In this document: piece by piece, positions 1-64,000 of the stretch | Numbering within the stretch: the first letter of the stretch is position 1 | How the letters are laid out: the number at the start of each line of letters is the position of its first letter | The notes under the pieces: model-generated | The model's database searches: none | The model's input: only the letters and a program-made list of their open reading frames with translations | Told to the model about the DNA's origin: nothing | From: an uncultured Chloroflexia bacterium | Lineage (GTDB): Bacteria; Chloroflexota; Limnocylindria; Limnocylindrales; CSP1-4 | DNA: 64,000 nucleotides | Reading direction: 5' to 3' | Assembly: GCA_963712745.1 (NCBI GenBank) | Contig: CAVQJC010000004.1 | Location: forward strand, 160,001 to 224,000 | Program-made: the position numbers and the translations under genes

Positions 1-2
1 TT

Positions 3-188
3 CGACTCCGCGAGGCGGTGCCCACCGGCTGGACCATCGACGCACAGGGCCCCATCACCTATCGGTATGGCGTGGTCGACTGGGAGGTGGAGGTGTGCGA
101 CCCAAGCCATGCTCACTGTGATCGTGCCAGCGGGTCCTCGTTGGCCGACGCCGCGAATCGGTGCCGGGAGGCCCTGGGCACGCGCTGA
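3..188 (+). CDS. 3' end of hypothetical protein (partial)
   Basis: Open frame from the window edge, RLREAVPTGWTIDAQGPITYRYGVVDWEVEVCDP...ALGTR*, with GC3-rich codons. Confidence 0.45.
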   Translation, partial: RLREAVPTGWTIDAQGPITYRYGVVDWEVEVCDPSHAHCDRASGSSLADAANRCREALGTR

Positions 189-476
189 TCGCCGCTGATG
201 GCGCCTAGTTTGGCCGACGGGATGGCCCCCGAGAAGCATGGACCAAGCTAGCCGCGGGCCCTCGAGATCCCGACCCCAGCTCGACCGCGGTACCGATGCG
301 GTCCCCTGCGGGCTGTCGGCCGGGCATCCGGCGGCGCATGCTCTGCGTCGTTATGGCCCGGTGGCCTGGCCGGGGCGCCCTCCGAGATCCGGGTAGCCAG
401 CGAGTAGATAGACGCCCGAGGTCATCCTCTTGGACGCGCAGCACCTCGACCGGACCCCCTAGGCACAGCTCCGTTC

Positions 477-905
477 CTAGTCGTCGAGCCGGTCGTCCTT
501 CACGCGGGTGCCGTCGGGCACGCCCCAGACCGCATCATCGGGCTCGACGTCGACGACCATCGTGCGGAAATCGTCGCGTCGGCCACCGAGACGACCGGCC
601 TCTTCGACATCGGACACGAACGTGCCGTCCTCATCCGCGGAGACGTTCACCGCCACCCGCAGCTGGGAATCGTCGATGATGAGGAACCCGGCCTTCTCGG
701 CGAGATCGGCCGCCACGGCTTCGATGAGCGAATCCTCGCGGAAGTCGTCGATGATCCGTTTGCGGGTGTCGAGCACGAGCTCGAGGAACTCGGTCTCGTC
801 GAACTCGGTCCGATGGGCCAGCAGGACGTCGGCGAACAGGTCGGTGTCGCTCTCGTGGAGCTCGTAGAAGTAGTAGGGGGGTGCATCCCCGTCGCGCGCA
901 GTCAC
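477..905 (-). CDS. Acidic hypothetical protein, probably leaderless
   Basis: ORF 477..989; coding-like from GTG at 905, which lies 7 nt downstream of a TATACT -10 box (913-918). Confidence 0.7.
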   Translation of the reverse strand: MTARDGDAPPYYFYELHESDTDLFADVLLAHRTEFDETEFLELVLDTRKRIIDDFREDSLIEAVAADLAEKAGFLIIDDSQLRVAVNVSADEDGTFVSDVEEAGRLGGRRDDFRTMVVDVEPDDAVWGVPDGTRVKDDRLDD

Positions 906-979
906 GAGTCCGAGTATAGGCTTCTCTCTCACGTGCCCGGCCGAAGGGACCGGTCGGAGCGGAGCGGGAGTGAGGCTGC

Positions 980-1873
980 ATGCAGGCACCTGACGTGGTC
1001 ATCGTGGGCGCGGCCACGCGCGACATCGTTGATGCCGATCCGCGAGGCTGGATGCTCGGCGGGGGCGTGACCTTCGGGGCGCTGGCGCTCGCACGGCTGG
1101 GGCTGCGCACCGGCGTCGTACTGGGACTTGACAAGGAGGCGGCCACGGCCCCGGAACTCGAGCTCATTCGAGGTGCGGGAGCGGAGGTCGTGCAGGTGCC
1201 ACTTGCGAGTGGGCCGATCTTCACCAACATCGAGACGCTCGCCGGACGTATCCAACTCTACGACTCCCACTGCGACCCGATCCCCGTGGCCAACCTCCCC
1301 GACGAGTGGCGCGACGCCAAGGCCTGGGTCTTCGCCCCCATCGCCTCCGAGCTGCCCGAAGCCTGGGCCGCGGTCCCCCCGCTCGACAGCTGCGTCGCGT
1401 TCGCCTGGCAGGGCATCCTGCGCAAGCTCGTGCCTGGCGAGCAGGTGCGCCCCAAGATGCCCGGCCCGTCGCCGTTCCTCGCACGCGCCGACATCGTCGC
1501 CTTCAGCCGCCACGATGTCCCGAGCGATCTGCCCATCCGAGATATCGGCGCCTGGGTCGGCGACGATTGCGACGTGCTTCTCACCGCTGGTCTCCTCGGG
1601 GGCATACTCATGCGCTTCCGGGATGGCCGCATCATCGCGGCCCGGGCCTATCCCAGCGTGCCCTCGGAGCGCGAGATCGACCCGACCGGAGCTGGCGACA
1701 CGATGCTCGCCGGCCTGGTGGCCGCCCGCCTCGTAGCCGGCGACGAGGCTCGGCTCCTGGGCCGGGACATCTACGTCGGAGCCACCGCCTCCAGCCTGCT
1801 CGTGGAGGGCCCGGGCATGAACTCGGTACCCACGTTCGGGCAGTTGTTCGCCCGTATCAGCGGCCGGCCGTGA
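980..1873 (+). CDS. PfkB-family carbohydrate kinase
   Basis: N-terminal GGG motif and C-terminal DPTGAGD anion-hole signature. Confidence 0.85.
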
Positions 1874-1913
1874 ACCCGCAACGCCGTGGGCCGGCATGCC
1901 ATGGGCACGGTAT

Positions 1914-1927
1914 TTGAACGGGTTCCA
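1914..1927. promoter_or_regulatory. LacI-type operator-like palindrome overlapping a putative promoter
   Basis: TTGAACGGGTTCCA (GAAC-GG-GTTC), followed by a TATCAT -10-like box upstream of the ABC ATPase. Confidence 0.4.
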
Positions 1928-2000
1928 CCGATGCGTATCATGGGCACGATCGCCGGTCGGAGGCGGTCGGCACCGGCAGCACCACCGGGAGGCAACACTC

Positions 2001-2810
2001 ATGACCGAAGACTCGTCCACGAACCCGAGGCCAGAGGGTACGACCCCGCTCGTGGAGATGCGGGACATCAAGGTCGCCTTTGGCGGCGTGCACGCGGTGG
2101 ATGGCGTCAGCATCGACCTCTACCCAGGAGAGGTCGTCGGTCTGGTCGGCGGCAATGGTGCCGGCAAGTCGACGCTGATGCGCGTACTGTCCGGCGCGCA
2201 CCCGGCTGACTCCGGCCAGATCTTCGTGGACGGCAAGCTCGCGCACATCCACGCGCCTCTCGATGCCCAACGGCTCGGCATCGAGACGATCTACCAGACG
2301 CTGGCGCTGGCCGACAACCAGAACGCACCGGCCAACATGTTCCTCGGCCGGGAGATGACGAGCCGCACGGGTGCGCTCGATGACAAGGCGATGGAGAACG
2401 CTAGCCGGGACGTCATGGGTCGGCTGAACCCGAACTTCACCAACTTCAAGCAGCCGGTGAAGTCCCTCTCCGGTGGACAGCGACAGGCCGTGGCCATCGC
2501 CCGAGCCGTCCACTTCCAGGCCCGGGCGCTCATCATGGACGAGCCCACGGCCGCGCTGGGTCCGGCCGAGACGACGCAGGTGCGTGATCTCGTGAAGCAG
2601 CTCAAGAACGAAGGAATCGGCATCTTTCTCATCAGCCATGACATCCATGACGTCTTCGACCTCTCCGATCGCATCAGCGTCATGTATCACGGCGAGATCG
2701 TGGGCACGGTCAGGCACGATGCGGTCACCCCTGATGACGTCTTGGGCATGATCATCCTGGGCAAGCAACCGGAGTCGGTGACAAGTGAGGAGCGCGCGGC
2801 CCTCTACTAG
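2001..2810 (+). CDS. Sugar ABC transporter ATP-binding protein (single NBD)
   Basis: Walker [14 protein letters not shown] signature, Walker B IMDE, H-loop ISH; GGGAGG RBS before ATG 2001. Confidence 0.92.
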
Positions 2811-3004
2811 GGAGATGTCCGTGGCTTCGTCGTGCGACGTCACTACACGAGGGCCGGGATCGCCCACCGAGGCGCTGCGGAATCCATTGACTCCTCGACC
2901 AGACTTCAGCTAGCGTAATGCGTGCGCGCCAGACTCATGGACTGATCTTGCGCCAGAAGGTAGGCGCAGGTCCACGGGGCGTTGCGAAGCAGGAGGAGCA
3001 CCAG

Positions 3005-3964
3005 ATGCGACAACGCCCGTTCGGCCGCTTGATCGGATCATTCGCGGCCACGGCACTACTAGTCGGGTCCCTGGGCGGAGGAGTAGCAGCCCAAGACGAC
3101 GGGATCGAGATCGGCGTCACGTTCCCGATCCTCGACCAGTTCCTCCAGACGGTCGCGACCGGCATGGAGAACAAGGCGGAGGAGATCGGCGGCGTCAGCC
3201 TCAACATCGTCGAGGCCCAGGAAGACGTCACCACGCAGCTGGGCCAGGTCGAGAACTTCATCACCAACGAGGTTGATGCCATCCTCGTCATCCCGGTCGA
3301 CACCGATGCTGCGGCTCCGATGACGGAGGCGGCAATGGCGGCTGGGATTCCGCTGGTATATGTCAACCGGCGGCCGTCCGACCTGCCCACCGACGGGTCC
3401 GTCCCGTATGTCGGGTCCGATTCGCTCTACGCGGGCACGGTGGAGATGGAGATGCTCGCGGAGCTCGCCGGGAACGAGGGCAACGTGGTCATCCTCATCG
3501 GCGACCCGGCCAACGAGGCTGCGGTCCTGCGCACCCAGGGCTGCAAGGATGTGGTCGACCAGCACGAGGGGCTGGTCGTCACCAAGGAGCAGGCCGGCAA
3601 CTGGTATCGCGAAGAAGGCCTGAACATCATGGAGAACTGGATCCAGTCGGGAGACCAGATCGACATCGTCTGCGCCAACAACGATGAGATGGCGCTGGGC
3701 GCGATCGAGGCGCTGCGCAACGCGAACCTTCTCGACGATGTCATCGTCGGTGGCGTCGACGCTACCGCCGATGCGCTCGCGGCGATGGAGGCCGGCGATC
3801 TCGAGGTCACCGTCTTCCAGAACGCCGACGGCCAGGGCGGTGGCGGCGTCGAGGCCGCGGTGGCTCTGATCAACGGCGAGCCCGTCCCCAACATGGACGA
3901 GATGGGCATCGTGGATGTCCCCTACGAGCCCGTCAGCCCGGAGAACATGGCCGACTACCAGTAG
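3005..3964 (+). CDS. Sugar (inositol/ribose-type) ABC substrate-binding protein
   Basis: Signal peptide, VNR, YVGSD and ANNDEMALGA motifs of the Peripla_BP_4 family; AGGAGG RBS. Confidence 0.9.
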   Translation: MRQRPFGRLIGSFAATALLVGSLGGGVAAQDDGIEIGVTFPILDQFLQTVATGMENKAEEIGGVSLNIVEAQEDVTTQLGQVENFITNEVDAILVIPVDTDAAAPMTEAAMAAGIPLVYVNRRPSDLPTDGSVPYVGSDSLYAGTVEMEMLAELAGNEGNVVILIGDPANEAAVLRTQGCKDVVDQHEGLVVTKEQAGNWYREEGLNIMENWIQSGDQIDIVCANNDEMALGAIEALRNANLLDDVIVGGVDATADALAAMEAGDLEVTVFQNADGQGGGGVEAAVALINGEPVPNMDEMGIVDVPYEPVSPENMADYQ

Positions 3965-4024
3965 TAGAAACCGTCGCTGCAGGGAGCCGAAGGTCGGTCC
4001 CTGCGGCCATAGCTACGTCAGCGA

Positions 4025-4052
4025 TCGGAGGCCCGCGTGTGCGGGCCTCCGA
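4025..4052 (+). terminator. 12-bp perfect stem-loop between SBP and permease (mRNA-stabilising or attenuating hairpin)
   Basis: TCGGAGGCCCGC-gtgt-GCGGGCCTCCGA; no U tract. Confidence 0.55.
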
Positions 4053-4183
4053 GTCACATGAAGACCCAGAAACAGACCCGGCGCTTGATCTTCGGATTCG
4101 AGATCGGAGTGCGTTATCGGGCACCAGCCGGGTCATGCTGACGACAGCGAGGGAGGCAGTGTCAGCACGAGGGAGGCAGGGGA

Positions 4184-5185
4184 GTGACCACACCGGGCGT
4201 GACTGATACGTTGAGCTTCAGGGCCGGCGAGTTCTTCCGCAAGTACCTCATCGTCTTCATCCTCATCGGCTTGGTAGCGTTGCTCTCCGTCTTGACCGAT
4301 GGGACGTTCCTGAAGCCACAGAACCTCATCAACGTGACCCGGCAGGTCTCGGTCATCGCCATCCTCGGCATCGGCCTGACCGTGGTCATCATCTCCACCG
4401 GCATCGACCTGTCGGTCGGTTCGGTCGTGGCCCTTTCGGCGGTGGTCGCGACGAGCCTCGCGCAGCTGCCCGAGGCAACGAACCTCATGTATCCGGGCTT
4501 GGATGTGCCCGTGTTCGTGGCGGTCGGCGCAGGCCTGTTGGTGGGTGTCGGAGTCGGAGCCATCAACGGCACGCTCGTCGCGTACTTCCGCCTGGCTCCC
4601 TTCATCGCCACGCTGGGCATGATGACGGCGGCGCGCGGCGTTGCGCTCATCTACAGCAACGGACGTCCGGTCAGCCGGCTCGATCCTGACTACAACTGGT
4701 TCGGACAGGGTGAACCCTTCGGCATCCCGGTCCCCATCATCCTGCTCGTCATCGTGGCCATAGCCGTTCAGTACCTGCTGACACGCCGCAAGTTCGGTCG
4801 CTACGTCTACTCCATCGGCAGCAACGAGGAAGCTGTCCAGCTCGCCGGCATCAAGATCAAGCGGGTGAAGATGTGGATCTACATCCTCTCGGGCCTGCTG
4901 GCCGGGCTAGGCGGCATCATCCTGTCGGGGCGCATCGGTTCCGGCAACCCGACGCTCGCCACCGGCATCGAGCTTCAAGCCATCGCGGCAGCCGTCATCG
5001 GAGGGGCCAGCCTGGCCGGCGGCATCGGCACTGTCTGGGGAGCCATCATCGGCGCCATGATCATCGGCTCGCTGAGTACTGGCCTGGACCTGCTCAACGT
5101 CTCGCCATTCTCCCAGATGGTCGTGCAGGGCCTGATCATCATTGCCGCCATCATCATCGACGAGCGCAAGAACCGAGGGAAATGA
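4184..5185 (+). CDS. Sugar ABC transporter permease (RbsC/BPD_transp_2)
   Basis: GIDLSVGS, PFIATLG, G.NEEA..AGI and ELQAIAAAVIGG motifs; many TM helices. Confidence 0.93.
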   Translation: MTTPGVTDTLSFRAGEFFRKYLIVFILIGLVALLSVLTDGTFLKPQNLINVTRQVSVIAILGIGLTVVIISTGIDLSVGSVVALSAVVATSLAQLPEATNLMYPGLDVPVFVAVGAGLLVGVGVGAINGTLVAYFRLAPFIATLGMMTAARGVALIYSNGRPVSRLDPDYNWFGQGEPFGIPVPIILLVIVAIAVQYLLTRRKFGRYVYSIGSNEEAVQLAGIKIKRVKMWIYILSGLLAGLGGIILSGRIGSGNPTLATGIELQAIAAAVIGGASLAGGIGTVWGAIIGAMIIGSLSTGLDLLNVSPFSQMVVQGLIIIAAIIIDERKNRGK

Positions 5186-5355
5186 ACGCTACTGGTCGGC
5201 CGCCCGCGGTCCGGGACGGCTCCCCGACGTCCCGAGACAAGCAACCATTCGGCCCCTGACGACCGGCTCGCAATCGAACACCATCGGTCTGAGGCGTCAC
5301 AGGGGCCTGCCCGACCCCATCGACGGTACGTCACAGCACGCAAGGAGCCAGCGCC

Positions 5356-6282
5356 GTGAACCAGCACGTTGACTATCCACAACTCCGCCTCGGCACGGCC
5401 CCCGACTCGTGGGGCGTCTGGTTCCCTGATGACCCGAAGCAGACGCCCTGGTCCCGCTATCTCGACGAAGTGCGCGACGCCGGCTACAAGTGGACCGAGC
5501 TCGGCCCCTTCGGCTATCTGCCGACGGACCCCGTGCGGCTACGGGACGAGCTTGACGCCCGTGGGCTTAGCCTCACCGGCGGCACCGTGTTCGTGGCGCT
5601 GCACAAGGGAAAGGACGCGCTTGAGCAGGCGAAGGCGGACTGTGACGCCGAGATGGCAACCATCCGGCCGCTTGGAGCGCGACACCTAGTCATCTTGCCG
5701 GAGGGCTACACCGACCTCGACGGCAGGGTCACTGCCTCGCCCACGCTGACCGCGGGCGAGTGGGACTCGCTGCTCACGGGTATGAGCGAGTTGGGGGTGT
5801 ACGTGGCTGACAAGCACGGCGCCGTGCTCACCTTCCATACCCACGCGGACAGCCATGTCGGCACGCAGGAGGAGATCGAACGCTTCCTCGATGGCACCGA
5901 TCCCCAGACCGTGCAACTTTGCCTCGATACCGGCCACGTCACCTACTGCGGTGCCGACAACCTCAAGCTCATCCGCGACTACCCCGAGCGCATCGCCTAC
6001 GTGCACCTGAAGCAGGTGGACGTGGCCGTGCGCGCGCGGGTGCGGGAGGAGAACCTCGGTTTCGCACCTGCCGTGCGCCTTGGCGTCATGGTAGAACCGC
6101 CACTCGGCGAACCCGACATGCCCGAGCTTCTGGCCGCGCTCGGCGCACTCGATCGCGAGCTCTACTGCATCGTCGAGCAGGACCTGTACCCCTGCGCACC
6201 CGACGTCCCGCTCCCGATCGCGGTGCGTACAGAGGAGTACTTCAAGACCTGTGGCCTGGGGGCCGGGCGCCCGCGCGACTGA
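5356..6282 (+). CDS. iolE: IolE-like 2-keto-myo-inositol dehydratase / sugar-phosphate isomerase (TIM barrel)
   Basis: APDSWGVWF, ELGPFGYLP, CLDTGH, VHLKQ and VEQD motifs; iol cluster context. Confidence 0.75.
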   Translation: MNQHVDYPQLRLGTAPDSWGVWFPDDPKQTPWSRYLDEVRDAGYKWTELGPFGYLPTDPVRLRDELDARGLSLTGGTVFVALHKGKDALEQAKADCDAEMATIRPLGARHLVILPEGYTDLDGRVTASPTLTAGEWDSLLTGMSELGVYVADKHGAVLTFHTHADSHVGTQEEIERFLDGTDPQTVQLCLDTGHVTYCGADNLKLIRDYPERIAYVHLKQVDVAVRARVREENLGFAPAVRLGVMVEPPLGEPDMPELLAALGALDRELYCIVEQDLYPCAPDVPLPIAVRTEEYFKTCGLGAGRPRD

Positions 6283-6325
6283 CCGAGCGGATCGCGACAT
6301 CTCATCACAGCAGAGGGGTTCCACC

Positions 6326-7333
6326 ATGACCATCCGGGTAGGCATCATCGGGACAGGCCTCATCGGCGAGGACCACGGCCGGAGGCTGGCTGGCGTCATC
6401 CGCGGCTCGAGCGTGAGCGCAGTCACGGACATCAGGCGAGAGCGGGCGGAAGAAGTCGCCGAGACGCTCGGCGGAGCGCGCGTGTTCGACACGGGCTTCG
6501 ACCTGATCGCGAGCGACGAGGTCGACGCCGTGCTCGTCGCCTCCATCGGGGAGACCCATGCCGACTACGTGCTCGCCTGCATCGGCGCGGGCAAACCGGT
6601 CATGTGCGAGAAGCCGCTCGCACCGACGGTGCCCGAGTGCGAGCGGATCATCGAAGCGGAGGTCGCATTCGGGCAGCGGCTCGTCATCGTCGGCTACATG
6701 CGTCGCTATGACGCCGGCTATCGGCAGGTCAAAGCCTCGCTTGAGGAAGGCACGATCGGTGACCCGCTGATCCTGCATAACATCCACCGCAACTCGGTCG
6801 TCCCCGAGACCTACACCAGCTTCATGACCATGACCGACTCGATGATCCACGAGGTAGACGTGAGCCGCTGGCTCCTCGATGAGGAGATCACGGCGGTCCA
6901 GGTCATCCCGCCAAAGCGGACGCCCAAGGCCTTCCCGCATCTCCAGGACCCTCAGTTCGCCGTGTTCACGACCGAGACCGGAATCCTCTCGACCGTGGAG
7001 TTCTTTGCCAACTGCCAGTACGGCTATGACGTCCGCTGCGAAGTGGTCGGTTCGATGGGGACGGCTTCGCTCGTGAACCCGGCGCTGGCCTCCGAGATTG
7101 CCGCCGGGCACGCGACGGAAGTCATCCCCGCAGACTGGCGCGGGCGGTTCGGCGCCGCCTATACCGCCGAGATCCAGGCGTGGATCTCCGGTCTCGAGCG
7201 AGGCGCGTGCGTCGGTCCCAGCGCCTGGGAGGGTTATGCCGCCACCAAGGTCGTCGAGGTCGGCGTCGAGGCGGTCAAGAGTGGCGAGCGCGTGACCATC
7301 GAATACATGGACAAGCCGGCACTCTATCGGTAG
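6326..7333 (+). CDS. iolG: Inositol 2-dehydrogenase (Gfo/Idh/MocA)
   Basis: GIIGTGLIG, CEKP, GYMRRYD, DSMIHE and YGYDVRCE, typical of IolG. Confidence 0.85.
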   Translation: MTIRVGIIGTGLIGEDHGRRLAGVIRGSSVSAVTDIRRERAEEVAETLGGARVFDTGFDLIASDEVDAVLVASIGETHADYVLACIGAGKPVMCEKPLAPTVPECERIIEAEVAFGQRLVIVGYMRRYDAGYRQVKASLEEGTIGDPLILHNIHRNSVVPETYTSFMTMTDSMIHEVDVSRWLLDEEITAVQVIPPKRTPKAFPHLQDPQFAVFTTETGILSTVEFFANCQYGYDVRCEVVGSMGTASLVNPALASEIAAGHATEVIPADWRGRFGAAYTAEIQAWISGLERGACVGPSAWEGYAATKVVEVGVEAVKSGERVTIEYMDKPALYR

Positions 7334-7373
7334 GCGGCACCGTCGGGCCCCACCGGCGGCCGGAGGAGACGAC

Positions 7374-8240
7374 GTGAAAGTCACACTCGACCCTTACATG
7401 TTCCGCGAGGTACCCCTGACCAAGCTGCCTCGGCTGGTGGCTGACCTTGGCTATCGCCATATCGAGCTCTCTCCGCGTGAGGACTTCATCCCGTTCTACC
7501 GCCATCCACGGGTGGACACCGCCACCATCAAGGCCTTCCGACGGGCGCTCGAGGAAGCCTCGGTCGAAGTCGTCTCGCTGCTGCCGCTCTTTCGCTGGTC
7601 GGGCCCTGACGAGGACGAGCGGCAGGCAGCGGTCCGCTACTGGAAGCGCTCGATCGAGATCGCAGCCGAGCTGGGTGTGGACGTCATGAACTCCGAGTTC
7701 AACGGCCGACCGGAGAACCCGTCTATCTCGGAGGCGCAGTTCTGGAAGTCGATGGAGGAGTTGCTCCCCATCTTCGAGCGGGAAGGTATCCACCTGGCCC
7801 TGGAGCCGCATCCCGACGATTTCATCGAGGACGGTCTGGCGGCGGTCGACATGATTCGTGGCATCGACTCCCCGAGTGTCAGCTTCCTGTATTGCGCGCC
7901 GCACACGTTCCACCAGGGTGGGAATGTGGCTGAGATCATGCGTTCGGCTGGGGACCTGCTCACGCAGGTGCACGTCGCCGACTGCTGGGATCACCGGGCC
8001 TCATCGGGGTTGCGCTACATCACGAACCCGCCAGGCAACGCGGTGCGGGTGCACCAGCACCTTGACATCGGCCAGGGCGAGGTTCCGTGGGACACCTTCT
8101 TCGGCACGCTCGAAGAACTGCGTTTCGACGGCATCATGACCGTGTGCGTCTTCGCCTGGGAGGAACGGGCCGCGGAGTCGAGTCGGCACAACCTCGCGGA
8201 GATCGAGCGGCGAATCGCTGGCTGGCAGCATCTCGCCTAG
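7374..8240 (+). CDS. iolH: IolH-like sugar-phosphate isomerase/epimerase
   Basis: LDPYM, IELSPREDFIPF, EPHPDDF, HQHLDIGQGEVPW and CVFAWEE motifs. Confidence 0.8.
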   Translation: MKVTLDPYMFREVPLTKLPRLVADLGYRHIELSPREDFIPFYRHPRVDTATIKAFRRALEEASVEVVSLLPLFRWSGPDEDERQAAVRYWKRSIEIAAELGVDVMNSEFNGRPENPSISEAQFWKSMEELLPIFEREGIHLALEPHPDDFIEDGLAAVDMIRGIDSPSVSFLYCAPHTFHQGGNVAEIMRSAGDLLTQVHVADCWDHRASSGLRYITNPPGNAVRVHQHLDIGQGEVPWDTFFGTLEELRFDGIMTVCVFAWEERAAESSRHNLAEIERRIAGWQHLA

Positions 8241-8339
8241 CCTGAACAGCCGCCGGTCGGTCGCCTCCCCGAGTCGCCAAACGACGACATCATGGTCGAA
8301 CAAGGCCGCAGCCAAGGTCGCACCTCGTCCATCGGCCTG

Positions 8340-9656
8340 CTACTGGCGCACCATACGGTCAGCGATCTCCGCCCATTCCCAAAGACGCCGGGGGTCGCGA
8401 CGGCAGGTGCTGATGTCCTTGAGCGTGAACTCCACCGGACATCCGTTTGCTTTCGTCACCTCGAGCACTTCGCGGAAGTCCTTCTCCGCGAGCTCGGGAA
8501 CCCACTCGTCCATCGCGACAAGGGCCGGGTTCGGCTTGCGACTGAAGACGAAGTCGGAGCCGATCGACTCGGCCCCCTTGGCGATGTCGGCCCATGGGCT
8601 CATCGAGATCTTGCGGATATTCGGGATCTCGCGGATGCGGTCGACCCTCTTGCCGAGTGGCTCACAGCAGCCGTAGTACCCGAGACCGAAGCGGCCGTAG
8701 TAGCGGATCGCGCCGGGGATCTCCATCTCGGCCCACATCTCATCTGAAACCGAGACGAACAGCTGGGCCATGCCGTAGACCCAGTTGTCGACCGCCCGTG
8801 GCTTGGCGATGTCGAAATCCGTCTGCGGCAGCTCATCAGTGTGTGCGCCACAGCAGTGGATCCGGTCCAGACCCCAGCCCAGCAGTCCCTTCTCTTCGAG
8901 GAGGTCGAGCTCGGCGAGGCGGACGTCAGTCATGCGCTCGGCGATCCTGAGCAGGAAGTCCGGGCGGTCGATGAGGTCGTAGAGGATCCTCTCGGTGCCG
9001 CGCAGCTGCTCGATGTCATCCCACATCGAGAACCACGGTGAGAGGCCCTGCATGCGGACGTCGAGGATGCCGTCGAGCAGCTCGTGTGCGCGAACCTCGA
9101 CCTTCTCGGTCGCCTCGGCCTCCAGCTCGATCTCGGGCACGGTGAGCTTCGCGAGCGCTTCGTCATCCGGGATCTGGTCGCTGAAGTGATGTGAACTGAT
9201 GGCCTCGCCCTCACCCTGGCTGATGGTGTCCTCGACGACCGAGACCCCGAAGCCCGAGTGGTAGATGACCTTGCTGATGTCGACGTACGGTTCGACCACC
9301 ATGTCGCAGCGCATGTGCTCCCACTGGTAGAGCGTCTGGCGCAGCGTCGTCTCGAGGCTCCGTGCGAAGAGGTCGGTACATCGGTTCTGCAGTGCCGGGT
9401 CGTCCCTCAACTCGTGCCAGGGGACCTCGTCGATCTGGACCATGGGCCGCTGTGGGCGCAGCGCATTGAGGTCCTTCCAGGCCTGGATCGTGTCTTGCTG
9501 GACAGGCAGTGCGGCGATTTCAGCGACCCTGGCGGCCAGCTCGCGAACGACCGCGACGTCCTCAGCCGGGGGCGGCGAGTCGAGGTCGTCGTAACGTATC
9601 CATGGGGTACCGCTGGCGTAGGTTGGAGGCATGACCCAGGGTGTCTTCTCTGTCAT
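8340..9656 (-). CDS. UroD/MtaA-superfamily (methylcobalamin-dependent methyltransferase-like) protein
   Basis: LRG.E..LYDL.DRP, Cys-rich HCCG and YGCCEP putative Zn ligands, KISMSPW; directly downstream of a corrinoid protein. Confidence 0.6.
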   Translation of the reverse strand: MTEKTPWVMPPTYASGTPWIRYDDLDSPPPAEDVAVVRELAARVAEIAALPVQQDTIQAWKDLNALRPQRPMVQIDEVPWHELRDDPALQNRCTDLFARSLETTLRQTLYQWEHMRCDMVVEPYVDISKVIYHSGFGVSVVEDTISQGEGEAISSHHFSDQIPDDEALAKLTVPEIELEAEATEKVEVRAHELLDGILDVRMQGLSPWFSMWDDIEQLRGTERILYDLIDRPDFLLRIAERMTDVRLAELDLLEEKGLLGWGLDRIHCCGAHTDELPQTDFDIAKPRAVDNWVYGMAQLFVSVSDEMWAEMEIPGAIRYYGRFGLGYYGCCEPLGKRVDRIREIPNIRKISMSPWADIAKGAESIGSDFVFSRKPNPALVAMDEWVPELAEKDFREVLEVTKANGCPVEFTLKDISTCRRDPRRLWEWAEIADRMVRQ

Positions 9657-9726
9657 CGGATCCTCCTCGCTCGGCGTGTTGCGGTTGGTGTGCCCCGGCG
9701 CCTGTGGCGATCCAGGTCAGGCCCCG

Positions 9727-10353
9727 CTAGGAAGCCAACAGCTCGCGGGCCAGGTCGACAGCGGCACCAGCGTCCGGGGCGAAGCCGTCGGCACCGATCT
9801 GCTCGGCGAGCTCCGGGGTAACGGGCGCCCCGCCGACGACGACACTGGTCGGGAGGTCGGCCGCGCGGACGGCCTCGACCACACCACGCATGTTGGGCAT
9901 CGTCGTGGTCAGCAGGGCGCTGACCCCGATGAGGTGGGCGTCGTGCTCACGCGCGGCGTCGACGAACCTAGCAGCCGGGACGTTGACGCCGAGGTCGATG
10001 ACCTCGAAGCCGCCGCCCTTCCACATCATGCCGACAAGATTCTTGCCTATGTCGTGGAGGTCACCTTCGACCGTACCCACGACCGCACGATACTCGGGCT
10101 TCACCCCGCTCTCAGCCAGGATCGGCTCGAGGATCTCGGTGCCGGCCTTCATGGCACGCGCGGCGACCATCATCTCTGGAACGAAGCACTCGCCCGTCTG
10201 GAACTTCCTGCCAACGACGTCCATAGCGGCGACCATCGCGTCGAGTACGCTCTTGGCATCAACGCCCCCGTCGAGCGCCGCACGTGTCGCGTTCGCGGCT
10301 CCCGTACGGTCACCTGACTCGACAGCGGCGGCGAGGATGGCAAGGTCGGTCAT
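9727..10353 (-). CDS. Methyltransferase corrinoid (B12-binding) protein, MtaC/MttC-like
   Basis: GDLHDIGKNLV (DxHxxG), SALLTTT and VGGAP motifs; N-terminal helical cap; AGGAGG RBS. Confidence 0.93.
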   Translation of the reverse strand: MTDLAILAAAVESGDRTGAANATRAALDGGVDAKSVLDAMVAAMDVVGRKFQTGECFVPEMMVAARAMKAGTEILEPILAESGVKPEYRAVVGTVEGDLHDIGKNLVGMMWKGGGFEVIDLGVNVPAARFVDAAREHDAHLIGVSALLTTTMPNMRGVVEAVRAADLPTSVVVGGAPVTPELAEQIGADGFAPDAGAAVDLARELLAS

Positions 10354-10507
10354 GGTGTGATCCTCCTTTGAGGGACTTGGGTCGTGATGGTGCCTGCTGA
10401 CCGCATCTGCCGCGTCGTTGCGATCGTAGCGATGTTCGGCTTGGGAGGACCGGCGACAAAGGGCCCGTGGTCACCAAGAAGCGAGACAGACTGCTCCCTC
10501 CCGGACG

Positions 10508-11512
10508 TCATCGACCGGGCACCTCGGAGAGATCGACGACCCGTCCCTCGCGCGCTGAGAGCGCCAGTGCCGACGCGAGTCGCAGCGCCTCGACCCCGTC
10601 GCGAGCTGTGCACGGGCTGACCCGCTCTCCGCGAGCGACGTCGACGAAGGCGATCAGTTCGTCTTGGTAGCCCTGTGCCCAGCGGTCAAGGAAGTCACGC
10701 CACGGCGGTCCGCCCGATGGCGACGCGGCCGTCTCCAGCGAGCGCAACGGTGTGCGGGGGCCAAGACCGACGGCCACGCTGTCACGCGACCCGAAGATCT
10801 CGGTGCGTACGTCGTGGCCCAGCGGGTCGTGGCGTGCCCAGGTTGCCGTCACTGGCGTGCCGTCAGCGAGCTTGATCACGGCCACGGCGTTGGCGTAGTC
10901 CTGGTACGTCTCGTACAGCGGAAAGCCTCGAGCGTTGCCGAGGCAGTAGACCTCCTCAGCCTCCAGCGCAGTGAGAAAACGCAGGGCGTCGAGGTCGTGG
11001 GTGGATTGATCGCGGAACATCCCCCCGGACGAGGCGACGTACGCCTCGGATGCGGGCGCTGGATCGTGGCAGCGCATCGAGATCGAATGGATGTCGCCGA
11101 TCTCGCCGCTCTCCACGAGCCTGCGCGCCTCCACATGCGCCGGGTCGAAGCGACGTTGGAACCCCAGGTGGAAGGGAACGGCGCTCGCCTCGACATCGAG
11201 CATGACCGCGATCGACTCCTCCAGCGAGGCCGCTAGTGGCTTCTCGCAGAACGTCGGGAGCTTGCGCTCGATCGCCGCCCGGATAAGCGCCGCATGGTCG
11301 GTGGTGGAAGCGGCGATGACCACCGCGTCGGCCTGCTCCATGGCCGCATCCACGGCCCCGACGTGCTCGAGCCCGAGCTCGGCTGCGACGTCAGCCGCGC
11401 GCTGGGGCACGAGGTCGGTGATGCTGACGCTCTCGATGGCTGCCGAGGAGAGCAGCGTGCGCGCATGCAGTGGACCGATCCTGCCGGCACCGAAGATCGC
11501 CACTCGCATCAC
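10508..11512 (-). CDS. Second Gfo/Idh/MocA inositol dehydrogenase-like oxidoreductase
   Basis: FGAGRIG, CEKP, GFQRRFD and SGGMFRD..THD motifs. Confidence 0.85.
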   Translation of the reverse strand: MMRVAIFGAGRIGPLHARTLLSSAAIESVSITDLVPQRAADVAAELGLEHVGAVDAAMEQADAVVIAASTTDHAALIRAAIERKLPTFCEKPLAASLEESIAVMLDVEASAVPFHLGFQRRFDPAHVEARRLVESGEIGDIHSISMRCHDPAPASEAYVASSGGMFRDQSTHDLDALRFLTALEAEEVYCLGNARGFPLYETYQDYANAVAVIKLADGTPVTATWARHDPLGHDVRTEIFGSRDSVAVGLGPRTPLRSLETAASPSGGPPWRDFLDRWAQGYQDELIAFVDVARGERVSPCTARDGVEALRLASALALSAREGRVVDLSEVPGR

Positions 11513-11583
11513 GACTCCTCCTTCGCGGTCGCTCGCCCGGCGGCGAATGGTACAGCGCGCAAGGCCACACCTGCCCTACGTGA

Positions 11584-12645
11584 TCACGACCGGCGGTCCG
11601 CCCGAGGCGGTGCGGTCGACTCCCGGGCGACGAGCTCGACGGGCAGCCGACGGGTCTCGCCCGACGCCCGGTCCGCGGTGCTGGCCGCTGGCTCCCGCCC
11701 GGCCGCGATCCGCTCGTACAGGCTCTCCACGGCCCAGCGGCCCATCTCCGTCGTGGCTTGGCGGATGGTTGTCAGGGCCGGATACATATAGGCCGCGATC
11801 TCTATGTCGTCGAAGCCCATGACGCTGACGTCGTGGGGCACCTCCCGGCCCTCTGCACGGAGGCCGCGGATGGCGCCGACGGCGGTGAGGTCGTTGTAGC
11901 AGAGCAGCGCGGTCGTCCCCGGGTGCAGCTCCATCGCCCGATGGGCCGCACCAGAGCCGCCTTCCGCGCCAGCCTCTGCCGCGATGACCGCAAGCGGTCG
12001 TTGCACACCCAGCCGGCGCAACCCGGCTACGGCACCCTCAAGACGCTCCGCAGCGGCACGGTTGTCCTCGCTCGGAGCGGTGATGTAGACCAGGTGCTCA
12101 TGCCCAAGAGCGAGGAGATGTCCGACGGCGATGCGCCCGCCTTCCACGTTGTCTGAGACGACTGCTGGGACGGCAGCCAAGGTCGACTCACTGTTGACGA
12201 TGACGACGGGGCAGGGGAGTTCGCGGATGCGTTCGCGGTGGCGAGCGCTGAGCTCTGAACTGGCGATGATGAGCCCATCGACTTCCCGCTCGGCGAGCAG
12301 ATCCAATGACTCGAGTTCGCGCTCCGGATCGCGGCGCCCATCGGCCAGCAGCACGGAGTGCCCACGCTCGCGAGCCGCGTCCTCGATGGCCCTGACGATC
12401 TGAGGGAAGTAGGGGTTCTCGATGTCCGTGACGATGAGACCGATGGTGCGGGTGCTGCGCAGCTTCAGCGAACGGGCCACGCCCGACGGCCGATAGCGCA
12501 GGGCGTTCGCTGCCTCTTCCACTCGCGCCCGGGTTGCCGGGTCGACGTTGGCGCTGCGGCGCAGGGTGCGACTGACCGTGGCGGTCGAAACGTCCGCGAG
12601 CGCAGCCACCTCACGGATCGTGGCAGCCTTTCCCTCTCGTACCAT
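11584..12645 (-). CDS. LacI-family transcriptional regulator (probable iol repressor)
   Basis: TIREVAALADVSTATVSR HTH; GFDD and LTTIRQ in the sensor domain. Confidence 0.93.
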   Translation of the reverse strand: MVREGKAATIREVAALADVSTATVSRTLRRSANVDPATRARVEEAANALRYRPSGVARSLKLRSTRTIGLIVTDIENPYFPQIVRAIEDAARERGHSVLLADGRRDPERELESLDLLAEREVDGLIIASSELSARHRERIRELPCPVVIVNSESTLAAVPAVVSDNVEGGRIAVGHLLALGHEHLVYITAPSEDNRAAAERLEGAVAGLRRLGVQRPLAVIAAEAGAEGGSGAAHRAMELHPGTTALLCYNDLTAVGAIRGLRAEGREVPHDVSVMGFDDIEIAAYMYPALTTIRQATTEMGRWAVESLYERIAAGREPAASTADRASGETRRLPVELVARESTAPPRADRRS

Positions 12646-12679
12646 CGTGTCCCCCGAGGCGTCGAGGTGGCGGATGCCT

Positions 12680-12691
12680 GTAATCGTTTAC
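12680..12691. promoter_or_regulatory. LacI operator-like palindrome between divergent lacI and iolB
   Basis: GTAATCGTTTAC (GTAA-n-CG-n-TTAC); TATGAT -10-like box at 12703-12708. Confidence 0.6.
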
Positions 12692-12794
12692 CTCGTTCGA
12701 CGTATGATGACCCTACGGCGCTCGTGTTGTCACGTGCACCGTGCCGATATGCGCTCTTTGGCGATCACACGGCAGGACAGAGCGGAGTGGGTCG

Positions 12795-13616
12795 TTGAGC
12801 GAACGCCTTCACCTCAAAGCAGGGGACCCAGCGAACGGGCCGGTGCATGCCATCACGCCCGAGGTCGCCGGCTGGCAGTTCGTCAGCTTCTTCGATCACC
12901 GGCTCGGCGCAGGTGGGACGGTCCATCGCCCCGCGGCGGACGTGGAGCGAGCGGTCGTCGTCCTCGAGGGGAGCGCCACGGTGCGCGCTGGCAGCGACCG
13001 TTGGAGCTCGCTCGGGAGCCGTCAGAGCGTCTTCGACGGCCCGGCGCCGCCGGTCCTACTGCTGGAACCGGGCCTCGACCTGGCCGTCGAGGCTGAGCAG
13101 CCAACGAGCCTCATCGTGGCCGAGGCGCCCGCCGCCGAGGTCCGGCGCACACGGCTCTTCGAACCGGCGGACATCTTCGTGGAGACCCGCGGCTCGGGTA
13201 TCACCGAGCGGACGATCCACCATCTGCTGCCGCCGTCGGTAGAGGCTGGCCGGCTCATCCTCTTCGAGGTCTTCACCCCCGGCGGCAACTGGTCGAGCTA
13301 TCCGCCGCACAAGCATGACACCGAGGACCCGCCGCGCGAGGCCTATCTCGAGGAGCTCTACTACTACCGCTTCAAGCGCCCCGAGGGCTGGGGCTTCGCT
13401 CGCGTCTACACCCCGGACCGATCGCTCGACGTCTCGTTCGCGCCCACCGACAGCGACGTCGTACTGGTGCCGCGCGGCTACCATCCCTTCGGCGCTCCCG
13501 CAGGCTATGACGCGTACTACCTCAACGTGATGGCCGGCCATCACCGTGCCTGGCACTTCACGGTCGACCCCGACCACGCCTGGTTGATGGACTGGGACCC
13601 GAACCTGCCCAGATGA
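12795..13616 (+). CDS. iolB: 5-deoxy-glucuronate isomerase
   Basis: GNWSSYPPHKHD, LEELYYY, PRGYHP and YYLNVMAG signatures. Confidence 0.93.
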   Translation: MSERLHLKAGDPANGPVHAITPEVAGWQFVSFFDHRLGAGGTVHRPAADVERAVVVLEGSATVRAGSDRWSSLGSRQSVFDGPAPPVLLLEPGLDLAVEAEQPTSLIVAEAPAAEVRRTRLFEPADIFVETRGSGITERTIHHLLPPSVEAGRLILFEVFTPGGNWSSYPPHKHDTEDPPREAYLEELYYYRFKRPEGWGFARVYTPDRSLDVSFAPTDSDVVLVPRGYHPFGAPAGYDAYYLNVMAGHHRAWHFTVDPDHAWLMDWDPNLPR

Positions 13617-13635
13617 CACCCCAAGGAGAGCACCC

Positions 13636-14718
13636 ATGACGACGCCCACCCCGCTGCAGCGCACCGCGAGCGAGTTCCCGACCGATTACTGGAACGACTC
13701 GTGCAACGAGAGCGAGCTCCGCTACGCCATGGAGAACGGCGCAGTGGGCGCGACCACCAACCCCACCATCGTGGGCACGGTGATGCAGCAGGAGTACGAC
13801 ATCTGGGCTCCCCGAGTAAGGGAGATCGCCGCGCAGAACCCGACCTGGACCGACCAGCAGGTCACCTGGCAGGTCATCGAGGAGATGGCCATCCGCGGCT
13901 GGAAGATGCTCGAGCCGATCTGGAAAGCCAATCACGGCCAGAAGGGGCGTCTCTCCATCCAGATCGACCCGACGCTCAACCGCTCCGTCGACAAGATGGT
14001 CGAGCAGGCGCGCCACTTCGACACCCTCGCGCCCAACGTGCAGATCAAGTTCCCGGCCGTCAAGGCGGGCATCGAGGCCATGGAGCTCGTGACCGAAGAA
14101 GGCCTCAACATCAACGCCACGGTCTCGTTCACCGTGGCCCAGGCACTGGCAGTCGGCGAGGCCATGGAGCGAGCCCTGGCCAAGCGCGAGGCGGCAGGCC
14201 ACGACACATCGTGGATGGCACCGGTGTGCACCATCATGATCGGCCGCACCGACGACTGGGTGAAGGTCTACAACAAGCGCGAGGGCATCACGGTCGACCC
14301 GGCCGCTCCGGACTGGGCCGGCATCGCCGTGTTCAAGCGGGCGGCAGCCATCTTCCGCGAGCGCGGCTATCGCACGCGACTGCTGGCGGCCGCCTACCGG
14401 CATCACCTGCACTGGTCGGAACTCATCGGCGGCGATGTCTCGATGACCATCCCCTACGGCTGGCAGCGTCTGTTCAACGACTCTGCGGTGGAGGTCACTG
14501 ACCGCTGGGAGGACCCCGTGCCCGAAGCCTACGTGCGGGAGCTCAGCGAGCGCTGCCCGGAGTTCGTCAAGGCCTATGAACCCGAGGGGCTGGCTGTCGA
14601 CGAGTTCGCAGCCTACGGCGCGACAGCGCGCACGCTGCGTTCGTTCGTGTCGTCCTACTGGGAGCTGGTGGGAACCATCGACGACCTCCTCATCCCCGAC
14701 CCGGACGTCAAGTCCTAG
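13636..14718 (+). CDS. Transaldolase-family protein (atypical active site)
   Basis: WNDS, ATTNPTI, Schiff-base Lys in IKFPA, INATVSF. Confidence 0.85.
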   Translation: MTTPTPLQRTASEFPTDYWNDSCNESELRYAMENGAVGATTNPTIVGTVMQQEYDIWAPRVREIAAQNPTWTDQQVTWQVIEEMAIRGWKMLEPIWKANHGQKGRLSIQIDPTLNRSVDKMVEQARHFDTLAPNVQIKFPAVKAGIEAMELVTEEGLNINATVSFTVAQALAVGEAMERALAKREAAGHDTSWMAPVCTIMIGRTDDWVKVYNKREGITVDPAAPDWAGIAVFKRAAAIFRERGYRTRLLAAAYRHHLHWSELIGGDVSMTIPYGWQRLFNDSAVEVTDRWEDPVPEAYVRELSERCPEFVKAYEPEGLAVDEFAAYGATARTLRSFVSSYWELVGTIDDLLIPDPDVKS

Positions 14719-14769
14719 CCACCCCCATCAGACACGCGGCGGACAAGGAACAAGCGAGGAGGTAGCGAC

Positions 14770-16641
14770 ATGCCACGAGCGACCGTTGCCCAGGCCATCG
14801 TGACCTGGCTGGCCAACCAGTACGTCGAGCGCGACGGCGAGCGAGGGCGTTTCTTCGAGGGTGTCTTCGGCATCTTCGGTCACGGCATCGTGGCTGGCCT
14901 GGGCGAAGCCCTCGAGGCAGCCCAGGACGACGTGCGCTACTACCAGGCCCGCAACGAGCAGGCCATGGTGCACACCGCCGCCGCCTACGCCAAGCAGTCG
15001 AAGCGACTGCGCACGTTCGCCTGCACCACCTCGATCGGACCGGGCGCGACCAACCTCGCCACCGGGGCGGCCAACGCCACGGTCAACCGTTTGCCGGTGC
15101 TGCTGCTGCCCGGCGACCGCTTCGCCACGCGCCGGGTCAAGCCGGTGCTGCAACAGCTCGAACGCCCTGAGGTGGGCGACGTCAGCGCCAATGACGTGCT
15201 CCGCCCGGTCTCGCGCTATTTCGATCGCATCGAGCGCCCCGAGATGCTCATCGATGCCCTGCCCCAGGCCATGCGGGTGCTGACCTCGCCGGCCGAGACC
15301 GGTGCCGTCACCCTGGCCTTGCCGCAGGATGTGCAGGCCGAGGCCTGGGACTGGCCCGAACGGCTGCTGGAGCCGCGTGTCTGGGCCATCCCGCGGCCCC
15401 GACCCGACGCCGATCTCGTGGCTGCCGCGGCCGACCTCATCGCCACTGCCGAGCGGCCGATGATCGTGGTCGGGGGCGGGGTCGTCTACAGCGACGCGGC
15501 CGACGCCCTCGATGGCCTCGCGAGCCGTTTCGACATCCCGTTCACCGAGACCCAGGCAGGTAAGGGCGCGCTGCGCTGGGATCACCCCATGAACCTGGGC
15601 CCCATCGGCTCCACGGGCGGCAGCGCCGGCAACGCGGTCGCCCACGACGCCGACGTGGTCATCGCCATCGGCACTCGACTGTCCGACTTCCCGACCATGA
15701 GCTGGTCGGCCTGGCAGGACCCGGGCGTCCGCTTCGTGGCCATCAACGTGGCCGAGTTCGACGCGCACAAGGCCGCGGCGCTTCCGCTCGTGGGCGACGC
15801 CAGAGCTGCCATCCTCGAACTCCACGCCGCTCTCGACGCCCGCGGCTGGTTGGGAGCCGCTCCCGAGCGCCGTGAGCGTCTCGATCGGCTCCGCCGTGAG
15901 TGGCACGACGAGGTCGACCGCGTGCGCCATCTCGCGGCGGACATACACGTCTCCCAGCCGGAGGCCATCCGGCTCGTGAACGAGGCCCTCGGCGACGACG
16001 GCATCGTGGTCTGTGCGGCCGGCGGCCTGCCCGGCGACATGTACAAGCTGTGGCGTCCGGAGACCCCCGGCAGCTACCACATGGAGTACGGCAACTCGAC
16101 CATGGGCTATGAGATCGCCGGTGGCCTCGGCGTGGCCATGGCCGAGCCCGCCCGGCGAGTGCACGTGATGGTCGGCGATGGCTCATACCTGATGCTCTCG
16201 AGCGAGATCCTCACCGCGCGCCAGGAAGGTGTGGCGCTCACCATCGTGCTGCTCGACAACCACGGCTATCGCTGCATCCGCAACCTGTCGGGCGCCTGCG
16301 GTGGCGAGAACCCCTTCAACGACTTCCGCGCCCGTGACCCGCAGACCGGCACCTTCACCGGCGAAGTGCTGCCCATCGACTTCGCGGCCAACGCGGCCAG
16401 CCTGGGAGCGGTGGTCTTCAGCGCGGCCACCCCCGCAGAGCTGGAGGCGGCCCTGCGCGCGGCCCGGGCGGTCACCGACGGACCGGCGGTCATCGTCGTC
16501 GAGACGAACCCTGAGCCGGGGGTGCCGGCCTACGACAGCTGGTGGGACGTGCCCGTGGCGGAGGTCTCGACGTCCAAGCGTGTGCGCAAGGCGCGCACGG
16601 AGTACGAAGCCAACCTGGCCAGAGAGCGCACGTTCGTATAG
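14770..16641 (+). CDS. iolD: THcHDO hydrolase (decyclizing), TPP-dependent
   Basis: GIFGHG, NEQAMVH, AAGGLPGD, YHMEYG.S.MGYE, GDGSY and SWWDVPV motifs. Confidence 0.95.
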   Translation: MPRATVAQAIVTWLANQYVERDGERGRFFEGVFGIFGHGIVAGLGEALEAAQDDVRYYQARNEQAMVHTAAAYAKQSKRLRTFACTTSIGPGATNLATGAANATVNRLPVLLLPGDRFATRRVKPVLQQLERPEVGDVSANDVLRPVSRYFDRIERPEMLIDALPQAMRVLTSPAETGAVTLALPQDVQAEAWDWPERLLEPRVWAIPRPRPDADLVAAAADLIATAERPMIVVGGGVVYSDAADALDGLASRFDIPFTETQAGKGALRWDHPMNLGPIGSTGGSAGNAVAHDADVVIAIGTRLSDFPTMSWSAWQDPGVRFVAINVAEFDAHKAAALPLVGDARAAILELHAALDARGWLGAAPERRERLDRLRREWHDEVDRVRHLAADIHVSQPEAIRLVNEALGDDGIVVCAAGGLPGDMYKLWRPETPGSYHMEYGNSTMGYEIAGGLGVAMAEPARRVHVMVGDGSYLMLSSEILTARQEGVALTIVLLDNHGYRCIRNLSGACGGENPFNDFRARDPQTGTFTGEVLPIDFAANAASLGAVVFSAATPAELEAALRAARAVTDGPAVIVVETNPEPGVPAYDSWWDVPVAEVSTSKRVRKARTEYEANLARERTFV

Positions 16642-16674
16642 GAAGGGCGAGCCGGTGATAGGGAGGGGGAGCCG

Positions 16675-17614
16675 ATCGATCTCGAACGACAAAGGGGCCA
16701 TCAAGGTCGCCGCTGCCCCGGTGTCCTGGGGCGTCTTCGAGCAGACCGAAGGTGACCCGCTGCAGTTGGAGCCGGAGCAGATGCTCGACCAGATGGCCGC
16801 GGCCGGCTATGCCGGGACCGAGCTGGGCCCGCCCGGCTACTTCGGCGACGCGGCGGAGCTCAAGGAGCGACTCGGCACGCGCGCACTCTCGCTGGTGGGC
16901 GCGTTCATGCCGCAACGGTTCAGCCGTGCGGAACACGCCCCGGCGGACCGCGACGCGATGATCGGCATCCTCGAGCTCATGGCCGAGGGACGCCCCGATG
17001 GCGTCATGCCCAAGGCCATCCTGGCGGACGCCTCGCTCGAGCCCGAGCGCATGCGCTGGGCGGGGACGATCCCCGAGCATCCCGAGGCGGCGCTGACGCC
17101 TCAGCGTTTCAGGCTGCTCATCGACAATCTCCATCGGGCTGGCGAGGCGTGCCGAGAGCGCGGCTTCGACCCCGTCCTCCATTTCCACGCGGCCAGCTAC
17201 ATCGAGTCGACCGCAGAGATCCACCAGGTCTTCGATGCGCTCGACACATCGCTCGTGGGCATGTGCCTCGACACCGGGCACGCCCTCTTCGGCGGTGCCG
17301 ACCCACTCGCCTTGCTGAACGACTACTTCGACATCGTCCGGCACGTCCACATCAAGGACTGTGATCTGGCCGTCCTCAACGAGGTGAGTCAGTCCGGCGG
17401 CGGCATGATGGAGGCTTGGGACCGCGGGGTCTTCTGCGAACTGGGGCTGGGCACGGCGGGTCTGGACGGGTTCCTCGATGCGCTGAAGGAACGTCGCTGG
17501 GAAGGCTGGATGGTCGTCGAGCAGGACCGCTTCCTCAAGCCCGATGACACGCCTGAGGCGCTGCTTGAGCTGCACACGCGCAACCGGGAGTGGCTGGCCG
17601 AGCGCGGTCTCTAG
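16675..17614 (+). CDS. Second IolE-like TIM-barrel protein; start codon appears disrupted by +1 C (alternative GTG at 16655)
   Basis: APVSWGV, ELGPPG, CLDTGH, HIKD and VEQD motifs; strong RBS at 16661-16670 precedes AT[C]G-ATC. Confidence 0.75.
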
Positions 17615-17622
17615 CGCCATAC

Positions 17623-17655
17623 GAAGCGGCCCCGGGTCAGGCCCGAGGCCGCTTC
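17623..17655. terminator. Hairpin between convergent operons
   Basis: GAAGCGGCC...GGCCGCTTC inverted repeat. Confidence 0.55.
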
Positions 17656-17674
17656 CTGGTCCGGTGAGAGGGAC

Positions 17675-18640
17675 TTATTCGGCGAGGCTCGCGAGGAACT
17701 CGCTGGCTACGACGTCGATGTCCTCCTTGTCCACGGAGATGCGCACGCCGAGCTGGGTGAGCACCTCGGTCGTTAGCGCCTCGGAGACGGGGTCGAGGAT
17801 GGCTGCCACCGCGTCGGCACCGCCGTCGACCAGCTCGAGCACGTCGTTCCTGACGATGGGTACGATGTTGCCGCGAGGCTGGGTCTCGAGGTCGTCCGCG
17901 AGCACGACCCAGCCGTTCAGGGCGATGACCGGTTGCGTGGAGCACAGCCAGGCGACGTCGACGGCGCCGCCCTCGAGCGCGCCGGCCATGACGGGGCCAC
18001 AAGGCGCGATCAGATCGAGCTGGGCCGGCGGCCAGGCGATACCGTAGGCCTCCTCCAGCGCGATGCGACAGGCGGGGTTCGTCTCACAGTCCGGCGGCAG
18101 GCCGAAGCGCAGGCTCTGCTGGGCTGCGGCCAGGTCGCTCATGGCCGAGAGGTCGTACTCGTCGGCCGTCTCGGCGCGCACCACGGCGGCATTGGTGTCT
18201 TCGCCCGCCGTGGGCGCCAGGATGGTGGCACCCACGCCTCGCAGGTCGTAGACCTGCTGCAGGCTCGTGGCGTCAGTCTCGGTATTGCCACTCGACTCGA
18301 TGGCCGCGATGGCCTCGGCAGCGTCGGGAGCGCCGGTGTAGTACTCCAGGCCGAAGCCGACGTACTCGGGCATGAGGTTGATCTGGCCCGAGTCGAAGGC
18401 CGCTTCTCGGACCGGGCGGTCGCCCATGGCCAATCCGGCACGGTCGACGCTGAAGCCTCCGGCCTCGAGTGCCTGCGCATACAGTTCGCCCATCAGCTCC
18501 GCCTCAGCGAAGCCCTGGGTTCCGACGATGAAGACCGGGTCCTCCTGAGCGCTCACGATCGCGCCCCCACCCGCCGTTCCAGCGATCGCGAGCGATGCCA
18601 GGAGCGACGCCCCGAGGGCGAGTCTGCGGGTACTCCGCAT
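17675..18640 (-). CDS. Osmoprotectant (glycine betaine/choline) ABC substrate-binding protein
   Basis: VG...F.E.ELMGELYAQALEA and PEY motifs; signal peptide; operon context. Confidence 0.8.
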   Translation of the reverse strand: MRSTRRLALGASLLASLAIAGTAGGGAIVSAQEDPVFIVGTQGFAEAELMGELYAQALEAGGFSVDRAGLAMGDRPVREAAFDSGQINLMPEYVGFGLEYYTGAPDAAEAIAAIESSGNTETDATSLQQVYDLRGVGATILAPTAGEDTNAAVVRAETADEYDLSAMSDLAAAQQSLRFGLPPDCETNPACRIALEEAYGIAWPPAQLDLIAPCGPVMAGALEGGAVDVAWLCSTQPVIALNGWVVLADDLETQPRGNIVPIVRNDVLELVDGGADAVAAILDPVSEALTTEVLTQLGVRISVDKEDIDVVASEFLASLAE

Positions 18641-18753
18641 GGGTACCTCCCTTGTGCTTTTGGGCGACCGGGCGCCGTGCGGCGACTGCGATCACGCCAA
18701 ACCCTAGCGTAGCCCGTGCTCGATGGGTGTGATGAGCCTCACGAACGGGGGCC

Positions 18754-19503
18754 TCAGGCGGACTCGAGCTCCGAAATGGCCGCGCCCGCGCCGGAACCGA
18801 CCTGGCCGGTCGCGACGCGCACGCCTCGAGGGGTGAGGCGACGTTGCAGCCATGAGAGCAGCGCGTCGATACCGATGGCCAGCCCCGCGACGAGGAACAC
18901 ACCCCCGTATAACATGCCGTCGTCCCGGCGCGCGATGCCGTCGATGAGGTAGCGGCCCAGCCCGCCACCGGCCAGGAAAGCGCCGATGGTGGCCGTGGCG
19001 ATTACCTGCAGCAGGGCTACCCGGAAACCGCCGACCAGCACGGGCAGGGCCAGGGGTAGCTCCACAGCGGTGAGGAGCTGACGTTCGGTCAGGCCCATCC
19101 CGCGTGAGGACTCCTTCAGATCGGTGTCGACCTCCTGCAATCCGGCGTAGGCTGCCACGAGGATGGGTGGGATGGCCAGCAGCACCATGGCCAGGAAGAT
19201 GGGGAAGAAGCGCAGGCCGAGACGCGGGTCGTAGCCGAGCACCGGCGCCAGTCCGAGCATCACCGGCAACAGCATCACCATCACAGCGTACGAAGGGATG
19301 GCCCGCCCGATGTTGGCGATGTTGATGCCGAGCAGCTGCAGCCGGCCGGTGTGGCCGATGTACAAGCCCAGCGGGAGGGCGATAGCGGTAGCCGTCAATA
19401 CGGCCAGCAAGGAGATGGTGAGGTGCTCGACCAGCCGATTGGGGATGCCGGCCTCGCCCTGCCAGTTGGCCCCGTCGGCGAGGAAGGCCACGAGCTGCTC
19501 CAC
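18754..19503 (-). CDS. Osmoprotectant ABC permease
   Basis: RAIPS, EAA-like loop (ESSRGMG) and GGLG motifs. Confidence 0.88.
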   Translation of the reverse strand: MEQLVAFLADGANWQGEAGIPNRLVEHLTISLLAVLTATAIALPLGLYIGHTGRLQLLGINIANIGRAIPSYAVMVMLLPVMLGLAPVLGYDPRLGLRFFPIFLAMVLLAIPPILVAAYAGLQEVDTDLKESSRGMGLTERQLLTAVELPLALPVLVGGFRVALLQVIATATIGAFLAGGGLGRYLIDGIARRDDGMLYGGVFLVAGLAIGIDALLSWLQRRLTPRGVRVATGQVGSGAGAAISELESA

Positions 19504-19507
19504 GGCC

Positions 19508-20170
19508 CTACGGGCCCTCCGAGCGCGCGCGTGACCACGGCGTCAGAACTCGTTCGAGCCCGACGAGGAGGCCGTCAACCGCGAAGGCCAGGATGACCGA
19601 GCCGATGGCCCCGAGGTAGATCTTGGTATCGAAGTCATCGCGCAGCCCCTCGGTGATGAACTGGCCCAAGCCACCGAAGTTCCGTCCCCCGACGATGGCT
19701 GAGATGGTCACGAGGCCGATGGTCGTGACCGCGGCCACCCGCACTCCGGCCATGATCAGCGGGATGGCCAGGGGCAACTGCACGCGGAGCAGGCGCGATG
19801 TGTGGGTGTAGCCCATGGCGTCGGCGGCTTCGTTGACCTCTGGTGGGACCGAGCGCAGGCCGGCCACGGTGTTGACGTAGAGGATCAGCAGCGTGTAGGT
19901 CGCGAGCGGGATGATGGCCGTCATCAATGAGAGCCCCGTGATGGGGATGAGGATGGCGAAGGCGGCCAGGCTGGGGATGGTGTAGAGGAGGCCGGTCACC
20001 GCCGTGACCGGTCCCACCGTGCCCGGACGGCGCATGGCCAGCACGGCCAGGGCGAAGGCGATGACGAAACCGGCCACCATGGGGATGACCAGGAGCTGCA
20101 CGTGCTGCCACGTCTTGTCGGCGACGTCGTCGAGATGATCCGCGATCCAGTCCCAGCGGATCTCGATCAT
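19508..20170 (-). CDS. Osmoprotectant ABC permease
   Basis: YTIPSLA, EAADAMG and GGLG motifs. Confidence 0.88.
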   Translation of the reverse strand: MIEIRWDWIADHLDDVADKTWQHVQLLVIPMVAGFVIAFALAVLAMRRPGTVGPVTAVTGLLYTIPSLAAFAILIPITGLSLMTAIIPLATYTLLILYVNTVAGLRSVPPEVNEAADAMGYTHTSRLLRVQLPLAIPLIMAGVRVAAVTTIGLVTISAIVGGRNFGGLGQFITEGLRDDFDTKIYLGAIGSVILAFAVDGLLVGLERVLTPWSRARSEGP

Positions 20171-20173
20171 GAC

Positions 20174-21406
20174 CTAGGCCGACGTTCCCGACGCGGGCGA
20201 ACCTTCCACGACCGTTTCGGCCACGGCCGCGGCGATGTCGTCGGGCACGTCCAGTGAACGGTCGTCGGCCAGCCAGTCGATGACCGTACGCAAGGTGAGC
20301 AGCCCCAGCACACGACCGTCATGATCCACCACCACCCCGTTGCGGACTTCTTCGTCGAGCAGTCGCGAGGTCGCATCCTTCAGTGTCGTCCGCCTGTCGA
20401 GCAGGGGAGACATAGGGTCGGCATGGGCTTCTGCGACGCGCCCGTCAGGAGGAAGGTCGGCCAGCTCCACCCAGCCGATGGGTCGATCCGATCCGTCGAT
20501 CAGCAGCACGAAGTCGAGATCCACGGCCCGCGCACGCTGACGCAGGGCCTGGGTGGTCTCACCCGCGCGCGCCACCGGCGCGTCGGCGAGGGCCACGTCG
20601 CCGACCCGGTAGAGCGAGAGCCGCTTCAGTCCGCGGTCGGCACCCACGAAACGGGCCACGTAGTCGGAGGCGGGGTCCGCCAGCAGTTCTGCCGGCGCTC
20701 CCGCCTGGGCGATCTTCCCGCCCTGCTGCATGACCACCACGAGGTCGCCCATCTTGATGGCCTCGTCGATATCGTGGGTCACGAACAGGATGGTCTTGGC
20801 CAGGTTCTCCTGCAGACGCAGGAACTCGTTCTGCAAGCGCTCACGCACGATCGGGTCGACGGCCCCGAACGGTTCGTCCATGAGCATCACCGGCGGGTCG
20901 GCGGCCAGCGCACGCGCTACGCCCACGCGCTGTCTCTCGCCGCCCGAGAGCTGGCTGGGATAGCGGTCGCGGTACTTGCCTGGCTCAAGCCCCATGAGGG
21001 CCAGCAGCTCGTCGGAGCGGCCCGCCTGCCGCGACTTCTTCCAGCCCAGCAGACGGGGCACCGTGGCCACGTTCTGGGCGATGGTCTGGTGCGGGAAGAG
21101 TCCGACCTGCTGGATGACATAGCCGATGCCGCGGCGGAGCTCGGTGGCGTCTGTCCCGGCGATGTCGGCACCGTCGATGAGGATGCGACCACCGCTCGGC
21201 TCGATGAGCCGGTTGACCATCTTGAGCGTGGTCGTCTTGCCACAGCCGGAGGGGCCCACCAGCACACAGATGCGCCCCGCCGGCACGATCAGTGAGAGAT
21301 CCTCCACGGCACCGGGAGCACCGCTCCTGAGCGTGGCGGCGTCATAGTGCTTGCTGACGTGATCGAACTCGATCGTGGCCGCGCCCGCACCCGTGGCGTC
21401 ATCCAT
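20174..21406 (-). CDS. Osmoprotectant ABC ATP-binding protein with C-terminal CBS-like domains
   Basis: GPSGCGKT, LSGGE, MDEPFGAVDP and VTHD; TAGTGT -10 box 8 nt upstream of ATG 21406. Confidence 0.92.
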   Translation of the reverse strand: MDDATGAGAATIEFDHVSKHYDAATLRSGAPGAVEDLSLIVPAGRICVLVGPSGCGKTTTLKMVNRLIEPSGGRILIDGADIAGTDATELRRGIGYVIQQVGLFPHQTIAQNVATVPRLLGWKKSRQAGRSDELLALMGLEPGKYRDRYPSQLSGGERQRVGVARALAADPPVMLMDEPFGAVDPIVRERLQNEFLRLQENLAKTILFVTHDIDEAIKMGDLVVVMQQGGKIAQAGAPAELLADPASDYVARFVGADRGLKRLSLYRVGDVALADAPVARAGETTQALRQRARAVDLDFVLLIDGSDRPIGWVELADLPPDGRVAEAHADPMSPLLDRRTTLKDATSRLLDEEVRNGVVVDHDGRVLGLLTLRTVIDWLADDRSLDVPDDIAAAVAETVVEGSPASGTSA

Positions 21407-21472
21407 GTCGGGCGACACTAGCGCAAGTGGCGGCGAGTGTGCGTGAGCGCCGGGGCCAGTGCCGGGCCGCCC

Positions 21473-22765
21473 TCAGGCTGCTGCAGCCGCCAGTCGTCGA
21501 CGCAGGCGCGGCACGCGCCGGGCGAGGTCGCGTTCGACATGTCGATCCCGCTGCCCGTAGAGACGACTGCGCTCAGCCAGGGCTCGCGCCCGCTCGGTCG
21601 CCTGCAAGGCGGCGCGGAAGTCACGCGCGTCGTGCTCTCGGTGCTTGGCCACATGCAGCCAGGCCCAGGCCGCGTGCCTGCCACCCTCGAGGGCGATGGC
21701 GTGCCAGGCGCCCTCCGCCTCGCGTCGCTGCCCCATGCGCGTCAGGGTGCGCGCGCGATCCATGGCGATGGACTCGTAGCGCTGTGTCTCCCATGGTTCC
21801 AGCAGCCGCTCCAGCGCCGAGTCGAAGCAGGCCAGCGCCTCCTCGTGTCGGCGTTTGCGGAGATAGGCCCGACCGAGTCCGCCGAGATCGCCCGGATGCA
21901 CCGCTCCGGACGGGCGGCCCGCTCGCGCCACGGGTGCCAGGTCCAGGGCCAGCACTCGCAGCAGCAGTGCCATCGAGACCACATCCTGGCGGTTGTGCTC
22001 GAGCACCTCGCGGAGCAGGCCACCGTGTCCCGAGCGGAGGTAGTCGAGGTAGCGACTCGGCACCAGACCTCCGGGCAGATCGTGCTCTCGCCGGACGCCG
22101 CAGACCGCGCTCTCGACCGAGGCCAGGCGGGCGTCAGGCAGGCGATGCTTCCAGAGTGCGCGTGCCAGCGGCAGCAGGTCCAGGTGCTCTCCGAAGGCCG
22201 GTGGCCGACGGCCGTGGAGCCGGTAGCGCGTGACCAGCAGAGGCCAGTCGAAGGCGCGACCGTTGTACGACACCAGGCAGGCATCCTCGGGAATGAGCGC
22301 CTCGAGGGCGTCGAGGTAGCCGGCCTCGTCGGACTGTTCGGGCAGGAGCAGCTGGCGAGTGACGAACTCGTCGCCCGACCACGTGCCCACTCCGACCAGG
22401 AAGGGCACCGTGCCCGTCCCGCTGCCCAGACCCGTCGTCTCGGTGTCGAAGAGCACGAACGGGCGTGCCGGGTCGACAGGCACCGGCAGCCAGGCCAGCC
22501 CGTCGAGGTCGCGCGCGATGGGCTGGCGTGACTCGACCACCACGATGGGCCGGTCCGAGGTCTCCTCGACACGTCCGCCGACATCGGCCGCCAGAGCCCG
22601 GGCGCGGTCCGGCCGCGGTGCGGGGATATCCGCCCGTCGCATCTCCGTGGCTTCGCGCACCCGGGCGTCACGAAGGCGTTCGAGGCGCGTGCGGCGGAGT
22701 CGTCCGACACCCAGGGGATCCATGGCCGTCATCCTTTCGACGGGCCCTGCCAGCTCGCTCGTCAC
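21473..22765 (-). CDS. mrfB: MrfB/YprB-like RNase H-like exonuclease with TPR-like C-terminus
   Basis: FDTETTGL, YNG..FDWP and HN.QD (DEDDh) motifs; GTGA overlap with the upstream helicase. Confidence 0.8.
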   Translation of the reverse strand: MTSELAGPVERMTAMDPLGVGRLRRTRLERLRDARVREATEMRRADIPAPRPDRARALAADVGGRVEETSDRPIVVVESRQPIARDLDGLAWLPVPVDPARPFVLFDTETTGLGSGTGTVPFLVGVGTWSGDEFVTRQLLLPEQSDEAGYLDALEALIPEDACLVSYNGRAFDWPLLVTRYRLHGRRPPAFGEHLDLLPLARALWKHRLPDARLASVESAVCGVRREHDLPGGLVPSRYLDYLRSGHGGLLREVLEHNRQDVVSMALLLRVLALDLAPVARAGRPSGAVHPGDLGGLGRAYLRKRRHEEALACFDSALERLLEPWETQRYESIAMDRARTLTRMGQRREAEGAWHAIALEGGRHAAWAWLHVAKHREHDARDFRAALQATERARALAERSRLYGQRDRHVERDLARRVPRLRRRLAAAAA

Positions 22766-25068
22766 GCCGCGGCCTCGGCCACGATGCCCGTCGCGACCGC
22801 TTCGACCCCGGTGAGGAGCCGCAGCAGGCGGGTGCTGAGAGCGCGACCATCGAGACGACTCTCGCCGCGGGGGCCCACACAGGCTGGGCAGCCGATCTCA
22901 CAGTCACACCCGGTGACGAGGTCAAGCGCGCCCTCGAGAAGTTCCTCGGTGCGATCGAACAGGCGTGGCGACATGCCCACGCCGCCCGGTGCTGCTTCCC
23001 ACAGGTAGATGACCGGCCGCTCGGCGTGAGGCGACTGTACTTGCGCGACCATGCCCAGATCGCGCGGGTCCGCCATCAGGAGCACGCTGGCCACGGTCTG
23101 CAAGGCGCGACCGGCGCCGACCAGCGCAGCATCGAGCTCGTCCCGCTTCCAGCCGGCAGCAGCGGTGGGGTCAAGGGCCACCCACCAGGCGGTGGTATGC
23201 AGCTCCATCTCCGGCAGATGGATATGGCCCCAGCCGACGTTCTCGTGCGTGTCGAGCTTGAGCTTCTTGAAGATGGTGGCGATGGAGCTGATCATGACCT
23301 CGCCGTGCTGGCGGCTGCCCGCTGTCCGTGGCGCCTCGTCGAAGACCTCCAGCGGCTTCAGCGTCACCGCCAGCTCTGCCTGCGTGTAGTAGTCGCTGTC
23401 GACAGGGCGCACGAGGGCCTTGCGCTCCTCCCAGTCGAGCTCGTCCACGTGATACTGCTGCGAATCGTGCAGGTAGATGGCCTTCTCGTGGACCAGCACA
23501 CGGGCCGCGAAGAGGTCCACCTCGCCCAGCACCCGTGGCCGCTCGGGACCGGTGTCGATGATGAGTACGTTCTCCGGCGCGCCCAGGCGCAGGTTGATCT
23601 CCGAGGCCGGGAAGTTCTCGCTGGCCCAGTACCAGCGCCCGTCGGCTGCCTGGCGGACATGGGCCTCCTCCGCGAGGAAGGCCAGCATGTCGTCGGCCGG
23701 GGCGGAACCGAAGACCTCGCCCGGCGCGAAGGGCAGCTCGAATGCGGCCGCGCGCAGGTGGGCCAGCAGCACGTGCAGGTTCTCCGGGTCCAGGCGGGCT
23801 TCCTCCGGGGTCGCCTCGAAGAGGTACTGGGGGTGCGTGGCCACGTAGCGGTCGAGCGCGCCTGCGCCGGCCACGAGGATGGACACGCTCGTCTCCGCAC
23901 GTCGACCCGAGCGACCCATCTGCTGCCAGGTGGCAGCGATGGTGCCGGGGTAGCCCGCGAGGATGGAGGCATCGAGCGCCCCGATGTCGATGCCCAGCTC
24001 GAGAGCGCTCGTCGAGACCACGCCCAGGACCTCGCCGCTGCGCAGACCCGACTCGATGGCACGCCGTTCGCTGGGCAGGTATCCCGAGCGGTATCCCCGG
24101 ATGCGATCGATCGGCCCGCGGCCTTCACGCATGGCCTCGCGCAGCGAGCTCAGCAGCAGCTCCACGGCCACGCGCGCCCGCCCGAAGACGATCGTCTGCC
24201 GGCCCGCCCGCAGGAAGCAGAGCGCCGCGCGGTAGGACAGGCCGTGCGGCCCGGGGCGTACGCCGGTGCGCCGGTCGAGGGGAGGCGGGTCCAGCACGAC
24301 CACGTGCCGTTCGCCCTGCGGTGCACCACTCCTGTCGATGACCCGGAATGGCCGGCCGGTGAGCGTCTCCGCCAGCTCCCCTGGATTGCCCACCGTGGCC
24401 GATGAGCAGACGATGCGTGGATGGCTGCCGTAGTGAGCGCAGATGCGCAACAGCCGGCGCAGCACGTTGGCCACGTGACTGCCGAAGATGCCGCGGTAGG
24501 TATGGGCCTCGTCGATGACGATGTAGCGCAGCTGCTCGAAGAGCTGGAACCACTTGGTGTGATGTGGCAGTACCGCGGTGCTGAGCATGTCCGGGTTGGT
24601 GACGACGACCTGGCCGGCCTCGCGGACCACGGCCCGGATGGGCGCCGGCGTGTCCCCGTCGTAGACCGCGGCCGAGAGGTCCAGTTCCGCCAGCTCGGAG
24701 AGGTCACGGAACTCGGCCAGCTGGTCCTGGCTCAGCGCTTTGGTGGGAAACAGGTAGAGCGCGCGGGCGGCGGGATCGGCGCAGATCTCCTGCAGCACCG
24801 GCAGGTTGTAGCAGAGCGACTTGCCCGAGGCAGTGGGCGTGACGATGACCACGTCTTGCCCGGCGTGGAGCGCGTCGAGCGCCTCGCGTTGGTGGCTGTA
24901 GAGCGCGCTGATGCCCCGGCGCTCCACCGCCCGGACCAGCCGCGGGTCGAGCCATCGGGGCAGGGGAGCGTACGTCGCTTCCTGCGCCGGCAGCACGGTC
25001 CGAGCCGCGACGGCCTCCGCCACCCCCGGCTCGGCGAGGAAACGTTCGAGCGCATCGAGCGCCGACAT
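22762..25068 (-). CDS. mrfA: MrfA/YprA-like DEAH helicase with DUF1998 Zn domain
   Basis: TPTASGKS, PTKAL, DEAH, SAT, LELGIDIG, QMGRSGR and C-terminal C.C..GCPAC. Confidence 0.9.
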   Translation of the reverse strand: MSALDALERFLAEPGVAEAVAARTVLPAQEATYAPLPRWLDPRLVRAVERRGISALYSHQREALDALHAGQDVVIVTPTASGKSLCYNLPVLQEICADPAARALYLFPTKALSQDQLAEFRDLSELAELDLSAAVYDGDTPAPIRAVVREAGQVVVTNPDMLSTAVLPHHTKWFQLFEQLRYIVIDEAHTYRGIFGSHVANVLRRLLRICAHYGSHPRIVCSSATVGNPGELAETLTGRPFRVIDRSGAPQGERHVVVLDPPPLDRRTGVRPGPHGLSYRAALCFLRAGRQTIVFGRARVAVELLLSSLREAMREGRGPIDRIRGYRSGYLPSERRAIESGLRSGEVLGVVSTSALELGIDIGALDASILAGYPGTIAATWQQMGRSGRRAETSVSILVAGAGALDRYVATHPQYLFEATPEEARLDPENLHVLLAHLRAAAFELPFAPGEVFGSAPADDMLAFLAEEAHVRQAADGRWYWASENFPASEINLRLGAPENVLIIDTGPERPRVLGEVDLFAARVLVHEKAIYLHDSQQYHVDELDWEERKALVRPVDSDYYTQAELAVTLKPLEVFDEAPRTAGSRQHGEVMISSIATIFKKLKLDTHENVGWGHIHLPEMELHTTAWWVALDPTAAAGWKRDELDAALVGAGRALQTVASVLLMADPRDLGMVAQVQSPHAERPVIYLWEAAPGGVGMSPRLFDRTEELLEGALDLVTGCDCEIGCPACVGPRGESRLDGRALSTRLLRLLTGVEAVATGIVAEAAA

Positions 25069-25106
25069 CGGTTGATGGAGTCTCATCGCGACGACCTCGA
25101 GTAAAA

Positions 25107-25120
25107 CGACCATCCGTTCG
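25107..25120. promoter_or_regulatory. Putative LexA (Cheo-type) SOS box upstream of mrfAB
   Basis: CGACCATCCGTTCG, one mismatch from CGAAC-N4-GTTCG. Confidence 0.5.
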
Positions 25121-25155
25121 GTTTGCGCAGTGAGTCTATCAGGCCCCGTCCACGT

Positions 25156-25185
25156 TTGACACCTCATCGGTCCGCTCTCTAGGCT
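25156..25185 (+). promoter_or_regulatory. Sigma70-type promoter for a leaderless transcript
   Basis: TTGACA-18 bp-TAGGCT, 8 nt before ATG 25194. Confidence 0.65.
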
Positions 25186-25193
25186 CGTCCCAG

Positions 25194-25586
25194 ATGTCGT
25201 CTCTACGTCAGACCTCGCTCCAGGGCCGACGGGCCCTCGGCCTGTTCGTGGGGCTCGCGCTGGTGGTCTTGCTGCTCGCCGTATTCACCGGGGCACTTAC
25301 GCGCTCGACGGACATCGAGTCCCGGGCCGAGCAGGCCAGGGCCGAGATCCGCCTGCTGCAGGACCGGGTGGCCGCTGGCGATGCGGAAGTGGCATTCATC
25401 CAGAGCGACGACTTCGTCCAGCAGCAGGCACGTGCCGTCGGTTTCGGCGAGAAGGGCGAGAAGGTCTTCGCACTGCCTCCGAACGCACCCGTGCCTGACC
25501 CCATCGTGCCCATCGGCCCGGTCGACGCCGAGGGTCCCGCCAAGGCCCCATTCGACGCCTGGATGGAGCTGCTCTTCGGCGCCTAG
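25194..25586 (+). CDS. Septum formation initiator (FtsB/DivIC)-like protein
   Basis: Single N-terminal TM helix, coiled coil, then AR..G...GE.VF motif. Confidence 0.7.
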   Translation: MSSLRQTSLQGRRALGLFVGLALVVLLLAVFTGALTRSTDIESRAEQARAEIRLLQDRVAAGDAEVAFIQSDDFVQQQARAVGFGEKGEKVFALPPNAPVPDPIVPIGPVDAEGPAKAPFDAWMELLFGA

Positions 25587-25592
25587 CCCGTG

Positions 25593-26585
25593 CTAGCGGT
25601 CCCTGTCCTCGTCGACCAGGTCCGGCGCGGCCGCGTCGCGACGGGCACGCAGGTCGAAGTAGAGCACCGCGGTGAGCACCGGCGCGAGCGGCGCCAACAG
25701 GAGTGTGCCCAGCGCCAGGGCCACGCTCTCCGCCACCAGTTCGTCGAGTCCCAGCGTCGGCGCAAGCACGCCGACCAGCAGTAGTGCCAAGAGCTGCGAT
25801 AGCACGGCCGCCCCGACCGCCGTGATCAAAGCCGCCAAGACGGCGATGACGAAGATGCGCCAGACGTTGTCCCCGCTGAGGTACCAGCTGCGCGACATCG
25901 CCCCGCGCCAGCCGAGGTCCTCGTTGACCATGGCCGGGAAGGCCGGCGCCCAACGCATCGTGAGGTAGGCGACTCCGACCACCAGGGCGACCCCGATGAC
26001 CAGGGCGATGAAGACCCCGGGTCCACCAGAGCCGATGGAAGCGGTGGGCAGGATGGTCGTGGCCAGCGACATGCCCAGGAGCCCGAGGACGGCCACGCCC
26101 ACGATGAGCAACGAGGTGAGCAGGATGAACACGAGCGCGCTGGGCACGCGCCGCAGGCTCGTACGCAGGACCGGTCCCAGCTCGGCTGGGCGAGCGTGGT
26201 AGTCGTCGGCCACCACCAGGCTGAAGGCGAGAGCACCGAGACTGGCCAAGACTCCGGCTACGAGCGAGGCCAGGACGTAGGGCGCGAGCGCATCGAGGAG
26301 CCGATCCAGCTCAGGGCCGCCGATGGTCAGCTCAGGGTCGATGACCCCGTCGCTGATGCCGGGGAAGATGTCCAGCGCGACCTCGTTGAAGCGGATGCCC
26401 GTGGCCGCTGTGAGCAGGGCGCCGGGACCCGCGAAGAGCAGCGCCAGCACCAGCATCACCGACCAGTGCCGGCGGAGGATGCGCACACCCACGTCGAGGA
26501 TCATGCCCAGGCGCATCGGCTGTGGACGTGCCCCGGACGGGGCTGGGGGTGGGGTGCTCGGTTCCCAGTCGGGACCGCCTGACAT
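25593..26585 (-). CDS. Polytopic membrane protein (GDPD membrane-anchor-like)
   Basis: P.RLG.ILD, RSW.L..G and LYFDLR motifs; about 6 TM helices. Confidence 0.7.
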   Translation of the reverse strand: MSGGPDWEPSTPPPAPSGARPQPMRLGMILDVGVRILRRHWSVMLVLALLFAGPGALLTAATGIRFNEVALDIFPGISDGVIDPELTIGGPELDRLLDALAPYVLASLVAGVLASLGALAFSLVVADDYHARPAELGPVLRTSLRRVPSALVFILLTSLLIVGVAVLGLLGMSLATTILPTASIGSGGPGVFIALVIGVALVVGVAYLTMRWAPAFPAMVNEDLGWRGAMSRSWYLSGDNVWRIFVIAVLAALITAVGAAVLSQLLALLLVGVLAPTLGLDELVAESVALALGTLLLAPLAPVLTAVLYFDLRARRDAAAPDLVDEDRDR

Positions 26586-26605
26586 GGACACGAGCGTCGT
26601 CCGTG

Positions 26606-26797
26606 CTAGTCGGACGTATTCGAGCGTCGGCCCAGGCGGCCCAGCACCTGGTAGCCCACGGCCAGCCCTACGGCCAGGACCGCGATACCCAGGGTGACGA
26701 CCTGATCGTAGGTCGCCCGGAAGCGGATGCGCATCATGGTGCCGTCGGCGGCCAGGGCATCGCTGACCAGGGCGAGGATCGTACGAATGGCGCTCAT
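26606..26797 (-). CDS. Small membrane hypothetical protein
   Basis: 63 aa, one hydrophobic helix, GC3-rich codons. Confidence 0.45.
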   Translation of the reverse strand: MSAIRTILALVSDALAADGTMMRIRFRATYDQVVTLGIAVLAVGLAVGYQVLGRLGRRSNTSD

Positions 26798-26900
26798 CAA
26801 CCCCGAGTGTGCCACGGCCGGGGCTTGCTCGTGGCCGCCCGCCGCTGGAAGCACCGGCGGACGCGCGCCAGGCCACACCGGGAAGGTGGGAATTCGGAAG

Positions 26901-26975
26901 TGGTGGCTGGGGGCAGATTCGAACTGCCGACCTAACGATTATGAGCCGTTTGCTCTGCCGCTGAGCTACCCAGCC
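26901..26975 (-). tRNA. tRNA with CAT anticodon, most likely elongator tRNA-Met
   Basis: GGCTGGG/CCCAGCC acceptor stem, TAGCTCAG D arm, CTCATAA loop, GTTCGAATC T loop, encoded CCA; paired G1-C72 excludes initiator. Confidence 0.92.
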
Positions 26976-27157
26976 ACAGGGTTCGCGCAGGTCATGGTAG
27001 CCCAAAGCGGAGATCCGCAGCGACCTCCGCGGGCCGCGCGCGGTGCCTGGTGGCCCCGCATGTCACCGTCTCGAGATAAGCCTTTCCGCGCTCCCGCCTA
27101 TAATCACGACTCCGGCCCGCTCATCAGGGCGCCTCACTCTCGAAGGCAGGTCTTTCC

Positions 27158-29152
27158 TTGAATAGTCGCTTCATGCGCAATGGGCTTCTGACCCTCGTAC
27201 TCGTCGTCGGTACGGCCGCGCTGCTCTACCTCTTCCTCTTCAATGACCAGGAACCGGAGACCATCCCGTACAGCGGCTCCGCGACCTCCTTCCTCGACCG
27301 CGTGGCCGCGGGCGAGGTCGAGTCGGTCCTGACTCGCGGGGAAGCCCTGGAAGTGACGCTGAAAGCCAAGGACGACGACGGCCAGAGCATGGTCCTCGAG
27401 TCGTGGATCCCGGCCCAGTTCACCACGACCGTGCAGGAGGACATCCGCGCCACGTGCGACGCCAGCAGCGAGTGTGACCGCGTGGAGTTCAACGGTCAGC
27501 AGGCCGATGACGGCAACGCCTTCTTCGGGCTCCTGCTGTCGATGCTCTTCCCCATCCTCCTCATCGGCGTGTTCCTGTGGTTCATGTTCCGCCAGGCCCA
27601 AGGCAGCAACAACCAGGCCATGAGCTTCGGACGCAGCCGCGCCCGCATGTTCGTGGGCAACAAGACGGTCGTCACCTTCAGCGATGTGGCCGGCGTGGAC
27701 GAGGCCAAGACGGAGCTGCAGGAGGTCGTCGAATTCCTCAAGTACCCCGAGAAGTTCAACTCGCTTGGCGCGCGTATCCCCCGCGGCGTGCTGCTGGTGG
27801 GCCCGCCAGGCACGGGCAAGACGCTGCTCGCGCGGGCCGTCGCCGGTGAGGCCGGCGTGCCCTTCTTCAGCATCTCCGGCTCCGAGTTCGTGGAGATGTT
27901 CGTGGGCGTGGGTGCCAGCCGCGTGCGCGACCTCTTCGACCAGGCCAAGCGCAACAGCCCCTGCATCGTCTTCGTCGACGAGATCGACGCGGTCGGCCGC
28001 CAGCGCGGTGCCGGCCTGGGTGGGTCACACGATGAGCGAGAGCAGACGCTGAACCAGATCCTCGTGGAGATGGACGGCTTCGACACCAACACCAACGTCA
28101 TCGTGGTGGCGGCGACCAACCGTCCCGACGTGCTCGACCCGGCACTGCTGCGCCCCGGCCGTTTCGACCGCCAGGTCATCCTCGACCGACCGGACATGAA
28201 GGGCCGCCTGGAGATCCTCAACGTCCACGTCAAGGGCAAGCCGCTCGACAAGGACATCGACCTGCCCAGCGTGGCCAAGCAGTCGCCTGGCTTCTCCGGG
28301 GCCGACCTCGCCAACCTCGTGAACGAGGCGGCCATCCTGGCTGCTCGGCGCAACCGCAAGACCATCAGCACGCCCGAGTTCAACGAAGCGCTGGAGCGCG
28401 TGGTGGCCGGTCCCGAGCGCAAGAGCCGCATCATCAGCGACGAGGAGAAGGCCATCATCGCCTACCACGAGGGTGGTCACGCCATGGTCCAGCGCGTGCT
28501 GCCCAAGTGCGACCCCGTGGTCAAGGTCAGCATCATCAGCCGCGGTATGGCTCTGGGCTACACCATGGGCCTGCCCATGGAGGATCGCTACCTGCAGTCG
28601 AAGACCGAGTTCGAGGACAAGATCGCGGGCATGCTCGGCGGTACCGTCTCCGAGCGCCTGATGTTCGGCGACATCACCACCGGCGCCGCCAACGACATCG
28701 AGAAGGCCACCGACCTGGCTCGGCGCATGGTCACCGAGTTCGGCATGAGCGAGAAGCTCGGTCCGATGTCGTGGGGCAAGCACGAGGAGATGGTCTTTCT
28801 CGGTCGTTCGATGGGGGAGCAGCGCAACTACTCCGACGACGTGGCCAAGATGATCGACGACGAGGTCCGGGCCATCATGGACCGGGCCTACGAGCGCGCC
28901 ACCGAGGTGCTCACCAGGTACCAGGATCGTCTCACCGAGCTGGCCGAAGCGCTGGTGGCGAAGGAGACCATCGAAGCAGCCGAGTTCGAGGCCATGTTCG
29001 CCGACATCCCCGATCCGCGGAAGGAGCCGGGCGGCTCGCCGACGCCCAAGCTGGCCACGCCGCTGGTGGGTCTCTCCGGGCCCAAGGACCAGCCTGACAA
29101 GGAGCCGCCCGCGGCCCCCGAGTCGCCCACGCCGACACCGCAGCCGGCCTAG
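27158..29152 (+). CDS. ftsH: ATP-dependent Zn metalloprotease FtsH
   Basis: 2 TM helices, [25 protein letters not shown] and HEGGH; TATAAT at 27099-27104. Confidence 0.97.
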
Positions 29153-29204
29153 GACCGGGCGCAGTCCCGGCACGACCGCACCGTAGAGCCGGGGGAGGGG
29201 TCCC

Positions 29205-30584
29205 GTGAGCAAGCCCATCGAGGCCGTCGAGGCCTACCTGGCGACGACGACCGAGGAGCGTCTGGAGGAGTTCAAGGAGTTCGTGCGTATCCCCACCATC
29301 GGGGTGATGTCCGAGCACGAGCCCGACGTCCTGGCCGGCGCCGAGTGGCTCGCCGCGCGCATGCGCGATATCGGACTCGAGCACGTGGAGGTCTCGCCTA
29401 CCGCGGGACATCCGGTGGTCTACGCCGACTGGCTGCATGCAGAAGGCGCACCGACCGTGGTCGTCTACGCCCATTACGACGTCCAGCCGGTCGATCCGCT
29501 CGACCTGTGGGTACGCCCGCCGTTCGAGCCGCGGGTCGAAGATGGCCGCATCTATGGCCGCGGTGTGGCAGATGACAAGGGCCAGGTCCATCTGCACCTG
29601 TGGGCGGCGAGGGCCTGGCTTCGGACCCAGGGACGCTTGCCCCTCAACGTCCGCTACGTCATCGAAGGCGAAGAGGAGGCCGGCTCGCCCCACTTCGAGG
29701 CCTGGCTCGCCGCCAACGCCGGCCGACTGTCGGGTGACCTCGTGGTCGTCTCCGATACCGGCTTCTACGAAGGCAACCACCCGGCGCTGACCGTGTCGCT
29801 GCGGGGGAACACCTACATCCAGCTCGACGTCTACGGTCCTTCGCAGGACCTTCATTCGGGTGGTTTCGGCGGCGTAGTCCAGAACCCGGCCAACGCTCTG
29901 GTACGGATCCTGGCCTCGCTCCGGGACGGCGAGGGTCGCATCACCGTGCCCGGCTTCTACGACGAGGCTCCGGTGCTGGATGACGCCGCACGAGCGGAAT
30001 TCGCACGACTGCCGTTCGACGAGGCCGCCTTTGCCGAGGGCATCGGCGTTTCGCAGCTCTTCGGCGAGCCCGGCTACAGCCCGCTCGAGCGGAAGGGCAT
30101 GCGCCCGACCCTCGACGTCTGCGGCATCTGGTCGGGTTTCACCGGGGAAGGCAGCAAGACCATCATCCCGGCGCATGCTCACGCCAAGTTCTCCTGCCGC
30201 CTGGCGCCCGGCATGGACCCGAAGGCGACCTACGAGCGGGTCCGCCAGGCTATCCTCGCGGTCGATGTCCCCGGCGTCGAGGTCGAGATCCGCCAACTGG
30301 ACGAGATGTGGCCGTTCGTGGTCAGCCCGGAGCACCCGGCCGCCCGTACCGCAGCAGCCTGCCTGCGTGAGGTCTTCGGGCAGGATCCGTACCTCATCTG
30401 CGAGGGGGGATCGATCGGTGCCGTGGCCAGCTTCGACAAGGTCCTGCGACGGCCGATCGTGATTCTCGGCTTCACCAATCCCGACGACAACGCCCATTCG
30501 CCGAACGAATCGCTGGTCCTGGCCAACTACGAAGGTGGAGCTCGGACCATCGCCCGCTACTGGGAAGCGCTCGCGGCAGACTAG
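29205..30584 (+). CDS. M20/M25/M40 family dipeptidase
   Basis: YAHYDVQP, GRGVADDKG, EGEEE, DLHSG and HSPNE motifs. Confidence 0.92.
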   Translation: MSKPIEAVEAYLATTTEERLEEFKEFVRIPTIGVMSEHEPDVLAGAEWLAARMRDIGLEHVEVSPTAGHPVVYADWLHAEGAPTVVVYAHYDVQPVDPLDLWVRPPFEPRVEDGRIYGRGVADDKGQVHLHLWAARAWLRTQGRLPLNVRYVIEGEEEAGSPHFEAWLAANAGRLSGDLVVVSDTGFYEGNHPALTVSLRGNTYIQLDVYGPSQDLHSGGFGGVVQNPANALVRILASLRDGEGRITVPGFYDEAPVLDDAARAEFARLPFDEAAFAEGIGVSQLFGEPGYSPLERKGMRPTLDVCGIWSGFTGEGSKTIIPAHAHAKFSCRLAPGMDPKATYERVRQAILAVDVPGVEVEIRQLDEMWPFVVSPEHPAARTAAACLREVFGQDPYLICEGGSIGAVASFDKVLRRPIVILGFTNPDDNAHSPNESLVLANYEGGARTIARYWEALAAD

Positions 30585-30707
30585 TACCGCTGGGTCCCGT
30601 GCACTAGGAGGGTTGGGTCGCCCTTGACAGCACCACTACGTTGCTAGAGTCCGTTCCGTGGAAGCCTGTCGCATGGAGAACGTGAGGCCTCGGCCTCGCC
30701 TGCCGCT

Positions 30708-32060
30708 ATGACCGTTCCCGAAGCCCCCAACACCGGTACCGAGCAACCCAACGCCGAGGATGCCCCTGCCTGGGAGAGCCCGGGTGCAGTCGCGCCCGCC
30801 GCGCCCGAGGCAGCCCCGACTCCGCAGCCGCCCCCCCAGCCACCGCTGGCCCCGCTCGTGGCACCGGTCCCACCCCCCCCGCAACCGACGGCCCCGCGCG
30901 CCCCGGTCGGCCCAGTCCCCACCTCGCAGCAGATCGGGCTCGATCCCGGACTGATGCAGCAGACACTGGCGCCGCAGCAGCCCAGCGCCATCACGCCCAC
31001 CGACGAATCCATCGGCGGCAAGATGTGGAAGTACGACTCAGGTCTGGGCGACATCGAGCCGCGCAGCGCCACCCAGGTGCTGAGCACGCTGGCGGGCAAG
31101 GTGGCCGAGGGCGACGTCACCCAGTACCAGCCGGTCCCACTCGGCTTCACGCCCCTGGACAAGTCCATCGGCGGCGGCCTTCGCGCCGGAGAGATGCTGC
31201 TCATCGGCGGCGCACAGGGCACGGGCAAGACCACCATGGCCGTCCAGATGGCTCGCAACATCGTCATGAGCGGTCTGGCCAGCGTCCTCTACATCTGCTT
31301 CGAGCACGACGAGGAGTACCTGCTCAATCGCATCATCGCCCAGGAGTCGGTGCTGCCCAGCCTGCCCAGCCGCAGCGGCGGAGTGAAGCTCACCGACGTA
31401 CGCCAGGAGATCCTGGGCACATGGATGGCCACCGGCGGCCGGAACGCCGATCTTGGCGCCAACCCACGCCTGCGCCCGGCACTCGAGCGCGTCAATCGCT
31501 ATGGGCCCAACCTCTACCTGTTGCGCGGTTCGCAGACGACCAGCACGGTCGAGAATATGGCTGCGCTGGTGGAGAAGTACAAGGAGCTCGCCGGCAACCA
31601 GCGTCTCGTGGTCATGGTCGACTACCTGCAGAAGGTGCCGGTCCACCCCGAACCCCCGAACGAGGTCGAGAAGGTCACCTCGGTGGTTCAGGGCCTGAAG
31701 GACCTCGCCCTCAACTACGAGGTGCCGCTCATCTCCATCGTGGCGGCCGACAAGGAGGGCCTGAAGGCTGCCCGCCTGCGCAACCACCACCTTCGCGGTT
31801 CGTCAGCCATCAACTACGAGGCTGACATCATCGTCATCCTCAACGAGAAGTACCAGATCGTGGCCAAGGTCAACATCGAGTTCAACCCATACCAGGCGCA
31901 GCGCTTCCGCGACTGGGTCGTGCTCACCGTCGAGAAGAACCGTGGTGGCACGACCGCGGTCGATCTCGAATACCAGAAGTACTTCGAGTACTCCTGCTTC
32001 GACCCCAACGGGCGCACGGTCATGGAGAAGCTCATCGAGGAGCGGCTCTACAACGACTGA
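30708..32060 (+). CDS. DnaB-like (SF4/RecA-fold) helicase-domain protein with Pro-rich N-terminus
   Basis: GF..LD...GG, GAQGTGKT, catalytic FE, VDYLQ, LRGSSAI...AD and KNRGG motifs. Confidence 0.8.
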   Translation: MTVPEAPNTGTEQPNAEDAPAWESPGAVAPAAPEAAPTPQPPPQPPLAPLVAPVPPPPQPTAPRAPVGPVPTSQQIGLDPGLMQQTLAPQQPSAITPTDESIGGKMWKYDSGLGDIEPRSATQVLSTLAGKVAEGDVTQYQPVPLGFTPLDKSIGGGLRAGEMLLIGGAQGTGKTTMAVQMARNIVMSGLASVLYICFEHDEEYLLNRIIAQESVLPSLPSRSGGVKLTDVRQEILGTWMATGGRNADLGANPRLRPALERVNRYGPNLYLLRGSQTTSTVENMAALVEKYKELAGNQRLVVMVDYLQKVPVHPEPPNEVEKVTSVVQGLKDLALNYEVPLISIVAADKEGLKAARLRNHHLRGSSAINYEADIIVILNEKYQIVAKVNIEFNPYQAQRFRDWVVLTVEKNRGGTTAVDLEYQKYFEYSCFDPNGRTVMEKLIEERLYND

Positions 32061-32484
32061 CAGACGTGCTTGTCCGCCGACGTACGCACACGCACGATAG
32101 GGGCCTCACGGCCCAGACGGGCACCGGCACAAGGTGCCAGATAGAGTGCCAAGCTCAGCGCGCAGCCTCGCGATGTAGGGGTGCTGTCGTGGTGGCGGCT
32201 CGCCTTTGAGGCTGAACGGCCGTCCTGGGCCGTCCTAGGGGCTCGTGGGTCTCGACACGGGTGCTACCGTGGTCGAGGTGCGCAGGCCGCTGTTCGAGCG
32301 CCCGAGCCTCACCTCCCCGGTGCCGTGACCGGGGGAGAGCCGTGACGAGGGAGATAGCGAGAGTGAGCGTGCGACACTTCGTGTTCGCACTGGTGTTCGC
32401 CGATGTCGCTATGACGATTGGGACGGTTGCCCTCTTCGTCTTTGGCGCCGACGACTATCCCGTGCGAGAGACCGTCCTAGGCAA

Positions 32485-33042
32485 TCAGACTCGGGCCCGG
32501 CCCGCGATGGGCGGACGTCTTCTCAGCTTCAGAGGAGGCAGCTCGGTAGCGCCAACGGCCTGACATCCACCAGCGACTCCGCGACAAGGCCCCGCCCGCA
32601 CCCGACCGCTGGCGTAGGGCTTGCCGCGGGCGGGTATAACGGGCCCAGGAGCCCGCGGAGCCCAGGGGCCGGGTGGCGTCAGGTCCTCGGGCTCGCGTCC
32701 CTCTAGCAGCGCGTCGAGCAGCACCGCCGCGTCATCCTCGCTCAAGACGCGGCCAAATACGAGGCGCATGTCTGGGACGTCGCGTCCTACCAAGGACGAA
32801 ATCGATACAACGAGTCCCGCGGCTTCTCGAACAGCGAGATCAGTGAGAGTTCGGCGGACGACCTCATCCATACGAACATCGATGGCGAAGGCAGGCACGG
32901 TGATTCCACGGCCAGTTATCCGGAGACCGGCCTGGACGAGCGCCGCCAGAACTCGAACGACGACGCCTTCATCGAGGTGGAGGTCTACTAGCCCACCGAC
33001 GAGCCACCGACCGAGGCCCATCCCGCGAGGGCGGGCCTCCAC
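32485..33042 (-). pseudogene. Possible degraded ORF
   Basis: Protein-like central region; the frame continues upstream past an in-frame TAG at 33043-33045. Confidence 0.25.
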
Positions 33043-33540
33043 CTATGTCTCAGCGTTCTCCAACAGGGACCGGTCAACGGCCACCCGCATGCCCCGCGAG
33101 CTGTCTGTCGGACCGGGACTCAACACCGTCCCCGTGTCGGGCGTGACGCCCGCGATGGTGAGCCGATCCTAGCCGCGCCATCGGCCATCGAGGACGGGCC
33201 ATCCACGAGTCAACCGGCTCGGCCACGCAACCCCGCGGGCCGAACCTCCCTCTACGTATGTGTGGGCGGCTCGCTGATGAGTCTGCTCTCACTCAGGGTC
33301 CGGTGGCTCCAGGCAGGCGGAGTCGCCGGACCCTCGGCACTCGTGCCGAGAGCGCGGGTCCCTTGCGTGCGCGACTAGCATGGTGCTGCCCCGGCCGTCG
33401 CCTGCCCGCGGAGCAGGCAGGGGATCCGCGACGGCTGTGGGCGAGCCGGTTGAACGTACGGGCAAGCGCTGGCATCGTCCACCGAGCACCGGCCTGCCTG
33501 CCCCCGAGCCGTGGCGGGTATCCGGTGCCGCTGAGAGGGA

Positions 33541-33759
33541 GTGGCCGCTACGTCGCTCGGAGACCCGGTGGCGCGGAGCCGCGACGGCTACCGGCATCGG
33601 GAACACGTTCGCCAGGCCGACGGCTCGGTCCTGACCCTGTGCGGCAACCTCATCGTCCAGCCCCACTATCACGGCGCCGGCGCCATGTGCCCGGCATGTG
33701 AGGCGCGCTGGCGAGAGCACACGCGCCATCCGCCTCGGCCGAAGGAGCTGGTGGTCTGA
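33541..33759 (+). CDS. Small putative zinc-finger protein (H...LCG...CxxC)
   Basis: GAGAGGGA RBS; H..TLCG and MCPAC ligand pattern. Confidence 0.55.
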   Translation: MAATSLGDPVARSRDGYRHREHVRQADGSVLTLCGNLIVQPHYHGAGAMCPACEARWREHTRHPPRPKELVV

Positions 33760-33844
33760 CCGCCTGTGGACAACCCCCTTGACAATGCGCAAGACCGAGT
33801 GTGGCGGTGACCCCACGGTCGAGGCATGGTCGGGCAACCGCCTA

Positions 33845-33876
33845 AGGCCCGTCCCGCGAGGGGCGGGCCTCTTCTT
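33845..33876 (+). terminator. Intrinsic terminator
   Basis: AGGCCCGTCCC-gcga-GGGGCGGGCCT followed by CTTCTT. Confidence 0.7.
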
Positions 33877-34140
33877 ATGCCCGCTGCGAGCACGGGGCCG
33901 GTCGAGGAGGGCGTCCAACTCGGCGTCGTGGCCGGTCAGCGCTCGTCGGCTTGCGAGTTAGCTGGTGAGTAGACATTGGGCAGAGACTCGAAGGCAGCGG
34001 CAGGCCGTGAAGTCCGACTCGCGTACGCTGGCCGCCTGAGTCGCTCCGAGCCACTGGCGAACCCGACCCGCGAACGACCGAGCGCGCTCGGCATCATCGC
34101 GGCATGATGGCTCGATGAACGGGGTGCCAGAGGCCCGACG

Positions 34141-35838
34141 ATGAGCGAACCGGTCGACGTCGTCGCGCTGGTAGAGCGCCTGGCCCAGAGCGCGGAGCAA
34201 CGCTGGCAGTTGCTCGCCGAGGCCCAGCGGGAGATCGGCCTCGACCCCGAAGCCCCCGTCTCGCCTACGGCGGCACGCGGACCGCGCGAACGTGCCCGTG
34301 AGCTGCGCGACCATGCGCGTTCCTTCCTGTTGCCACGGGCCCATGACCTAGATGCGCCACTGCTCGTCGCCATCGTCGGCCCCACCGGTTCCGGCAAGTC
34401 CAGCCTCCTGAACACCCTGGCCGGCGCAGCGGTGAGCAAGACGGGCGTGCTGCGACCGACCACGCGAGATGTCGTCGCGGTGGGCGACGCCTCCGACCTG
34501 GAGCGCGCCGTCGAGGTCGGCGCCCTGGCCGGCCTCCCTGCCGAGCATATCGAACTACACGTCGCGGACATCCTGCCTGGCTTGGTGATCGTCGACGCAC
34601 CCGATGTCGATTCGGTCGAGCGCGCCGATCGCGCCCTGTCCGACCACCTCCTCGAGGCCGCTGACGTGGGCGTCTTCGTGACGACCTCGACGCGCTACGC
34701 AGACCGCGTCCCGTGGGACGTGCTGGAGCGGGCCGAGGAGCGTCATCTCAACCTCATCGTCATCGTCAACCGGATGCCCGCAGGAAACGACGCCGCGGTC
34801 GTGCTCGAGGACATCAGGGCGCTGTTGGCAGAGACCGAGCTCCGTGTGCGCGAGATCATCAGCGTTCCCGACGGCGCCCTCGCGGACGACGGCGCCTCGT
34901 TGGTGCCGTCGACCGTCGAGCCACTCACACGCTGGCTGGCGACATTGTCGGCCGACGCTGCCGAGCGGCGTGCGCTCGCCGAGGATGCCCTGGCCGGTGC
35001 TCTCCGGGGCGTCACGCCCCTCGCCCATACCGTGGCCGACGACCTCGACCGGGAGGTGCGGGCACGAAAGACGCTCCTCGAGTACGCCCGGCACGCCTAC
35101 GCCGATGAGAACGCCGCGATGTGCGAACGGCTGTTCTCCGGCTCGTTCCTGCGGGAGGAGGTCATCCGCCACTGGCACAGCTTTGTGGGGGCCGACCAGG
35201 TCACGCGATACTTCGCCAAGGGCGTAGGCCGGGTGCGCGGCACGTTGGCGGCGCTCCTGCGCCGGGCTCCTCGCGCGCCGGTGGAGGCGGTACAGCAAGG
35301 CGCAGCCGACGACATCGCCGCGCTCGTCGCGAGTCACACCGCAGAAGCCGCCCGCCGGACATCAGAACGCTGGTCGGCCGACCCCGATGGTGCGCTGCTG
35401 ATCGAAGCTCACCCGGAGCTCTGGTCGTGCTCGCCTGAGCTCGAGACCGCGACGCGCCAGGCGGTGGACGCTTGGATCCAGACGATGGCGCACGACGTGG
35501 CCGAACGCGGTGCTAGGCGGCGCGGTCCCGCGCGCCTCGCGGCGCTGGGCGTGAACGCGGCTGCGGTGACGCTCATGCTCGTGACGTTCAGCAGCACCGG
35601 CGGAATCAGCGGCGCGGAATTCGGCATCGCCGCGGCCACCGCCTTGCTCAATCAGAAGCTGCTCGAAGCCCTCTTCGGTGAGGCAGCGGTGCAAGCGATG
35701 ATCGGTCGTGCGCGCCGGAATCTGAGCGATGCTCTGGAGGCACTCCTGGCCGCGGAGCGGCGACGATTCGAGGTCCAGCTCGGGGATGTCGCCGCGCGTG
35801 AGCGGCTAGCAGACGAACTCCGAACCGTCGGGGCATGA
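34141..35838 (+). CDS. Dynamin-like / YfjP-type GTPase A
   Basis: G1 GPTGSGKS, G2 PTT, G3 DAPD, G4 NR; long helical C-terminus with a hydrophobic hairpin. Confidence 0.75.
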   Translation: MSEPVDVVALVERLAQSAEQRWQLLAEAQREIGLDPEAPVSPTAARGPRERARELRDHARSFLLPRAHDLDAPLLVAIVGPTGSGKSSLLNTLAGAAVSKTGVLRPTTRDVVAVGDASDLERAVEVGALAGLPAEHIELHVADILPGLVIVDAPDVDSVERADRALSDHLLEAADVGVFVTTSTRYADRVPWDVLERAEERHLNLIVIVNRMPAGNDAAVVLEDIRALLAETELRVREIISVPDGALADDGASLVPSTVEPLTRWLATLSADAAERRALAEDALAGALRGVTPLAHTVADDLDREVRARKTLLEYARHAYADENAAMCERLFSGSFLREEVIRHWHSFVGADQVTRYFAKGVGRVRGTLAALLRRAPRAPVEAVQQGAADDIAALVASHTAEAARRTSERWSADPDGALLIEAHPELWSCSPELETATRQAVDAWIQTMAHDVAERGARRRGPARLAALGVNAAAVTLMLVTFSSTGGISGAEFGIAAATALLNQKLLEALFGEAAVQAMIGRARRNLSDALEALLAAERRRFEVQLGDVAARERLADELRTVGA

Positions 35839-35842
35839 TCCG

Positions 35843-37432
35843 ATGACCCTCGAGTCGACCCGGTCGGCGCTCGGGCGCGCCGTCGAGGCCGCCGAGACAC
35901 TCGGCCTTGGGACCGCTGAGGCGCAGGTGGTGGCCCGGACCATCGACGAGCGCCAGGGCTATGCGAGCGACCTCTATGTGCTCGGGCTAGCCGGCGGGAC
36001 CGGCGTTGGCAAGTCGAGCCTCCTGAACGCCCTCGCGGGGACCGACATCAGCCCTGCCGGTGCACGTCGTCCCACCACCAGAGCGCCCGTCGCCCTGCTA
36101 CCCCTTGAGTACCAGGCCGAAGCCGGCCCGCTGCTCGAGTGGCTGGGTGGGGCGGAGGCCAGGACATGGGCCGGTGAGGGCTCCGCCGTCGCCATCGTGG
36201 ATCTGCCGGATCTCGACTCCATCGAGCCGGCCCACGCCGCCCGGGTCGATGCCGTCCTACCGAAGATCGACGCGGTGCTGTGGGTGACCGATCCGGAGAA
36301 GTACGACGACGCCATCCTGCACGATCGCTACCTGCGGCGCTGGATGCCGCGTCTCGCTCGCCAAGCGCTCGTGGTCAACAAGTCCGACCGACTGGCTCCC
36401 GAGGACATGCAACGAGTCTGCGATGACCTTCGGCAGCGACTCAAGGTGGAGGCCTTGCCGGCGGTCCCGGTGCTGGACGTGTCCGCCATCGCCAATGTGG
36501 AGCCGCTACGTGAGTGGTTGCTCGAAGGGGCATCCGCCAAGGCGGTCGTGACCGCGCGACTGCATCAGGGAGCTGTCGATGCCGTAAGGGAGCTGGCCGC
36601 GACTGCCGGCATCGACGACGCCGCGGCGCCCGGCCCGCTCGCCACGACGGCGGCACAGGCCGAAGCTGTGGCCGCCAGTCGCGATGCCATCCTTGACCTC
36701 ATCGGCCCTGAAGGATTGCGCGCTCAGGCGGCTGCGGCGGTACGAGCCGAGGCAGGCGGCGGACCGATCCAGCGCGCACGGACGCTCCTCGATCGCGGCT
36801 CAGGTATCACAGCGCGGCGCGACGATCCCGAGGGCTACCTGCGGCGCTGGCGCGAACGGGGCTCGCTCGACCGAGCCATGGCACCGATCCGGCAGGTCCT
36901 GCTGGCGGCCGCCGGCACCCTGCCCGCGCGACTGCGGCCGAGCCTGCTCGCGTCCGCGGACCCCGTATCCATCGGCGAAAAGCTTGCGATGGGCGTCGAT
37001 GCCGCGGTGAGTAGCCCCGTGGTCAGGGGCGACGGAACGAGCAGCAGGCTCTGGCCGGTGATCGGGCTCTTGCGGCTCGCAGCCATCGCCTCCGTGCTGG
37101 CCGGGGCCATCTGGCTGTTGGTGCAGTTGGCCGTGGCCGGGTCTTCGTCCATACCGGCCGTGCTCATCGTCGGTGGCTTGCTGGCCGCGTTCCTCTTGGG
37201 TCGCCTCCTGCACTGGCAGGCTGGTCGGTCAGGGAAGGAATGGGCGGACTCGATCCTCGAGGACCTTGGGCGTGGGGTGTCGGTGATGGTGGCCGACGTT
37301 CTGGGCGCGCATCTGGGCCCGATGGACGAGGCGCGACATGCACTGTGGGCCGCAGTGCGAGACGTCGAACGAGCGTCTGCGATCGACCGTGATACCCAAA
37401 GGGTTCCGCCGAGGCCGGAACCTCGACCTTGA
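35843..37432 (+). CDS. Dynamin-like / YfjP-type GTPase B with C-terminal TM pair
   Basis: G1 GGTGVGKS, PTT, DLPD, DPEKY, NKSD; two TM helices near the C-terminus. Confidence 0.75.
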   Translation: MTLESTRSALGRAVEAAETLGLGTAEAQVVARTIDERQGYASDLYVLGLAGGTGVGKSSLLNALAGTDISPAGARRPTTRAPVALLPLEYQAEAGPLLEWLGGAEARTWAGEGSAVAIVDLPDLDSIEPAHAARVDAVLPKIDAVLWVTDPEKYDDAILHDRYLRRWMPRLARQALVVNKSDRLAPEDMQRVCDDLRQRLKVEALPAVPVLDVSAIANVEPLREWLLEGASAKAVVTARLHQGAVDAVRELAATAGIDDAAAPGPLATTAAQAEAVAASRDAILDLIGPEGLRAQAAAAVRAEAGGGPIQRARTLLDRGSGITARRDDPEGYLRRWRERGSLDRAMAPIRQVLLAAAGTLPARLRPSLLASADPVSIGEKLAMGVDAAVSSPVVRGDGTSSRLWPVIGLLRLAAIASVLAGAIWLLVQLAVAGSSSIPAVLIVGGLLAAFLLGRLLHWQAGRSGKEWADSILEDLGRGVSVMVADVLGAHLGPMDEARHALWAAVRDVERASAIDRDTQRVPPRPEPRP

Positions 37433-37514
37433 GAGGTGGATCGGCGAAGGGCGGCATCCGCTGGTCGCCGCCGCGACCACACTTGGCCCCAGACCACCCG
37501 ACGTGACGGAGCGA

Positions 37515-37718
37515 CTACGTCAGCCAGGTCACGAAGAGCCAGACCAGTCGCTTGTCGGTGGCGAACCGTTCGATGGTGACGAGCGCCCCCACTTCGAGCT
37601 GGGTGATATCGAGCGTCGCGACATGCCCATCAGGGTCGGCATCGGGCCCAAACTCGTGCGGATAACGCTCGGCTCGGGTGACGGGGACTCCGACGAGCGG
37701 ATAGGTGCTGTCTGCCAT
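37515..37718 (-). CDS. Small hypothetical protein (67 aa)
   Basis: AAGGAGG RBS before ATG; GC3-rich codons. Confidence 0.55.
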   Translation of the reverse strand: MADSTYPLVGVPVTRAERYPHEFGPDADPDGHVATLDITQLEVGALVTIERFATDKRLVWLFVTWLT

Positions 37719-37780
37719 CGCATCCTCCTTCGTGCTTCGCTCCAGGTGGCTCGATCGCGCGGCTCGCATCCTGGCCCGCC

Positions 37781-38260
37781 CTAACCGCAGGGAAGGTCGC
37801 GGAAGCGTGCGTCGACGCGGTCGTACAGCGGATCGCAGACGGCGGCCAGGACTGGCCCAACCCAGGCGGGCATCCCCCGGCGCTCGGTGTAGTAGGGCGG
37901 CATGGCCTCGAAGATGAAGCGGGCACCTCCCAGCGTGTCGCTGGCACCGAACACGATGCGACCGATGCCGCAGAGCAGCAGCGAGCCGAAGCACATGAGG
38001 CACGGCTCGAGGGTCGTATAGCAGGTCATCTCGGCAGCACTGGGCCACAGGTCGATAGGTAACCCCGCCAGCGCCTCGCGTTCAGCGTGGCGCAACGGCT
38101 GGTACCCCTCGCTCAGGACGCGGGCGCTGCCCTCGGCCACGACCTCGTCTCCGAGGGTGATGAGGCTGCCGACGGGAACGTCTCCGCGCGCCTCGGCCTC
38201 AAGAGCCAGTGTCACCGCCCGCTCCATCAGGACGACGTCCCGGCTCGTCCAGTCGATCAT
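37781..38260 (-). CDS. Nucleoside deaminase (TadA/cytidine deaminase superfamily)
   Basis: PVG, HAE, TLEPCLMC and VFG motifs. Confidence 0.88.
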   Translation of the reverse strand: MIDWTSRDVVLMERAVTLALEAEARGDVPVGSLITLGDEVVAEGSARVLSEGYQPLRHAEREALAGLPIDLWPSAAEMTCYTTLEPCLMCFGSLLLCGIGRIVFGASDTLGGARFIFEAMPPYYTERRGMPAWVGPVLAAVCDPLYDRVDARFRDLPCG

Positions 38261-38496
38261 GCCGTCAGCCGCTCCCCGGCTGACGCCAAGCCGAACGTGA
38301 CGCAGGCCCGGGCCGTCGGGTCGGCCGGTTCCTCGGCGGTCGCCGCAGTGGTCCACGCCCCCGGCACTTCGAGGACGACCACCGTGCCTGCTCCCATCGC
38401 ACGCATTCCGTACCTCCTGGGTGCCAACGAGCGGGTCGGGTTCGCCAGTGGCTCGGCGCGGTCCAGGGCGGCCACGGTCGACGAGCCGCGCGTCAT
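38257..38496 (-). CDS. Small hypothetical protein
   Basis: GGGAGG RBS; ATGA overlap with the deaminase start. Confidence 0.35.
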   Translation of the reverse strand: MTRGSSTVAALDRAEPLANPTRSLAPRRYGMRAMGAGTVVVLEVPGAWTTAATAEEPADPTARACVTFGLASAGERLTA

Positions 38497-38690
38497 CGCC
38501 TCCCGCTCCACCCGATTCTCTCGCGGTCGTCCACCGGTCTCGCGAACACGACCGCGAATCGCCATATGCAGAGTGTGATATCTGGTCGCCGCCGCCCACG
38601 CGATCGCGCAATCGTGGCGACATCGAGACCGTTGCCGCGTACCGGTCATCCGCATCCGGTCATGTGCCTGGGCGACCCGGGAAGGATCCG

Positions 38691-39380
38691 TCAGTCGCGC
38701 ACCAGCTCGATGCGTTGCGAGAGCTTGATCCGCCAGGGCCAGCGCCACGTTCGGGCCGAGATGAGGCGCAGCTCGCTCTCGCGGAGCAGCTCGGCAGGGT
38801 CGGGCACATGGCCGTGGAAGAGCGCGAAGACACTCGGTCCGAGGTCCCAGATGAGCACACGCCCACCTGGTCGCAGGACGCGCGCGATCTCATCGATGCC
38901 AGCACCGGGATCAGCCCAGTGATGGAGGGAGAAGGTGCTCACGACGAGGTCGAAGGATTCCGGCTCGAACGGGAGGGCCGCGACGTCGCCGACAAGGAAG
39001 TCGGCCGATGGCCCCGAATCGCCAGAGGACCGTCCGAGTGCGTTCGAGCGAGCCCGCTCGATCATGGCTGGATCAAGGTCGAGTCCGGTGACATCGAACC
39101 CATTGACAGCGGCGATGAGGCCCGCGAGATGTCCTGGCCCACAACCGATCTCGAGGATCCTGGCGCCCGGAGTGACCGTGGTGACGATGTCGGCGGAGAT
39201 CGATTCGAAGAAGGGCGCGAAGAGGACGCCGGTCACCCGGTCGTACGCACCTACCTGGTCGATGAGGATGCCGCCGGGGTCGGTTCTGGACGACCCGGGG
39301 GCCCGAACGAGACGCGTGACGATGAGCGCCAGCCCGGTGGACAGCGCCACCAGCGCGACGAAACGGATGAGCCGGCACAT
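38691..39380 (-). CDS. Class I SAM-dependent methyltransferase with N-terminal membrane anchor
   Basis: LEIGCGPG, GDVAALPF..ESFD, SLHHW and RVLRPGG motifs. Confidence 0.88.
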   Translation of the reverse strand: MCRLIRFVALVALSTGLALIVTRLVRAPGSSRTDPGGILIDQVGAYDRVTGVLFAPFFESISADIVTTVTPGARILEIGCGPGHLAGLIAAVNGFDVTGLDLDPAMIERARSNALGRSSGDSGPSADFLVGDVAALPFEPESFDLVVSTFSLHHWADPGAGIDEIARVLRPGGRVLIWDLGPSVFALFHGHVPDPAELLRESELRLISARTWRWPWRIKLSQRIELVRD

Positions 39381-39585
39381 CAGCGCTGTTCGGACGATGC
39401 GAAGCCGGCTTGCGACGACATGCGGTCTCCGCGGCGGCTCTGGCATGGCATGGTCGCTCGAGGATACGTGCTCGGTCGTGGGCCCGCCGGTACGCCTGGG
39501 CCTGAGCCGACGCGGTCGTGAGCGTTCTCTCGCCAGCCTGCGTCAGCGGCGTATCCCGCAGTCGTGGCCGACGGCGTGCGCCGTG

Positions 39586-40290
39586 CTACTCCTCCGCGGG
39601 TTGCCCCGAGCCGGCGTCCTCGAGCGCGGTCACGCGCTCGTCCAGGTCTTCGACGGCCTTCTCGGTGTCCTTGAGGCGGTTGCGCACGTTGACCACGTTG
39701 ACGTCACCCACCTGCTCCTGCAACTGGTCGACATCCGAGCGGAGCTGCTGGACCTCGGCGTCGATTCGGGCGACGGTCGCACTCAGCTCGCCGACGTCCG
39801 ACGGGCCATAGCGCTTCGTCAGCGTCACGGTCGGGGCGTGCTCCGACTCGACGTCGCCGCATCGCTGGACTACCGGGAATTCGATGACCGCGTCCTGCTC
39901 GTCAGGGAAGCGGGCTCTGAGGCCGAACTCCAGTAGCTGCCCGTCGTCCAACGAACCATCGCTCCAGAGGACCACCGTGAGCGCACCCTCGTCGTCGGGC
40001 TCCGCCCCTTGGTCCTCGTCGTTCGCCGGCACGCCCACGAAGAGCTCCCAGCCGGGCATCGCCTCCGGGGTCGGATTGGTGACGTTCTCCGGTACCGTGA
40101 CCTCGAGCTCGTTCGTCGGCAGGCCATCGCAGCCCGACGTGACCTGGAAATGGATGAGGAACGTACTACCGGGCGTCACGGCGCCACCCTCCGGGATGTT
40201 GACCGCGCTGGCCGGGAGTGCAGCCCCGATGAGGAGCGTTGCCAGTGCAACCGCGACGGCGACCCGGCGCGAGGCTAGATGTCGTTTCAC
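39586..40290 (-). CDS. YcnI/DUF1775-like secreted protein with C-terminal coiled coil
   Basis: Signal peptide; F.V..GC, P.AMPGW, W..G, F...ARFP and FPVVQ.C pattern. Confidence 0.7.
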   Translation of the reverse strand: MKRHLASRRVAVAVALATLLIGAALPASAVNIPEGGAVTPGSTFLIHFQVTSGCDGLPTNELEVTVPENVTNPTPEAMPGWELFVGVPANDEDQGAEPDDEGALTVVLWSDGSLDDGQLLEFGLRARFPDEQDAVIEFPVVQRCGDVESEHAPTVTLTKRYGPSDVGELSATVARIDAEVQQLRSDVDQLQEQVGDVNVVNVRNRLKDTEKAVEDLDERVTALEDAGSGQPAEE

Positions 40291-40624
40291 GTGCTCTCTC
40301 CGGTAAGGGTGGCTGGGCCGCCAATCGTAGTCGCCCGGCCGGTGGCGCGCTCGAAGGCATCGCCCGTGCGCTCCTTGCCGCCGAGTGCCGCGACTTCCCC
40401 ATCGATGGACTCGAAGGGGCCACCGGATACCCTCGAGCTGTTGATGGCGAGATCGACAGCGGAGGATGGCCCATGGCCCCGGTGGACAGTCTGGCACGCC
40501 TGCGCAAGGCACTCATCGACCCAGCCGAGCGGGGTGAGGCACCCGTGACCCAGGCCACGGCCGGTCGAGCAGAGCGGGGCCTCCGTCTGCTCCCGACTGG
40601 CTAGATACCCCAGGCCCGTAGCTG

Positions 40625-41840
40625 TCAAGCAGCAAGCTGCTCGAGGGGTCGACCCCAGGCCGTCTCCTCGTCGTAGCGGGTCCGATGCGTGAGGCAGCCG
40701 TGGAGGATGCCCACGAGCCTGTTGGCGAGCTTGCGACGGGCGGTCCTGGACGTGTGTGGTCCCGGGTCGTGGGCGTCGTAGTAGGCGCGGGCACCGGGTG
40801 ACGCGCTCAGGGCACAGAGGGCCCACTGGTACGTGGCATCGGCGAGCCGGCGGTTGCGCACGAGACGAGCCACGACGACGTGGCTCGTGCCCGATGCCCG
40901 CGTGATCGGGCTGGTGCCCGCGTAGTTGCGCCGGGCCCTAGCATCGGCATAGCGGTCGGGGGCATCCCCGAACTCCGCGAGCACCCGGGCGCCGAGGACA
41001 GCACCGAGTCCAGGCAGACTTCGCAGGATCTCGGCGTCCGGGTGACGATCGAAGGCATCGACGAGCTCGGCCTCGAGCCGGGCGATCTGCTCGCTCAAGG
41101 TCCTGATGACCGCCACGAGCGCGGTGGTGTTCGCCGCCTGGGCCTCGGCCACGAGCGCTGGAGCCGCCAGTTGTGGCGCCCGCAGGGCCGAGCGGATCTC
41201 GCTCGCCCGCTGCTCGAGGTTCCGCTGTCGGCCGCCCTTGCGCAGGAGCGAGACGGTCTTCGCCTGGCTGAGCTTGCGTCCGCGCACAGGATCGGGTGCC
41301 GCCATGAGCACCGCGGTCGCATCGGGGTGCGCGAGGTCCTCGAAGGCGACCATGGCCCCCGGGTAGTACTCGCGCAGGGCGCTGCGCAGCGCGTTGGTCT
41401 GGCGCCCCCGCGTCCAGATGAGGTTCTGGTGGGCCCGGGCGAGGACCTTGATGGCTGCCTGGAGCTCGCTGTCGGGGGCCACCCGACGATGATGCTGGCG
41501 GTCGGTGCGGACGAGATCGGCGAGGACCCGTGCGTCGCCCCGGTCGGACTTGGCCCGGCTCGTCGTATGGCGCTCGCGATATCTCGAGGCCGCGAGCGGG
41601 TTGACCGCATACACCCCGTACCCCGCCGCAAGCAGGGCGGTCACGAGCAGGCCCCGGTCGGTCTCGATGCCGACGATCACATCGGCCGGCTCGTCGGCAT
41701 GCTCACCGAGCAGCGCGTGCAGGCGGGCCACGCCCTCGAGGCCCTCGGGGATGCGCCTGGTCGCGAGCACCTCCCCCTCGCTGTCGAGCACGCAGACGTC
41801 GTGGTGCGTCTCGGCCCAGTCGATGCCGATGAAGATCGAT
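40625..41840 (-). CDS. IS110 transposase/recombinase (start appears to be AT[C]G at 41840)
   Basis: IFIGIDWAE, GIET, KSDRGDA (DEDD), LPGLG, AG..P.T..SG (catalytic Ser); GGAGGGAG RBS at 41843-41850. Confidence 0.93.
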
Positions 41841-41850
41841 CGCTCCCTCC

Positions 41851-42050
41851 ATCTCCGCTTCGGAGCCGCAGGAGGCGGTCATGGCGCCCTAATGGACCAG
41901 TGCTCATCGGCACGTCACCCCAGCAGCCATCTCGACCGTCCTCGCCGACCGCCGGGGGCACGATCTAGCCGTGGGACTCAGACGTCCTGACTCGGCCAGT
42001 GCTCACCCGGTGGTCCGGCTCGGCGACCAGTCTGAACCCTCAGTCCGGTC
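41851..42050 (-). ncRNA. Putative IS110 bridge RNA
   Basis: Four 7-nt segments match the target and donor half-sites (see findings); boundaries approximate. Confidence 0.7.
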
Positions 42051-42071
42051 TGGCCCATTAGACTCAGGCGT

Positions 42072-42830
42072 GTGAACCTCGCGACCGACCCTTCCGTCAT
42101 CCTGCTCGACGTGGGCGACACGATGGCCAAGGCCTATCCCTCCTGGCGGGACGTGTATGCCACCGTCTTCGCGCCCCACGGCATCCAGGCCGACGGAGAC
42201 GACTTCGAGGCCGCCTTCCGCGAAGCCTGGGCCGAGTGGGCACACGAAGGGCCCTTCGAGGCCACCGAGGAAGCCTCCTTCCAGCGGCTCATGGAGCTCG
42301 ACCAGCTGGTCTTCGACCGGCTCGGCTATCCGGATCTGCCGGAGTCGTTCTTCCGCGATGTCGACGCCGCGTTCCGGCAACGCTCCGCGTTCTATGTCTT
42401 CCCCGACGTCATCCCCGCGCTCGACGTGATGCAGGCAGCAGGCCTTCGTCTCGCCGTCGTCAGCAACTGGGGCTGGGCCGCCCCGGAGCTGCTGCAGACG
42501 CTGGAGCTGGCCCGCCACTTCGAGGTCATGAGCATCAGCGCTCGCGTGGGCTACCAGAAGCCGCACCCAGCGATCTTCGAGCACGCGCTCCACCTGCTGG
42601 GCGTGGGACCGGATGAGGCCATCCACATCGGGGACGATCCCCAGGCCGATGTCGTCGGCGCACGCCGAGTCGGCATCGAACCGGTGCTCATCGACCGCCG
42701 CGGCCGCATCGACACGCCCATCGGGGCCGGGTCTGGGACCGGTCAAGTGGCCCTCGTCCGCGACTTCTGGCAGTTGCTGGATCTGCTCGGGCTGGAGCGG
42801 CCGGCATCGATCGACGGGGATCAGGCCTGA
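42072..42830 (+). CDS. HAD-IA family hydrolase
   Basis: DVGDT, VVSN, KP and HIGD...D motifs. Confidence 0.9.
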   Translation: MNLATDPSVILLDVGDTMAKAYPSWRDVYATVFAPHGIQADGDDFEAAFREAWAEWAHEGPFEATEEASFQRLMELDQLVFDRLGYPDLPESFFRDVDAAFRQRSAFYVFPDVIPALDVMQAAGLRLAVVSNWGWAAPELLQTLELARHFEVMSISARVGYQKPHPAIFEHALHLLGVGPDEAIHIGDDPQADVVGARRVGIEPVLIDRRGRIDTPIGAGSGTGQVALVRDFWQLLDLLGLERPASIDGDQA

Positions 42831-43399
42831 GCGAGCGACGACCGGCGCGCTGGCGACTCTTCATCGCTCATCCCGTTCCAGCGGCCGTGCGCGACGAGCT
42901 CCACGCGCAGCTCGCGCCCTACCGCGCGCGTCACCTCGACGTGCGATGGACCCGGCCGGAGACCTGGCACCTGACGCTGCTCTTCCTCGGCTCGGTCGAG
43001 CACGCACGAGTTACCGAGGTCGAGGCTTTGATGGCTCAAGTGGCACAACAAGGCGCGCCCTACAGGGCACGCGTCGAGCGCGGCGGCGGCCGCGTCGGTC
43101 GGGGCGACGGCGTGGCCTGGATCGGCCTCAGCGTGGGTTCAGGCCAGCTCATCGAGACGGCGCAGCAGGCCGCAGCGGCGTGTCCGCCCGACATCAGCGA
43201 TGGCCCCGCCCCACGGCGCACGCCCTCGGCCCATCTGACGGTAGTGCGGCGCGCGGACCGGTCGGTCATCGAAGCGCTGCGGACCCAGGCACACGGCGAG
43301 CTGGGCGTGGAGTGGACGGTCGACCGCGTCGCGCTGGTGCGCAGCCACCTGGAGCCCTCGGGCGCGAGCTACCAGACGCTGGCTGAAGTCGCGTTGTAG
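42827..43399 (+). CDS. thpR: RNA 2',3'-cyclic phosphodiesterase (2H family), likely CTG start
   Basis: RLFIA N-terminal motif upstream of the first GTG; HLTL and HLTV 2H motifs. Confidence 0.85.
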
Positions 43400-43460
43400 G
43401 CTCCCTGCAGGCACCTGCCTGGAATCATGCCGCCAGCCCGGCGGCGACGAGGAGAAGACC

Positions 43461-44823
43461 ATGGCGCTGCAGCAGACCAAGTTCATCCTGACCGAGGACC
43501 GGATCCCGCGCGCCTGGTACAACATCAACGCGGATCTCCCCGTGCCGCTCTCCCCGCCGCTCCATCCAGGTACCAGGCAGCCGATCGGCCCGGACGACCT
43601 CGCGCCACTCTTCCCCATGGCCCTCATCGCCCAGGAGATGAGCGCCGATCGTGAGATCGAGATCCCCGAGCCGGTCCTGCAGGCGTACACCATGTACCGC
43701 CCGTCGCCGCTGTTTCGCGCCCATCGCCTCGAGAAGGCCCTGGGCTCGACGGCCAAGATCTTCTACAAGTACGAGGGTGGCAGCCCGGCCGGCAGCCACA
43801 AGCCGAACACGGCCATCCCGCAGGCGTTCTACAACAAGGAAGAGGGCGTCACACGCCTGACCACCGAGACCGGGGCCGGCCAATGGGGCACGGCGCTGGC
43901 GATGGCGGGTGCCATGTTCGGCCTGGAGGTGATCGATCTACCAGGTGCGGGCCTCATACGACGCCAAGCCTGGACGCCGCAACCACATGAAGATGTACGG
44001 CGCCAACGTCGTGGCCAGCCCCAGCACTCTGACCGCGTACGGCCGCAAGGTGCTGGCTGAGACACCTGACACTCCGGGCTCGCTGGGCATCGCCATCAGC
44101 GAGGGTGTCGAGGACGCGGCCACGCACGAGGACACGCGCTACGCGCTGGGCTCGGTGCTCAATCACGTGCTCCTGCACCAGACCGTCATCGGCCAGGAGG
44201 CCATGGAGCAGATGGAGCTGGCCGGCGAGGACCCGGACATCATCGTGGCCTGTGCCGGCGGCGGCTCCAACTTCGCCGGCCTCACCTTCCCCTTCATCGG
44301 TCGCAAGCTGCGCGGCGAGGCCGACTACCGCTTCATCGCAGCGGAGCCCTCAGCTGCCCCCAGCCTGACGCGCGGGGTGTACGCCTACGACTTCGGCGAC
44401 ACCGGCCAGATGGCGCCTATCGTCAAGATGCACACACTGGGCCATGACTTCGTGCCCGATCCCATCCACGCCGGTGGCCTGCGCTACCACGGCATGTCGC
44501 CGCAGGTGAGCCTGCTCAAGGACCAGGGGATCATCGAGGCGCAGGCCGTCCCGCAGTCGAGGACCTTCGATGCGGCGCGGACCTTCACCCAGACCGAGCT
44601 GGTCCTGCCCGCGCCCGAGCCGGCGCACGCCATCGCCGTCGTCATCGACGAGGTCAGGAAGGCCAAGGAGGCCGGCACCAGCCCGACCATCCTCTTCAAC
44701 ATGTGCGGCCACGGCCACTTCGATGCGTCCTCGTACACGCGCTACCTGGACGGTGAGCTCGAGGACTTCGAGCTACCGCAGGAGCGCATCCAGCACGCGC
44801 TCGAGACGGTCCCGTCAGTCTGA
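43461..44823 (+). CDS. trpB2: TrpB2 (TrpB-like PLP enzyme), +1 frameshift at ~43934 as sequenced
   Basis: GSHKPN and TETGAGQWG in frame 1; [23 protein letters not shown] and CGHG in frame 2. Confidence 0.9.
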
Positions 44824-45428
44824 ACGACAAGGAGCGGGAGCTCGTCCTCGGGCTCCCGCGTTCCCGCATCATCGGGGACCGTCCATGGAACGGCATCCTT
44901 GTTGCGGAGGTCGACGGATACCTCGACCTCATCGCGGCAGAGGGCGAGTACCGCCCCCGTGGCGAGGCCGAGAAGGACCCCGGCTGGAAGCAGATCATCC
45001 CGTATCTGCTGATGCGTGATGGTGAGCGCCTGTTCCTGATGCAGCGCACCCGGGCCGGTGGCGATGTTCGCCTGCACGATCTCTACTCGCTCGGCATCGG
45101 GGGGCACCTCAACCCCCAGGACGGGGGCGTGCTGGGCGGACTCCGGCGCGAGTTCCACGAGGAGATGGTGGCCGACTGGGAGCCCGAGCCGCGGCTGGTG
45201 GGCCTGCTCAACGACGATGACGTGCTGGTGGGCCAGGTCCATCTGGGCGTGGTCTTCGAGGCTGACGCCGCCGGACGCGCGCTTGAGGTTCGTGAGATCG
45301 ACAAGCTCAGTGGACGGTTCGTGCTGCCCCGCGAGGTCGAGCCCATCTACGAGCGCATGGAGACGTGGAGCCAGCTCCTCTTCGACCACGTCACCGGCCG
45401 CCAGGCGAGCCCGATCGAGAGAGGCTGA
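44820..45428 (+). CDS. NUDIX-like phosphoesterase (YmaB/COG4112-like), likely CTG start
   Basis: R..AE.DP..KQIIPY lies upstream of the first ATG; SLGIGGHLN, REFHEE, VG.VHLG and METWS motifs. Confidence 0.8.
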   Translation: MNDKERELVLGLPRSRIIGDRPWNGILVAEVDGYLDLIAAEGEYRPRGEAEKDPGWKQIIPYLLMRDGERLFLMQRTRAGGDVRLHDLYSLGIGGHLNPQDGGVLGGLRREFHEEMVADWEPEPRLVGLLNDDDVLVGQVHLGVVFEADAAGRALEVREIDKLSGRFVLPREVEPIYERMETWSQLLFDHVTGRQASPIERG

Positions 45429-45460
45429 CCCGCGAACCGGCGGTGGGATAATCGACACAG

Positions 45461-46858
45461 GTGAAACTCGTGGCACGTCGACTCTCGCCGCTGACCGTCG
45501 TCCGCTCACTCCTGCTGCTCGTGGGCACGATCAGCCTGCTCCTGAGCACGGCGCTGGCCCAGGACGGCGCTGAGGAGCGAAGCACGGTCATCGTCCTGCC
45601 CACCAGCGGCGTGGTCGACCAGATCATGTCCGAGTACCTGCGCTCGGGGATCGAGCGCGCCGTGTCCGAAGGCGCGGCCGCCGTGGTCATCGAGCTGGAC
45701 ACTCCCGGCGGTTCGCTCGAATCGACCCGCGAGATCGTCCAGTCCGAGCTGTCCGCAGAGGTGCCCGTGATGGTCTGGGTCGGCCCTGCCGGCGCCCGGG
45801 CCGCCAGCGCCGGCACGTTCCTGACACTGGCCGCCCACATCGCCTCCATGGCGCCGGCCACCAACATCGGCGCCGCCACGCCCATCTCGGGCGACGGCTC
45901 GGACATCCCCGACGACCTGGGCGAGAAGGTCATGAACGACACCATCGCTACGATCACGTCGATCGCCGAGGAGCGCGGCCGGCCGGTGGAGTGGGCCGTG
46001 GCCACGGTCGAGGAAGCCGCCTCCTATACGGTCGACCAGGCGCTTGCGGCCGGCGCCATCGACTTCAAGGCGGAGTCGATCGAGGACCTCCTGGCACAGG
46101 CCGACGGCAGGACCGTGAACGTGGCCGGCGAGGAGATCGTGCTCGAGACCGCCGGAGCACGGATCGAGGAGCTGGGCATGAACCCGTTCCAGGCCTTCCT
46201 CCACCTGCTCAGCGACCCCAACATCGCCTTCATCCTCTTCACGCTCGGGTTCTACGGCATCTTCTTCGAGCTCCAGAACCCCAACTACGTGACCGGCATC
46301 CTCGGCGCCTTCGCGCTGATCCTCGCGTTCATCGGCTTCGGCAGCCTGCCCTTGAACATCGCCGGTCTGCTGCTCATCGGCCTGGCCGTCGTGCTCTTCG
46401 TACTCGAGCTCACGGTCACCAGCGGAGGTCTGCTCACCATCGGCGGGCTGGTGGCCTTCGTACTGGGCGCCTCGGCGCTCTACACCCAGCCGGGCGACCC
46501 GGTGGCGCCATCAGTGAGCGTCTCGACTGACGTCATCGTGGTCATGACCGTGCTCACGGGCCTCGTCGTGCTCGGCGTCTTGTTCGTAGTCATGAAGCAA
46601 CGCCGACAGCCCCAGACGGCCGTGGGCGTCGGCCACATCACCTCGCCGCTGGTGCCCCTCGGGACTCCAGGAGAGGTGCGTAGCCCGCTGCAACCCACCG
46701 GCACCGTCTACGCTGCCGGCGAGGAGTGGACGGCCCGGGCCGCAGATGCTCGCCTCGTCGAACGCGGGTCCTCCGTGCGCGTGGCCGGCAACGATGGCAT
46801 GGTGCTCATCGTCGAGCAGATGACAACAGTCGCCGACAGCACAGAAGGGATGGTTTGA
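45461..46858 (+). CDS. nfeD: NfeD long form (ClpP-class membrane protease)
   Basis: DTPGG, AASAG, TNIGAA, TM core and C-terminal OB fold (GEEWTA). Confidence 0.92.
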   Translation: MKLVARRLSPLTVVRSLLLLVGTISLLLSTALAQDGAEERSTVIVLPTSGVVDQIMSEYLRSGIERAVSEGAAAVVIELDTPGGSLESTREIVQSELSAEVPVMVWVGPAGARAASAGTFLTLAAHIASMAPATNIGAATPISGDGSDIPDDLGEKVMNDTIATITSIAEERGRPVEWAVATVEEAASYTVDQALAAGAIDFKAESIEDLLAQADGRTVNVAGEEIVLETAGARIEELGMNPFQAFLHLLSDPNIAFILFTLGFYGIFFELQNPNYVTGILGAFALILAFIGFGSLPLNIAGLLLIGLAVVLFVLELTVTSGGLLTIGGLVAFVLGASALYTQPGDPVAPSVSVSTDVIVVMTVLTGLVVLGVLFVVMKQRRQPQTAVGVGHITSPLVPLGTPGEVRSPLQPTGTVYAAGEEWTARAADARLVERGSSVRVAGNDGMVLIVEQMTTVADSTEGMV

Positions 46859-46860
46859 CC

Positions 46861-47808
46861 ATGGACCTCGGTAGCGGACTCATCGTGACTGCGTTGTTCC
46901 TGCTCGTCGTCGGCGCCGTCATCCTCTATCTGTCGGTGCGCATCGTGCGCCAGTACGAGCGCATGGTCATCTTCCGACTGGGCCGCACCGATGAGGGGCT
47001 CGTGCGCGATCCCGGCCTGCGCTTCCTCATCCCCTTCATCGACCGCCCCGTCAAGGTCGACATCCGCGAGGACTACATCGAGGTCCCCAGCCAGACCGTC
47101 ATCACCCGCGACAACGCTCCGGTCGACATCGACTTCCTCATCTACTGGCGCATCATCGATCCCATGAGCAGCCTCATCAACATCGCCGACTTCCGCGGTG
47201 CGCTGCAGGGCATCGCCATGACCACGCTGCGCGCGGTGGTGGGCGACATGATGCTCGACGACGTCCTCTCCAAGCGCGACGACGTGAACAGGGTGCTCCG
47301 GGCCAAGCTCGACGAGCAGACCGAGCGCTGGGGCGGCAAGGTCACGACGGTCGAGATACGGGAGCTTACCCCGCCGCCTGACGTGCAGAACTCCATGAAC
47401 CGCGTGCTCACCGCCGAGCGGACTCGGCGCGCGGTCATCACCGAGTCCGAGGGCGAGCGGCAGTCGAAGATCAACGTGGCCGAAGGCGAGAAGCAGTCGG
47501 CCATCCTGCGAGCGGAGGGCAAGCGTCAGTCGGCCATCCTGGAGGCGGAGGGCTACAGCCAGGCGCTCACCCGGATCTTCGAGGCCGCCAAGGCCATCGA
47601 CGACCGCACCATGACGCTGCAGTACTTCGAGGCCCTCAAGGAGCTCGGCGCGAGCCCCTCGACCAAGTACATCCTCCCGCTCGAGCTGACAGACCTGGCC
47701 AGGCGCCTGGGCAACTTCCTTGACAGTGGGCTGGACACCGGTGCCTCGGTCAGACTGAGCATCGCGAGCGATACGGCCGAAGACGAGGAGCGCACCGCCG
47801 GCGCCTGA
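46861..47808 (+). CDS. SPFH/stomatin-like protein
   Basis: YER..IFRLG, ITRDN, TTLR..VG and AE..RRA....EG repeats; follows nfeD. Confidence 0.93.
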   Translation: MDLGSGLIVTALFLLVVGAVILYLSVRIVRQYERMVIFRLGRTDEGLVRDPGLRFLIPFIDRPVKVDIREDYIEVPSQTVITRDNAPVDIDFLIYWRIIDPMSSLINIADFRGALQGIAMTTLRAVVGDMMLDDVLSKRDDVNRVLRAKLDEQTERWGGKVTTVEIRELTPPPDVQNSMNRVLTAERTRRAVITESEGERQSKINVAEGEKQSAILRAEGKRQSAILEAEGYSQALTRIFEAAKAIDDRTMTLQYFEALKELGASPSTKYILPLELTDLARRLGNFLDSGLDTGASVRLSIASDTAEDEERTAGA

Positions 47809-47824
47809 GCGCCGTCCGCGCCAG

Positions 47825-48592
47825 ATGCTGCCCACCGTCCGCGCCTCCCGCTACGTCGCGCCGCTGCGCGAGGGCGGCTCGATGCCCGGGCTGATGGAGG
47901 CCGACGACGAAGGCACCTACGTGGTCAAGTACCGCGGCGCCGGCCAGGGGCCCAAGGCCCTGGTGGCCGAGCTCATCGCGGGGGAGATCGCGCGCGCCGT
48001 CGGCCTGCCCGTGCCCGAGGCCGTGCTGGTGGATCTGGATGCATCCTTCGGTCGCCTGGAGATCGACTACGAGATCGGCCACCTGCTGCGGTCGAGCACA
48101 GGCCTCAACTACGGGCTCGACTTCCTGCCCGGCTCAATCACCTATGACCCGCTGGTGCCGCCGGCTCCCGATCCGGTCCTGGCAGCAGACATCGTCTGGC
48201 TGGATGCCTTCGTGACCAACCCCGATCGGACGGCCCGCAACACCAACCTGCTGGAGTGGCACGGGCGTATCTGGCTCATCGATCACGGCGCTTCGCTCTA
48301 CTTCCACCACGACTGGGGCGACGTGCTGGCACGCGCGGCCGATCCCTTCGATCACGTGGCGCGGCACGTCTTGCTGCCCTTCGCGGGCGACCTGGCGGCC
48401 GCCGATGGACGCGCGCACGAGCGACTCTCGCGCTCGGTGTTCGAGGCCATCGTCTCGGCCGTGCCTGACGCCTGGCTGGCCCAGCACTACGGCGGATCCA
48501 CGCCGCACGATGTCCGCGCTCGGTACGCGGACTATCTCGCCACCCGGCTGGCCGGATCGCACGTGTTCGTGGAGGAGGCGGCCCGTGGCTGA
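47825..48592 (+). CDS. HipA-like (HipA_2) kinase
   Basis: PLREGGS.P, VVK.RGAGQG, NPDRT.RN.N and WLIDHG motifs. Confidence 0.85.
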   Translation: MLPTVRASRYVAPLREGGSMPGLMEADDEGTYVVKYRGAGQGPKALVAELIAGEIARAVGLPVPEAVLVDLDASFGRLEIDYEIGHLLRSSTGLNYGLDFLPGSITYDPLVPPAPDPVLAADIVWLDAFVTNPDRTARNTNLLEWHGRIWLIDHGASLYFHHDWGDVLARAADPFDHVARHVLLPFAGDLAAADGRAHERLSRSVFEAIVSAVPDAWLAQHYGGSTPHDVRARYADYLATRLAGSHVFVEEAARG

Positions 48593-48974
48593 GCCCTGCA
48601 TCTACGACTACGCCGTCGTGCGTGTCGTGCCCGACGTGGCTCGGGCGGAGTTCCTCAACGCCGGCATCATCCTTTTCGCCAAGTCCCACGGTGCACTGCT
48701 GGCGCGGGTCGCGCTCGACGAGGCCCGGCTGGCGCTGCTGGCACCGGACGCGGACGTGGCGGCCATCCGCTCACATCTCGAAGCCATCGAGCGCATCTGC
48801 GCCGGCGGCGCCGCGGCCGGGCCGCACGCGAGCCTGAGCGCGTCGGAGCGGTTTCATTGGCTGACCTCGCCGCGTAGCACGGCCATCCAGGTCTCGCCCG
48901 TCCACTCCGGCATCTGCGACGATCCCGAGGTCGAGGCGGACCGCCTGTTCGAGCGACTCGTCCACACTCGCTGA
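48585..48974 (+). CDS. DUF3037 family protein
   Basis: YAVVRVVP...EFLNAG and RFHWL..PRS..IQ.SP.H.G motifs; overlaps the kinase stop. Confidence 0.85.
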   Translation: MAEPCIYDYAVVRVVPDVARAEFLNAGIILFAKSHGALLARVALDEARLALLAPDADVAAIRSHLEAIERICAGGAAAGPHASLSASERFHWLTSPRSTAIQVSPVHSGICDDPEVEADRLFERLVHTR

Positions 48975-49032
48975 CAGTCCCCGCGCAGCCGCGGCGAAGG
49001 TCCCGTGAAGTGGACACGGCCATGCTCAATGC

Positions 49033-50595
49033 ATGCTCGCGATCCTCGATACCGCCGTCGTCAGCGGCCTCCACGGTGAGCTCGTGCGCGTGGAGGTCGA
49101 TGTCGCGCCGGGCCTGCCCAGTTGCCACATCGTGGGCCTGCCAGATACGGCCCTCTCGGAGGCGCGTGAACGGGTCCGCAGCGCCATCCGCAACGCCGGC
49201 TTCGCCTATCCGCTGAGCCGCATCACGGTCAACCTGGCGCCGGCCGACCGGCGCAAGCACGGGGCCGCCTACGACGTGGCCATCGCCACCGGCATCCTGC
49301 TGGCCGCCGATGAGCTGCGGGCATCGGGTGGTCCGTGGGCGCTGCTGGGTGAGCTCTCCCTCGATGGCGGTGTCATGCCCATCCCGGGGGTCCTGCCCAT
49401 GGTGGCCACCCTGCGCGAGGCGGGGCATGCCCGTGTCTGTGTGCCGAAGCCGAACGTTGATGAGGCGCGGATGGTCGCGGGCATCGAGGTCATCGGGGTC
49501 GATGGGCTCGACGATGTCGCTCGCCTGGTGGCCGGACCGCGGGGGCGGAAGGCAGCTGCGGCCCGTCGCCGGCGACCGATCCGCGTGGCCGGTGGATCGG
49601 GACCCACAGCGGTCCCCAGCACGCTTGACACGTCTGAGGTCACCGAGCTGTCCGACGTGCGGGGACAGGAGCAGGCACGCTGGGCCCTGGAGGTGGCCCT
49701 GGCCGGCCGGCACAACCTGCTATTCATCGGTCCGCCCGGGGCAGGCAAGACCATGCTCGCGCGAGCCGTGCCCGGGCTGCAGCCGGAGCTGACTGACCAC
49801 GAAGCCCACGAGGTCGCGGTCATCCACAGCGTGGCCGGCCTCGATGTCGGCGCCGCCGACCGGCGGCGCCGCCCGTTCTGCAGCCCACACCACACGACCT
49901 CGTATGCGGCCATGGTCGGCGGCGGGCCGCGGCTGCGGCCGGGACTCGTGAGCCAGGCGCACCAGGGGGTGCTCTTCCTCGACGAGCTGGCCGAGTTCGA
50001 CCGCGACGTGCTGGACGCCCTGCGCCAGCCACTGGAGGACGGCCAGGTCGAGGTCGTGCGCGCACACGGTTCGGTCCGCTATCCGGCCCGCCTCCAACTC
50101 ATCGCGGCCATGAACCCGTGCCGCTGTGGCTGGTATGGCGACGCTGAGCGCCCATGCCGCTGCCCGCTCCGCGAGCCCGAGAGGTACCAGCGCCGGGTCA
50201 GTGGGCCCCTGCTCGACCGCATCGACCTGCGTGTCCTGATGCCGCGTCTGGTGACCGAGCAACTCGTGGCCCCCCTCCGGCCGGAGAGCAGTGTCGTGGT
50301 GGCGGCTCGCATCCGCGGGGCCCGGGAGCTGGCGCTCGCACGCAACGATGGGTTGCCCAACGCGGGCCTGCGCGGCCAGCACTTGCTGCTCACATGCGCA
50401 CTCGACACGGCCGCCAGGAACACCCTCTCGGACGTCTCGGCCAGCCTCGGGCTCACTGCTCGTGGTGTCCATCGCATGCTGCGCGTGGCCCGCACCATCG
50501 CCGACCTGCGAGGACACGAGAGAGTCGGCTCCGACGAAGTCTACGCGGCCACCTCCATGCGCGACCGTTCGCTGGAGGCGCAGATCGCTGCATGA
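49033..50595 (+). CDS. comM: YifB/ComM Mg-chelatase-like AAA ATPase
   Basis: IVGLPD, GELSLDG, GPPGAGKT, FLDELAEF, MNPC.CG and SGPLLDRID motifs. Confidence 0.92.
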   Translation: MLAILDTAVVSGLHGELVRVEVDVAPGLPSCHIVGLPDTALSEARERVRSAIRNAGFAYPLSRITVNLAPADRRKHGAAYDVAIATGILLAADELRASGGPWALLGELSLDGGVMPIPGVLPMVATLREAGHARVCVPKPNVDEARMVAGIEVIGVDGLDDVARLVAGPRGRKAAAARRRRPIRVAGGSGPTAVPSTLDTSEVTELSDVRGQEQARWALEVALAGRHNLLFIGPPGAGKTMLARAVPGLQPELTDHEAHEVAVIHSVAGLDVGAADRRRRPFCSPHHTTSYAAMVGGGPRLRPGLVSQAHQGVLFLDELAEFDRDVLDALRQPLEDGQVEVVRAHGSVRYPARLQLIAAMNPCRCGWYGDAERPCRCPLREPERYQRRVSGPLLDRIDLRVLMPRLVTEQLVAPLRPESSVVVAARIRGARELALARNDGLPNAGLRGQHLLLTCALDTAARNTLSDVSASLGLTARGVHRMLRVARTIADLRGHERVGSDEVYAATSMRDRSLEAQIAA

Positions 50596-51770
50596 ACGAA
50601 CGGGAGGCCTGGATCGCCCTGGCCGGTGTGAGCGGCGTCGGAGACCTCACCTTCGCCCGCCTGCTGGCGCGCTACGGCAGCGCGCGTGCAGCGCTGGAGG
50701 CCGTGTCCGCATCGCCTCCGGCTCAGGCCGACCGACGCCTCGCCGACGAGCTCGGTCAGCGCCTCCGCCCGGGCCTGTGTCGCGGCGTGCGCGCGGCTGC
50801 CCGCGACCCCCTGCGCATCGAGCGGGAGATGGCAGCGCTGGGTGGCTGGATCGTGACGCGCCTCGACCCCTGCTACCCGTCGCGGCTCCATGCCATCGAA
50901 GAACCGCCGCCGGTGCTCTACGGCCTGGGCGACCAGGCCCTGCTCGAAGGGCCACGGCCGGTGGCCATCGTCGGTACCCGCCGGCCGACCGCGGTCGGCC
51001 GGGACCTGGCCGTGCGCATCGCCACCCGACTGTCGGAGGCCGGCTACACGGTCGTTTCCGGGCTGGCCGTCGGCATCGATGGGGCGGCGCACCTGGCCGC
51101 GCTCGAAGCCGGCCGCGAGACCATGGCCGTGGTCGGCAGCGGACTCGATGCGCCTGGACCGTCGGTCCATCGCCGACTGGCCCGGCGCATCGCCACATAC
51201 GGCGCCGTCGTCAGCGAACTGGCGCCGGGCGTGCGGGCCACGCGGGGCACGTTCCCCCGACGCAACCGCATCGTCAGCGGCCTGGCGTCGGCCACCATCG
51301 TGGTCGAGGCGCCGGCCCGCAGCGGGGCTCTCATCACCGCTCGACACGCACTCGAACAGGGTCGCGACCTTCTGGTGGCGCCCGGCCGCCCGCTCGATCC
51401 TCGGGTGGCGGGCAACCTGGCCCTGCTGCGCGAGTCCCCGGCGCGGCCCCTGGTCGGTCTCGACGAGATGCTGGCCGACCTCGATCCCGGAGGAGGAGGG
51501 GAGGACGGCCGCCCGTCTCTCGCCGCCCCCGCCCGTCTCTCGCCGGCGGCCGCCCTCGAGCTGCTCGATCCCACTGTTCGCTCGGTCGCGCGGCTGCTCC
51601 TGAGCGGCCCGCACTCGACGGACGGACTGTGCCGGGCAACGGGACTCGATGCGGGGGTGGTGGCCGCGGCCCTGACGATGCTGCAGCTGCGTGGCTGGGC
51701 CCGGGTCCATGGCGTGACCCACCTGGCGGCGGGACCATTGGCCGGGATGGACAACGACCGTGCGCCATGA
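50592..51770 (+). CDS. dprA: DNA-processing protein DprA
   Basis: AIVGTR, VSGLA.GID, FPRRNRI and SGALITA motifs. Confidence 0.93.
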   Translation: MNEREAWIALAGVSGVGDLTFARLLARYGSARAALEAVSASPPAQADRRLADELGQRLRPGLCRGVRAAARDPLRIEREMAALGGWIVTRLDPCYPSRLHAIEEPPPVLYGLGDQALLEGPRPVAIVGTRRPTAVGRDLAVRIATRLSEAGYTVVSGLAVGIDGAAHLAALEAGRETMAVVGSGLDAPGPSVHRRLARRIATYGAVVSELAPGVRATRGTFPRRNRIVSGLASATIVVEAPARSGALITARHALEQGRDLLVAPGRPLDPRVAGNLALLRESPARPLVGLDEMLADLDPGGGGEDGRPSLAAPARLSPAAALELLDPTVRSVARLLLSGPHSTDGLCRATGLDAGVVAAALTMLQLRGWARVHGVTHLAAGPLAGMDNDRAP

Positions 51771-51826
51771 GAGAGTCCGCCGAGCCCCAGCGGAATACGC
51801 CGGTCGTCGCAGCGTAGGATGGAGCC

Positions 51827-52234
51827 ATGATCCGGAACGTCATCTTGCACCTCCATGGCGAACAGCCCATGAAGGCGGACATCGAGTCCCTGCCCACCGC
51901 TGCCGACGCGGGCCTGCTGTGCACGAACCTGCGCACGCTCGAGGGCCGCAAGCCCCTCTCGACCGAGTTCCTGGACTCGGTATTCCTGCTGCCCTACAAC
52001 ATCATCCGCTTCATCGAGATCCCCCGCGCGGCCATCCACGCGGCCGGCCTGGACGAGGATCTGCCCAGCGGACCGGTGGCATTGCCGGCAGAGGCAGAGG
52101 CGGTGCCGGAGGGAGCACACGTCATCGTGACCCCGGCCCCCGCCGCCCACGCTGGGACTCCGGCCGCCGCCGAGGACGCGCCGGAACGGCTCGAACCCGA
52201 CGCGGAATTGCTCCGCCGCATCCGCGAGGCATGA
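51827..52234 (+). CDS. Conserved hypothetical protein
   Basis: GC3-rich ORF between dprA and topA; TAGGAT 6 nt upstream. Confidence 0.7.
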   Translation: MIRNVILHLHGEQPMKADIESLPTAADAGLLCTNLRTLEGRKPLSTEFLDSVFLLPYNIIRFIEIPRAAIHAAGLDEDLPSGPVALPAEAEAVPEGAHVIVTPAPAAHAGTPAAAEDAPERLEPDAELLRRIREA

Positions 52235-52292
52235 GCTCCAGCCTCGTGGGGGCGGGTGGTGCGTCGACGCACCGCTGCTACACTTCCCCGCC

Positions 52293-54755
52293 GTGACCAA
52301 GAACCTGGTGATCGTCGAGTCGCCCGCCAAGGCCAGGACGATCGAACGCTACCTCGGAGACGGCTTCAAGGTGCTGGCCTCGTACGGCCATGTCCGAGAT
52401 CTGCCGGAGAACCCCGGCAAGGGCAAGTTCGGCGTGGACGTCGAGCACGATTTCGCGCCCGAGTACGTCGTCAACGAGGACCGGCGCAAACAGCTCAACG
52501 CCATCACCCGTGAAGCCGCGCGGTCCGACCTGGTCTATCTCGCCACCGACCTCGACCGCGAGGGTGAGGCCATCGCCTGGCACGTCGTCGAGGCTGTCGA
52601 GATCCCCGAGGACAAGACACGGCGCGTGACCTTCAGCGAGATCACCAAGTCGGCCATCACCGAAGCCTTCGCGGCGCCGCGCGACATCGACATGGGCCTC
52701 GTCGATGCGCAGCAGACTCGTCGCATCATGGACCGCCTCGTGGGCTACACGTTGAGCCCGCTCATCAGCCGCAAGGTTCGCAGCGGTCTATCGGCCGGGC
52801 GCGTGCAGTCGGTGGCGGTACGCCTGGTGGTCGAGCGCGAGCGCCAGATCGAAGCCTTCAGCGCACGCGAGTACTGGACCCTCGAAGCTCTCCTCGAGAC
52901 TCCGTCCGGCGAGCGCTACAAGGCCGCACTGGTCAGGGTCGACGGCACACGCATCGCCCAGGGCGGCGAGGTCAAGAAGAACGAGATCCCCATCCCCGAC
53001 GAAGCCACGGCGAAGGCCTATGTCGAGGCGCTCAAGGGCGACACCGCCACCATCATCTCGGTCAAGGTCCGTTCGAGCAAGCGCAACCCGGCTCCACCCT
53101 TCACCACCAGCACCATGCAGCAGGAGGCCAGCCGCAAGCTGGGCTACGGCCCCAAGCGCACGATGTCGGTGGCCCAGCGCCTGTACGAAGGCATCGAGAT
53201 CGACGGCGAGCCAACCGGACTCATCACCTACATGCGAACCGATTCGGTCAATCTGGCCAAATCCGCCCAGCTCGAGGCCTACGAGGTCGTCACCGGTCGC
53301 TATGGCCCCGAGTACGCCGTGGAGGGCGGGCGCGGCTACAAGACCAGGGCCAAGGGTGCCCAGGAGGCACACGAGGCCATCCGGCCGACCTCCTTCACAC
53401 GCGACCCGGAATCGCTGCGCGGGAGCATCAAGGACGACGAACTGCGGCTGTACCGCCTCATCTGGCAGCGAGCGCTGGCCTCGCAGATGGCACCCAAGCA
53501 GATGGAGACCACGGCCGCCGAGCTCGAGGCCGGTCGTTTCGGCCTGCGCGCCAGCGCCACCCGCACCACCTTCGACGGCTTCACCAAGGTCTATACCGAA
53601 GGCCGCGACGACGGCGAGGAGGAGGAGCAGGAGGCACGCCTGCCAGCCCTGGCCGAGGGCGACCGCTCCACGGTCCACGACGTCGAGGGCGAGCAGCACT
53701 TCACCGAGCCGCCGCCGCGCTACACGGAGGCCACGCTCATCAAGGCGCTCGAGGAGAACGGCATCGGCCGCCCCTCAACGTACGCCGCCACCATCAGCAC
53801 GATCCAGGACCGCGGCTATGTGAGGGTCGTGGACAAGCGCCTGCGGCCGGAGGTCGTGGCCAACATCGTGACCGACGTGCTGGTCGAGCATTTCGGCGAC
53901 TACGTCGACTATGACTTCACCGCGCGCATGGAATCGGAGCTCGACGAGGTCGCGGCCGGTAAGCGTGCATGGGTGCCGCTGCTGCACGAGTTCTACGATC
54001 CGCTCCAGAAGCTCGTCGACGAGAAGCGCAAGACGCTCAAGCGCAGCGAGCTGACCACCGAGGAGACAGACGAGGTCTGCTCGGAGGGCCACCCCATGGT
54101 CATCCGGCTCGGCCGCAACGGGCGCTTCCTGGCCTGCTCCATGTACCCCGACCACAAGGAGACGCGCGACATCCCCGGCGAAGAGCCGGACATGCCCCCG
54201 GTCGAAGGGGCCGGCGAGCCCTGCCCCAAGTGTGGCCAAGGAACGCTGGTGGCACGCCGTGGACGCTACGGTGCCTTCGCCGGCTGCTCCCGCTACCCCG
54301 ATTGCGACTACATCCATCGCACGGGGCCGCCCCCGCCTCCGCCGCTGCCGTTCGAGGTGGAATGCCCCAAGTGCGGCGAGGGCAGACTGACGGCCCGCCG
54401 GGCCCGCCGGACGGGCAACGTCTTCTACGGTTGCGGCCGTTATCCCAAGTGCGACTTCACCACCAATCTCGAGCCGCTCGGCGCGGTGCACGATACCGAC
54501 GCGGGAGCCGTGGCCCTGAAGGACGACAGCGGTATCTGCCTGCGCTGCGGCGCTGCGGTGGACTTGCCCGCTGAGCGCGCCGCACTGCCTGGCCAGAAGC
54601 TGGCGGGTGGTGAGCCCAACCCGGCTGCTCTGACACCGTCGCGCAAACGGCGTGCCACCCAGGGTCGCACCTCCGCAGCCAAACCGGGGTCGCGCAAGCG
54701 CAAGACGACGAAGAGCGCCGCCACGGCCGACGCGGACGACGACGACGGCAGCTGA
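52293..54755 (+). CDS. topA: DNA topoisomerase I with C-terminal Zn ribbons
   Basis: IVESPAK, ATDLDREGE, SAGRVQS, ITYMRTDS, AHEAIRP and GIGRPST motifs. Confidence 0.97.
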   Translation: MTKNLVIVESPAKARTIERYLGDGFKVLASYGHVRDLPENPGKGKFGVDVEHDFAPEYVVNEDRRKQLNAITREAARSDLVYLATDLDREGEAIAWHVVEAVEIPEDKTRRVTFSEITKSAITEAFAAPRDIDMGLVDAQQTRRIMDRLVGYTLSPLISRKVRSGLSAGRVQSVAVRLVVERERQIEAFSAREYWTLEALLETPSGERYKAALVRVDGTRIAQGGEVKKNEIPIPDEATAKAYVEALKGDTATIISVKVRSSKRNPAPPFTTSTMQQEASRKLGYGPKRTMSVAQRLYEGIEIDGEPTGLITYMRTDSVNLAKSAQLEAYEVVTGRYGPEYAVEGGRGYKTRAKGAQEAHEAIRPTSFTRDPESLRGSIKDDELRLYRLIWQRALASQMAPKQMETTAAELEAGRFGLRASATRTTFDGFTKVYTEGRDDGEEEEQEARLPALAEGDRSTVHDVEGEQHFTEPPPRYTEATLIKALEENGIGRPSTYAATISTIQDRGYVRVVDKRLRPEVVANIVTDVLVEHFGDYVDYDFTARMESELDEVAAGKRAWVPLLHEFYDPLQKLVDEKRKTLKRSELTTEETDEVCSEGHPMVIRLGRNGRFLACSMYPDHKETRDIPGEEPDMPPVEGAGEPCPKCGQGTLVARRGRYGAFAGCSRYPDCDYIHRTGPPPPPPLPFEVECPKCGEGRLTARRARRTGNVFYGCGRYPKCDFTTNLEPLGAVHDTDAGAVALKDDSGICLRCGAAVDLPAERAALPGQKLAGGEPNPAALTPSRKRRATQGRTSAAKPGSRKRKTTKSAATADADDDDGS

Positions 54756-54780
54756 TGATCGTCGGGCGGGGAGGGGCGCG

Positions 54781-55803
54781 ATGACGAGACGGGGGAACAG
54801 CCGCGACGGGCCTTCCGCAGCGGTCGCCTTCCTGGCCTCGCTCGACGCCAAGGACGCTTCCCCGCACACCAAGCGCGCCTACAGGACGGCCCTCGAACAG
54901 TTCCTCAGCTGGCTCGAAGGCGTGCCCGGCGTGGACTGGGTGCGGCCGCCACGGCGCACCCTGCGGGCGTACCTCGCCGAGCTCGACGGCCGCGGCCTGT
55001 CGCGCGCGACGATCAGCAGCCGTATCGCGGCGCTGCGCTCGTTCTACCGCTTCGCGCGCCGCCAGGGCTGGGTCCAGGGTGACCCCTGGGCAGCCATCGT
55101 CACGCCGCGTCGCTCGTCGCGCCTGCCCCGCGTGCTCGAGGTCGCCGAGGTGGAGCGACTCCTCGACGTCATCCCCGGCTCCGGTGGCCATCCGGTCGGT
55201 GGCGCCTGGGTGCCGGGCATCCCCGAGGCCCTCGAGCTCCGCGACCGCGCCATCGTCGAGTGCGCCTACGCGGCGGGTCTACGCATCAGCGAGATCGCCG
55301 GCGCCGGCGTAGCCGACGTCGACCTCAGCCACGGCGAGATCCGGGTCCTGGGCAAGGGTCGCAAGGAACGCATGGGCATGCTCGGAGCACCTGCCCGGGA
55401 TGCGCTCGAAGCCTATCTGCACCTGGGTCGTCCGACCCTGGCGGCAGCCGGAGATGGCGACGACGGCGCGCTCTTCCTGAGCACCAGGGGCAAGCCGCTG
55501 TCGACGCGCGGCGTTCGCAGCCGCATCGACCAGCTCGTACGCCGGGCCGGGCTGCCCGAGCGGACCACACCCCATACGCTACGGCACTCGTTCGCCTCCC
55601 ACCTGTTGGAAGGTGGTGCCGATCTGCGCGTGGTGCAAGAACTGTTGGGCCACGCCAGCCTCTCGACGACACAGGTCTACACGCACGTGAGTCCGGGCCG
55701 CCTCCAGTCGAGCTACCGGGCCGCGCATCCCCGGGCCGTCTCCGACGGTGGCTCGCCGCCGGCAGCCGACGACCAGGGCGACGAGGGCGACGACCGCTCG
55801 TGA
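54781..55803 (+). CDS. xerC: Tyrosine recombinase XerC/D
   Basis: GLRISE, GKG, HTLRHSFA, LLGH and TQVY; follows topA. Confidence 0.88.
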   Translation: MTRRGNSRDGPSAAVAFLASLDAKDASPHTKRAYRTALEQFLSWLEGVPGVDWVRPPRRTLRAYLAELDGRGLSRATISSRIAALRSFYRFARRQGWVQGDPWAAIVTPRRSSRLPRVLEVAEVERLLDVIPGSGGHPVGGAWVPGIPEALELRDRAIVECAYAAGLRISEIAGAGVADVDLSHGEIRVLGKGRKERMGMLGAPARDALEAYLHLGRPTLAAAGDGDDGALFLSTRGKPLSTRGVRSRIDQLVRRAGLPERTTPHTLRHSFASHLLEGGADLRVVQELLGHASLSTTQVYTHVSPGRLQSSYRAAHPRAVSDGGSPPAADDQGDEGDDRS

Positions 55804-57350
55804 GCAGGGGAGCACTCGCTCGCGCCGGGCTCATCATCACCGGCGCCTTCCTCGCCTCGCGCATCCTGGGCTGGCTGCGAGTGGTCGTGCTCAGCAACCT
55901 CTTCGGTGCCGGGGCGGATCTCGACGCCTACTACGCTGCCTTCCGCATCCCGGACCTCATCTTCGAGCTCGTCGCCGCGGGTGCCATCACTTCGGCGATG
56001 ATCCCCGTCCTGGCGGGGCTCATCGAGCACGGGGAGCGGCCCAGGGCGTGGCGGGTGGCCTCGACCGTGCTCAACCTGATGCTGGGCGTGCTCATCGTGC
56101 TGGCCGTCATCCTGGCCGTCTTCGCGCCCAGCATCGTGCCTCTGCTGGTGCCGGGCTTCGACGAGCCCACGACACGACTGACCATCGAGCTCACGAGGCT
56201 GATGCTGATCAGCCCCATCTTCCTCGCCGCGGGCTCCATCGTCACCGCCATCCTCCAGACACAGGACCGCTTCGGCCCGACGGCCATGGCCCCGGTCGTC
56301 TACAACGCCAGCATCATCATCGCGGCCCTCGTCCTGGCGCCGGTGCTCGGGATCCAGGGCGTTGCGGTGGGTGTCGTCATCGGCGCCATCGGCCACCTCG
56401 TCGTACAGCTGCCGGCGCTACGCGGCCACTTCACCTACTCGTTCTCTGCCGACACGGGGGACCGGGCCGCGCGCCAGACGTTCTGGTTGATGCTGCCCCG
56501 GGCCATCGGCATGGGCGCCAACCAGATCACGTTCCTCGTCAACACCGCCCTCGCGAGCACGGTGGCCGTAGGTGCGGTCGTGAGCTACACCGTCGCCTTC
56601 AGCGTGGTGCAGATCCCGCTCGGTGTCATCGGCCTGCCGCTGGGCATCGTGCTGCTGCCGACGATGTCCCGCGCGTTGGCCAACGGCGACGAGGACGAGT
56701 TCGGGACGATGGTGGCACGTGCCCTGCGCCTGCTGCTCTGGGTCATGGCCTTCATCGCCGCGGTCGGCATCGTCGCCCGGGAGCAGATCGTGGACCTGCT
56801 CTTCGGCTGGGGCTTCGACGAGACCGCGCTGGCGGCTACGGCCGCTGCCCTCGGTGTATTCCTCATCGGCCTCCCGGCGCACTCCATGAACGTCATCCTG
56901 GCGCGAGCGTTCTACAGCGGCAAGGACACCATCACACCGGTGTCGGTGGCCATCGTCTCGGTCGGCGTCAACGTGGCCATCTCCGTCCTCGCTGTCGGCA
57001 CGCTGGGGATCCGCGGCCTCGCTCTTGGCATCGCCCTTGGGGCCTGGTTCGAGGCCACCACCCTGACGCTCCTGTTGCGTCGCCGGCACCCCGCCATCGC
57101 GACCCGCAGCGTCGTGCAGGGCGGTGCGCTCTCGGTGGTCGGCGCGGTCATCGCCGCCCTCGTGGCCGCGGGCGTCCTGGCCCTGGACCTGGCCCCTGAG
57201 AGCCTCTCGCGGGTACTCGCCCTCATCGTCGACCTGACGCTGGCATCGGCCGCCGGCCTGGGCGTATACGTCCTGTACAGTCGGCTGGTGCGACTCCCTG
57301 AGCTGCCGCGCTCGGTCGACCTCGCTCGCTCCGCCATCCGCGGCAGGTGA
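55800..57350 (+). CDS. murJ: Lipid II flippase MurJ
   Basis: SRILG.LR, DAY.AAFRIP, IP and RAFY...DT.TP motifs. Confidence 0.92.
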   Translation: MSRGALARAGLIITGAFLASRILGWLRVVVLSNLFGAGADLDAYYAAFRIPDLIFELVAAGAITSAMIPVLAGLIEHGERPRAWRVASTVLNLMLGVLIVLAVILAVFAPSIVPLLVPGFDEPTTRLTIELTRLMLISPIFLAAGSIVTAILQTQDRFGPTAMAPVVYNASIIIAALVLAPVLGIQGVAVGVVIGAIGHLVVQLPALRGHFTYSFSADTGDRAARQTFWLMLPRAIGMGANQITFLVNTALASTVAVGAVVSYTVAFSVVQIPLGVIGLPLGIVLLPTMSRALANGDEDEFGTMVARALRLLLWVMAFIAAVGIVAREQIVDLLFGWGFDETALAATAAALGVFLIGLPAHSMNVILARAFYSGKDTITPVSVAIVSVGVNVAISVLAVGTLGIRGLALGIALGAWFEATTLTLLLRRRHPAIATRSVVQGGALSVVGAVIAALVAAGVLALDLAPESLSRVLALIVDLTLASAAGLGVYVLYSRLVRLPELPRSVDLARSAIRGR

Positions 57351-57367
57351 GTGGACCCTAGCCGGTC

Positions 57368-58417
57368 ATGCGCGTCGTCGCCGATGTCATCGCACCACCG
57401 CCCCACTGGGATGAGAGGGCGGTGGCTGTCCCGGGCGGGCACGCCCTGCAGTCCGCAACGTGGGGCACATACCGCACCAGCCAGGGGTATGAGACGCGCT
57501 ACCTCACGTTCGACGACGACCGCGTGGCGCTGGTGCTGCTGCGGCGCTCAGCCGGCTTGCCCGGCTCGGACGCCGCGGTCCGCCGCGGGCCGGCTCACGC
57601 CGACCAGGGTGGGGCTGTGCTGGCCGCTCGTGCTGCCGCCCTGGCCACGTGGGCGCGCGACTCCGGAGTACGCGAGCTCTATCTCGACCCGGAGCTTCCG
57701 GCCGATCCGGGGTATGCCTCGAGCATGACCGGGAGCGGGTTCGGGATCACCGAGGGACTCGAGCCTTCGATCCACGTCATGCGCCTCGAGTTCGAGCCGG
57801 ACACTGACGCCGAGTCCGTGCACGCGGGGTTCTCCAAGTCCACCCGTCAGCGCATCCGCGCGGCCGAGCAGGCCGGCACGGTCGTGGAGCCCGACCCAGC
57901 CGGTGACCACCTGGACGAGTTCGCCGTGCTCATGCAGGAACGAGCCGAGGTCGTGGGTATGCAACTCCAGCAGGGAACCGACTACCTCCGTGGCTGGCGC
58001 GCGTTGCTGGCGGCGGATCTGGCCAGGCTCTTCACGGCCTATCACGAGGGCGAGCTGGTCGGCGGGTTGTTCCTCTTCCGCCATGGCGGCATCTGGGCCA
58101 CGGCCTACTCGGCAGACAGGGCTTCGCGCCGTCGCGACCTGGCGGGCACCATGCACCTGGTCCGGGCCACGGCCATCAAGGGCGCACTGGCCGATGGCTG
58201 TCGCGCCATCGAGCTCGGCGGCGTGGACCTGCCCGGGCATCGCAGCCCACCACAGCCGGGTGATCCGAACCGGGGCCTGTATGAGCACAAACGGGGCTTC
58301 GGGGCAAGCTGGGTCGAGCGGGAACCGCCGCGTGGCATCGTGCTCCGGCCCGCTGCCGTGCGCCTGGCACGGGTCCGCCGCCGCACCATCGACGTCCTCC
58401 GCGGGATGCGAAGATAG
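57368..58417 (+). CDS. FemABX-family peptidoglycan aminoacyltransferase
   Basis: LQS..W, R..IR.A, GG.D and GL..HK.GFG motifs. Confidence 0.8.
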   Translation: MRVVADVIAPPPHWDERAVAVPGGHALQSATWGTYRTSQGYETRYLTFDDDRVALVLLRRSAGLPGSDAAVRRGPAHADQGGAVLAARAAALATWARDSGVRELYLDPELPADPGYASSMTGSGFGITEGLEPSIHVMRLEFEPDTDAESVHAGFSKSTRQRIRAAEQAGTVVEPDPAGDHLDEFAVLMQERAEVVGMQLQQGTDYLRGWRALLAADLARLFTAYHEGELVGGLFLFRHGGIWATAYSADRASRRRDLAGTMHLVRATAIKGALADGCRAIELGGVDLPGHRSPPQPGDPNRGLYEHKRGFGASWVEREPPRGIVLRPAAVRLARVRRRTIDVLRGMRR

Positions 58418-58422
58418 CGGGC

Positions 58423-59472
58423 ATGCCTCCCGAGCTCGATCGACTGCGCACCGACGACGACGCTTGGGACGCGTTCGTCGAGGGCTCGGACACCGCGTTC
58501 CCGCTGCAGATGACGGCGTGGGCGAGGGCCAAGGCACCCTACGGCTGGAGCGCGGCACGGGTCGTGGCCGACGGCGGCTCAGGCCCGATCGGCGGACAGG
58601 TGCTGATGCGCAGCCTGGGTCCGGGACCCTTCTCGATGGGCTATGCGCCGCGCGGCCCGGTGGCCCGGTCCTTCGACGGGGCCAGCCTCGATGCCTGGAC
58701 GACTGCGCTGCGCGCGTTCGCCCGCGAACGGCGCCTCACGCACGTCACGGCTGACCCGGGCCTCGAAGGCAGCGGGCACCATGCCCTGTTCGAGGCCGCC
58801 GGCTGGGAGCCGAGTGACGCCCTGCAGCTGGCCTCGACCCAGATCATCGACCTCTCGAGATCCGAGGAACGACTGTGGCATGACGTCTACAAGTCGAGCC
58901 GCCGTTACGCCAACGGAGCTCGCAAGATGGGCTGCTACGTGCAGGAAGGTGGCGAAGACGAGCTGCCTGCCTTCTACGAGATCCTGGTGGAGACCGCCGA
59001 GCGTTCCGGCTTCATCCCCAGGGCGCTGGAAGCCTACGCCGACGTGTACCGCGCGTTCGCAGCGGGCGGCAGGGCGCGCATCCTCATCGGTTACCTGCCG
59101 GATGGGGCCGCGGTCTCGAGCAAGATGATCCTGACCAGCGGCGGCCGGGCGTCGCAGCTGTACGGCGGCCTGACCGATGAAGGTGGCCGGGCACGCTCGG
59201 GTCACTTCTTCGAATGGGAGGCCATCATCCGCAGCAAGGCCGCCGGCGCCACCATCTTCGACATGTGGGGCCGTTCGACCAAGGGCATCGCACACTTCAA
59301 GCAGGGCTTCGGCGGTCGCGTCGTCGAGTACGGAGGCACGTTCGACCTGGTCGTCAACGCGCCCGTCCGCTCGCTCTACCTGCGGGGCCGGCGGAGCTGG
59401 GTCCGTTTCGCGCGCCGGCGCCGCGGGCTCGACCCCAACACGCCCGTGTCGGCCTCGCCGGCAGGCGACTGA
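58423..59472 (+). CDS. FemABX-family peptidoglycan aminoacyltransferase
   Basis: WD.FV, LQ...W, YAPRGP, IIDL, FDMWG and FK.GFGG motifs. Confidence 0.85.
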   Translation: MPPELDRLRTDDDAWDAFVEGSDTAFPLQMTAWARAKAPYGWSAARVVADGGSGPIGGQVLMRSLGPGPFSMGYAPRGPVARSFDGASLDAWTTALRAFARERRLTHVTADPGLEGSGHHALFEAAGWEPSDALQLASTQIIDLSRSEERLWHDVYKSSRRYANGARKMGCYVQEGGEDELPAFYEILVETAERSGFIPRALEAYADVYRAFAAGGRARILIGYLPDGAAVSSKMILTSGGRASQLYGGLTDEGGRARSGHFFEWEAIIRSKAAGATIFDMWGRSTKGIAHFKQGFGGRVVEYGGTFDLVVNAPVRSLYLRGRRSWVRFARRRRGLDPNTPVSASPAGD

Positions 59473-59480
59473 GACCAGTC

Positions 59481-61070
59481 GTGACGCCGCACCGGCTCTC
59501 GGAGCTGAGCGCACTGCTCCATCGTCGCGGCCTGCTGGCGTCGGACCCGCTGCCCGCACACGGAGCCGAGCCCGACCCGGCCATCAACGCCGTGCGCTAC
59601 GACTCCCGCCTGGTCGAGCCCGGCGACCTCTTCGTGGCACGGCGCGGCCAGCACGCCGACGGACACGACCACATCGCTGGCGCGGTGCGATCCGGAGCGT
59701 GCGCGGTCGTACTCGAGCGGCCCACGCCCGCGCTGGCCGTGCCGCAGCTGGTCGTGCGTGACGCCAAGGTCGCGCTCGGAGTGGCCGCAGCCTGGCGCGC
59801 CGGCGACCCCTCGCGGTCGCTGGGCACGGTCGGCATCACCGGCACCGACGGCAAGACCACCACGGCCTACCTCGTGCGAGCGGTCCTTGAAGCGGCCGGC
59901 CGCCAGACCGGCTTGCTGGGCACCACCGACGTCATCGTGACCGGCCGCAGCCTGGGCAACGCCGCCCGCACGAGCACACCGGAGGCACCGGAACTGCAGG
60001 CTCACCTGGCTGCCATGCTCCAGGGTGGCGATCGATGGGCCGTGATCGAGTCGACCTCCCACGGTCTGGCCCAGCAGCGCGTGGCCGGCGTGGCCTACGA
60101 CGTGGCCGTGCTCACCAACGTCACCTCCGAGCACCTCGAGTTCCACGGCACGCTCGACGCCTACCGTGCAGCCAAGCGCAGCCTCTTCGCCCGCCTGGCG
60201 TTGAGCGAGGAGAACCCCGAGAAGGGTTGGGGCAAGCACGCCGTCGTCAATGCCGACGACCCGGAGGGCGACTCGTTCGCAGCGGTAGCAGCGGAGTCGG
60301 GCGCGACGGTGCTGCGCTACGGGCTGGTCCGCGAGCTGGTCGCGGAGGGTCCCGGACCGCACGTCCCGACCCGGCTCGACCTGGCCGCGATCTCGCTCGA
60401 GGAGACCCCATCCGGCATGCTCGTCGGCGTGGCGCGGGACGGCTGGCGGGGAAGCATGGCGTTGCGCCTGGCCGGGCGCTTCAACGTCTACAACGCTCTC
60501 GCCGCTCTCGGTGTGGCCGCGGTCCTGGGGCTCGACCTGGACGAGGCCACCGCGGCGCTCTCGGAGGTCGAGGCCGTACCCGGGCGCATGATGCGCATCG
60601 ACGAGGGCCAGCCGTTCAGCGTGGTCATCGACTATGCCCACACGGCCGAGTCGCTGGCCAAGGTGCTCGACGAGCTGTCTCCGGCCGATCCCGGAAGCGG
60701 GCTCATCGCGGTGTTCGGCTCGGCCGGCGACCGGGACCCCAGCAAGCGTGAGCCGATGGGGCGCGTGGCAGGCGAGCGCTGCCGGGTCGTCATCGTCACC
60801 GACGAGGATCCGCGGAGCGAGGACCGCGCCGCCATCCTGGAGGCTATCGCCGCCGGCGCCGAAGCTGCTGGGCGGGTGCGCGGCCGGGACCTGCTGCTCA
60901 TCGCCGACCGCGCGGAGGCCATCGCCGAGGCCATGCGCCGAGCACGACCCGGCGATGTCGTGCTGCTGGCGGGCAAGGGCCACGAGAAGACCATCGAGTC
61001 CGACGGCCGGGAGGTGCCCTGGGACGAGGCCGCCGCAGCTCGAGGTGCGCTCCGGACTGGCCGCCACTAG
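59481..61070 (+). CDS. murE: UDP-MurNAc-dipeptide amino acid ligase MurE
   Basis: DSR, GITGTDGKTT, TPE, EHLEFH, PGRM, DYAH, EDPR and AGKGHE motifs. Confidence 0.93.
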   Translation: MTPHRLSELSALLHRRGLLASDPLPAHGAEPDPAINAVRYDSRLVEPGDLFVARRGQHADGHDHIAGAVRSGACAVVLERPTPALAVPQLVVRDAKVALGVAAAWRAGDPSRSLGTVGITGTDGKTTTAYLVRAVLEAAGRQTGLLGTTDVIVTGRSLGNAARTSTPEAPELQAHLAAMLQGGDRWAVIESTSHGLAQQRVAGVAYDVAVLTNVTSEHLEFHGTLDAYRAAKRSLFARLALSEENPEKGWGKHAVVNADDPEGDSFAAVAAESGATVLRYGLVRELVAEGPGPHVPTRLDLAAISLEETPSGMLVGVARDGWRGSMALRLAGRFNVYNALAALGVAAVLGLDLDEATAALSEVEAVPGRMMRIDEGQPFSVVIDYAHTAESLAKVLDELSPADPGSGLIAVFGSAGDRDPSKREPMGRVAGERCRVVIVTDEDPRSEDRAAILEAIAAGAEAAGRVRGRDLLLIADRAEAIAEAMRRARPGDVVLLAGKGHEKTIESDGREVPWDEAAAARGALRTGRH

Positions 61071-61116
61071 CCAGACCGCCGCCACTGGCCAGACCGTCGC
61101 CACTAGCCAGACCCCG
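61063..61116 (+). repeat. 3 x 18-bp tandem repeat over the murE stop
   Basis: GCCACTAGCCAGACCGCC / GCCACTGGCCAGACCGTC / GCCACTAGCCAGACCCCG. Confidence 0.85.
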
Positions 61117-61156
61117 GACATCGCCCAGAGCACGCCCCTGGTTCCCGAGGCCGCCC

Positions 61157-62860
61157 CTAGTTCGAGCCCAGCACCGCCCTGACCAGCTTCTCCATCGGTT
61201 CGTCGGTAAGCCAGTTGCCCTGGTTCGAGAGCAGCACGACCGAGACGCCCGAGCCCGGGAAATACCACATCGAGGACTCGAAGCCGCGCAGGCCGCCGCG
61301 ATGTCCGTGCGCCCGATGGCCGGCGAACGAGGCGATGTCGGTGCCCAGCCCGTAGAGACCCGGCCGCAGGAACGTCGTCATCTGCGCCAGCGATGCCTCG
61401 TCGAGGACCTTGCCGCCATAGAGGGCGTCGGCCCACACCGACAGGTCGCGCGCGGTCGATGCGATGGCTCCCGCCGCGTCGGCCACGCTGGCCGCGGCCA
61501 TGAAGGGCAAGTACCTCGACTCGCCCGTGTGGTCGGTGTGGCCACCACCCCAGTTCCAGTGCCCGTGGGCGGCGTCGGCGGGCGGCTTCTCAGCCGGCTG
61601 GAAGTAGGTGTCCCGCAGGCCCAGCGGCTTGAAGAAGCGCTGGCGCAGCTGCTTGTGCAGGGGCTTGCCCTCCAGCGCCTCGGCCACCTTGCCCAGGATG
61701 ACGTAGTTCGTGTTCGAGTAGTGGTAGCACTTGCCGGGCTTGCAGTAGCCGTCCTTGACGAGGTCCATGATCTCTTCGTACGTCCAGCGATGATCGCGAG
61801 CCTTGAGGCCGCCGGCGTCGCGATCCTGCCACCAGGCGGTGGCCGCCTTGCCGTAGCGCGGGTTCTCGAAGTAGTTGTAGATCCCACTGGTGTGACTGAG
61901 CAGCTGGCGGAGGGTGACGGTGTTCTTGCGCGGCGCGTCGGCGAAGTACCTGCCGAAGGGTTCGTCGAGATCGACCTTGCCCTCCTCGGCCAGCTGCAGG
62001 ATGAGCGCAGCCACGAAGGTCTTGGTCACGCTGGCGATAGAGAAGACGGTGTCGTCCTCGATCGGCCGGTCCGGGCTGAACTCGGCCATGCCGGCGGTAC
62101 CCAGCCAGGTATCCCCCGAAGGCAGGCGCACGGCTGCCTGGAGACCGGACACACCCTTGTTCTTCACCCGGTTGCGCAGAACGCGGTCGAGCTTCCTGGT
62201 CGTCCGGCTGTCGAGCTCGGCACCGTCGCTTGCCGCGACCTCGATCAGCTCATCGGCAGCGGGGGAGGCCACCGAGGCAAGAGCGCCCGGCGGGGACTCC
62301 GTGGGTGCGGAGGTGGGGGGTGGAGCGGAGGTGGTCGCTGCTGCCATCGGGTCCTGTGTCGGCGGGACAGTCGGTGCAGGGCTCGGCGTAGCTGCGAGCT
62401 CGGGGCTCGGGGCAGCGGCGAGCTCGGCGCTCGGCACGGTGGGCCTGGCGCTCGGCACGGTCGGCTCGGAACTCGGCGCGGTCGGCCTGGCGCTCGGCAC
62501 GGTCGGCTCGGAACTCGGCGCGGTCGGCCTGGCGCTTGGCACGGTCGGCTCGGAACTCGGCGCGGTCGGCCTGGCGCTGGCCGAGGCTGCGAGCACGGCG
62601 CTCGAGACGGAGGCGGTCTCGGCGCCCGGCGTGGCTGCGGGCTCGAGGCTCGGTGTCGGGCCGGTGATGACCGCGTCACCCCGATCAGGAGTCGCCGCCG
62701 GCGCGGGAGTGGTCTGCGCCAGGACGGTCGGCCGGACCGTGGGCACGGGGGCCGGTTGTGAGGCCGTGGTCACGCAACCCACGAGGACACTCATGACGAG
62801 GGGCACGAGGGCATACGAAAGGCTCGCTCTCACTCCGAGAGGAGGGCGCCACGACATCAC
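61157..62860 (-). CDS. Serine hydrolase (S12 / beta-lactamase-like) lipoprotein with Pro/Thr/Ala linker
   Basis: LVGC lipobox; SVTK, YSN and HRG catalytic motifs. Confidence 0.88.
   Translation of the reverse strand: MMSWRPPLGVRASLSYALVPLVMSVLVGCVTTASQPAPVPTVRPTVLAQTTPAPAATPDRGDAVITGPTPSLEPAATPGAETASVSSAVLAASASARPTAPSSEPTVPSARPTAPSSEPTVPSARPTAPSSEPTVPSARPTVPSAELAAAPSPELAATPSPAPTVPPTQDPMAAATTSAPPPTSAPTESPPGALASVASPAADELIEVAASDGAELDSRTTRKLDRVLRNRVKNKGVSGLQAAVRLPSGDTWLGTAGMAEFSPDRPIEDDTVFSIASVTKTFVAALILQLAEEGKVDLDEPFGRYFADAPRKNTVTLRQLLSHTSGIYNYFENPRYGKAATAWWQDRDAGGLKARDHRWTYEEIMDLVKDGYCKPGKCYHYSNTNYVILGKVAEALEGKPLHKQLRQRFFKPLGLRDTYFQPAEKPPADAAHGHWNWGGGHTDHTGESRYLPFMAAASVADAAGAIASTARDLSVWADALYGGKVLDEASLAQMTTFLRPGLYGLGTDIASFAGHRAHGHRGGLRGFESSMWYFPGSGVSVVLLSNQGNWLTDEPMEKLVRAVLGSN
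62448..62573 (-). repeat. 3 x 42-bp coding tandem repeat (SARPTAPSSEPTVP)
   Basis: Near-identical units at 62448, 62490 and 62532. Confidence 0.9.
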
Positions 62861-63021
62861 CAACGCACCCTACACCGCGGGTCGGGTCCTTGGGCGGGCG
62901 CCGGTTGAGTAGGGGTGGAATCGGCGTTGCGTTCCCGACATCGCTCTGGACGACCGCCGGGACGCTCACCCGCTGCGACCTTCAGGGCTACCCTGTCACG
63001 ACCAGCCCCAAGAAGGAATCC

Positions 63022-63642
63022 ATGACGAAGCTCCGCCGGCCGGCCATGCTCACGCTGACCGCCGTGCTGATTACGGCCGGGGTTGCCCTGGCCCAGGACG
63101 AGGTCGAGCCGAAGGCCTCGCCCGATCCGGCGCCAGCCGATGTGAGGCTGGAAGCTCTCGCGGCCCTGGTCCCGCCGACCCTGGGCGGGCATCCGCTGGC
63201 CGACGGCCTCCAACTCGCGACCGGAGAGGAGTTGCTCACGGTGATGGGCCCGGAGGAGGCCGACGCCGTCCTGGACCTGCTCGGCGACCAGGGCAAGACC
63301 ACCACTGACTACGCTGTCGCGACCACGGTGCTGACACTCGACGATGGTTCGCTCGTCGTGGTCCAGGCTCACCGCGTCGAGGACATCGACGCCTCGCGCA
63401 CGATCGCCGGCTGGCTGGACGTCCTCTCGGTGAGCCTCGATCGACCCGAGACGACCCAGGGCATCGTGGCCGGCCGCGGGGTCACGCTCCTGAGCGACGC
63501 GGCCTTGCCGCAAGTGCCGCCGCTCTACCTCTTCTCCGCCGACGACACCGTGTGGATGGTCCTGGCTGCCGACGAGTCACTGGTGGAGGAGGCCATGGAG
63601 GCGGTCGGTGCCGATGGGGCCGAGGAGGAGACCGCCGCCTGA
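63022..63642 (+). CDS. Secreted hypothetical protein
   Basis: AAGGA RBS, signal peptide ending ALA|QDE, acidic mature domain. Confidence 0.75.
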   Translation: MTKLRRPAMLTLTAVLITAGVALAQDEVEPKASPDPAPADVRLEALAALVPPTLGGHPLADGLQLATGEELLTVMGPEEADAVLDLLGDQGKTTTDYAVATTVLTLDDGSLVVVQAHRVEDIDASRTIAGWLDVLSVSLDRPETTQGIVAGRGVTLLSDAALPQVPPLYLFSADDTVWMVLAADESLVEEAMEAVGADGAEEETAA

Positions 63643-63703
63643 CGGGCTCCACGATGCTGGCGCGGACGTTCGGTTGCAGCGCCTTCGGTACACTCGCACG
63701 ACG

Positions 63704-64000
63704 ATGACCAGCCCTGCGACCGAGAAGGCCGATGCCGCTGCCGCGAAGGGTGCGGCCAAAGACGCGCGCGCCAAGCGGCGTGCCCGGCCTGAGCCGGTAG
63801 AGGATTTCTCGCCCGCGGGTATGCAGCGCATGCTCGAGGAGGTGGAGCAGGAACTCCACGCCCGCTATCCTCAGGCCGACCTCTCGTCGGTCGCGGCCTC
63901 CTACGCCTTCGCCATCGAGGCGCATGGTGACCAGAAGCGTATCAGCGGGGAGCCCTACGTCAGCCACCCCCTGGCCGTGGCCAAGATCCTGGCCGAGCTG
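63704..64000 (+). CDS. rel: (p)ppGpp synthetase/hydrolase Rel/SpoT, 5' partial
   Basis: YAFAIEAHGDQKRISGEPYVSHPLAVAKILAEL at the start of the HD domain. Confidence 0.9.
   Translation, partial: MTSPATEKADAAAAKGAAKDARAKRRARPEPVEDFSPAGMQRMLEEVEQELHARYPQADLSSVAASYAFAIEAHGDQKRISGEPYVSHPLAVAKILAEL

Follow-up and report, generated by a model that had tools for sequence, protein, structure and literature searches.

The closest described relatives of the system discussed here are three-component corrinoid systems with which anaerobes O-demethylate their substrates (MtvABC of Moorella, MtoABCD of Methermicoccus and the O-demethylases of Acetobacterium and Desulfitobacterium), where a carrier protein with a DxHxxG motif adjoins a substrate:corrinoid methyltransferase of the UroD superfamily (MT1), a pterin-binding second methyltransferase (MT2) leads to folate, and an ATP-dependent activase of the RACo/RamA type completes the set. 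The window, meaning the whole 64,000-nucleotide stretch of Chloroflexia DNA analyzed, encodes such a neighboring pair, a corrinoid protein (CP) at 9727-10353 and the candidate MT1, here called X438, at 8340-9656; MT2 and activase have counterparts in its genome, and the order MT1-CP-MT2 occurs at related loci. Unlike those O-demethylases, X438 is too divergent for PF01208, the window's MT2 and activase candidates are encoded on another contig, outside the operon, and the genomic context is cyclitol and sugar catabolism, whereas the substrates of known corrinoid O-demethylases are aryl methyl ethers in the excerpted text of PMC8630106; the same text treats MT1/MT2 enzymes such as MtvB and MtaA/CmuA as one related group. 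The zinc methyltransferases MtaA, MtbA and MtsA (structures 4ay7 and 4ay8) have the same barrel as X438 (Z 17.1 and 16.5) and partner with a corrinoid protein, as X438 is modeled to do; X438 departs from them in a Gly in place of the His of H-x-C, an invariant C330, about 90 extra residues, and no sign of a thiol acceptor. In MtaA-type enzymes, the H-x-C residues are Zn ligands.

Among soluble carbohydrates of plants, methyl-inositols such as pinitol, ononitol and quebrachitol rank with the most abundant. In rhizobia, the moc genes for the rhizopine 3-O-methyl-scyllo-inosamine encode an oxygenase, MocDEF, for oxygen-dependent, Rieske-type demethylation; like the window, the moc system combines a GFO/IDH/MocA dehydrogenase with a periplasmic binding protein and IolE-like TIM barrels, and it demethylates a methylated cyclitol, as is proposed for the window, but it depends on oxygen, whereas the proposed system would be B12-based and work without it. 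To our knowledge, the carbohydrate and rhizopine demethylations known so far all need oxygen. For methylated sugars, the part of PMC6292453 on 6-O-methyl-D-galactose describes a cytochrome P450, an oxygen-dependent monooxygenase that releases formaldehyde; as in our proposal, a carbohydrate methyl ether is removed so that catabolism can proceed, and unlike the proposed corrinoid route there is no methyl transfer to a cofactor (PMC6292453). How bacteria remove the methyl groups of methyl-inositols is unsettled: in the sections available from a study of D-pinitol breakdown in Erwinia and Serratia, iolT, iolG and iolE are involved and a need for a demethylase was not found (PMC9788770), so that iol enzymes may handle the methyl ether unaided. 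The literature searched describes no comparable B12 system for methyl-inositols and links none of these compounds with corrinoid enzymes, in keeping with the earlier note, which had not recognized such a route as described. The mlp gene clusters were set aside as a parallel, since they concern methyl-sulfur and methyl-selenide metabolism in the excerpts of PMC10418091.

The X438-CP pair closes a minus-strand operon that is headed by a LacI-family regulator (11584-12645; Pfam LacI and Peripla_BP domains), divergent from iolB, and continues with iolG2 (10508-11512), an inositol 2-dehydrogenase family gene native to the genus (GFO_IDH_MocA domains; 279.8 bits against TIGR04380, under the cut-off of 355), the CP gene and X438; successive genes are 71, 154 and 70 bp apart. 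Strong Shine-Dalgarno sequences precede the CP gene and X438 (GAGGAGGA in the latter case), and one sigma-70-like site lies ahead of lacI (12733-12704, minus strand). On the plus strand, a second block runs toward the pair: a CUT2-type sugar ABC transporter identified by Pfam (1896-5185, with ATPase at 1896-2810, binding protein at 2918-3964 and permease at 4184-5185; best PDB match of the binding protein 4yo7, E 5e-67), a second iolE-like TIM barrel (5356-6282; AP_endonuc_2; 152 bits against TIGR04379, cut-off 290), iolG1 (6251-7333), and an "iolH-like" TIM barrel of xylose isomerase type (7374-8240; AP_endonuc_2, 167.7 bits), which is convergent with X438. IolG1 resembles the Bacillus subtilis IolG type of myo-/D-chiro-inositol dehydrogenase (best PDB match 3mz0, E 2.3e-92; 370.6 bits against NF052679, under the cut-off of 540); the TIM barrel at 7374-8240 has at most weak similarity to IolO and TM0416 and is a possible inosose isomerase or epimerase. 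A terminator scan of its convergent junction with X438 found none, with 1.0 expected. The core iol operon (12741-17614, plus strand) comprises iolB (12741-13616), a transaldolase-family gene (13636-14718), iolD (14770-16641) and the core iolE (16676-17611). IolB and IolD are equivalogs (TIGR04378, 288.1 bits vs. cut-off 205; TIGR04377, 867.1 vs. 715); the core IolE reaches 144 bits against TIGR04379 (cut-off 290), and the module's IolE-like protein is 30% identical to it and 30.5% to the core IolE of genus relatives. Neither an IolC kinase nor an IolJ aldolase is among the window's called genes. OpuAC-type, betaine-type ABC transporter genes (17675-21418, by Pfam) lie 7 kb from the pair. The arrangement read in the earlier note, with the pair placed between iolE-iolG-"iolH" and the co-oriented iolG2 and lacI, agrees with these coordinates and strands. 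As side observations, a transaldolase-family gene stands between iolB and iolD, and an RNA-library contig is identical to positions 8488-8663 inside X438, a weak hint that cannot prove transcription; further RNA-library contigs match iolG1, the TIM-barrel gene, iolG2 and lacI, with the same limit, and the parts of the window that lack such contigs are uninformative on expression.

The 208-residue CP combines a B12-binding Rossmann domain (PF02310, 94.6 bits vs. cut-off 32.1) with the N-terminal helical cap B12-binding_2 (PF02607, 63.5 bits vs. cut-off 23), and its DxHxxG motif, D98-L99-H100-D101-I102-G103 in the translation (residue numbers are one lower in the homologue alignment), is invariant in 20/20 aligned homologues, as expected for the corrinoid protein that the earlier note had recognized. 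Its best NCBIfam matches, MtgC (NF047996, 176.3 bits vs. cut-off 370), MtbC (160.7 vs. 350) and TIGR02370 (154.3 vs. 215.3), place it by sequence with the general methyltransferase-cognate type and outside every named substrate-specific subfamily.

X438 (438 residues, minus strand) belongs to an unannotated family with a predicted UroD fold. Pfam gave zero matches at E<=0.001 and one chance-level match alone at E<=10; PF01208 (URO-D) gave no match even at E<=10 and its gathering score was not reached, NCBIfam gave none, and no PDB sequence was matched by phmmer or by a profile of 38 sequences. Family libraries are thus blind to the "UroD/MtaA-like" nature ascribed to X438 in the earlier note. 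The AlphaFold2 model (pLDDT 87.8) recovered UroD and the Methanosarcina mazei methyltransferase 4ay7/4ay8 as top Foldseek matches (E 5.8e-7); VIA-align gave Z scores of 19.2-16.5 across 282-295 residues for these, with MetE as the next family at Z 11.9, and the structure model confirms a UroD/MtaA-type (beta/alpha)8 barrel. By profile comparison X438 is homologous to URO-D paralogs (hhalign against 12 of them: 97.1%, E 6.6e-11, 206 columns). Two cysteine motifs were read, H267-C268-C269-G270 and Y328-G329-C330-C331-E332. The second holds across the family, C330-C331 being invariant in 79/79 rows; the first is present in X438 but is not a family feature, as position 269 is T in 19/21 clade rows and 50/58 others and HCTG predominates over HCCG. 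Within the hhalign alignment, C331 falls on the Cys of the paralogs' H-x-C-G, and the MtaA-type H-x-C reads G-C-C in X438, G329 occupying the His position and C330 being an additional invariant Cys; C406, 75 residues downstream, is found in 21/21 clade rows and just 40/58 elsewhere. Longer fused forms of X438 (768-2190 residues) were not found, which is weak evidence by the search tool's own account.

We give about an even chance to the reading that X438 and CP form the substrate-specific half, MT1 and carrier, of a three-component, oxygen-independent corrinoid demethylase serving the inositol locus. Gene identities, the fold, the conserved operons and the presence of partner genes are shown, and a complex model is supportive; which way the methyl group travels, the metal site and the assignment of a particular MT2 and activase to the pair are putative, and so, most of all, is the substrate, a methyl-inositol being suggested purely by the neighboring genes. 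The linkage was surveyed at the best 80 of 420 confirmed GTDB loci, at species level, with locus genes called from six-frame ORFs, jackhmmer and tblastn and with GC3-filtered ORFs clustered. At 21 of these 80 loci (best 80 of 420) a CP gene adjoins the X438 homologue on the same strand within about 1.5 kb, and 14 of the same 80 show the iol linkage anticipated in the earlier note, ten with a co-oriented iolE-iolG-TIM-corrinoid-X438 operon and four with iol genes. All linked loci group together in a 21-row clade (support 100), nested in a clade of 28 rows (support 98); L003, L014 and L073, three of the 21 rows, have no corrinoid gene next to the homologue, and none was seen at L032, where the homologue starts at the contig end. 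TIM-barrel orthologues of 79-82% identity lie directly upstream of the CP gene in L006, L008, L009, L010, L011, L013, L015, L018 and L025, with a 41% match at this position in L016; a transporter of the window's type precedes the operon in L006, L011, L015 and L025. A Pterin_bind ORF follows the homologue by 4-874 bp in L004, L012, L027 and L032, the MT1-CP-MT2 layout. The iol linkage is confined to this clade: some 50 of the family's 79 rows are orphans with mixed neighbors, adjacent to neither corrinoid nor iol genes; B12-binding domains were found in 0 of 114 neighboring ORFs at orphan loci. In all five genomes that have orphan members, small corrinoid proteins are encoded at other loci. 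Neighbors across the wider family include GH127, GH123, GH9, CBM9 and sulfatases, and an NPCBM carbohydrate-binding module is fused to one member.

These neighborhoods bear on an unlikely but serious alternative, a genuine corrinoid MT1/CP pair whose substrate is something other than a methyl-inositol (a methylated sugar, methanol, a methoxylated aromatic or another donor), in which case carbohydrate genes transferred together or under shared control would account for the iol linkage. At loci L004, L005, L007 and L027 the pair is accompanied by sugar transporters, GFO oxidoreductases or MT2 but by no clear iol genes, and the glycoside hydrolases and NPCBM fusion of the wider family point the same way, as do the scores of the TIM barrel and the two IolE-like proteins, which stay under equivalog cut-offs; moreover, the genome encodes about 22 URO-D matches, four X438 paralogs, seven small corrinoid proteins and one MttB, so that on this view it scavenges many methyl donors. 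Against this, in ten independent species-level genomes the pair is kept within a single co-oriented operon together with a B. subtilis-type IolG and two inosose-type TIM barrels, and in the window it follows lacI and iolG2 at a bona fide iol locus.

The setting within the genus is informative as to origin. A search of 24 same-genus genomes yielded no X438 orthologue, the matches being at most 40% identical apart from one 58% fragment, and in three genus relatives the core iol locus is present while the corrinoid-X438 pair is missing; retention of the pair in relatives, which the earlier note had named as a point on which its proposal could fail, is thus in part not borne out. In these three relatives the core iol gene order is the same and the core IolE is 76% identical; lacI orthologues (59-68%) occupy the same place and are followed by iolG2 orthologues (66-69% identical) and then by a transporter, at the position where the window has corrinoid-X438 instead. 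The transporter-iolE'-iolG1-TIM block beside the window's pair is foreign to the genus, and in other lineages block and pair make up a single co-oriented operon. Because same-genus relatives lack the pair, the corrinoid-X438 module looks, by gene content, like an acquired accessory. A LacI-GFO-corrinoid trio on contig C11 was ruled out as a recent copy of lacI-iolG2-corrinoid, with identities of 30%, 22% and 57%.

Whether X438 acts with the carrier at all was approached through a complex model, which scored 0.74, with the best control at 0.00; in the benchmark, this mark was reached by 116/157 solved complexes and 2/215 mismatched pairs. Runs agreed in at least 91% of contacts, with partner pLDDT of at least 84. 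In the model, the B12 face of CP sits on the mouth of the X438 barrel, its DxHxxG loop set against H156, C331 and W355, with invariant C331 and H156 at the contact. This supports docking of the two predicted partners; as a caveat, the high score may stem from resemblance to corrinoid-protein complexes already solved. The modeled contact bears on an improbable reading in which X438 is no methyltransferase but a UroD-like decarboxylase or another barrel enzyme whose substrate is an intermediate derived from inositol, the B12 protein being a sensor, a regulator or unrelated. True UroD is structurally slightly closer (Z 19.2) than the MtaA-like enzymes (17.1), the His of the MtaA H-x-C is missing, and most family members lack an adjacent corrinoid gene; yet CP carries the methyltransferase-type cap and matches MtgC, MtbC and MtaC best, not CarH, an MT2 gene follows the homologue at four loci, all five orphan-member genomes have small corrinoid proteins at other loci, and in the complex model the B12 face meets the barrel mouth where C331 and H156 lie.

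A demethylase of the kind favored here would need further components, and the earlier note, which had seen neither MT2 nor reactivase in the window and placed them elsewhere in the genome, is borne out on both counts: none is among the window's called genes, and candidates for each, as well as MetH, are encoded outside it. An MtrH-like pterin-binding MT2 is predicted by profile match at G000:C11:378586-379623, on another contig of the same genome, with MTHFR, FolD and FTHFS genes beside it (MTHFR has two copies in the genome); it is the best match of the X438-adjacent MT2s of other genomes, which align to C11:378592-379623 at 39-42% identity. The same contig has a second MtrH-like pterin-binding gene (C11:373478-374110) and a RACo-type activase (C11:369088-371052; Fer2, RACo_linker, Raco_middle and RACo_C_ter domains, the last at 313.2 bits). 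In the proposed sequence of events, a methylated cyclitol would be imported through the module's ABC transporter and bound by X438, probably via a Cys-rich metal site; the most economical choice would be D-pinitol (3-O-methyl-D-chiro-inositol), with ononitol, sequoyitol, quebrachitol and bornesitol equally allowed. Co(I) of the carrier would attack the methyl ether, yielding methyl-Co(III) and free inositol. With an alkyl methyl ether, such an attack requires the departure of a poor leaving group; the sole precedent known to us for alkyl rather than aryl attack is the activation of methanol by MtaB. The methyl group would then pass to tetrahydrofolate via the MT2 on C11, to be oxidized by the adjacent MTHFR, FolD and FTHFS or used by MetH, and carrier oxidized to Co(II) would be re-reduced by the RACo-type activase. 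Free inositol would be oxidized by IolG1 or IolG2, possibly isomerized by the TIM barrel, and enter the core IolE/IolD/IolB route. In sum, the O-methyl-inositol demethylation put forward in the earlier note gains from the iol linkage and the partner genes, and its substrate stays a proposal from context.

Two further readings have very little probability. The synthetic direction, in which methyl-tetrahydrofolate would methylate inositol via the carrier and so supply an estuarine organism with a methyl-inositol as osmolyte, is consistent with the metagenomes that contain the window's stretch, mostly from estuary and sediment, and with the reversibility in principle of corrinoid methyl transfer, but the operons contain catabolic genes (iolE, iolD and iolB) together with an importer and a LacI repressor, and MT2 lies within the methyl-oxidation cluster. 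That the carrier serves glycine betaine demethylation is just as hard to credit in spite of MtgC as its top match, the betaine-type transporter genes nearby and one MttB-family gene in the genome: the MtgC score is far under its cut-off, the sole MttB homologue sits on a different contig (C20:640045-641469), and across genomes CP travels with X438 and iol genes.

A broader reading is tentative and somewhat doubtful, namely that X438 founds a large branch of the UroD superfamily whose members are MT1s for oxygen-free, B12-dependent demethylation of cyclitol and sugar alkyl methyl ethers. The X438 family comprises 701 clusters (50% identity, E<=1e-30). If the proposed demethylation is true, the turnover of methyl-inositols in anoxic sediments and soils would be explained, and the decay of plant osmolytes would be linked to folate-bound C1 metabolism; corrinoid methyltransferase chemistry would gain alkyl methyl ethers beyond the lignin-type aryl ethers, and several hundred protein clusters left blank by annotation libraries would have a function. 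On the broader reading, methyl groups from carbohydrates would also enter the folate pool of bacteria living in sediment and soil, for example Chloroflexota, Armatimonadota, Poribacteria and Planctomycetota. The closest homologues come from metagenome-assembled genomes labeled Chloroflexota, Limnocylindrales and Thermoanaerobaculales.

The product of window positions 8340-9656 on the reverse strand (X438, 438 amino acids), the proposed substrate:corrinoid methyltransferase (MT1), was not recognised by the Pfam and NCBIfam libraries or by a PDB sequence search. More than 1303 of the 8000 candidates scored were homologous; the best 120 homologues carried no precomputed Pfam domain, and those with a name were listed as "hypothetical protein". 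Searched with a profile, 1.84 billion cluster representatives yielded 701 clusters with E ≤ 1e-30, rising to 1774 when the limit was E ≤ 1e-10. The AlphaFold2 model, based on a 38-sequence alignment, was confident (pLDDT 87.8, pTM 0.87); its Foldseek neighbours were uroporphyrinogen decarboxylases and the M. mazei MtaA-like methyltransferase 4ay7/4ay8, with VIA-align Z values of 19.2-16.5, whereas MetE, the family next in rank, reached 11.9. Since this fold match is joined by an hhalign match to 12 PF01208-positive paralogs (97.1% probability, E 6.6e-11, 206 columns), X438 is a deeply divergent protein of the UroD superfamily; the UroD/MtaA-like character assigned in the earlier note therefore holds for fold and profile alignment, although the library itself does not count X438 among PF01208 proteins. 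In the hhalign alignment, the H-x-C-G motif of the paralogs falls on G329-C330-C331, with the cysteine kept (C331), histidine replaced by glycine, and an extra cysteine (C330). C330 and C331 are invariant in 79/79 alignment rows, and C406 and D214 are invariant in the corrinoid-linked clade only; the previously noted HCCG motif is present in X438, and its H267 and C268 are nearly invariant, but most family members read HCTG. One family protein (P0151, a cluster representative of 595 aa) carries an N-terminally fused NPCBM/NEW2 carbohydrate-binding module.

According to the ORF listing and Pfam/NCBIfam scans of the window, X438 is the fourth gene of a reverse-strand series that runs, in transcription order, from lacI (11584-12645) through iolG2 (10508-11512) and the corrinoid protein gene (9727-10353), with intergenic gaps of 71, 154 and 70 bp and strong Shine-Dalgarno sequences upstream of both the corrinoid gene and X438. 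The corrinoid protein (P0002, the carrier) contains B12-binding and B12-binding_2 domains (Pfam), and its DxHxxG motif, D98-x-H100-x-x-G103, is invariant in 20/20 homologues; among named families it comes closest to the MtgC, MtbC and MtaC carriers, every score lying under the NCBIfam cut-off. The forward strand encodes an ABC ATPase (1896-2810), a sugar-binding protein (2918-3964; closest PDB entry 4yo7), a permease (4184-5185), an iolE-like TIM barrel (iolE', 5356-6282), iolG1 (6251-7333), closest to the myo-/D-chiro-inositol dehydrogenase IolG of B. subtilis, and a second xylose-isomerase-like TIM barrel ("iolH-like", 7374-8240). Divergent from lacI, the forward-strand core operon consists of iolB (12741-13616), a transaldolase-family gene (13636-14718), iolD (14770-16641) and the core iolE (16676-17611). 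Both iolB and iolD score above the NCBIfam equivalog thresholds; the two IolE-like genes, with a mutual identity of only 30%, both fall below the IolE cut-off. The core iolE was located by tblastn; it is overlapped by a longer spurious ORF and easily missed in ORF lists. Neither an iolC kinase nor an iolJ aldolase was found among the window's called genes, and for this reason the transaldolase-family gene, which occupies the same position at 84-85% identity in three genus relatives, may replace a later iol step. A reverse-strand glycine-betaine-type ABC transporter (OpuAC binding protein, two permeases, CBS-domain ATPase; 17675-21418) adjoins the iol locus; an IS110-family transposase gene lies at 40625-41791 on the reverse strand, and the 22-64 kb portion is otherwise housekeeping (FtsH, topoisomerase I, MurJ, a Mur ligase, a DnaB-like helicase).

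In the most economical reading, X438 and the carrier are part of a three-component demethylase. X438 would present a methyl ether to the carrier's Co(I); the resulting methyl-Co(III) form would be relieved of its methyl group, with THF as acceptor, by a pterin-binding methyltransferase (MT2) encoded on contig C11 of the same genome, and oxidised carrier would be repaired by the reductive activase RACo. Methyl-THF would then be oxidised, or consumed by MetH. Judging from gene content, we argue for a methylated cyclitol as the probable substrate, because the operon combines an importer with a 4yo7-like binding protein, a B. subtilis-type IolG and two inosose-type TIM barrels; D-pinitol, for example, would be demethylated to D-chiro-inositol, a compound that IolG-type enzymes oxidise, and the TIM barrel could isomerise the oxidised product towards the core pathway. 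Two considerations weigh against a methyl-inositol demethylase: displacing an alkoxide is chemically difficult, and, in a study of Erwinia on pinitol, iolT, iolG and iolE were needed and a demethylase was not identifiable (PMC9788770). The proposed system has the architecture of known corrinoid O-demethylases; its novelty lies in the family of the MT1, the class of substrate and the placement among iol genes. A full-text literature search, with most subscription journals outside its reach, found no paper tying methyl-inositols to corrinoid or cobalamin enzymes.

The modelled complex of X438 and the carrier scored 0.74 (runs 0.75, 0.73, 0.74), versus 0.00 for the best control; 116/157 solved complexes and 2/215 mismatched pairs reached the mark. 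Contact agreement between runs was at least 91%, and partner pLDDT at least 84. The predicted interface joins the DxHxxG loop, the S-x-L/TTT stretch and the GGAP stretch of the carrier (numbered one lower in the model than in P0002) to X438 residues 155-157, 331, 355, 376-378 and 416-417, at the mouth of the barrel, where its invariant residues lie. As solved corrinoid-protein complexes exist, the pass may partly reflect likeness to them.

Gene neighbourhoods were surveyed by six-frame jackhmmer and tblastn at 80 loci, the best among 420 confirmed ones from species-representative genomes; neighbouring ORFs were clustered and representatives scanned with Pfam. A corrinoid gene lies on the same strand within ~1.5 kb of the homologue in 21/80 loci (upstream in 17, downstream in L068, L078 and L080, partial at a contig end in L051) and more distantly in L017, L035 and L073. 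Ten of the 80 loci (L006, L008, L009, L010, L011, L013, L015, L016, L018, L025) show co-oriented iolE-iolG1-TIM-corrinoid-X438, L010 and L018 being without a listed iolE match (the L010 contig starts just upstream of iolG1); module genes there are 66-82% identical to those of the window, except the L016 TIM gene (41%). Iol genes are otherwise arranged in L003, L012, L014 and L073. Downstream of the homologue, Pterin_bind ORFs occur at 4 (L004), 4 (L012), 874 (L027) and 67 bp (L032), and EamA-family transporter genes follow directly, at -51 to +4 bp, in L002, L009, L010, L013 and L015. One corrinoid gene precedes two tandem X438 homologues in L007 (8421-11251), and the order X438, corrinoid, divergent URO-D recurs in L068, L078 and L080; one carrier may therefore be common to several barrel enzymes.

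A FastTree phylogeny comprised 79 rows: three copies encoded by the window's genome and 76 locus ORFs matching more than 330 of 421 profile positions, a limit that excluded short or frameshifted ORFs (L016 and L018, for example). All corrinoid-, iol- or MT2-linked loci in the tree fall into one 21-row clade (support 100) inside a 28-row clade (support 98), with L001 (81% identity) and L002 nearest to X438. The iol linkage anticipated by the earlier note thus recurs within a single clade, whereas the other ~50 rows (47-55% identity), from MAGs labelled Armatimonadota, Poribacteria, Planctomycetota, Latescibacterota, Spirochaetota and Anaerolineae, have mixed neighbours: their 114 flanking ORFs gave no B12-binding, 4 URO-D and 1 Pterin_bind matches, and include GH127, GH123, GH9, NPCBM (adjoining the homologue in L059), CBM9, sulfatase and many unrelated genes. 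Small corrinoid proteins are encoded elsewhere in 5/5 tested genomes with such members.

No X438 orthologue was found in the 24 same-genus genomes searched, where matches were of the C11-paralog type (at most 40% identity), plus one 58% fragment; among 48 genus genomes, the TIM-barrel gene occurs in 6 and iolB in 41. In three relatives the core locus, which lacks the pair, reads iolE-iolD-tal-iolB next to lacI-iolG2-ABC-permease-binding protein. The window has the pair behind iolG2, with another transporter, iolE', iolG1 and the TIM gene beside it. In Chloroflexia MAG loci, transporter, iolE', iolG1, TIM gene and pair form a single operon. We read this as an accessory "upper pathway" module acquired into a native iol locus. 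Absence of the pair at this locus in relatives, which the earlier note named as refuting, is in part observed; the same comparison shows that the module stays together and lands at iol genes. Metagenomes containing the stretch are mainly from estuary and sediment; RNA-library contigs from three runs, which are no proof of transcription, show full identity to segments of iolG1, the TIM gene, X438 (8488-8663), iolG2 and lacI.

The window's genome (4.2 Mb, 20 contigs, 84.6% complete) encodes 7 small corrinoid proteins, MetH, 4 pterin-binding proteins, ~22 URO-D matches, 1 MttB and three further X438 copies, making four family genes. For a genome of this size, the URO-D, X438-family, small corrinoid and MttB genes make an unusually large set for methyl transfer. 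That the organism lives anaerobically or facultatively is also indicated by a PFL-like glycyl-radical enzyme and a NiFe hydrogenase. The prediction that methyl acceptor and reactivase are encoded outside the window was borne out by a cluster on contig C11 (369088-387348; loci L101 and L102) with a RACo-type activase (Fer2, RACo_linker, Raco_middle, RACo_C_ter), a CooC-like ATPase, DUF3786, a CdhD-like protein, two MtrH-like pterin-binding genes, two MTHFR, FolD and FTHFS. The MT2 genes downstream of X438 homologues elsewhere best match C11:378592-379623 (39-42% identity). After the C1-oxidation genes follow two URO-D genes, a corrinoid protein, a GFO/IDH/MocA oxidoreductase and a LacI regulator, which may constitute a further demethylase of the sugar type, equipped with a C1-oxidation module of its own; at 30% (LacI), 22% (GFO/IDH/MocA) and 57% (corrinoid) identity, they are not recent duplicates of the window's genes. 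On contig C1, a 53%-identical X438 paralog (140491-141718) is broken up, with residues 32-385 in one frame and 386-437 in the adjacent one, a frameshift or assembly error; a URO-D gene (141819-142424) lies just beside it.

Follow-up and report, generated by a model that had tools for sequence, protein, structure and literature searches.

The minus strand of the window, the stretch of 64,000 nucleotides analysed here, carries an IS110-group insertion sequence of 1,457 bp with CT cores at 42061-42060 and 40604-40603. This length counts from the C of the left core (42061) through the base that precedes the right core (40605), the second CT (40604-40603) being extra. The left junction reads cctgagTCTAatgg, with TCTA at 42062-42059, and the right junction reads ctggggtaTCTAgcc, with TCTA at 40605-40602. 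A left end of 209 nt precedes the recombinase gene, and a right end of 22 nt follows its stop codon. The features of the element are:

40603-42061, minus strand: IS110-group insertion sequence, delimited by a second copy in the genome and by the conserved ends of multi-copy relatives
42060-42061, minus strand: left copy of the CT core, CT being all that is common to both ends at 46 distinct insertion sites
40603-40604, minus strand: right copy of the CT core, from the same 46 distinct sites
40625-41852, minus strand: recombinase gene with a DEDD RuvC-like and a Tnp Ser domain (Pfam, NCBIfam, family profile)
40623-40628, minus strand: TTGACA, overlapping the TGA stop codon, the putative -35 box of a junction promoter after circularisation

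Another contig of the same genome holds a second copy (copy B), identical to the window copy (copy A) from GAGT-CT to CT-AG except for two single-base indels. As the two are otherwise identical over the 1,465 bp compared, the duplication is recent. The target of the window copy is CTGAGT-CT-AGCCA and that of copy B is CCGAGT-CT-AGGCG. Three truncated relatives are also present in the genome, namely a 3'-truncated one (L003, copy C), a right-end remnant (L004) and a 63-nt left-end piece (L005). When 201 host-family genomes were searched with the left end, no further near-identical copy was found; matches of some kind came from 14 of the 201 (G000 included), in most cases to the conserved stretch of 35-40 nt that follows the right target guide. 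Exact-pattern scans of metagenome contigs, using one 43-mer that spans the target loop and one 24-mer from the left terminus, returned no stretch with the same guides. Relatives were collected at 71 loci, giving 74 sequences together with copies A, B and C; in 48 of these a left terminus can be recognised 180-300 nt upstream of the ORF, and they yield 38 distinct left ends. Multi-copy families among the relatives fix the conserved ends as CT-AATGGG and TGGGRTRT-CT.

Each of the two copies sits exactly 10 nt ahead of the start codon of a gene that reads outwards. Among the sites of relatives, only 5/46 left flanks show an outward-reading start codon at 9-10 nt, and 6/39 right flanks have similar offsets (10-15 nt).

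The recombinase matches PF01548 (2.1e-39) and PF02371 (1.1e-14), and reaches 186.6 bits with the NCBIfam model NF033542, 'IS110 family RNA-guided transposase', for which the cut-off is 140. Together with the family profile and the defined ends, these matches bear out the original prediction of an IS110 element. A single-sequence phmmer search against the PDB gave no match and a profile was required; the family profile finds the IS621 transposase (8wt6) with E 6.3e-24 and the ISCro4 transposase (PDB 9t56) with E 7.4e-22, the latter over both domains. Numbered on the 408-aa translation, residues D11, E63, D103, D106 and S320 are invariant in 15/15 family members and line up with the GID, E, D..D and SG of IS621, whose catalytic residues are given in the accessible text of PMC11208158 as D11, E60, D102, D105 and S241.

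As assembled, neither copy has an intact recombinase frame, each carrying one frameshifting single-base indel. ATG 41852 of the window copy is thrown out of frame with the catalytic domain by an extra A at 41836, and the first in-frame start downstream of that A, GTG 41791, lies beyond the first catalytic Asp. In copy B, there is an extra T in the gene body. These indels, the three truncated relatives and two mismatches of the left donor guide to the element's own right end, next to the core, would fit a decayed and inactive relic that has inherited a bridge RNA signature while neither copy is still mobile. However, the near-identity of the copies speaks for a recent duplication, and both indels sit at GATC motifs and could be assembly errors; the extra A in particular may be either such an error or a mutation specific to this copy. 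In two other DNA runs, the additional base near 41838 is missing (X1, one contig of depth 5.3; X2, one contig of depth 9.6), and contigs of the same runs that cover the region of 41515 are free of the extra T, the X2 contig there (41426-41672) having one substitution. There is therefore a version whose frame is open. As to the left donor guide, its mismatch at -2 is an rG.dT wobble and the other one falls at a position mismatched in 10/31 relatives. We consider a relic unlikely, while granting it a real chance, and the element may still be active.

The original prediction also placed a bridge RNA in the upstream non-coding end, based on four motifs, CTGAGTC (41981-41975), GGCTAGA (41970-41964), CTGGGGT (41923-41917) and CCATTAG (41895-41889). 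All four positions are right, and by our own estimate (~0.012 expected per 7-mer) four such 7-mers in order within an end of about 200 nt lie far beyond chance. The location of the RNA in the left end holds as well, both conserved structure and covariation supporting it. The predicted RNA of about 190 nt would extend on the minus strand from about 42055 down to 41863 and would comprise a 5' stem-loop followed by two arms with an internal loop in each. Its parts are:

42022-42055, minus strand: 5' stem-loop (SL1), from folds and alignment, variable in sequence among relatives
41999-42015, minus strand: 5' strand of the target-loop proximal stem with an invariant GAGCAC, pairing with 41947-41961 (RNAalifold, constrained fold)
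41989-41995, minus strand: left target guide (LTG) CCGAGUC, in the same sense as LT -6 to -1 plus the core C, placed by covariation with the left flanks
41974-41987, minus strand: target-loop distal hairpin GGAC-GUCUGA-GUCC, with compensatory pairs, its 3' arm holding 41981-41975
41964-41971, minus strand: right target guide (RTG) CGGCUAG followed by an invariant A41964, 41971-41965 being the complement of the core CT plus RT +1 to +5
41926-41946, minus strand: 5' strand of the donor-loop outer stem, pairing with 41870-41885 (duplex energies, constrained fold)
41914-41923, minus strand: left donor guide (LDG) CUGGGGUGAC, in the same sense as right-end -9 to -1 plus the core C
41900-41913, minus strand: donor-loop distal hairpin GUGC...GCAC, whose pairs 175-178:198-201 are invariant in 36-37/37 sequences
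41887-41895, minus strand: right donor guide (RDG) CCAUUAG followed by the handshake G41888-G41887, 41895-41889 being the complement of CT plus AATGG

For 37 left ends, RNAalifold proposes 30 pairs, of which 16 show compensatory changes, and G.U pairs such as 65:138 (29/37 sequences) fix the transcribed strand. Compensatory changes are many in the target-loop proximal stem (columns 65-80:123-138; for example, pair 71:130 is CG in 11, AU in 11 and GC in 8), and the target-loop distal hairpin is kept through changes at 93:109 (GC 18, AU 9, GU 7) and 94:108 (GC 18, AU 14). Bearing on the donor guides and the termini they match, pairs 6:208 and 7:206 survive both-sided changes in 1 and 5 sequences, respectively. 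For the donor-loop outer stem, the two strands of the same element have a mean duplex energy of -20.5 kcal/mol, versus -16.8 kcal/mol when combined across elements, and 0/2000 permutations attain the same-element mean. Folding under the constraint of unpaired guides reproduces the two internal loops. No bridge-RNA-like family was matched in Rfam 15 at E<=10. GAGCAC and GUGCC each occur twice in the left end and are invariant. A swap of partners between the loops was considered for these repeats and rejected, 3/37 sequences changing the target-loop helix (compensatory A-U to U-A) with the donor-loop helix unchanged.

Covariation between guides and flanks in homologues, the check suggested along with the original prediction, was run with a positive outcome and confirms three of its four guides (RTG, LDG and RDG). 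The fourth has to be moved. At 41995-41990, the LTG agrees with LT -6 to -1 in 24, 22, 24, 28, 38 and 40 of 44 pairs, numbers reached by 0-1/1000 permutations, although such permutation counts overstate the significance because the relatives are not independent. The true LTG thus sits 5' of a conserved hairpin, 14 nt further 5' than proposed (41995-41989 versus 41981-41975). It matches the target of copy B in 6/6 positions, being perfect with CCGAGT-C, and that of the window copy with one mismatch. The RTG at 41971-41965 had been placed correctly and covaries with the right flanks, being complementary to RT +5 to +1 in 24, 30, 31, 36 and 36 of 37 pairs (z 5-9). Covariation extends over 6+1 nt in the LTG and 5+2 nt in the RTG. 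Guides and their natural targets agree over short stretches: for the LTG, the uninterrupted run, core C included, has a median length of 4 (range 0-9) in 44 pairs, and alignment shifts account for some of the zeros.

The earlier placement deserves to be weighed, as CUGAGUC (41981-41975) matches the left flank of the window copy, CTGAGTC, in 7/7 positions and so better than the upstream segment does. With GGCUAGA (41970-41964) only 4 nt away, it had led to a model with a compact target loop, a TCTA core and an architecture other than that of IS621. Each candidate segment is perfect for one copy, CUGAGUC for copy A and CCGAGUC for copy B, and the former would need a T where the flank of copy B has a C. 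Across the relatives, the columns of 41981-41975 agree with the left flanks in 10, 8, 17, 12, 12 and 12 of 44 pairs, which is what permutations give on average. The closest relatives hold (C/U/A)CGAG(U/C)C there despite left flanks of AACCG, CATGA, CGTCG and TCATG, and the segment forms the 3' arm of the small hairpin with compensatory changes. The TCTA core fares no better. At 46 distinct sites of relatives, CT is preceded by C (20), G (14), T (7) or A (5); where a right flank is available (39 sites), it is followed by A (31), C (4), T (3) or G (1), and TCTA as a whole is found at 6/39 sites. What the sites have in common is CT alone, and their comparison identifies this dinucleotide as the core, as in IS621. 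Judged from the aligned relatives, the compact model is already contradicted at the family level and we regard it as very improbable. Because the LTG had been misplaced, the claim of guides 4 nt apart falls, the true LTG and RTG being separated by the 14-nt hairpin (41987-41974). For the same reason the 'possibly distinct RNA architecture' is unsupported: with one of the four guides moved, the RNA has the usual two-loop shape and its target loop is an ordinary IS621-type internal loop.

In the window copy, copy C (L003), L049 and L027, 3-5 further bases of the left flank match the LTG if the target has one bulged nucleotide. Left-target recognition in this clade might then be register-flexible, tolerating a DNA bulge or using alternative guide registers, and the hairpin arm CUGAGUC could act as a second register for the site of the window copy. 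If this were true, a tolerance of DNA bulges or a use of alternative registers would be a property of natural bridge RNAs. However, genuine offsets among the 44 pairs number 4 at +1, 2 at -1, 0 at +/-2, 0 at -3 and 1 at +3, too few to carry the idea of a single-base bulge, and we find such flexibility improbable.

The donor guides of the preferred IS621-type RNA are read in the same way from 31 donor pairs, and both covary with the donor ends wherever the ends vary. The LDG (41923-41914), placed correctly at the outset, matches the right end of the window element in 8/10 positions and covaries with it at -9 (19/31), -8 (31/31; TT 28, AA 3), -4 (30/31; GG 13, AA 17) and -2 (28/31). The RDG (41895-41889), likewise correctly located, covaries with the left terminus at +5 (27/31; CG 22, TA 5) and at +4. 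Its proposed extension to 11/12 nt is real in the window element and does not hold for the family, in which complementarity stops after +5. With the LTG at its corrected position, the order LTG-RTG-LDG-RDG stands as predicted. Around the core, RTG and RDG have an invariant AG opposite CT, and a C stands opposite the first core base in 41/44 LTG pairs and 31/31 LDG pairs; the next left-guide base matches the core T in 14/44 and 0/31 pairs, respectively. The base 3' of each right guide behaves as a handshake position: G41888 is complementary to target LT -1 in 27/37 pairs (z 6.0), and the invariant A41964 of the target-binding loop lies opposite an equally invariant donor T (donor -1 is T in 31/31). 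According to the accessible text of PMC11208158, handshake guides 3' of RTG and RDG pair with non-cognate DNA.

The left end might instead be a protein-binding site or a translational leader, with the protein alone picking the target and the guide-like matches reflecting a fixed preference. Parts of it (GAGCAC and GUGCC, twice each) are indeed invariant rather than covarying, and CT-AG is common to most targets. A fixed preference cannot explain the guide-like matches, however, since two short variable segments covary position by position with the two flanks among elements whose targets differ; RTGs complementary to CTTGTGGC, CTCTCGAC, CTTTTTC and CTCGTGGAA adjoin exactly those flanks. The protein is moreover homologous to IS621 and ISCro4, solved as transposases of the bridge-recombinase family, and a leader of this kind is extremely improbable.

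In the integrated copy, a scan for consensus promoters and terminators found none of either. Circularisation would join the right-end TTGACA to T-CT-AAT (40605-40603 joined to 42059-42057), creating a predicted promoter TTGACA, 17 nt, TCTAAT for both the RNA and the recombinase. The second base of the -10-like hexamer TCTAAT is not the usual A. In 30/30 distinct junctions of relatives, a TTGA(C/T)N box stands 17-18 nt from T-C(T/C)-AAT, the motif being a putative promoter. Contigs of four runs (DNA, X1 and X2; RNA libraries, X15 and X16) showed no circle junction or empty site, joints with sides below 40 nt being disregarded. In the X16 RNA library, contigs span each of the two junctions of the window copy (41983-42156 and 40470-40620), though contigs cannot demonstrate transcription.

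Taken together, the locus very probably holds an IS110-group element with a bridge recombinase and a canonical IS621-type bridge RNA. In the proposed mechanism, the target-binding loop would present LTG and RTG on either side of the 14-nt hairpin, while in the donor-binding loop the LDG would recognise the element's right end and the RDG the left terminus CT-AATGG, with recombination at the CT core. The ends, protein family, catalytic residues, RNA helices and guide-flank covariation were all established computationally, and two copies with about 40 relatives sufficed to read the four guides, the handshake positions and the CT core from sequence alone. This extends the IS621 architecture to a clade of high-GC environmental bacteria far from the E. 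coli IS621, and corrects a plausible misreading, in which a conserved hairpin arm happened to resemble the target. Thousands of IS110 orthologues have already been analysed, as the available part of PMC11208160 reports, and NCBI protein models already name the recombinase RNA-guided; no new question is opened. The practical value lies in one more orthologue family with defined guide positions for bridge recombinase mining.

Actinobacterial IS110-group elements (IS110, IS117, IS900) also reside in high-GC hosts and insert site-specifically without a long target duplication. IS900 inserts between the ribosome-binding site and the start codon; both present copies resemble it in lying 10 nt upstream of a start codon, whereas only 5/46 of the relatives' sites lie at 9-10 nt. 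Within the literature text available, nothing specific surfaced on a bridge RNA under the actinobacterial IS names. For ISCro4 (PDB 9t56), the comparison covers the protein, which the family profile matches (E 7.4e-22) over both domains. IS1111-group elements, known for seekRNA, share a DEDD recombinase with an RNA guide; in the accessible portion of PMC11208160 their RNA lies in a long right end and their subterminal inverted repeats are long, unlike the present element with its left end of 209 nt and right end of 22 nt.

The closest counterpart is IS621 from E. coli, as far as the available text of PMC11208160 and PMC11208158 describes it. Differences concern the protein similarity, seen by profile only, the RNA, for which no sequence-level similarity was found in Rfam or otherwise, and the hosts, here high-GC environmental bacteria. 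IS621 guides each include both core bases (accessible part of PMC11208160), whereas the left guides of the present element appear to cover only the C, and the covarying lengths here are 6+1 nt (LTG) and 5+2 nt (RTG). The same invariant GAGCAC:GUGC helix lies, unlike in IS621, on the proximal side of the target loop and on the distal side of the donor loop. Shared by both are a two-domain recombinase with the same five catalytic residues, an RNA encoded in a long left end with the order LTG-RTG-LDG-RDG, left guides in the sense of the top strand and right guides complementary to it (same part of PMC11208160), guide pairs flanking an internal loop with a distal hairpin, a CT core, a handshake base 3' of each right guide, and a right-end -35 box that circularisation would bring together with a -10-like box.

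Read directly on the minus strand, both junctions of the element contain TCTA, and the four short motifs quoted in the original prediction are all present at their assigned positions. The element lies between two divergent genes, and the features are as follows:

42062-42059, minus strand: TCTA of the left junction, cctgagTCTAatgg
40605-40602, minus strand: TCTA of the right junction, ctggggtaTCTAgcc
41981-41975, minus strand: CTGAGTC
41970-41964, minus strand: GGCTAGA
41923-41917, minus strand: CTGGGGT
41895-41889, minus strand: CCATTAG
39586-40512, minus strand: DUF1775 protein gene, on one side of the element
42072-42830, plus strand: HAD hydrolase gene (GTG start at 42072), on the other side

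The IS110-type gene between the ends matches Pfam DEDD_Tnp_IS110 (2.1e-39) and Transposase_20 (1.1e-14), and scores 186.6 bits against NCBIfam NF033542, ‘IS110 family RNA-guided transposase’ (cut-off 140). A profile of 15 family members matched the solved transposases of IS621 (8wt6, E 6.3e-24) and ISCro4 (9t56, E 7.4e-22); a PDB search with the single recombinase sequence gave no match. The catalytic residues D11, E63, D103, D106 and S320, numbered on the translation of 41851-40625, are invariant in 15/15 family sequences. An Rfam match to RF02464 (Actinobacteria sRNA Ms_AS-4; 71.2 bits, E 2.1e-10) was also found at 40937-41018 on the plus strand, antisense to the conserved PGLG...AEFGD coding region of the recombinase gene; this Rfam family may for the most part be picking up the antisense of conserved IS110 coding sequence.

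The host genome (20 contigs, 84.6% complete) was searched for copies, giving six matches. From GAGT-CT through CT-AG, copy B, which lies on a different contig, differs from the window copy by two single-base indels only. The window copy sits in the target ACACGCCTGAGT-CT-AGCCAGTC and copy B in ATGTCACCGAGT-CT-AGGCGGCA. Three decayed relatives were also found, namely copy C (L003; 3'-truncated, 83% identical), a right-end remnant (L004; 78% identity) and a 63-nt left-end piece (L005). Each indel breaks the frame of one copy: an extra A at 41836 puts ATG 41852 of the window copy out of frame, the next in-frame start being GTG 41791, past the first catalytic Asp, and an extra T lies within the gene body of copy B. 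In contigs from two other DNA runs, the base near 41838 is absent (one contig each, depths 5.3 and 9.6) and there is no extra T at 41515, so an open-frame version exists. Each indel may be either an error of the assembly or a mutation specific to its copy. GATC motifs occur at both sites (window 41836 and 41515), and a basecalling error at a methylation motif in the assembly may be responsible.

Next, relatives were collected from a scan of genome contigs (71 loci, protein identity 44-83%), in records of MAGs labelled Chloroflexia, Acidimicrobiia and Actinomycetota and of some actinomycete isolates. The element ends were set by comparing copies within seven multi-copy families, including that of the window element. 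In every case the left end begins with CT followed by AATGGG, and the right end terminates in TGGG(G/A)T(G/A)T followed by CT. A recognisable left terminus lies 180-300 nt upstream of the ORF in 48/74 sequences examined, yielding 38 different left ends and 46 different insertion sites. The base preceding CT at these sites varies (C 20, G 14, T 7, A 5), as does the following base at the 39 sites that have a right flank (A 31, C 4, T 3, G 1). The core is therefore the dinucleotide CT rather than the 4-nt TCTA proposed earlier, which is present at only 6/39 of these sites; the T before and the A after CT in the window element are a coincidence of target and donor.

The 38 left ends were aligned, revealing two short variable segments flanked by invariant blocks, and guides were tested by permuting flanks among elements. 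The left target guide (LTG) at 41995-41990 has the same sense as left flank positions -6 to -1, matching in 24, 22, 24, 28, 38 and 40 of 44 pairs, with permutation means of about 12 and the observed values reached by 0-1 of 1000 permutations; C41989 stands opposite the core C in 41/44 pairs. The CUGAGUC (41981-41975) originally assigned as LTG matches the left flank in 10, 8, 17, 12, 12 and 12 of 44 pairs, equal to the permutation means. The other three guides of the original set do covary. The right target guide (RTG; 41971-41967) is complementary to right flank +5 to +1 in 24, 30, 31, 36 and 36 of 37 pairs; the AG that comes after it faces the core and is invariant. The left donor guide (41923-41914) shares its sense with the right end, with covariation at the positions where that end is variable: at -9 in 19/31, at -8 in 31/31 (TT 28, AA 3), at -4 in 30/31 (GG 13, AA 17) and at -2 in 28/31. 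The right donor guide (RDG; 41895-41889) complements CT-AATGG, with covariation at +4 and +5 (27/31 at +5; CG 22, TA 5). Its extension to 11/12 nt holds in the window element and is peculiar to it, as no complementarity past +5 was found family-wide. With the LTG moved, the predicted guide-flank covariation is thus borne out, and the order LTG-RTG-LDG-RDG and the guide senses are consistent with the definitions in the part of PMC11208160 consulted.

Two remnants touch on these segments. At L004 (1690-1740), the right end is linked via CT to AGAGCGTGCC; 12 bases of this flank, CTAGAGCGTGCC, equal the RTG-plus-stem segment of the copy C left end in the same sense, and on the opposite strand the flank is also where a 374-aa ORF has its 3' end. 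This identity could reflect chance or recombination into guide-coding DNA. The solo L005 fragment (1501-1565) breaks off precisely behind GGGTGAGCAC; the LTG would have started at the next base.

RNAalifold was run on 37 left ends, leaving out L087, a relative whose left end (1239-1290) opens with its terminus duplicated in tandem over 25 nt (CTAATGGGGATCGACC...) and whose RDG is partly deleted. Sixteen of the 30 consensus pairs show compensatory changes. The target-loop proximal stem is well supported (e.g. pair 71:130; CG 11, AU 11, GC 8), and a small hairpin, in which pairs 93:109 and 94:108 alternate between GC and AU, separates LTG from RTG; CUGAGUC is its 3' arm. The donor-loop distal hairpin is invariant. 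For the donor-loop outer stem, duplex energy averages -20.5 kcal/mol between own strands versus -16.8 between different elements, the own-strand mean being reached by 0/2000 permutations. G.U pairs are frequent (65:138 in 29/37 sequences), indicating that the RNA strand is the minus strand. With guides unpaired, the window RNA folds into a 5' stem-loop, a basal stem (42021-42016 : 41868-41863) and two internal-loop arms. The predicted fold is the IS621 plan and its target loop is not compact; the claim of a distinct RNA architecture rested on the misassigned guide.

Two occurrences each of GAGCAC(U) and GUGCC (42005-41999, 41961-41957, 41913-41909 and 41905-41899), (nearly) invariant in the 37 left ends, form the target-loop proximal and donor-loop distal helices. 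In both loops GAGCACU precedes a guide and (C)GUGCC comes after a guide; the RNA may thereby use one helix for protein recognition in two places.

A scan of the integrated copy for consensus promoters and terminators found neither. At the right end, TTGACA (40628-40623) overlaps the stop codon, and circularisation would place it 17 nt from T-CT-AAT. All 30 distinct junctions carry TTGA(C/T)N and, after 17-18 nt, TCTAAT (29) or TCCAAT (1). We infer from this arrangement a candidate expression signal at the circle junction, although position 2 of its hexamer is not the usual A.

The window copy and copy B each have an outward-reading gene whose start codon is exactly 10 nt from their left end (window 42062-42071, before the HAD GTG at 42072; copy B, L002 2963-2971, before ATG 2972 of a 246-aa ORF), the left end being upstream. 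Across relatives, a start codon lies at 9-10 nt in only 5/46 sites. Five copies of one relative (L051, L052, L072, L077 and L078) have flanks 94-98% identical over at least 600 bases; judged by these flanks, it repeatedly occupies the same site in repeated host sequence.

Taken together, sequence comparison indicates that the element is real and joins the already known IS110-group bridge systems, whose tested defining features were found, with the gene of the window copy frameshifted as assembled. By the same comparison it would work like IS621, with which it shares the CT core. G41888, directly 3' of the RDG and complementary to the target base before the core (LT-1) in 27/37 pairs (z 6.0), and the invariant A41964, directly 3' of the RTG and opposite the invariant T preceding the donor core, fall where the part of PMC11208158 consulted places the IS621 handshake guides. 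There are small differences from IS621: the left guides of the window element's family appear to span only the first core base, natural guide-target matches are short, and the two loops are bordered, on opposite sides, by the same invariant GAGCAC:GUGC helix.
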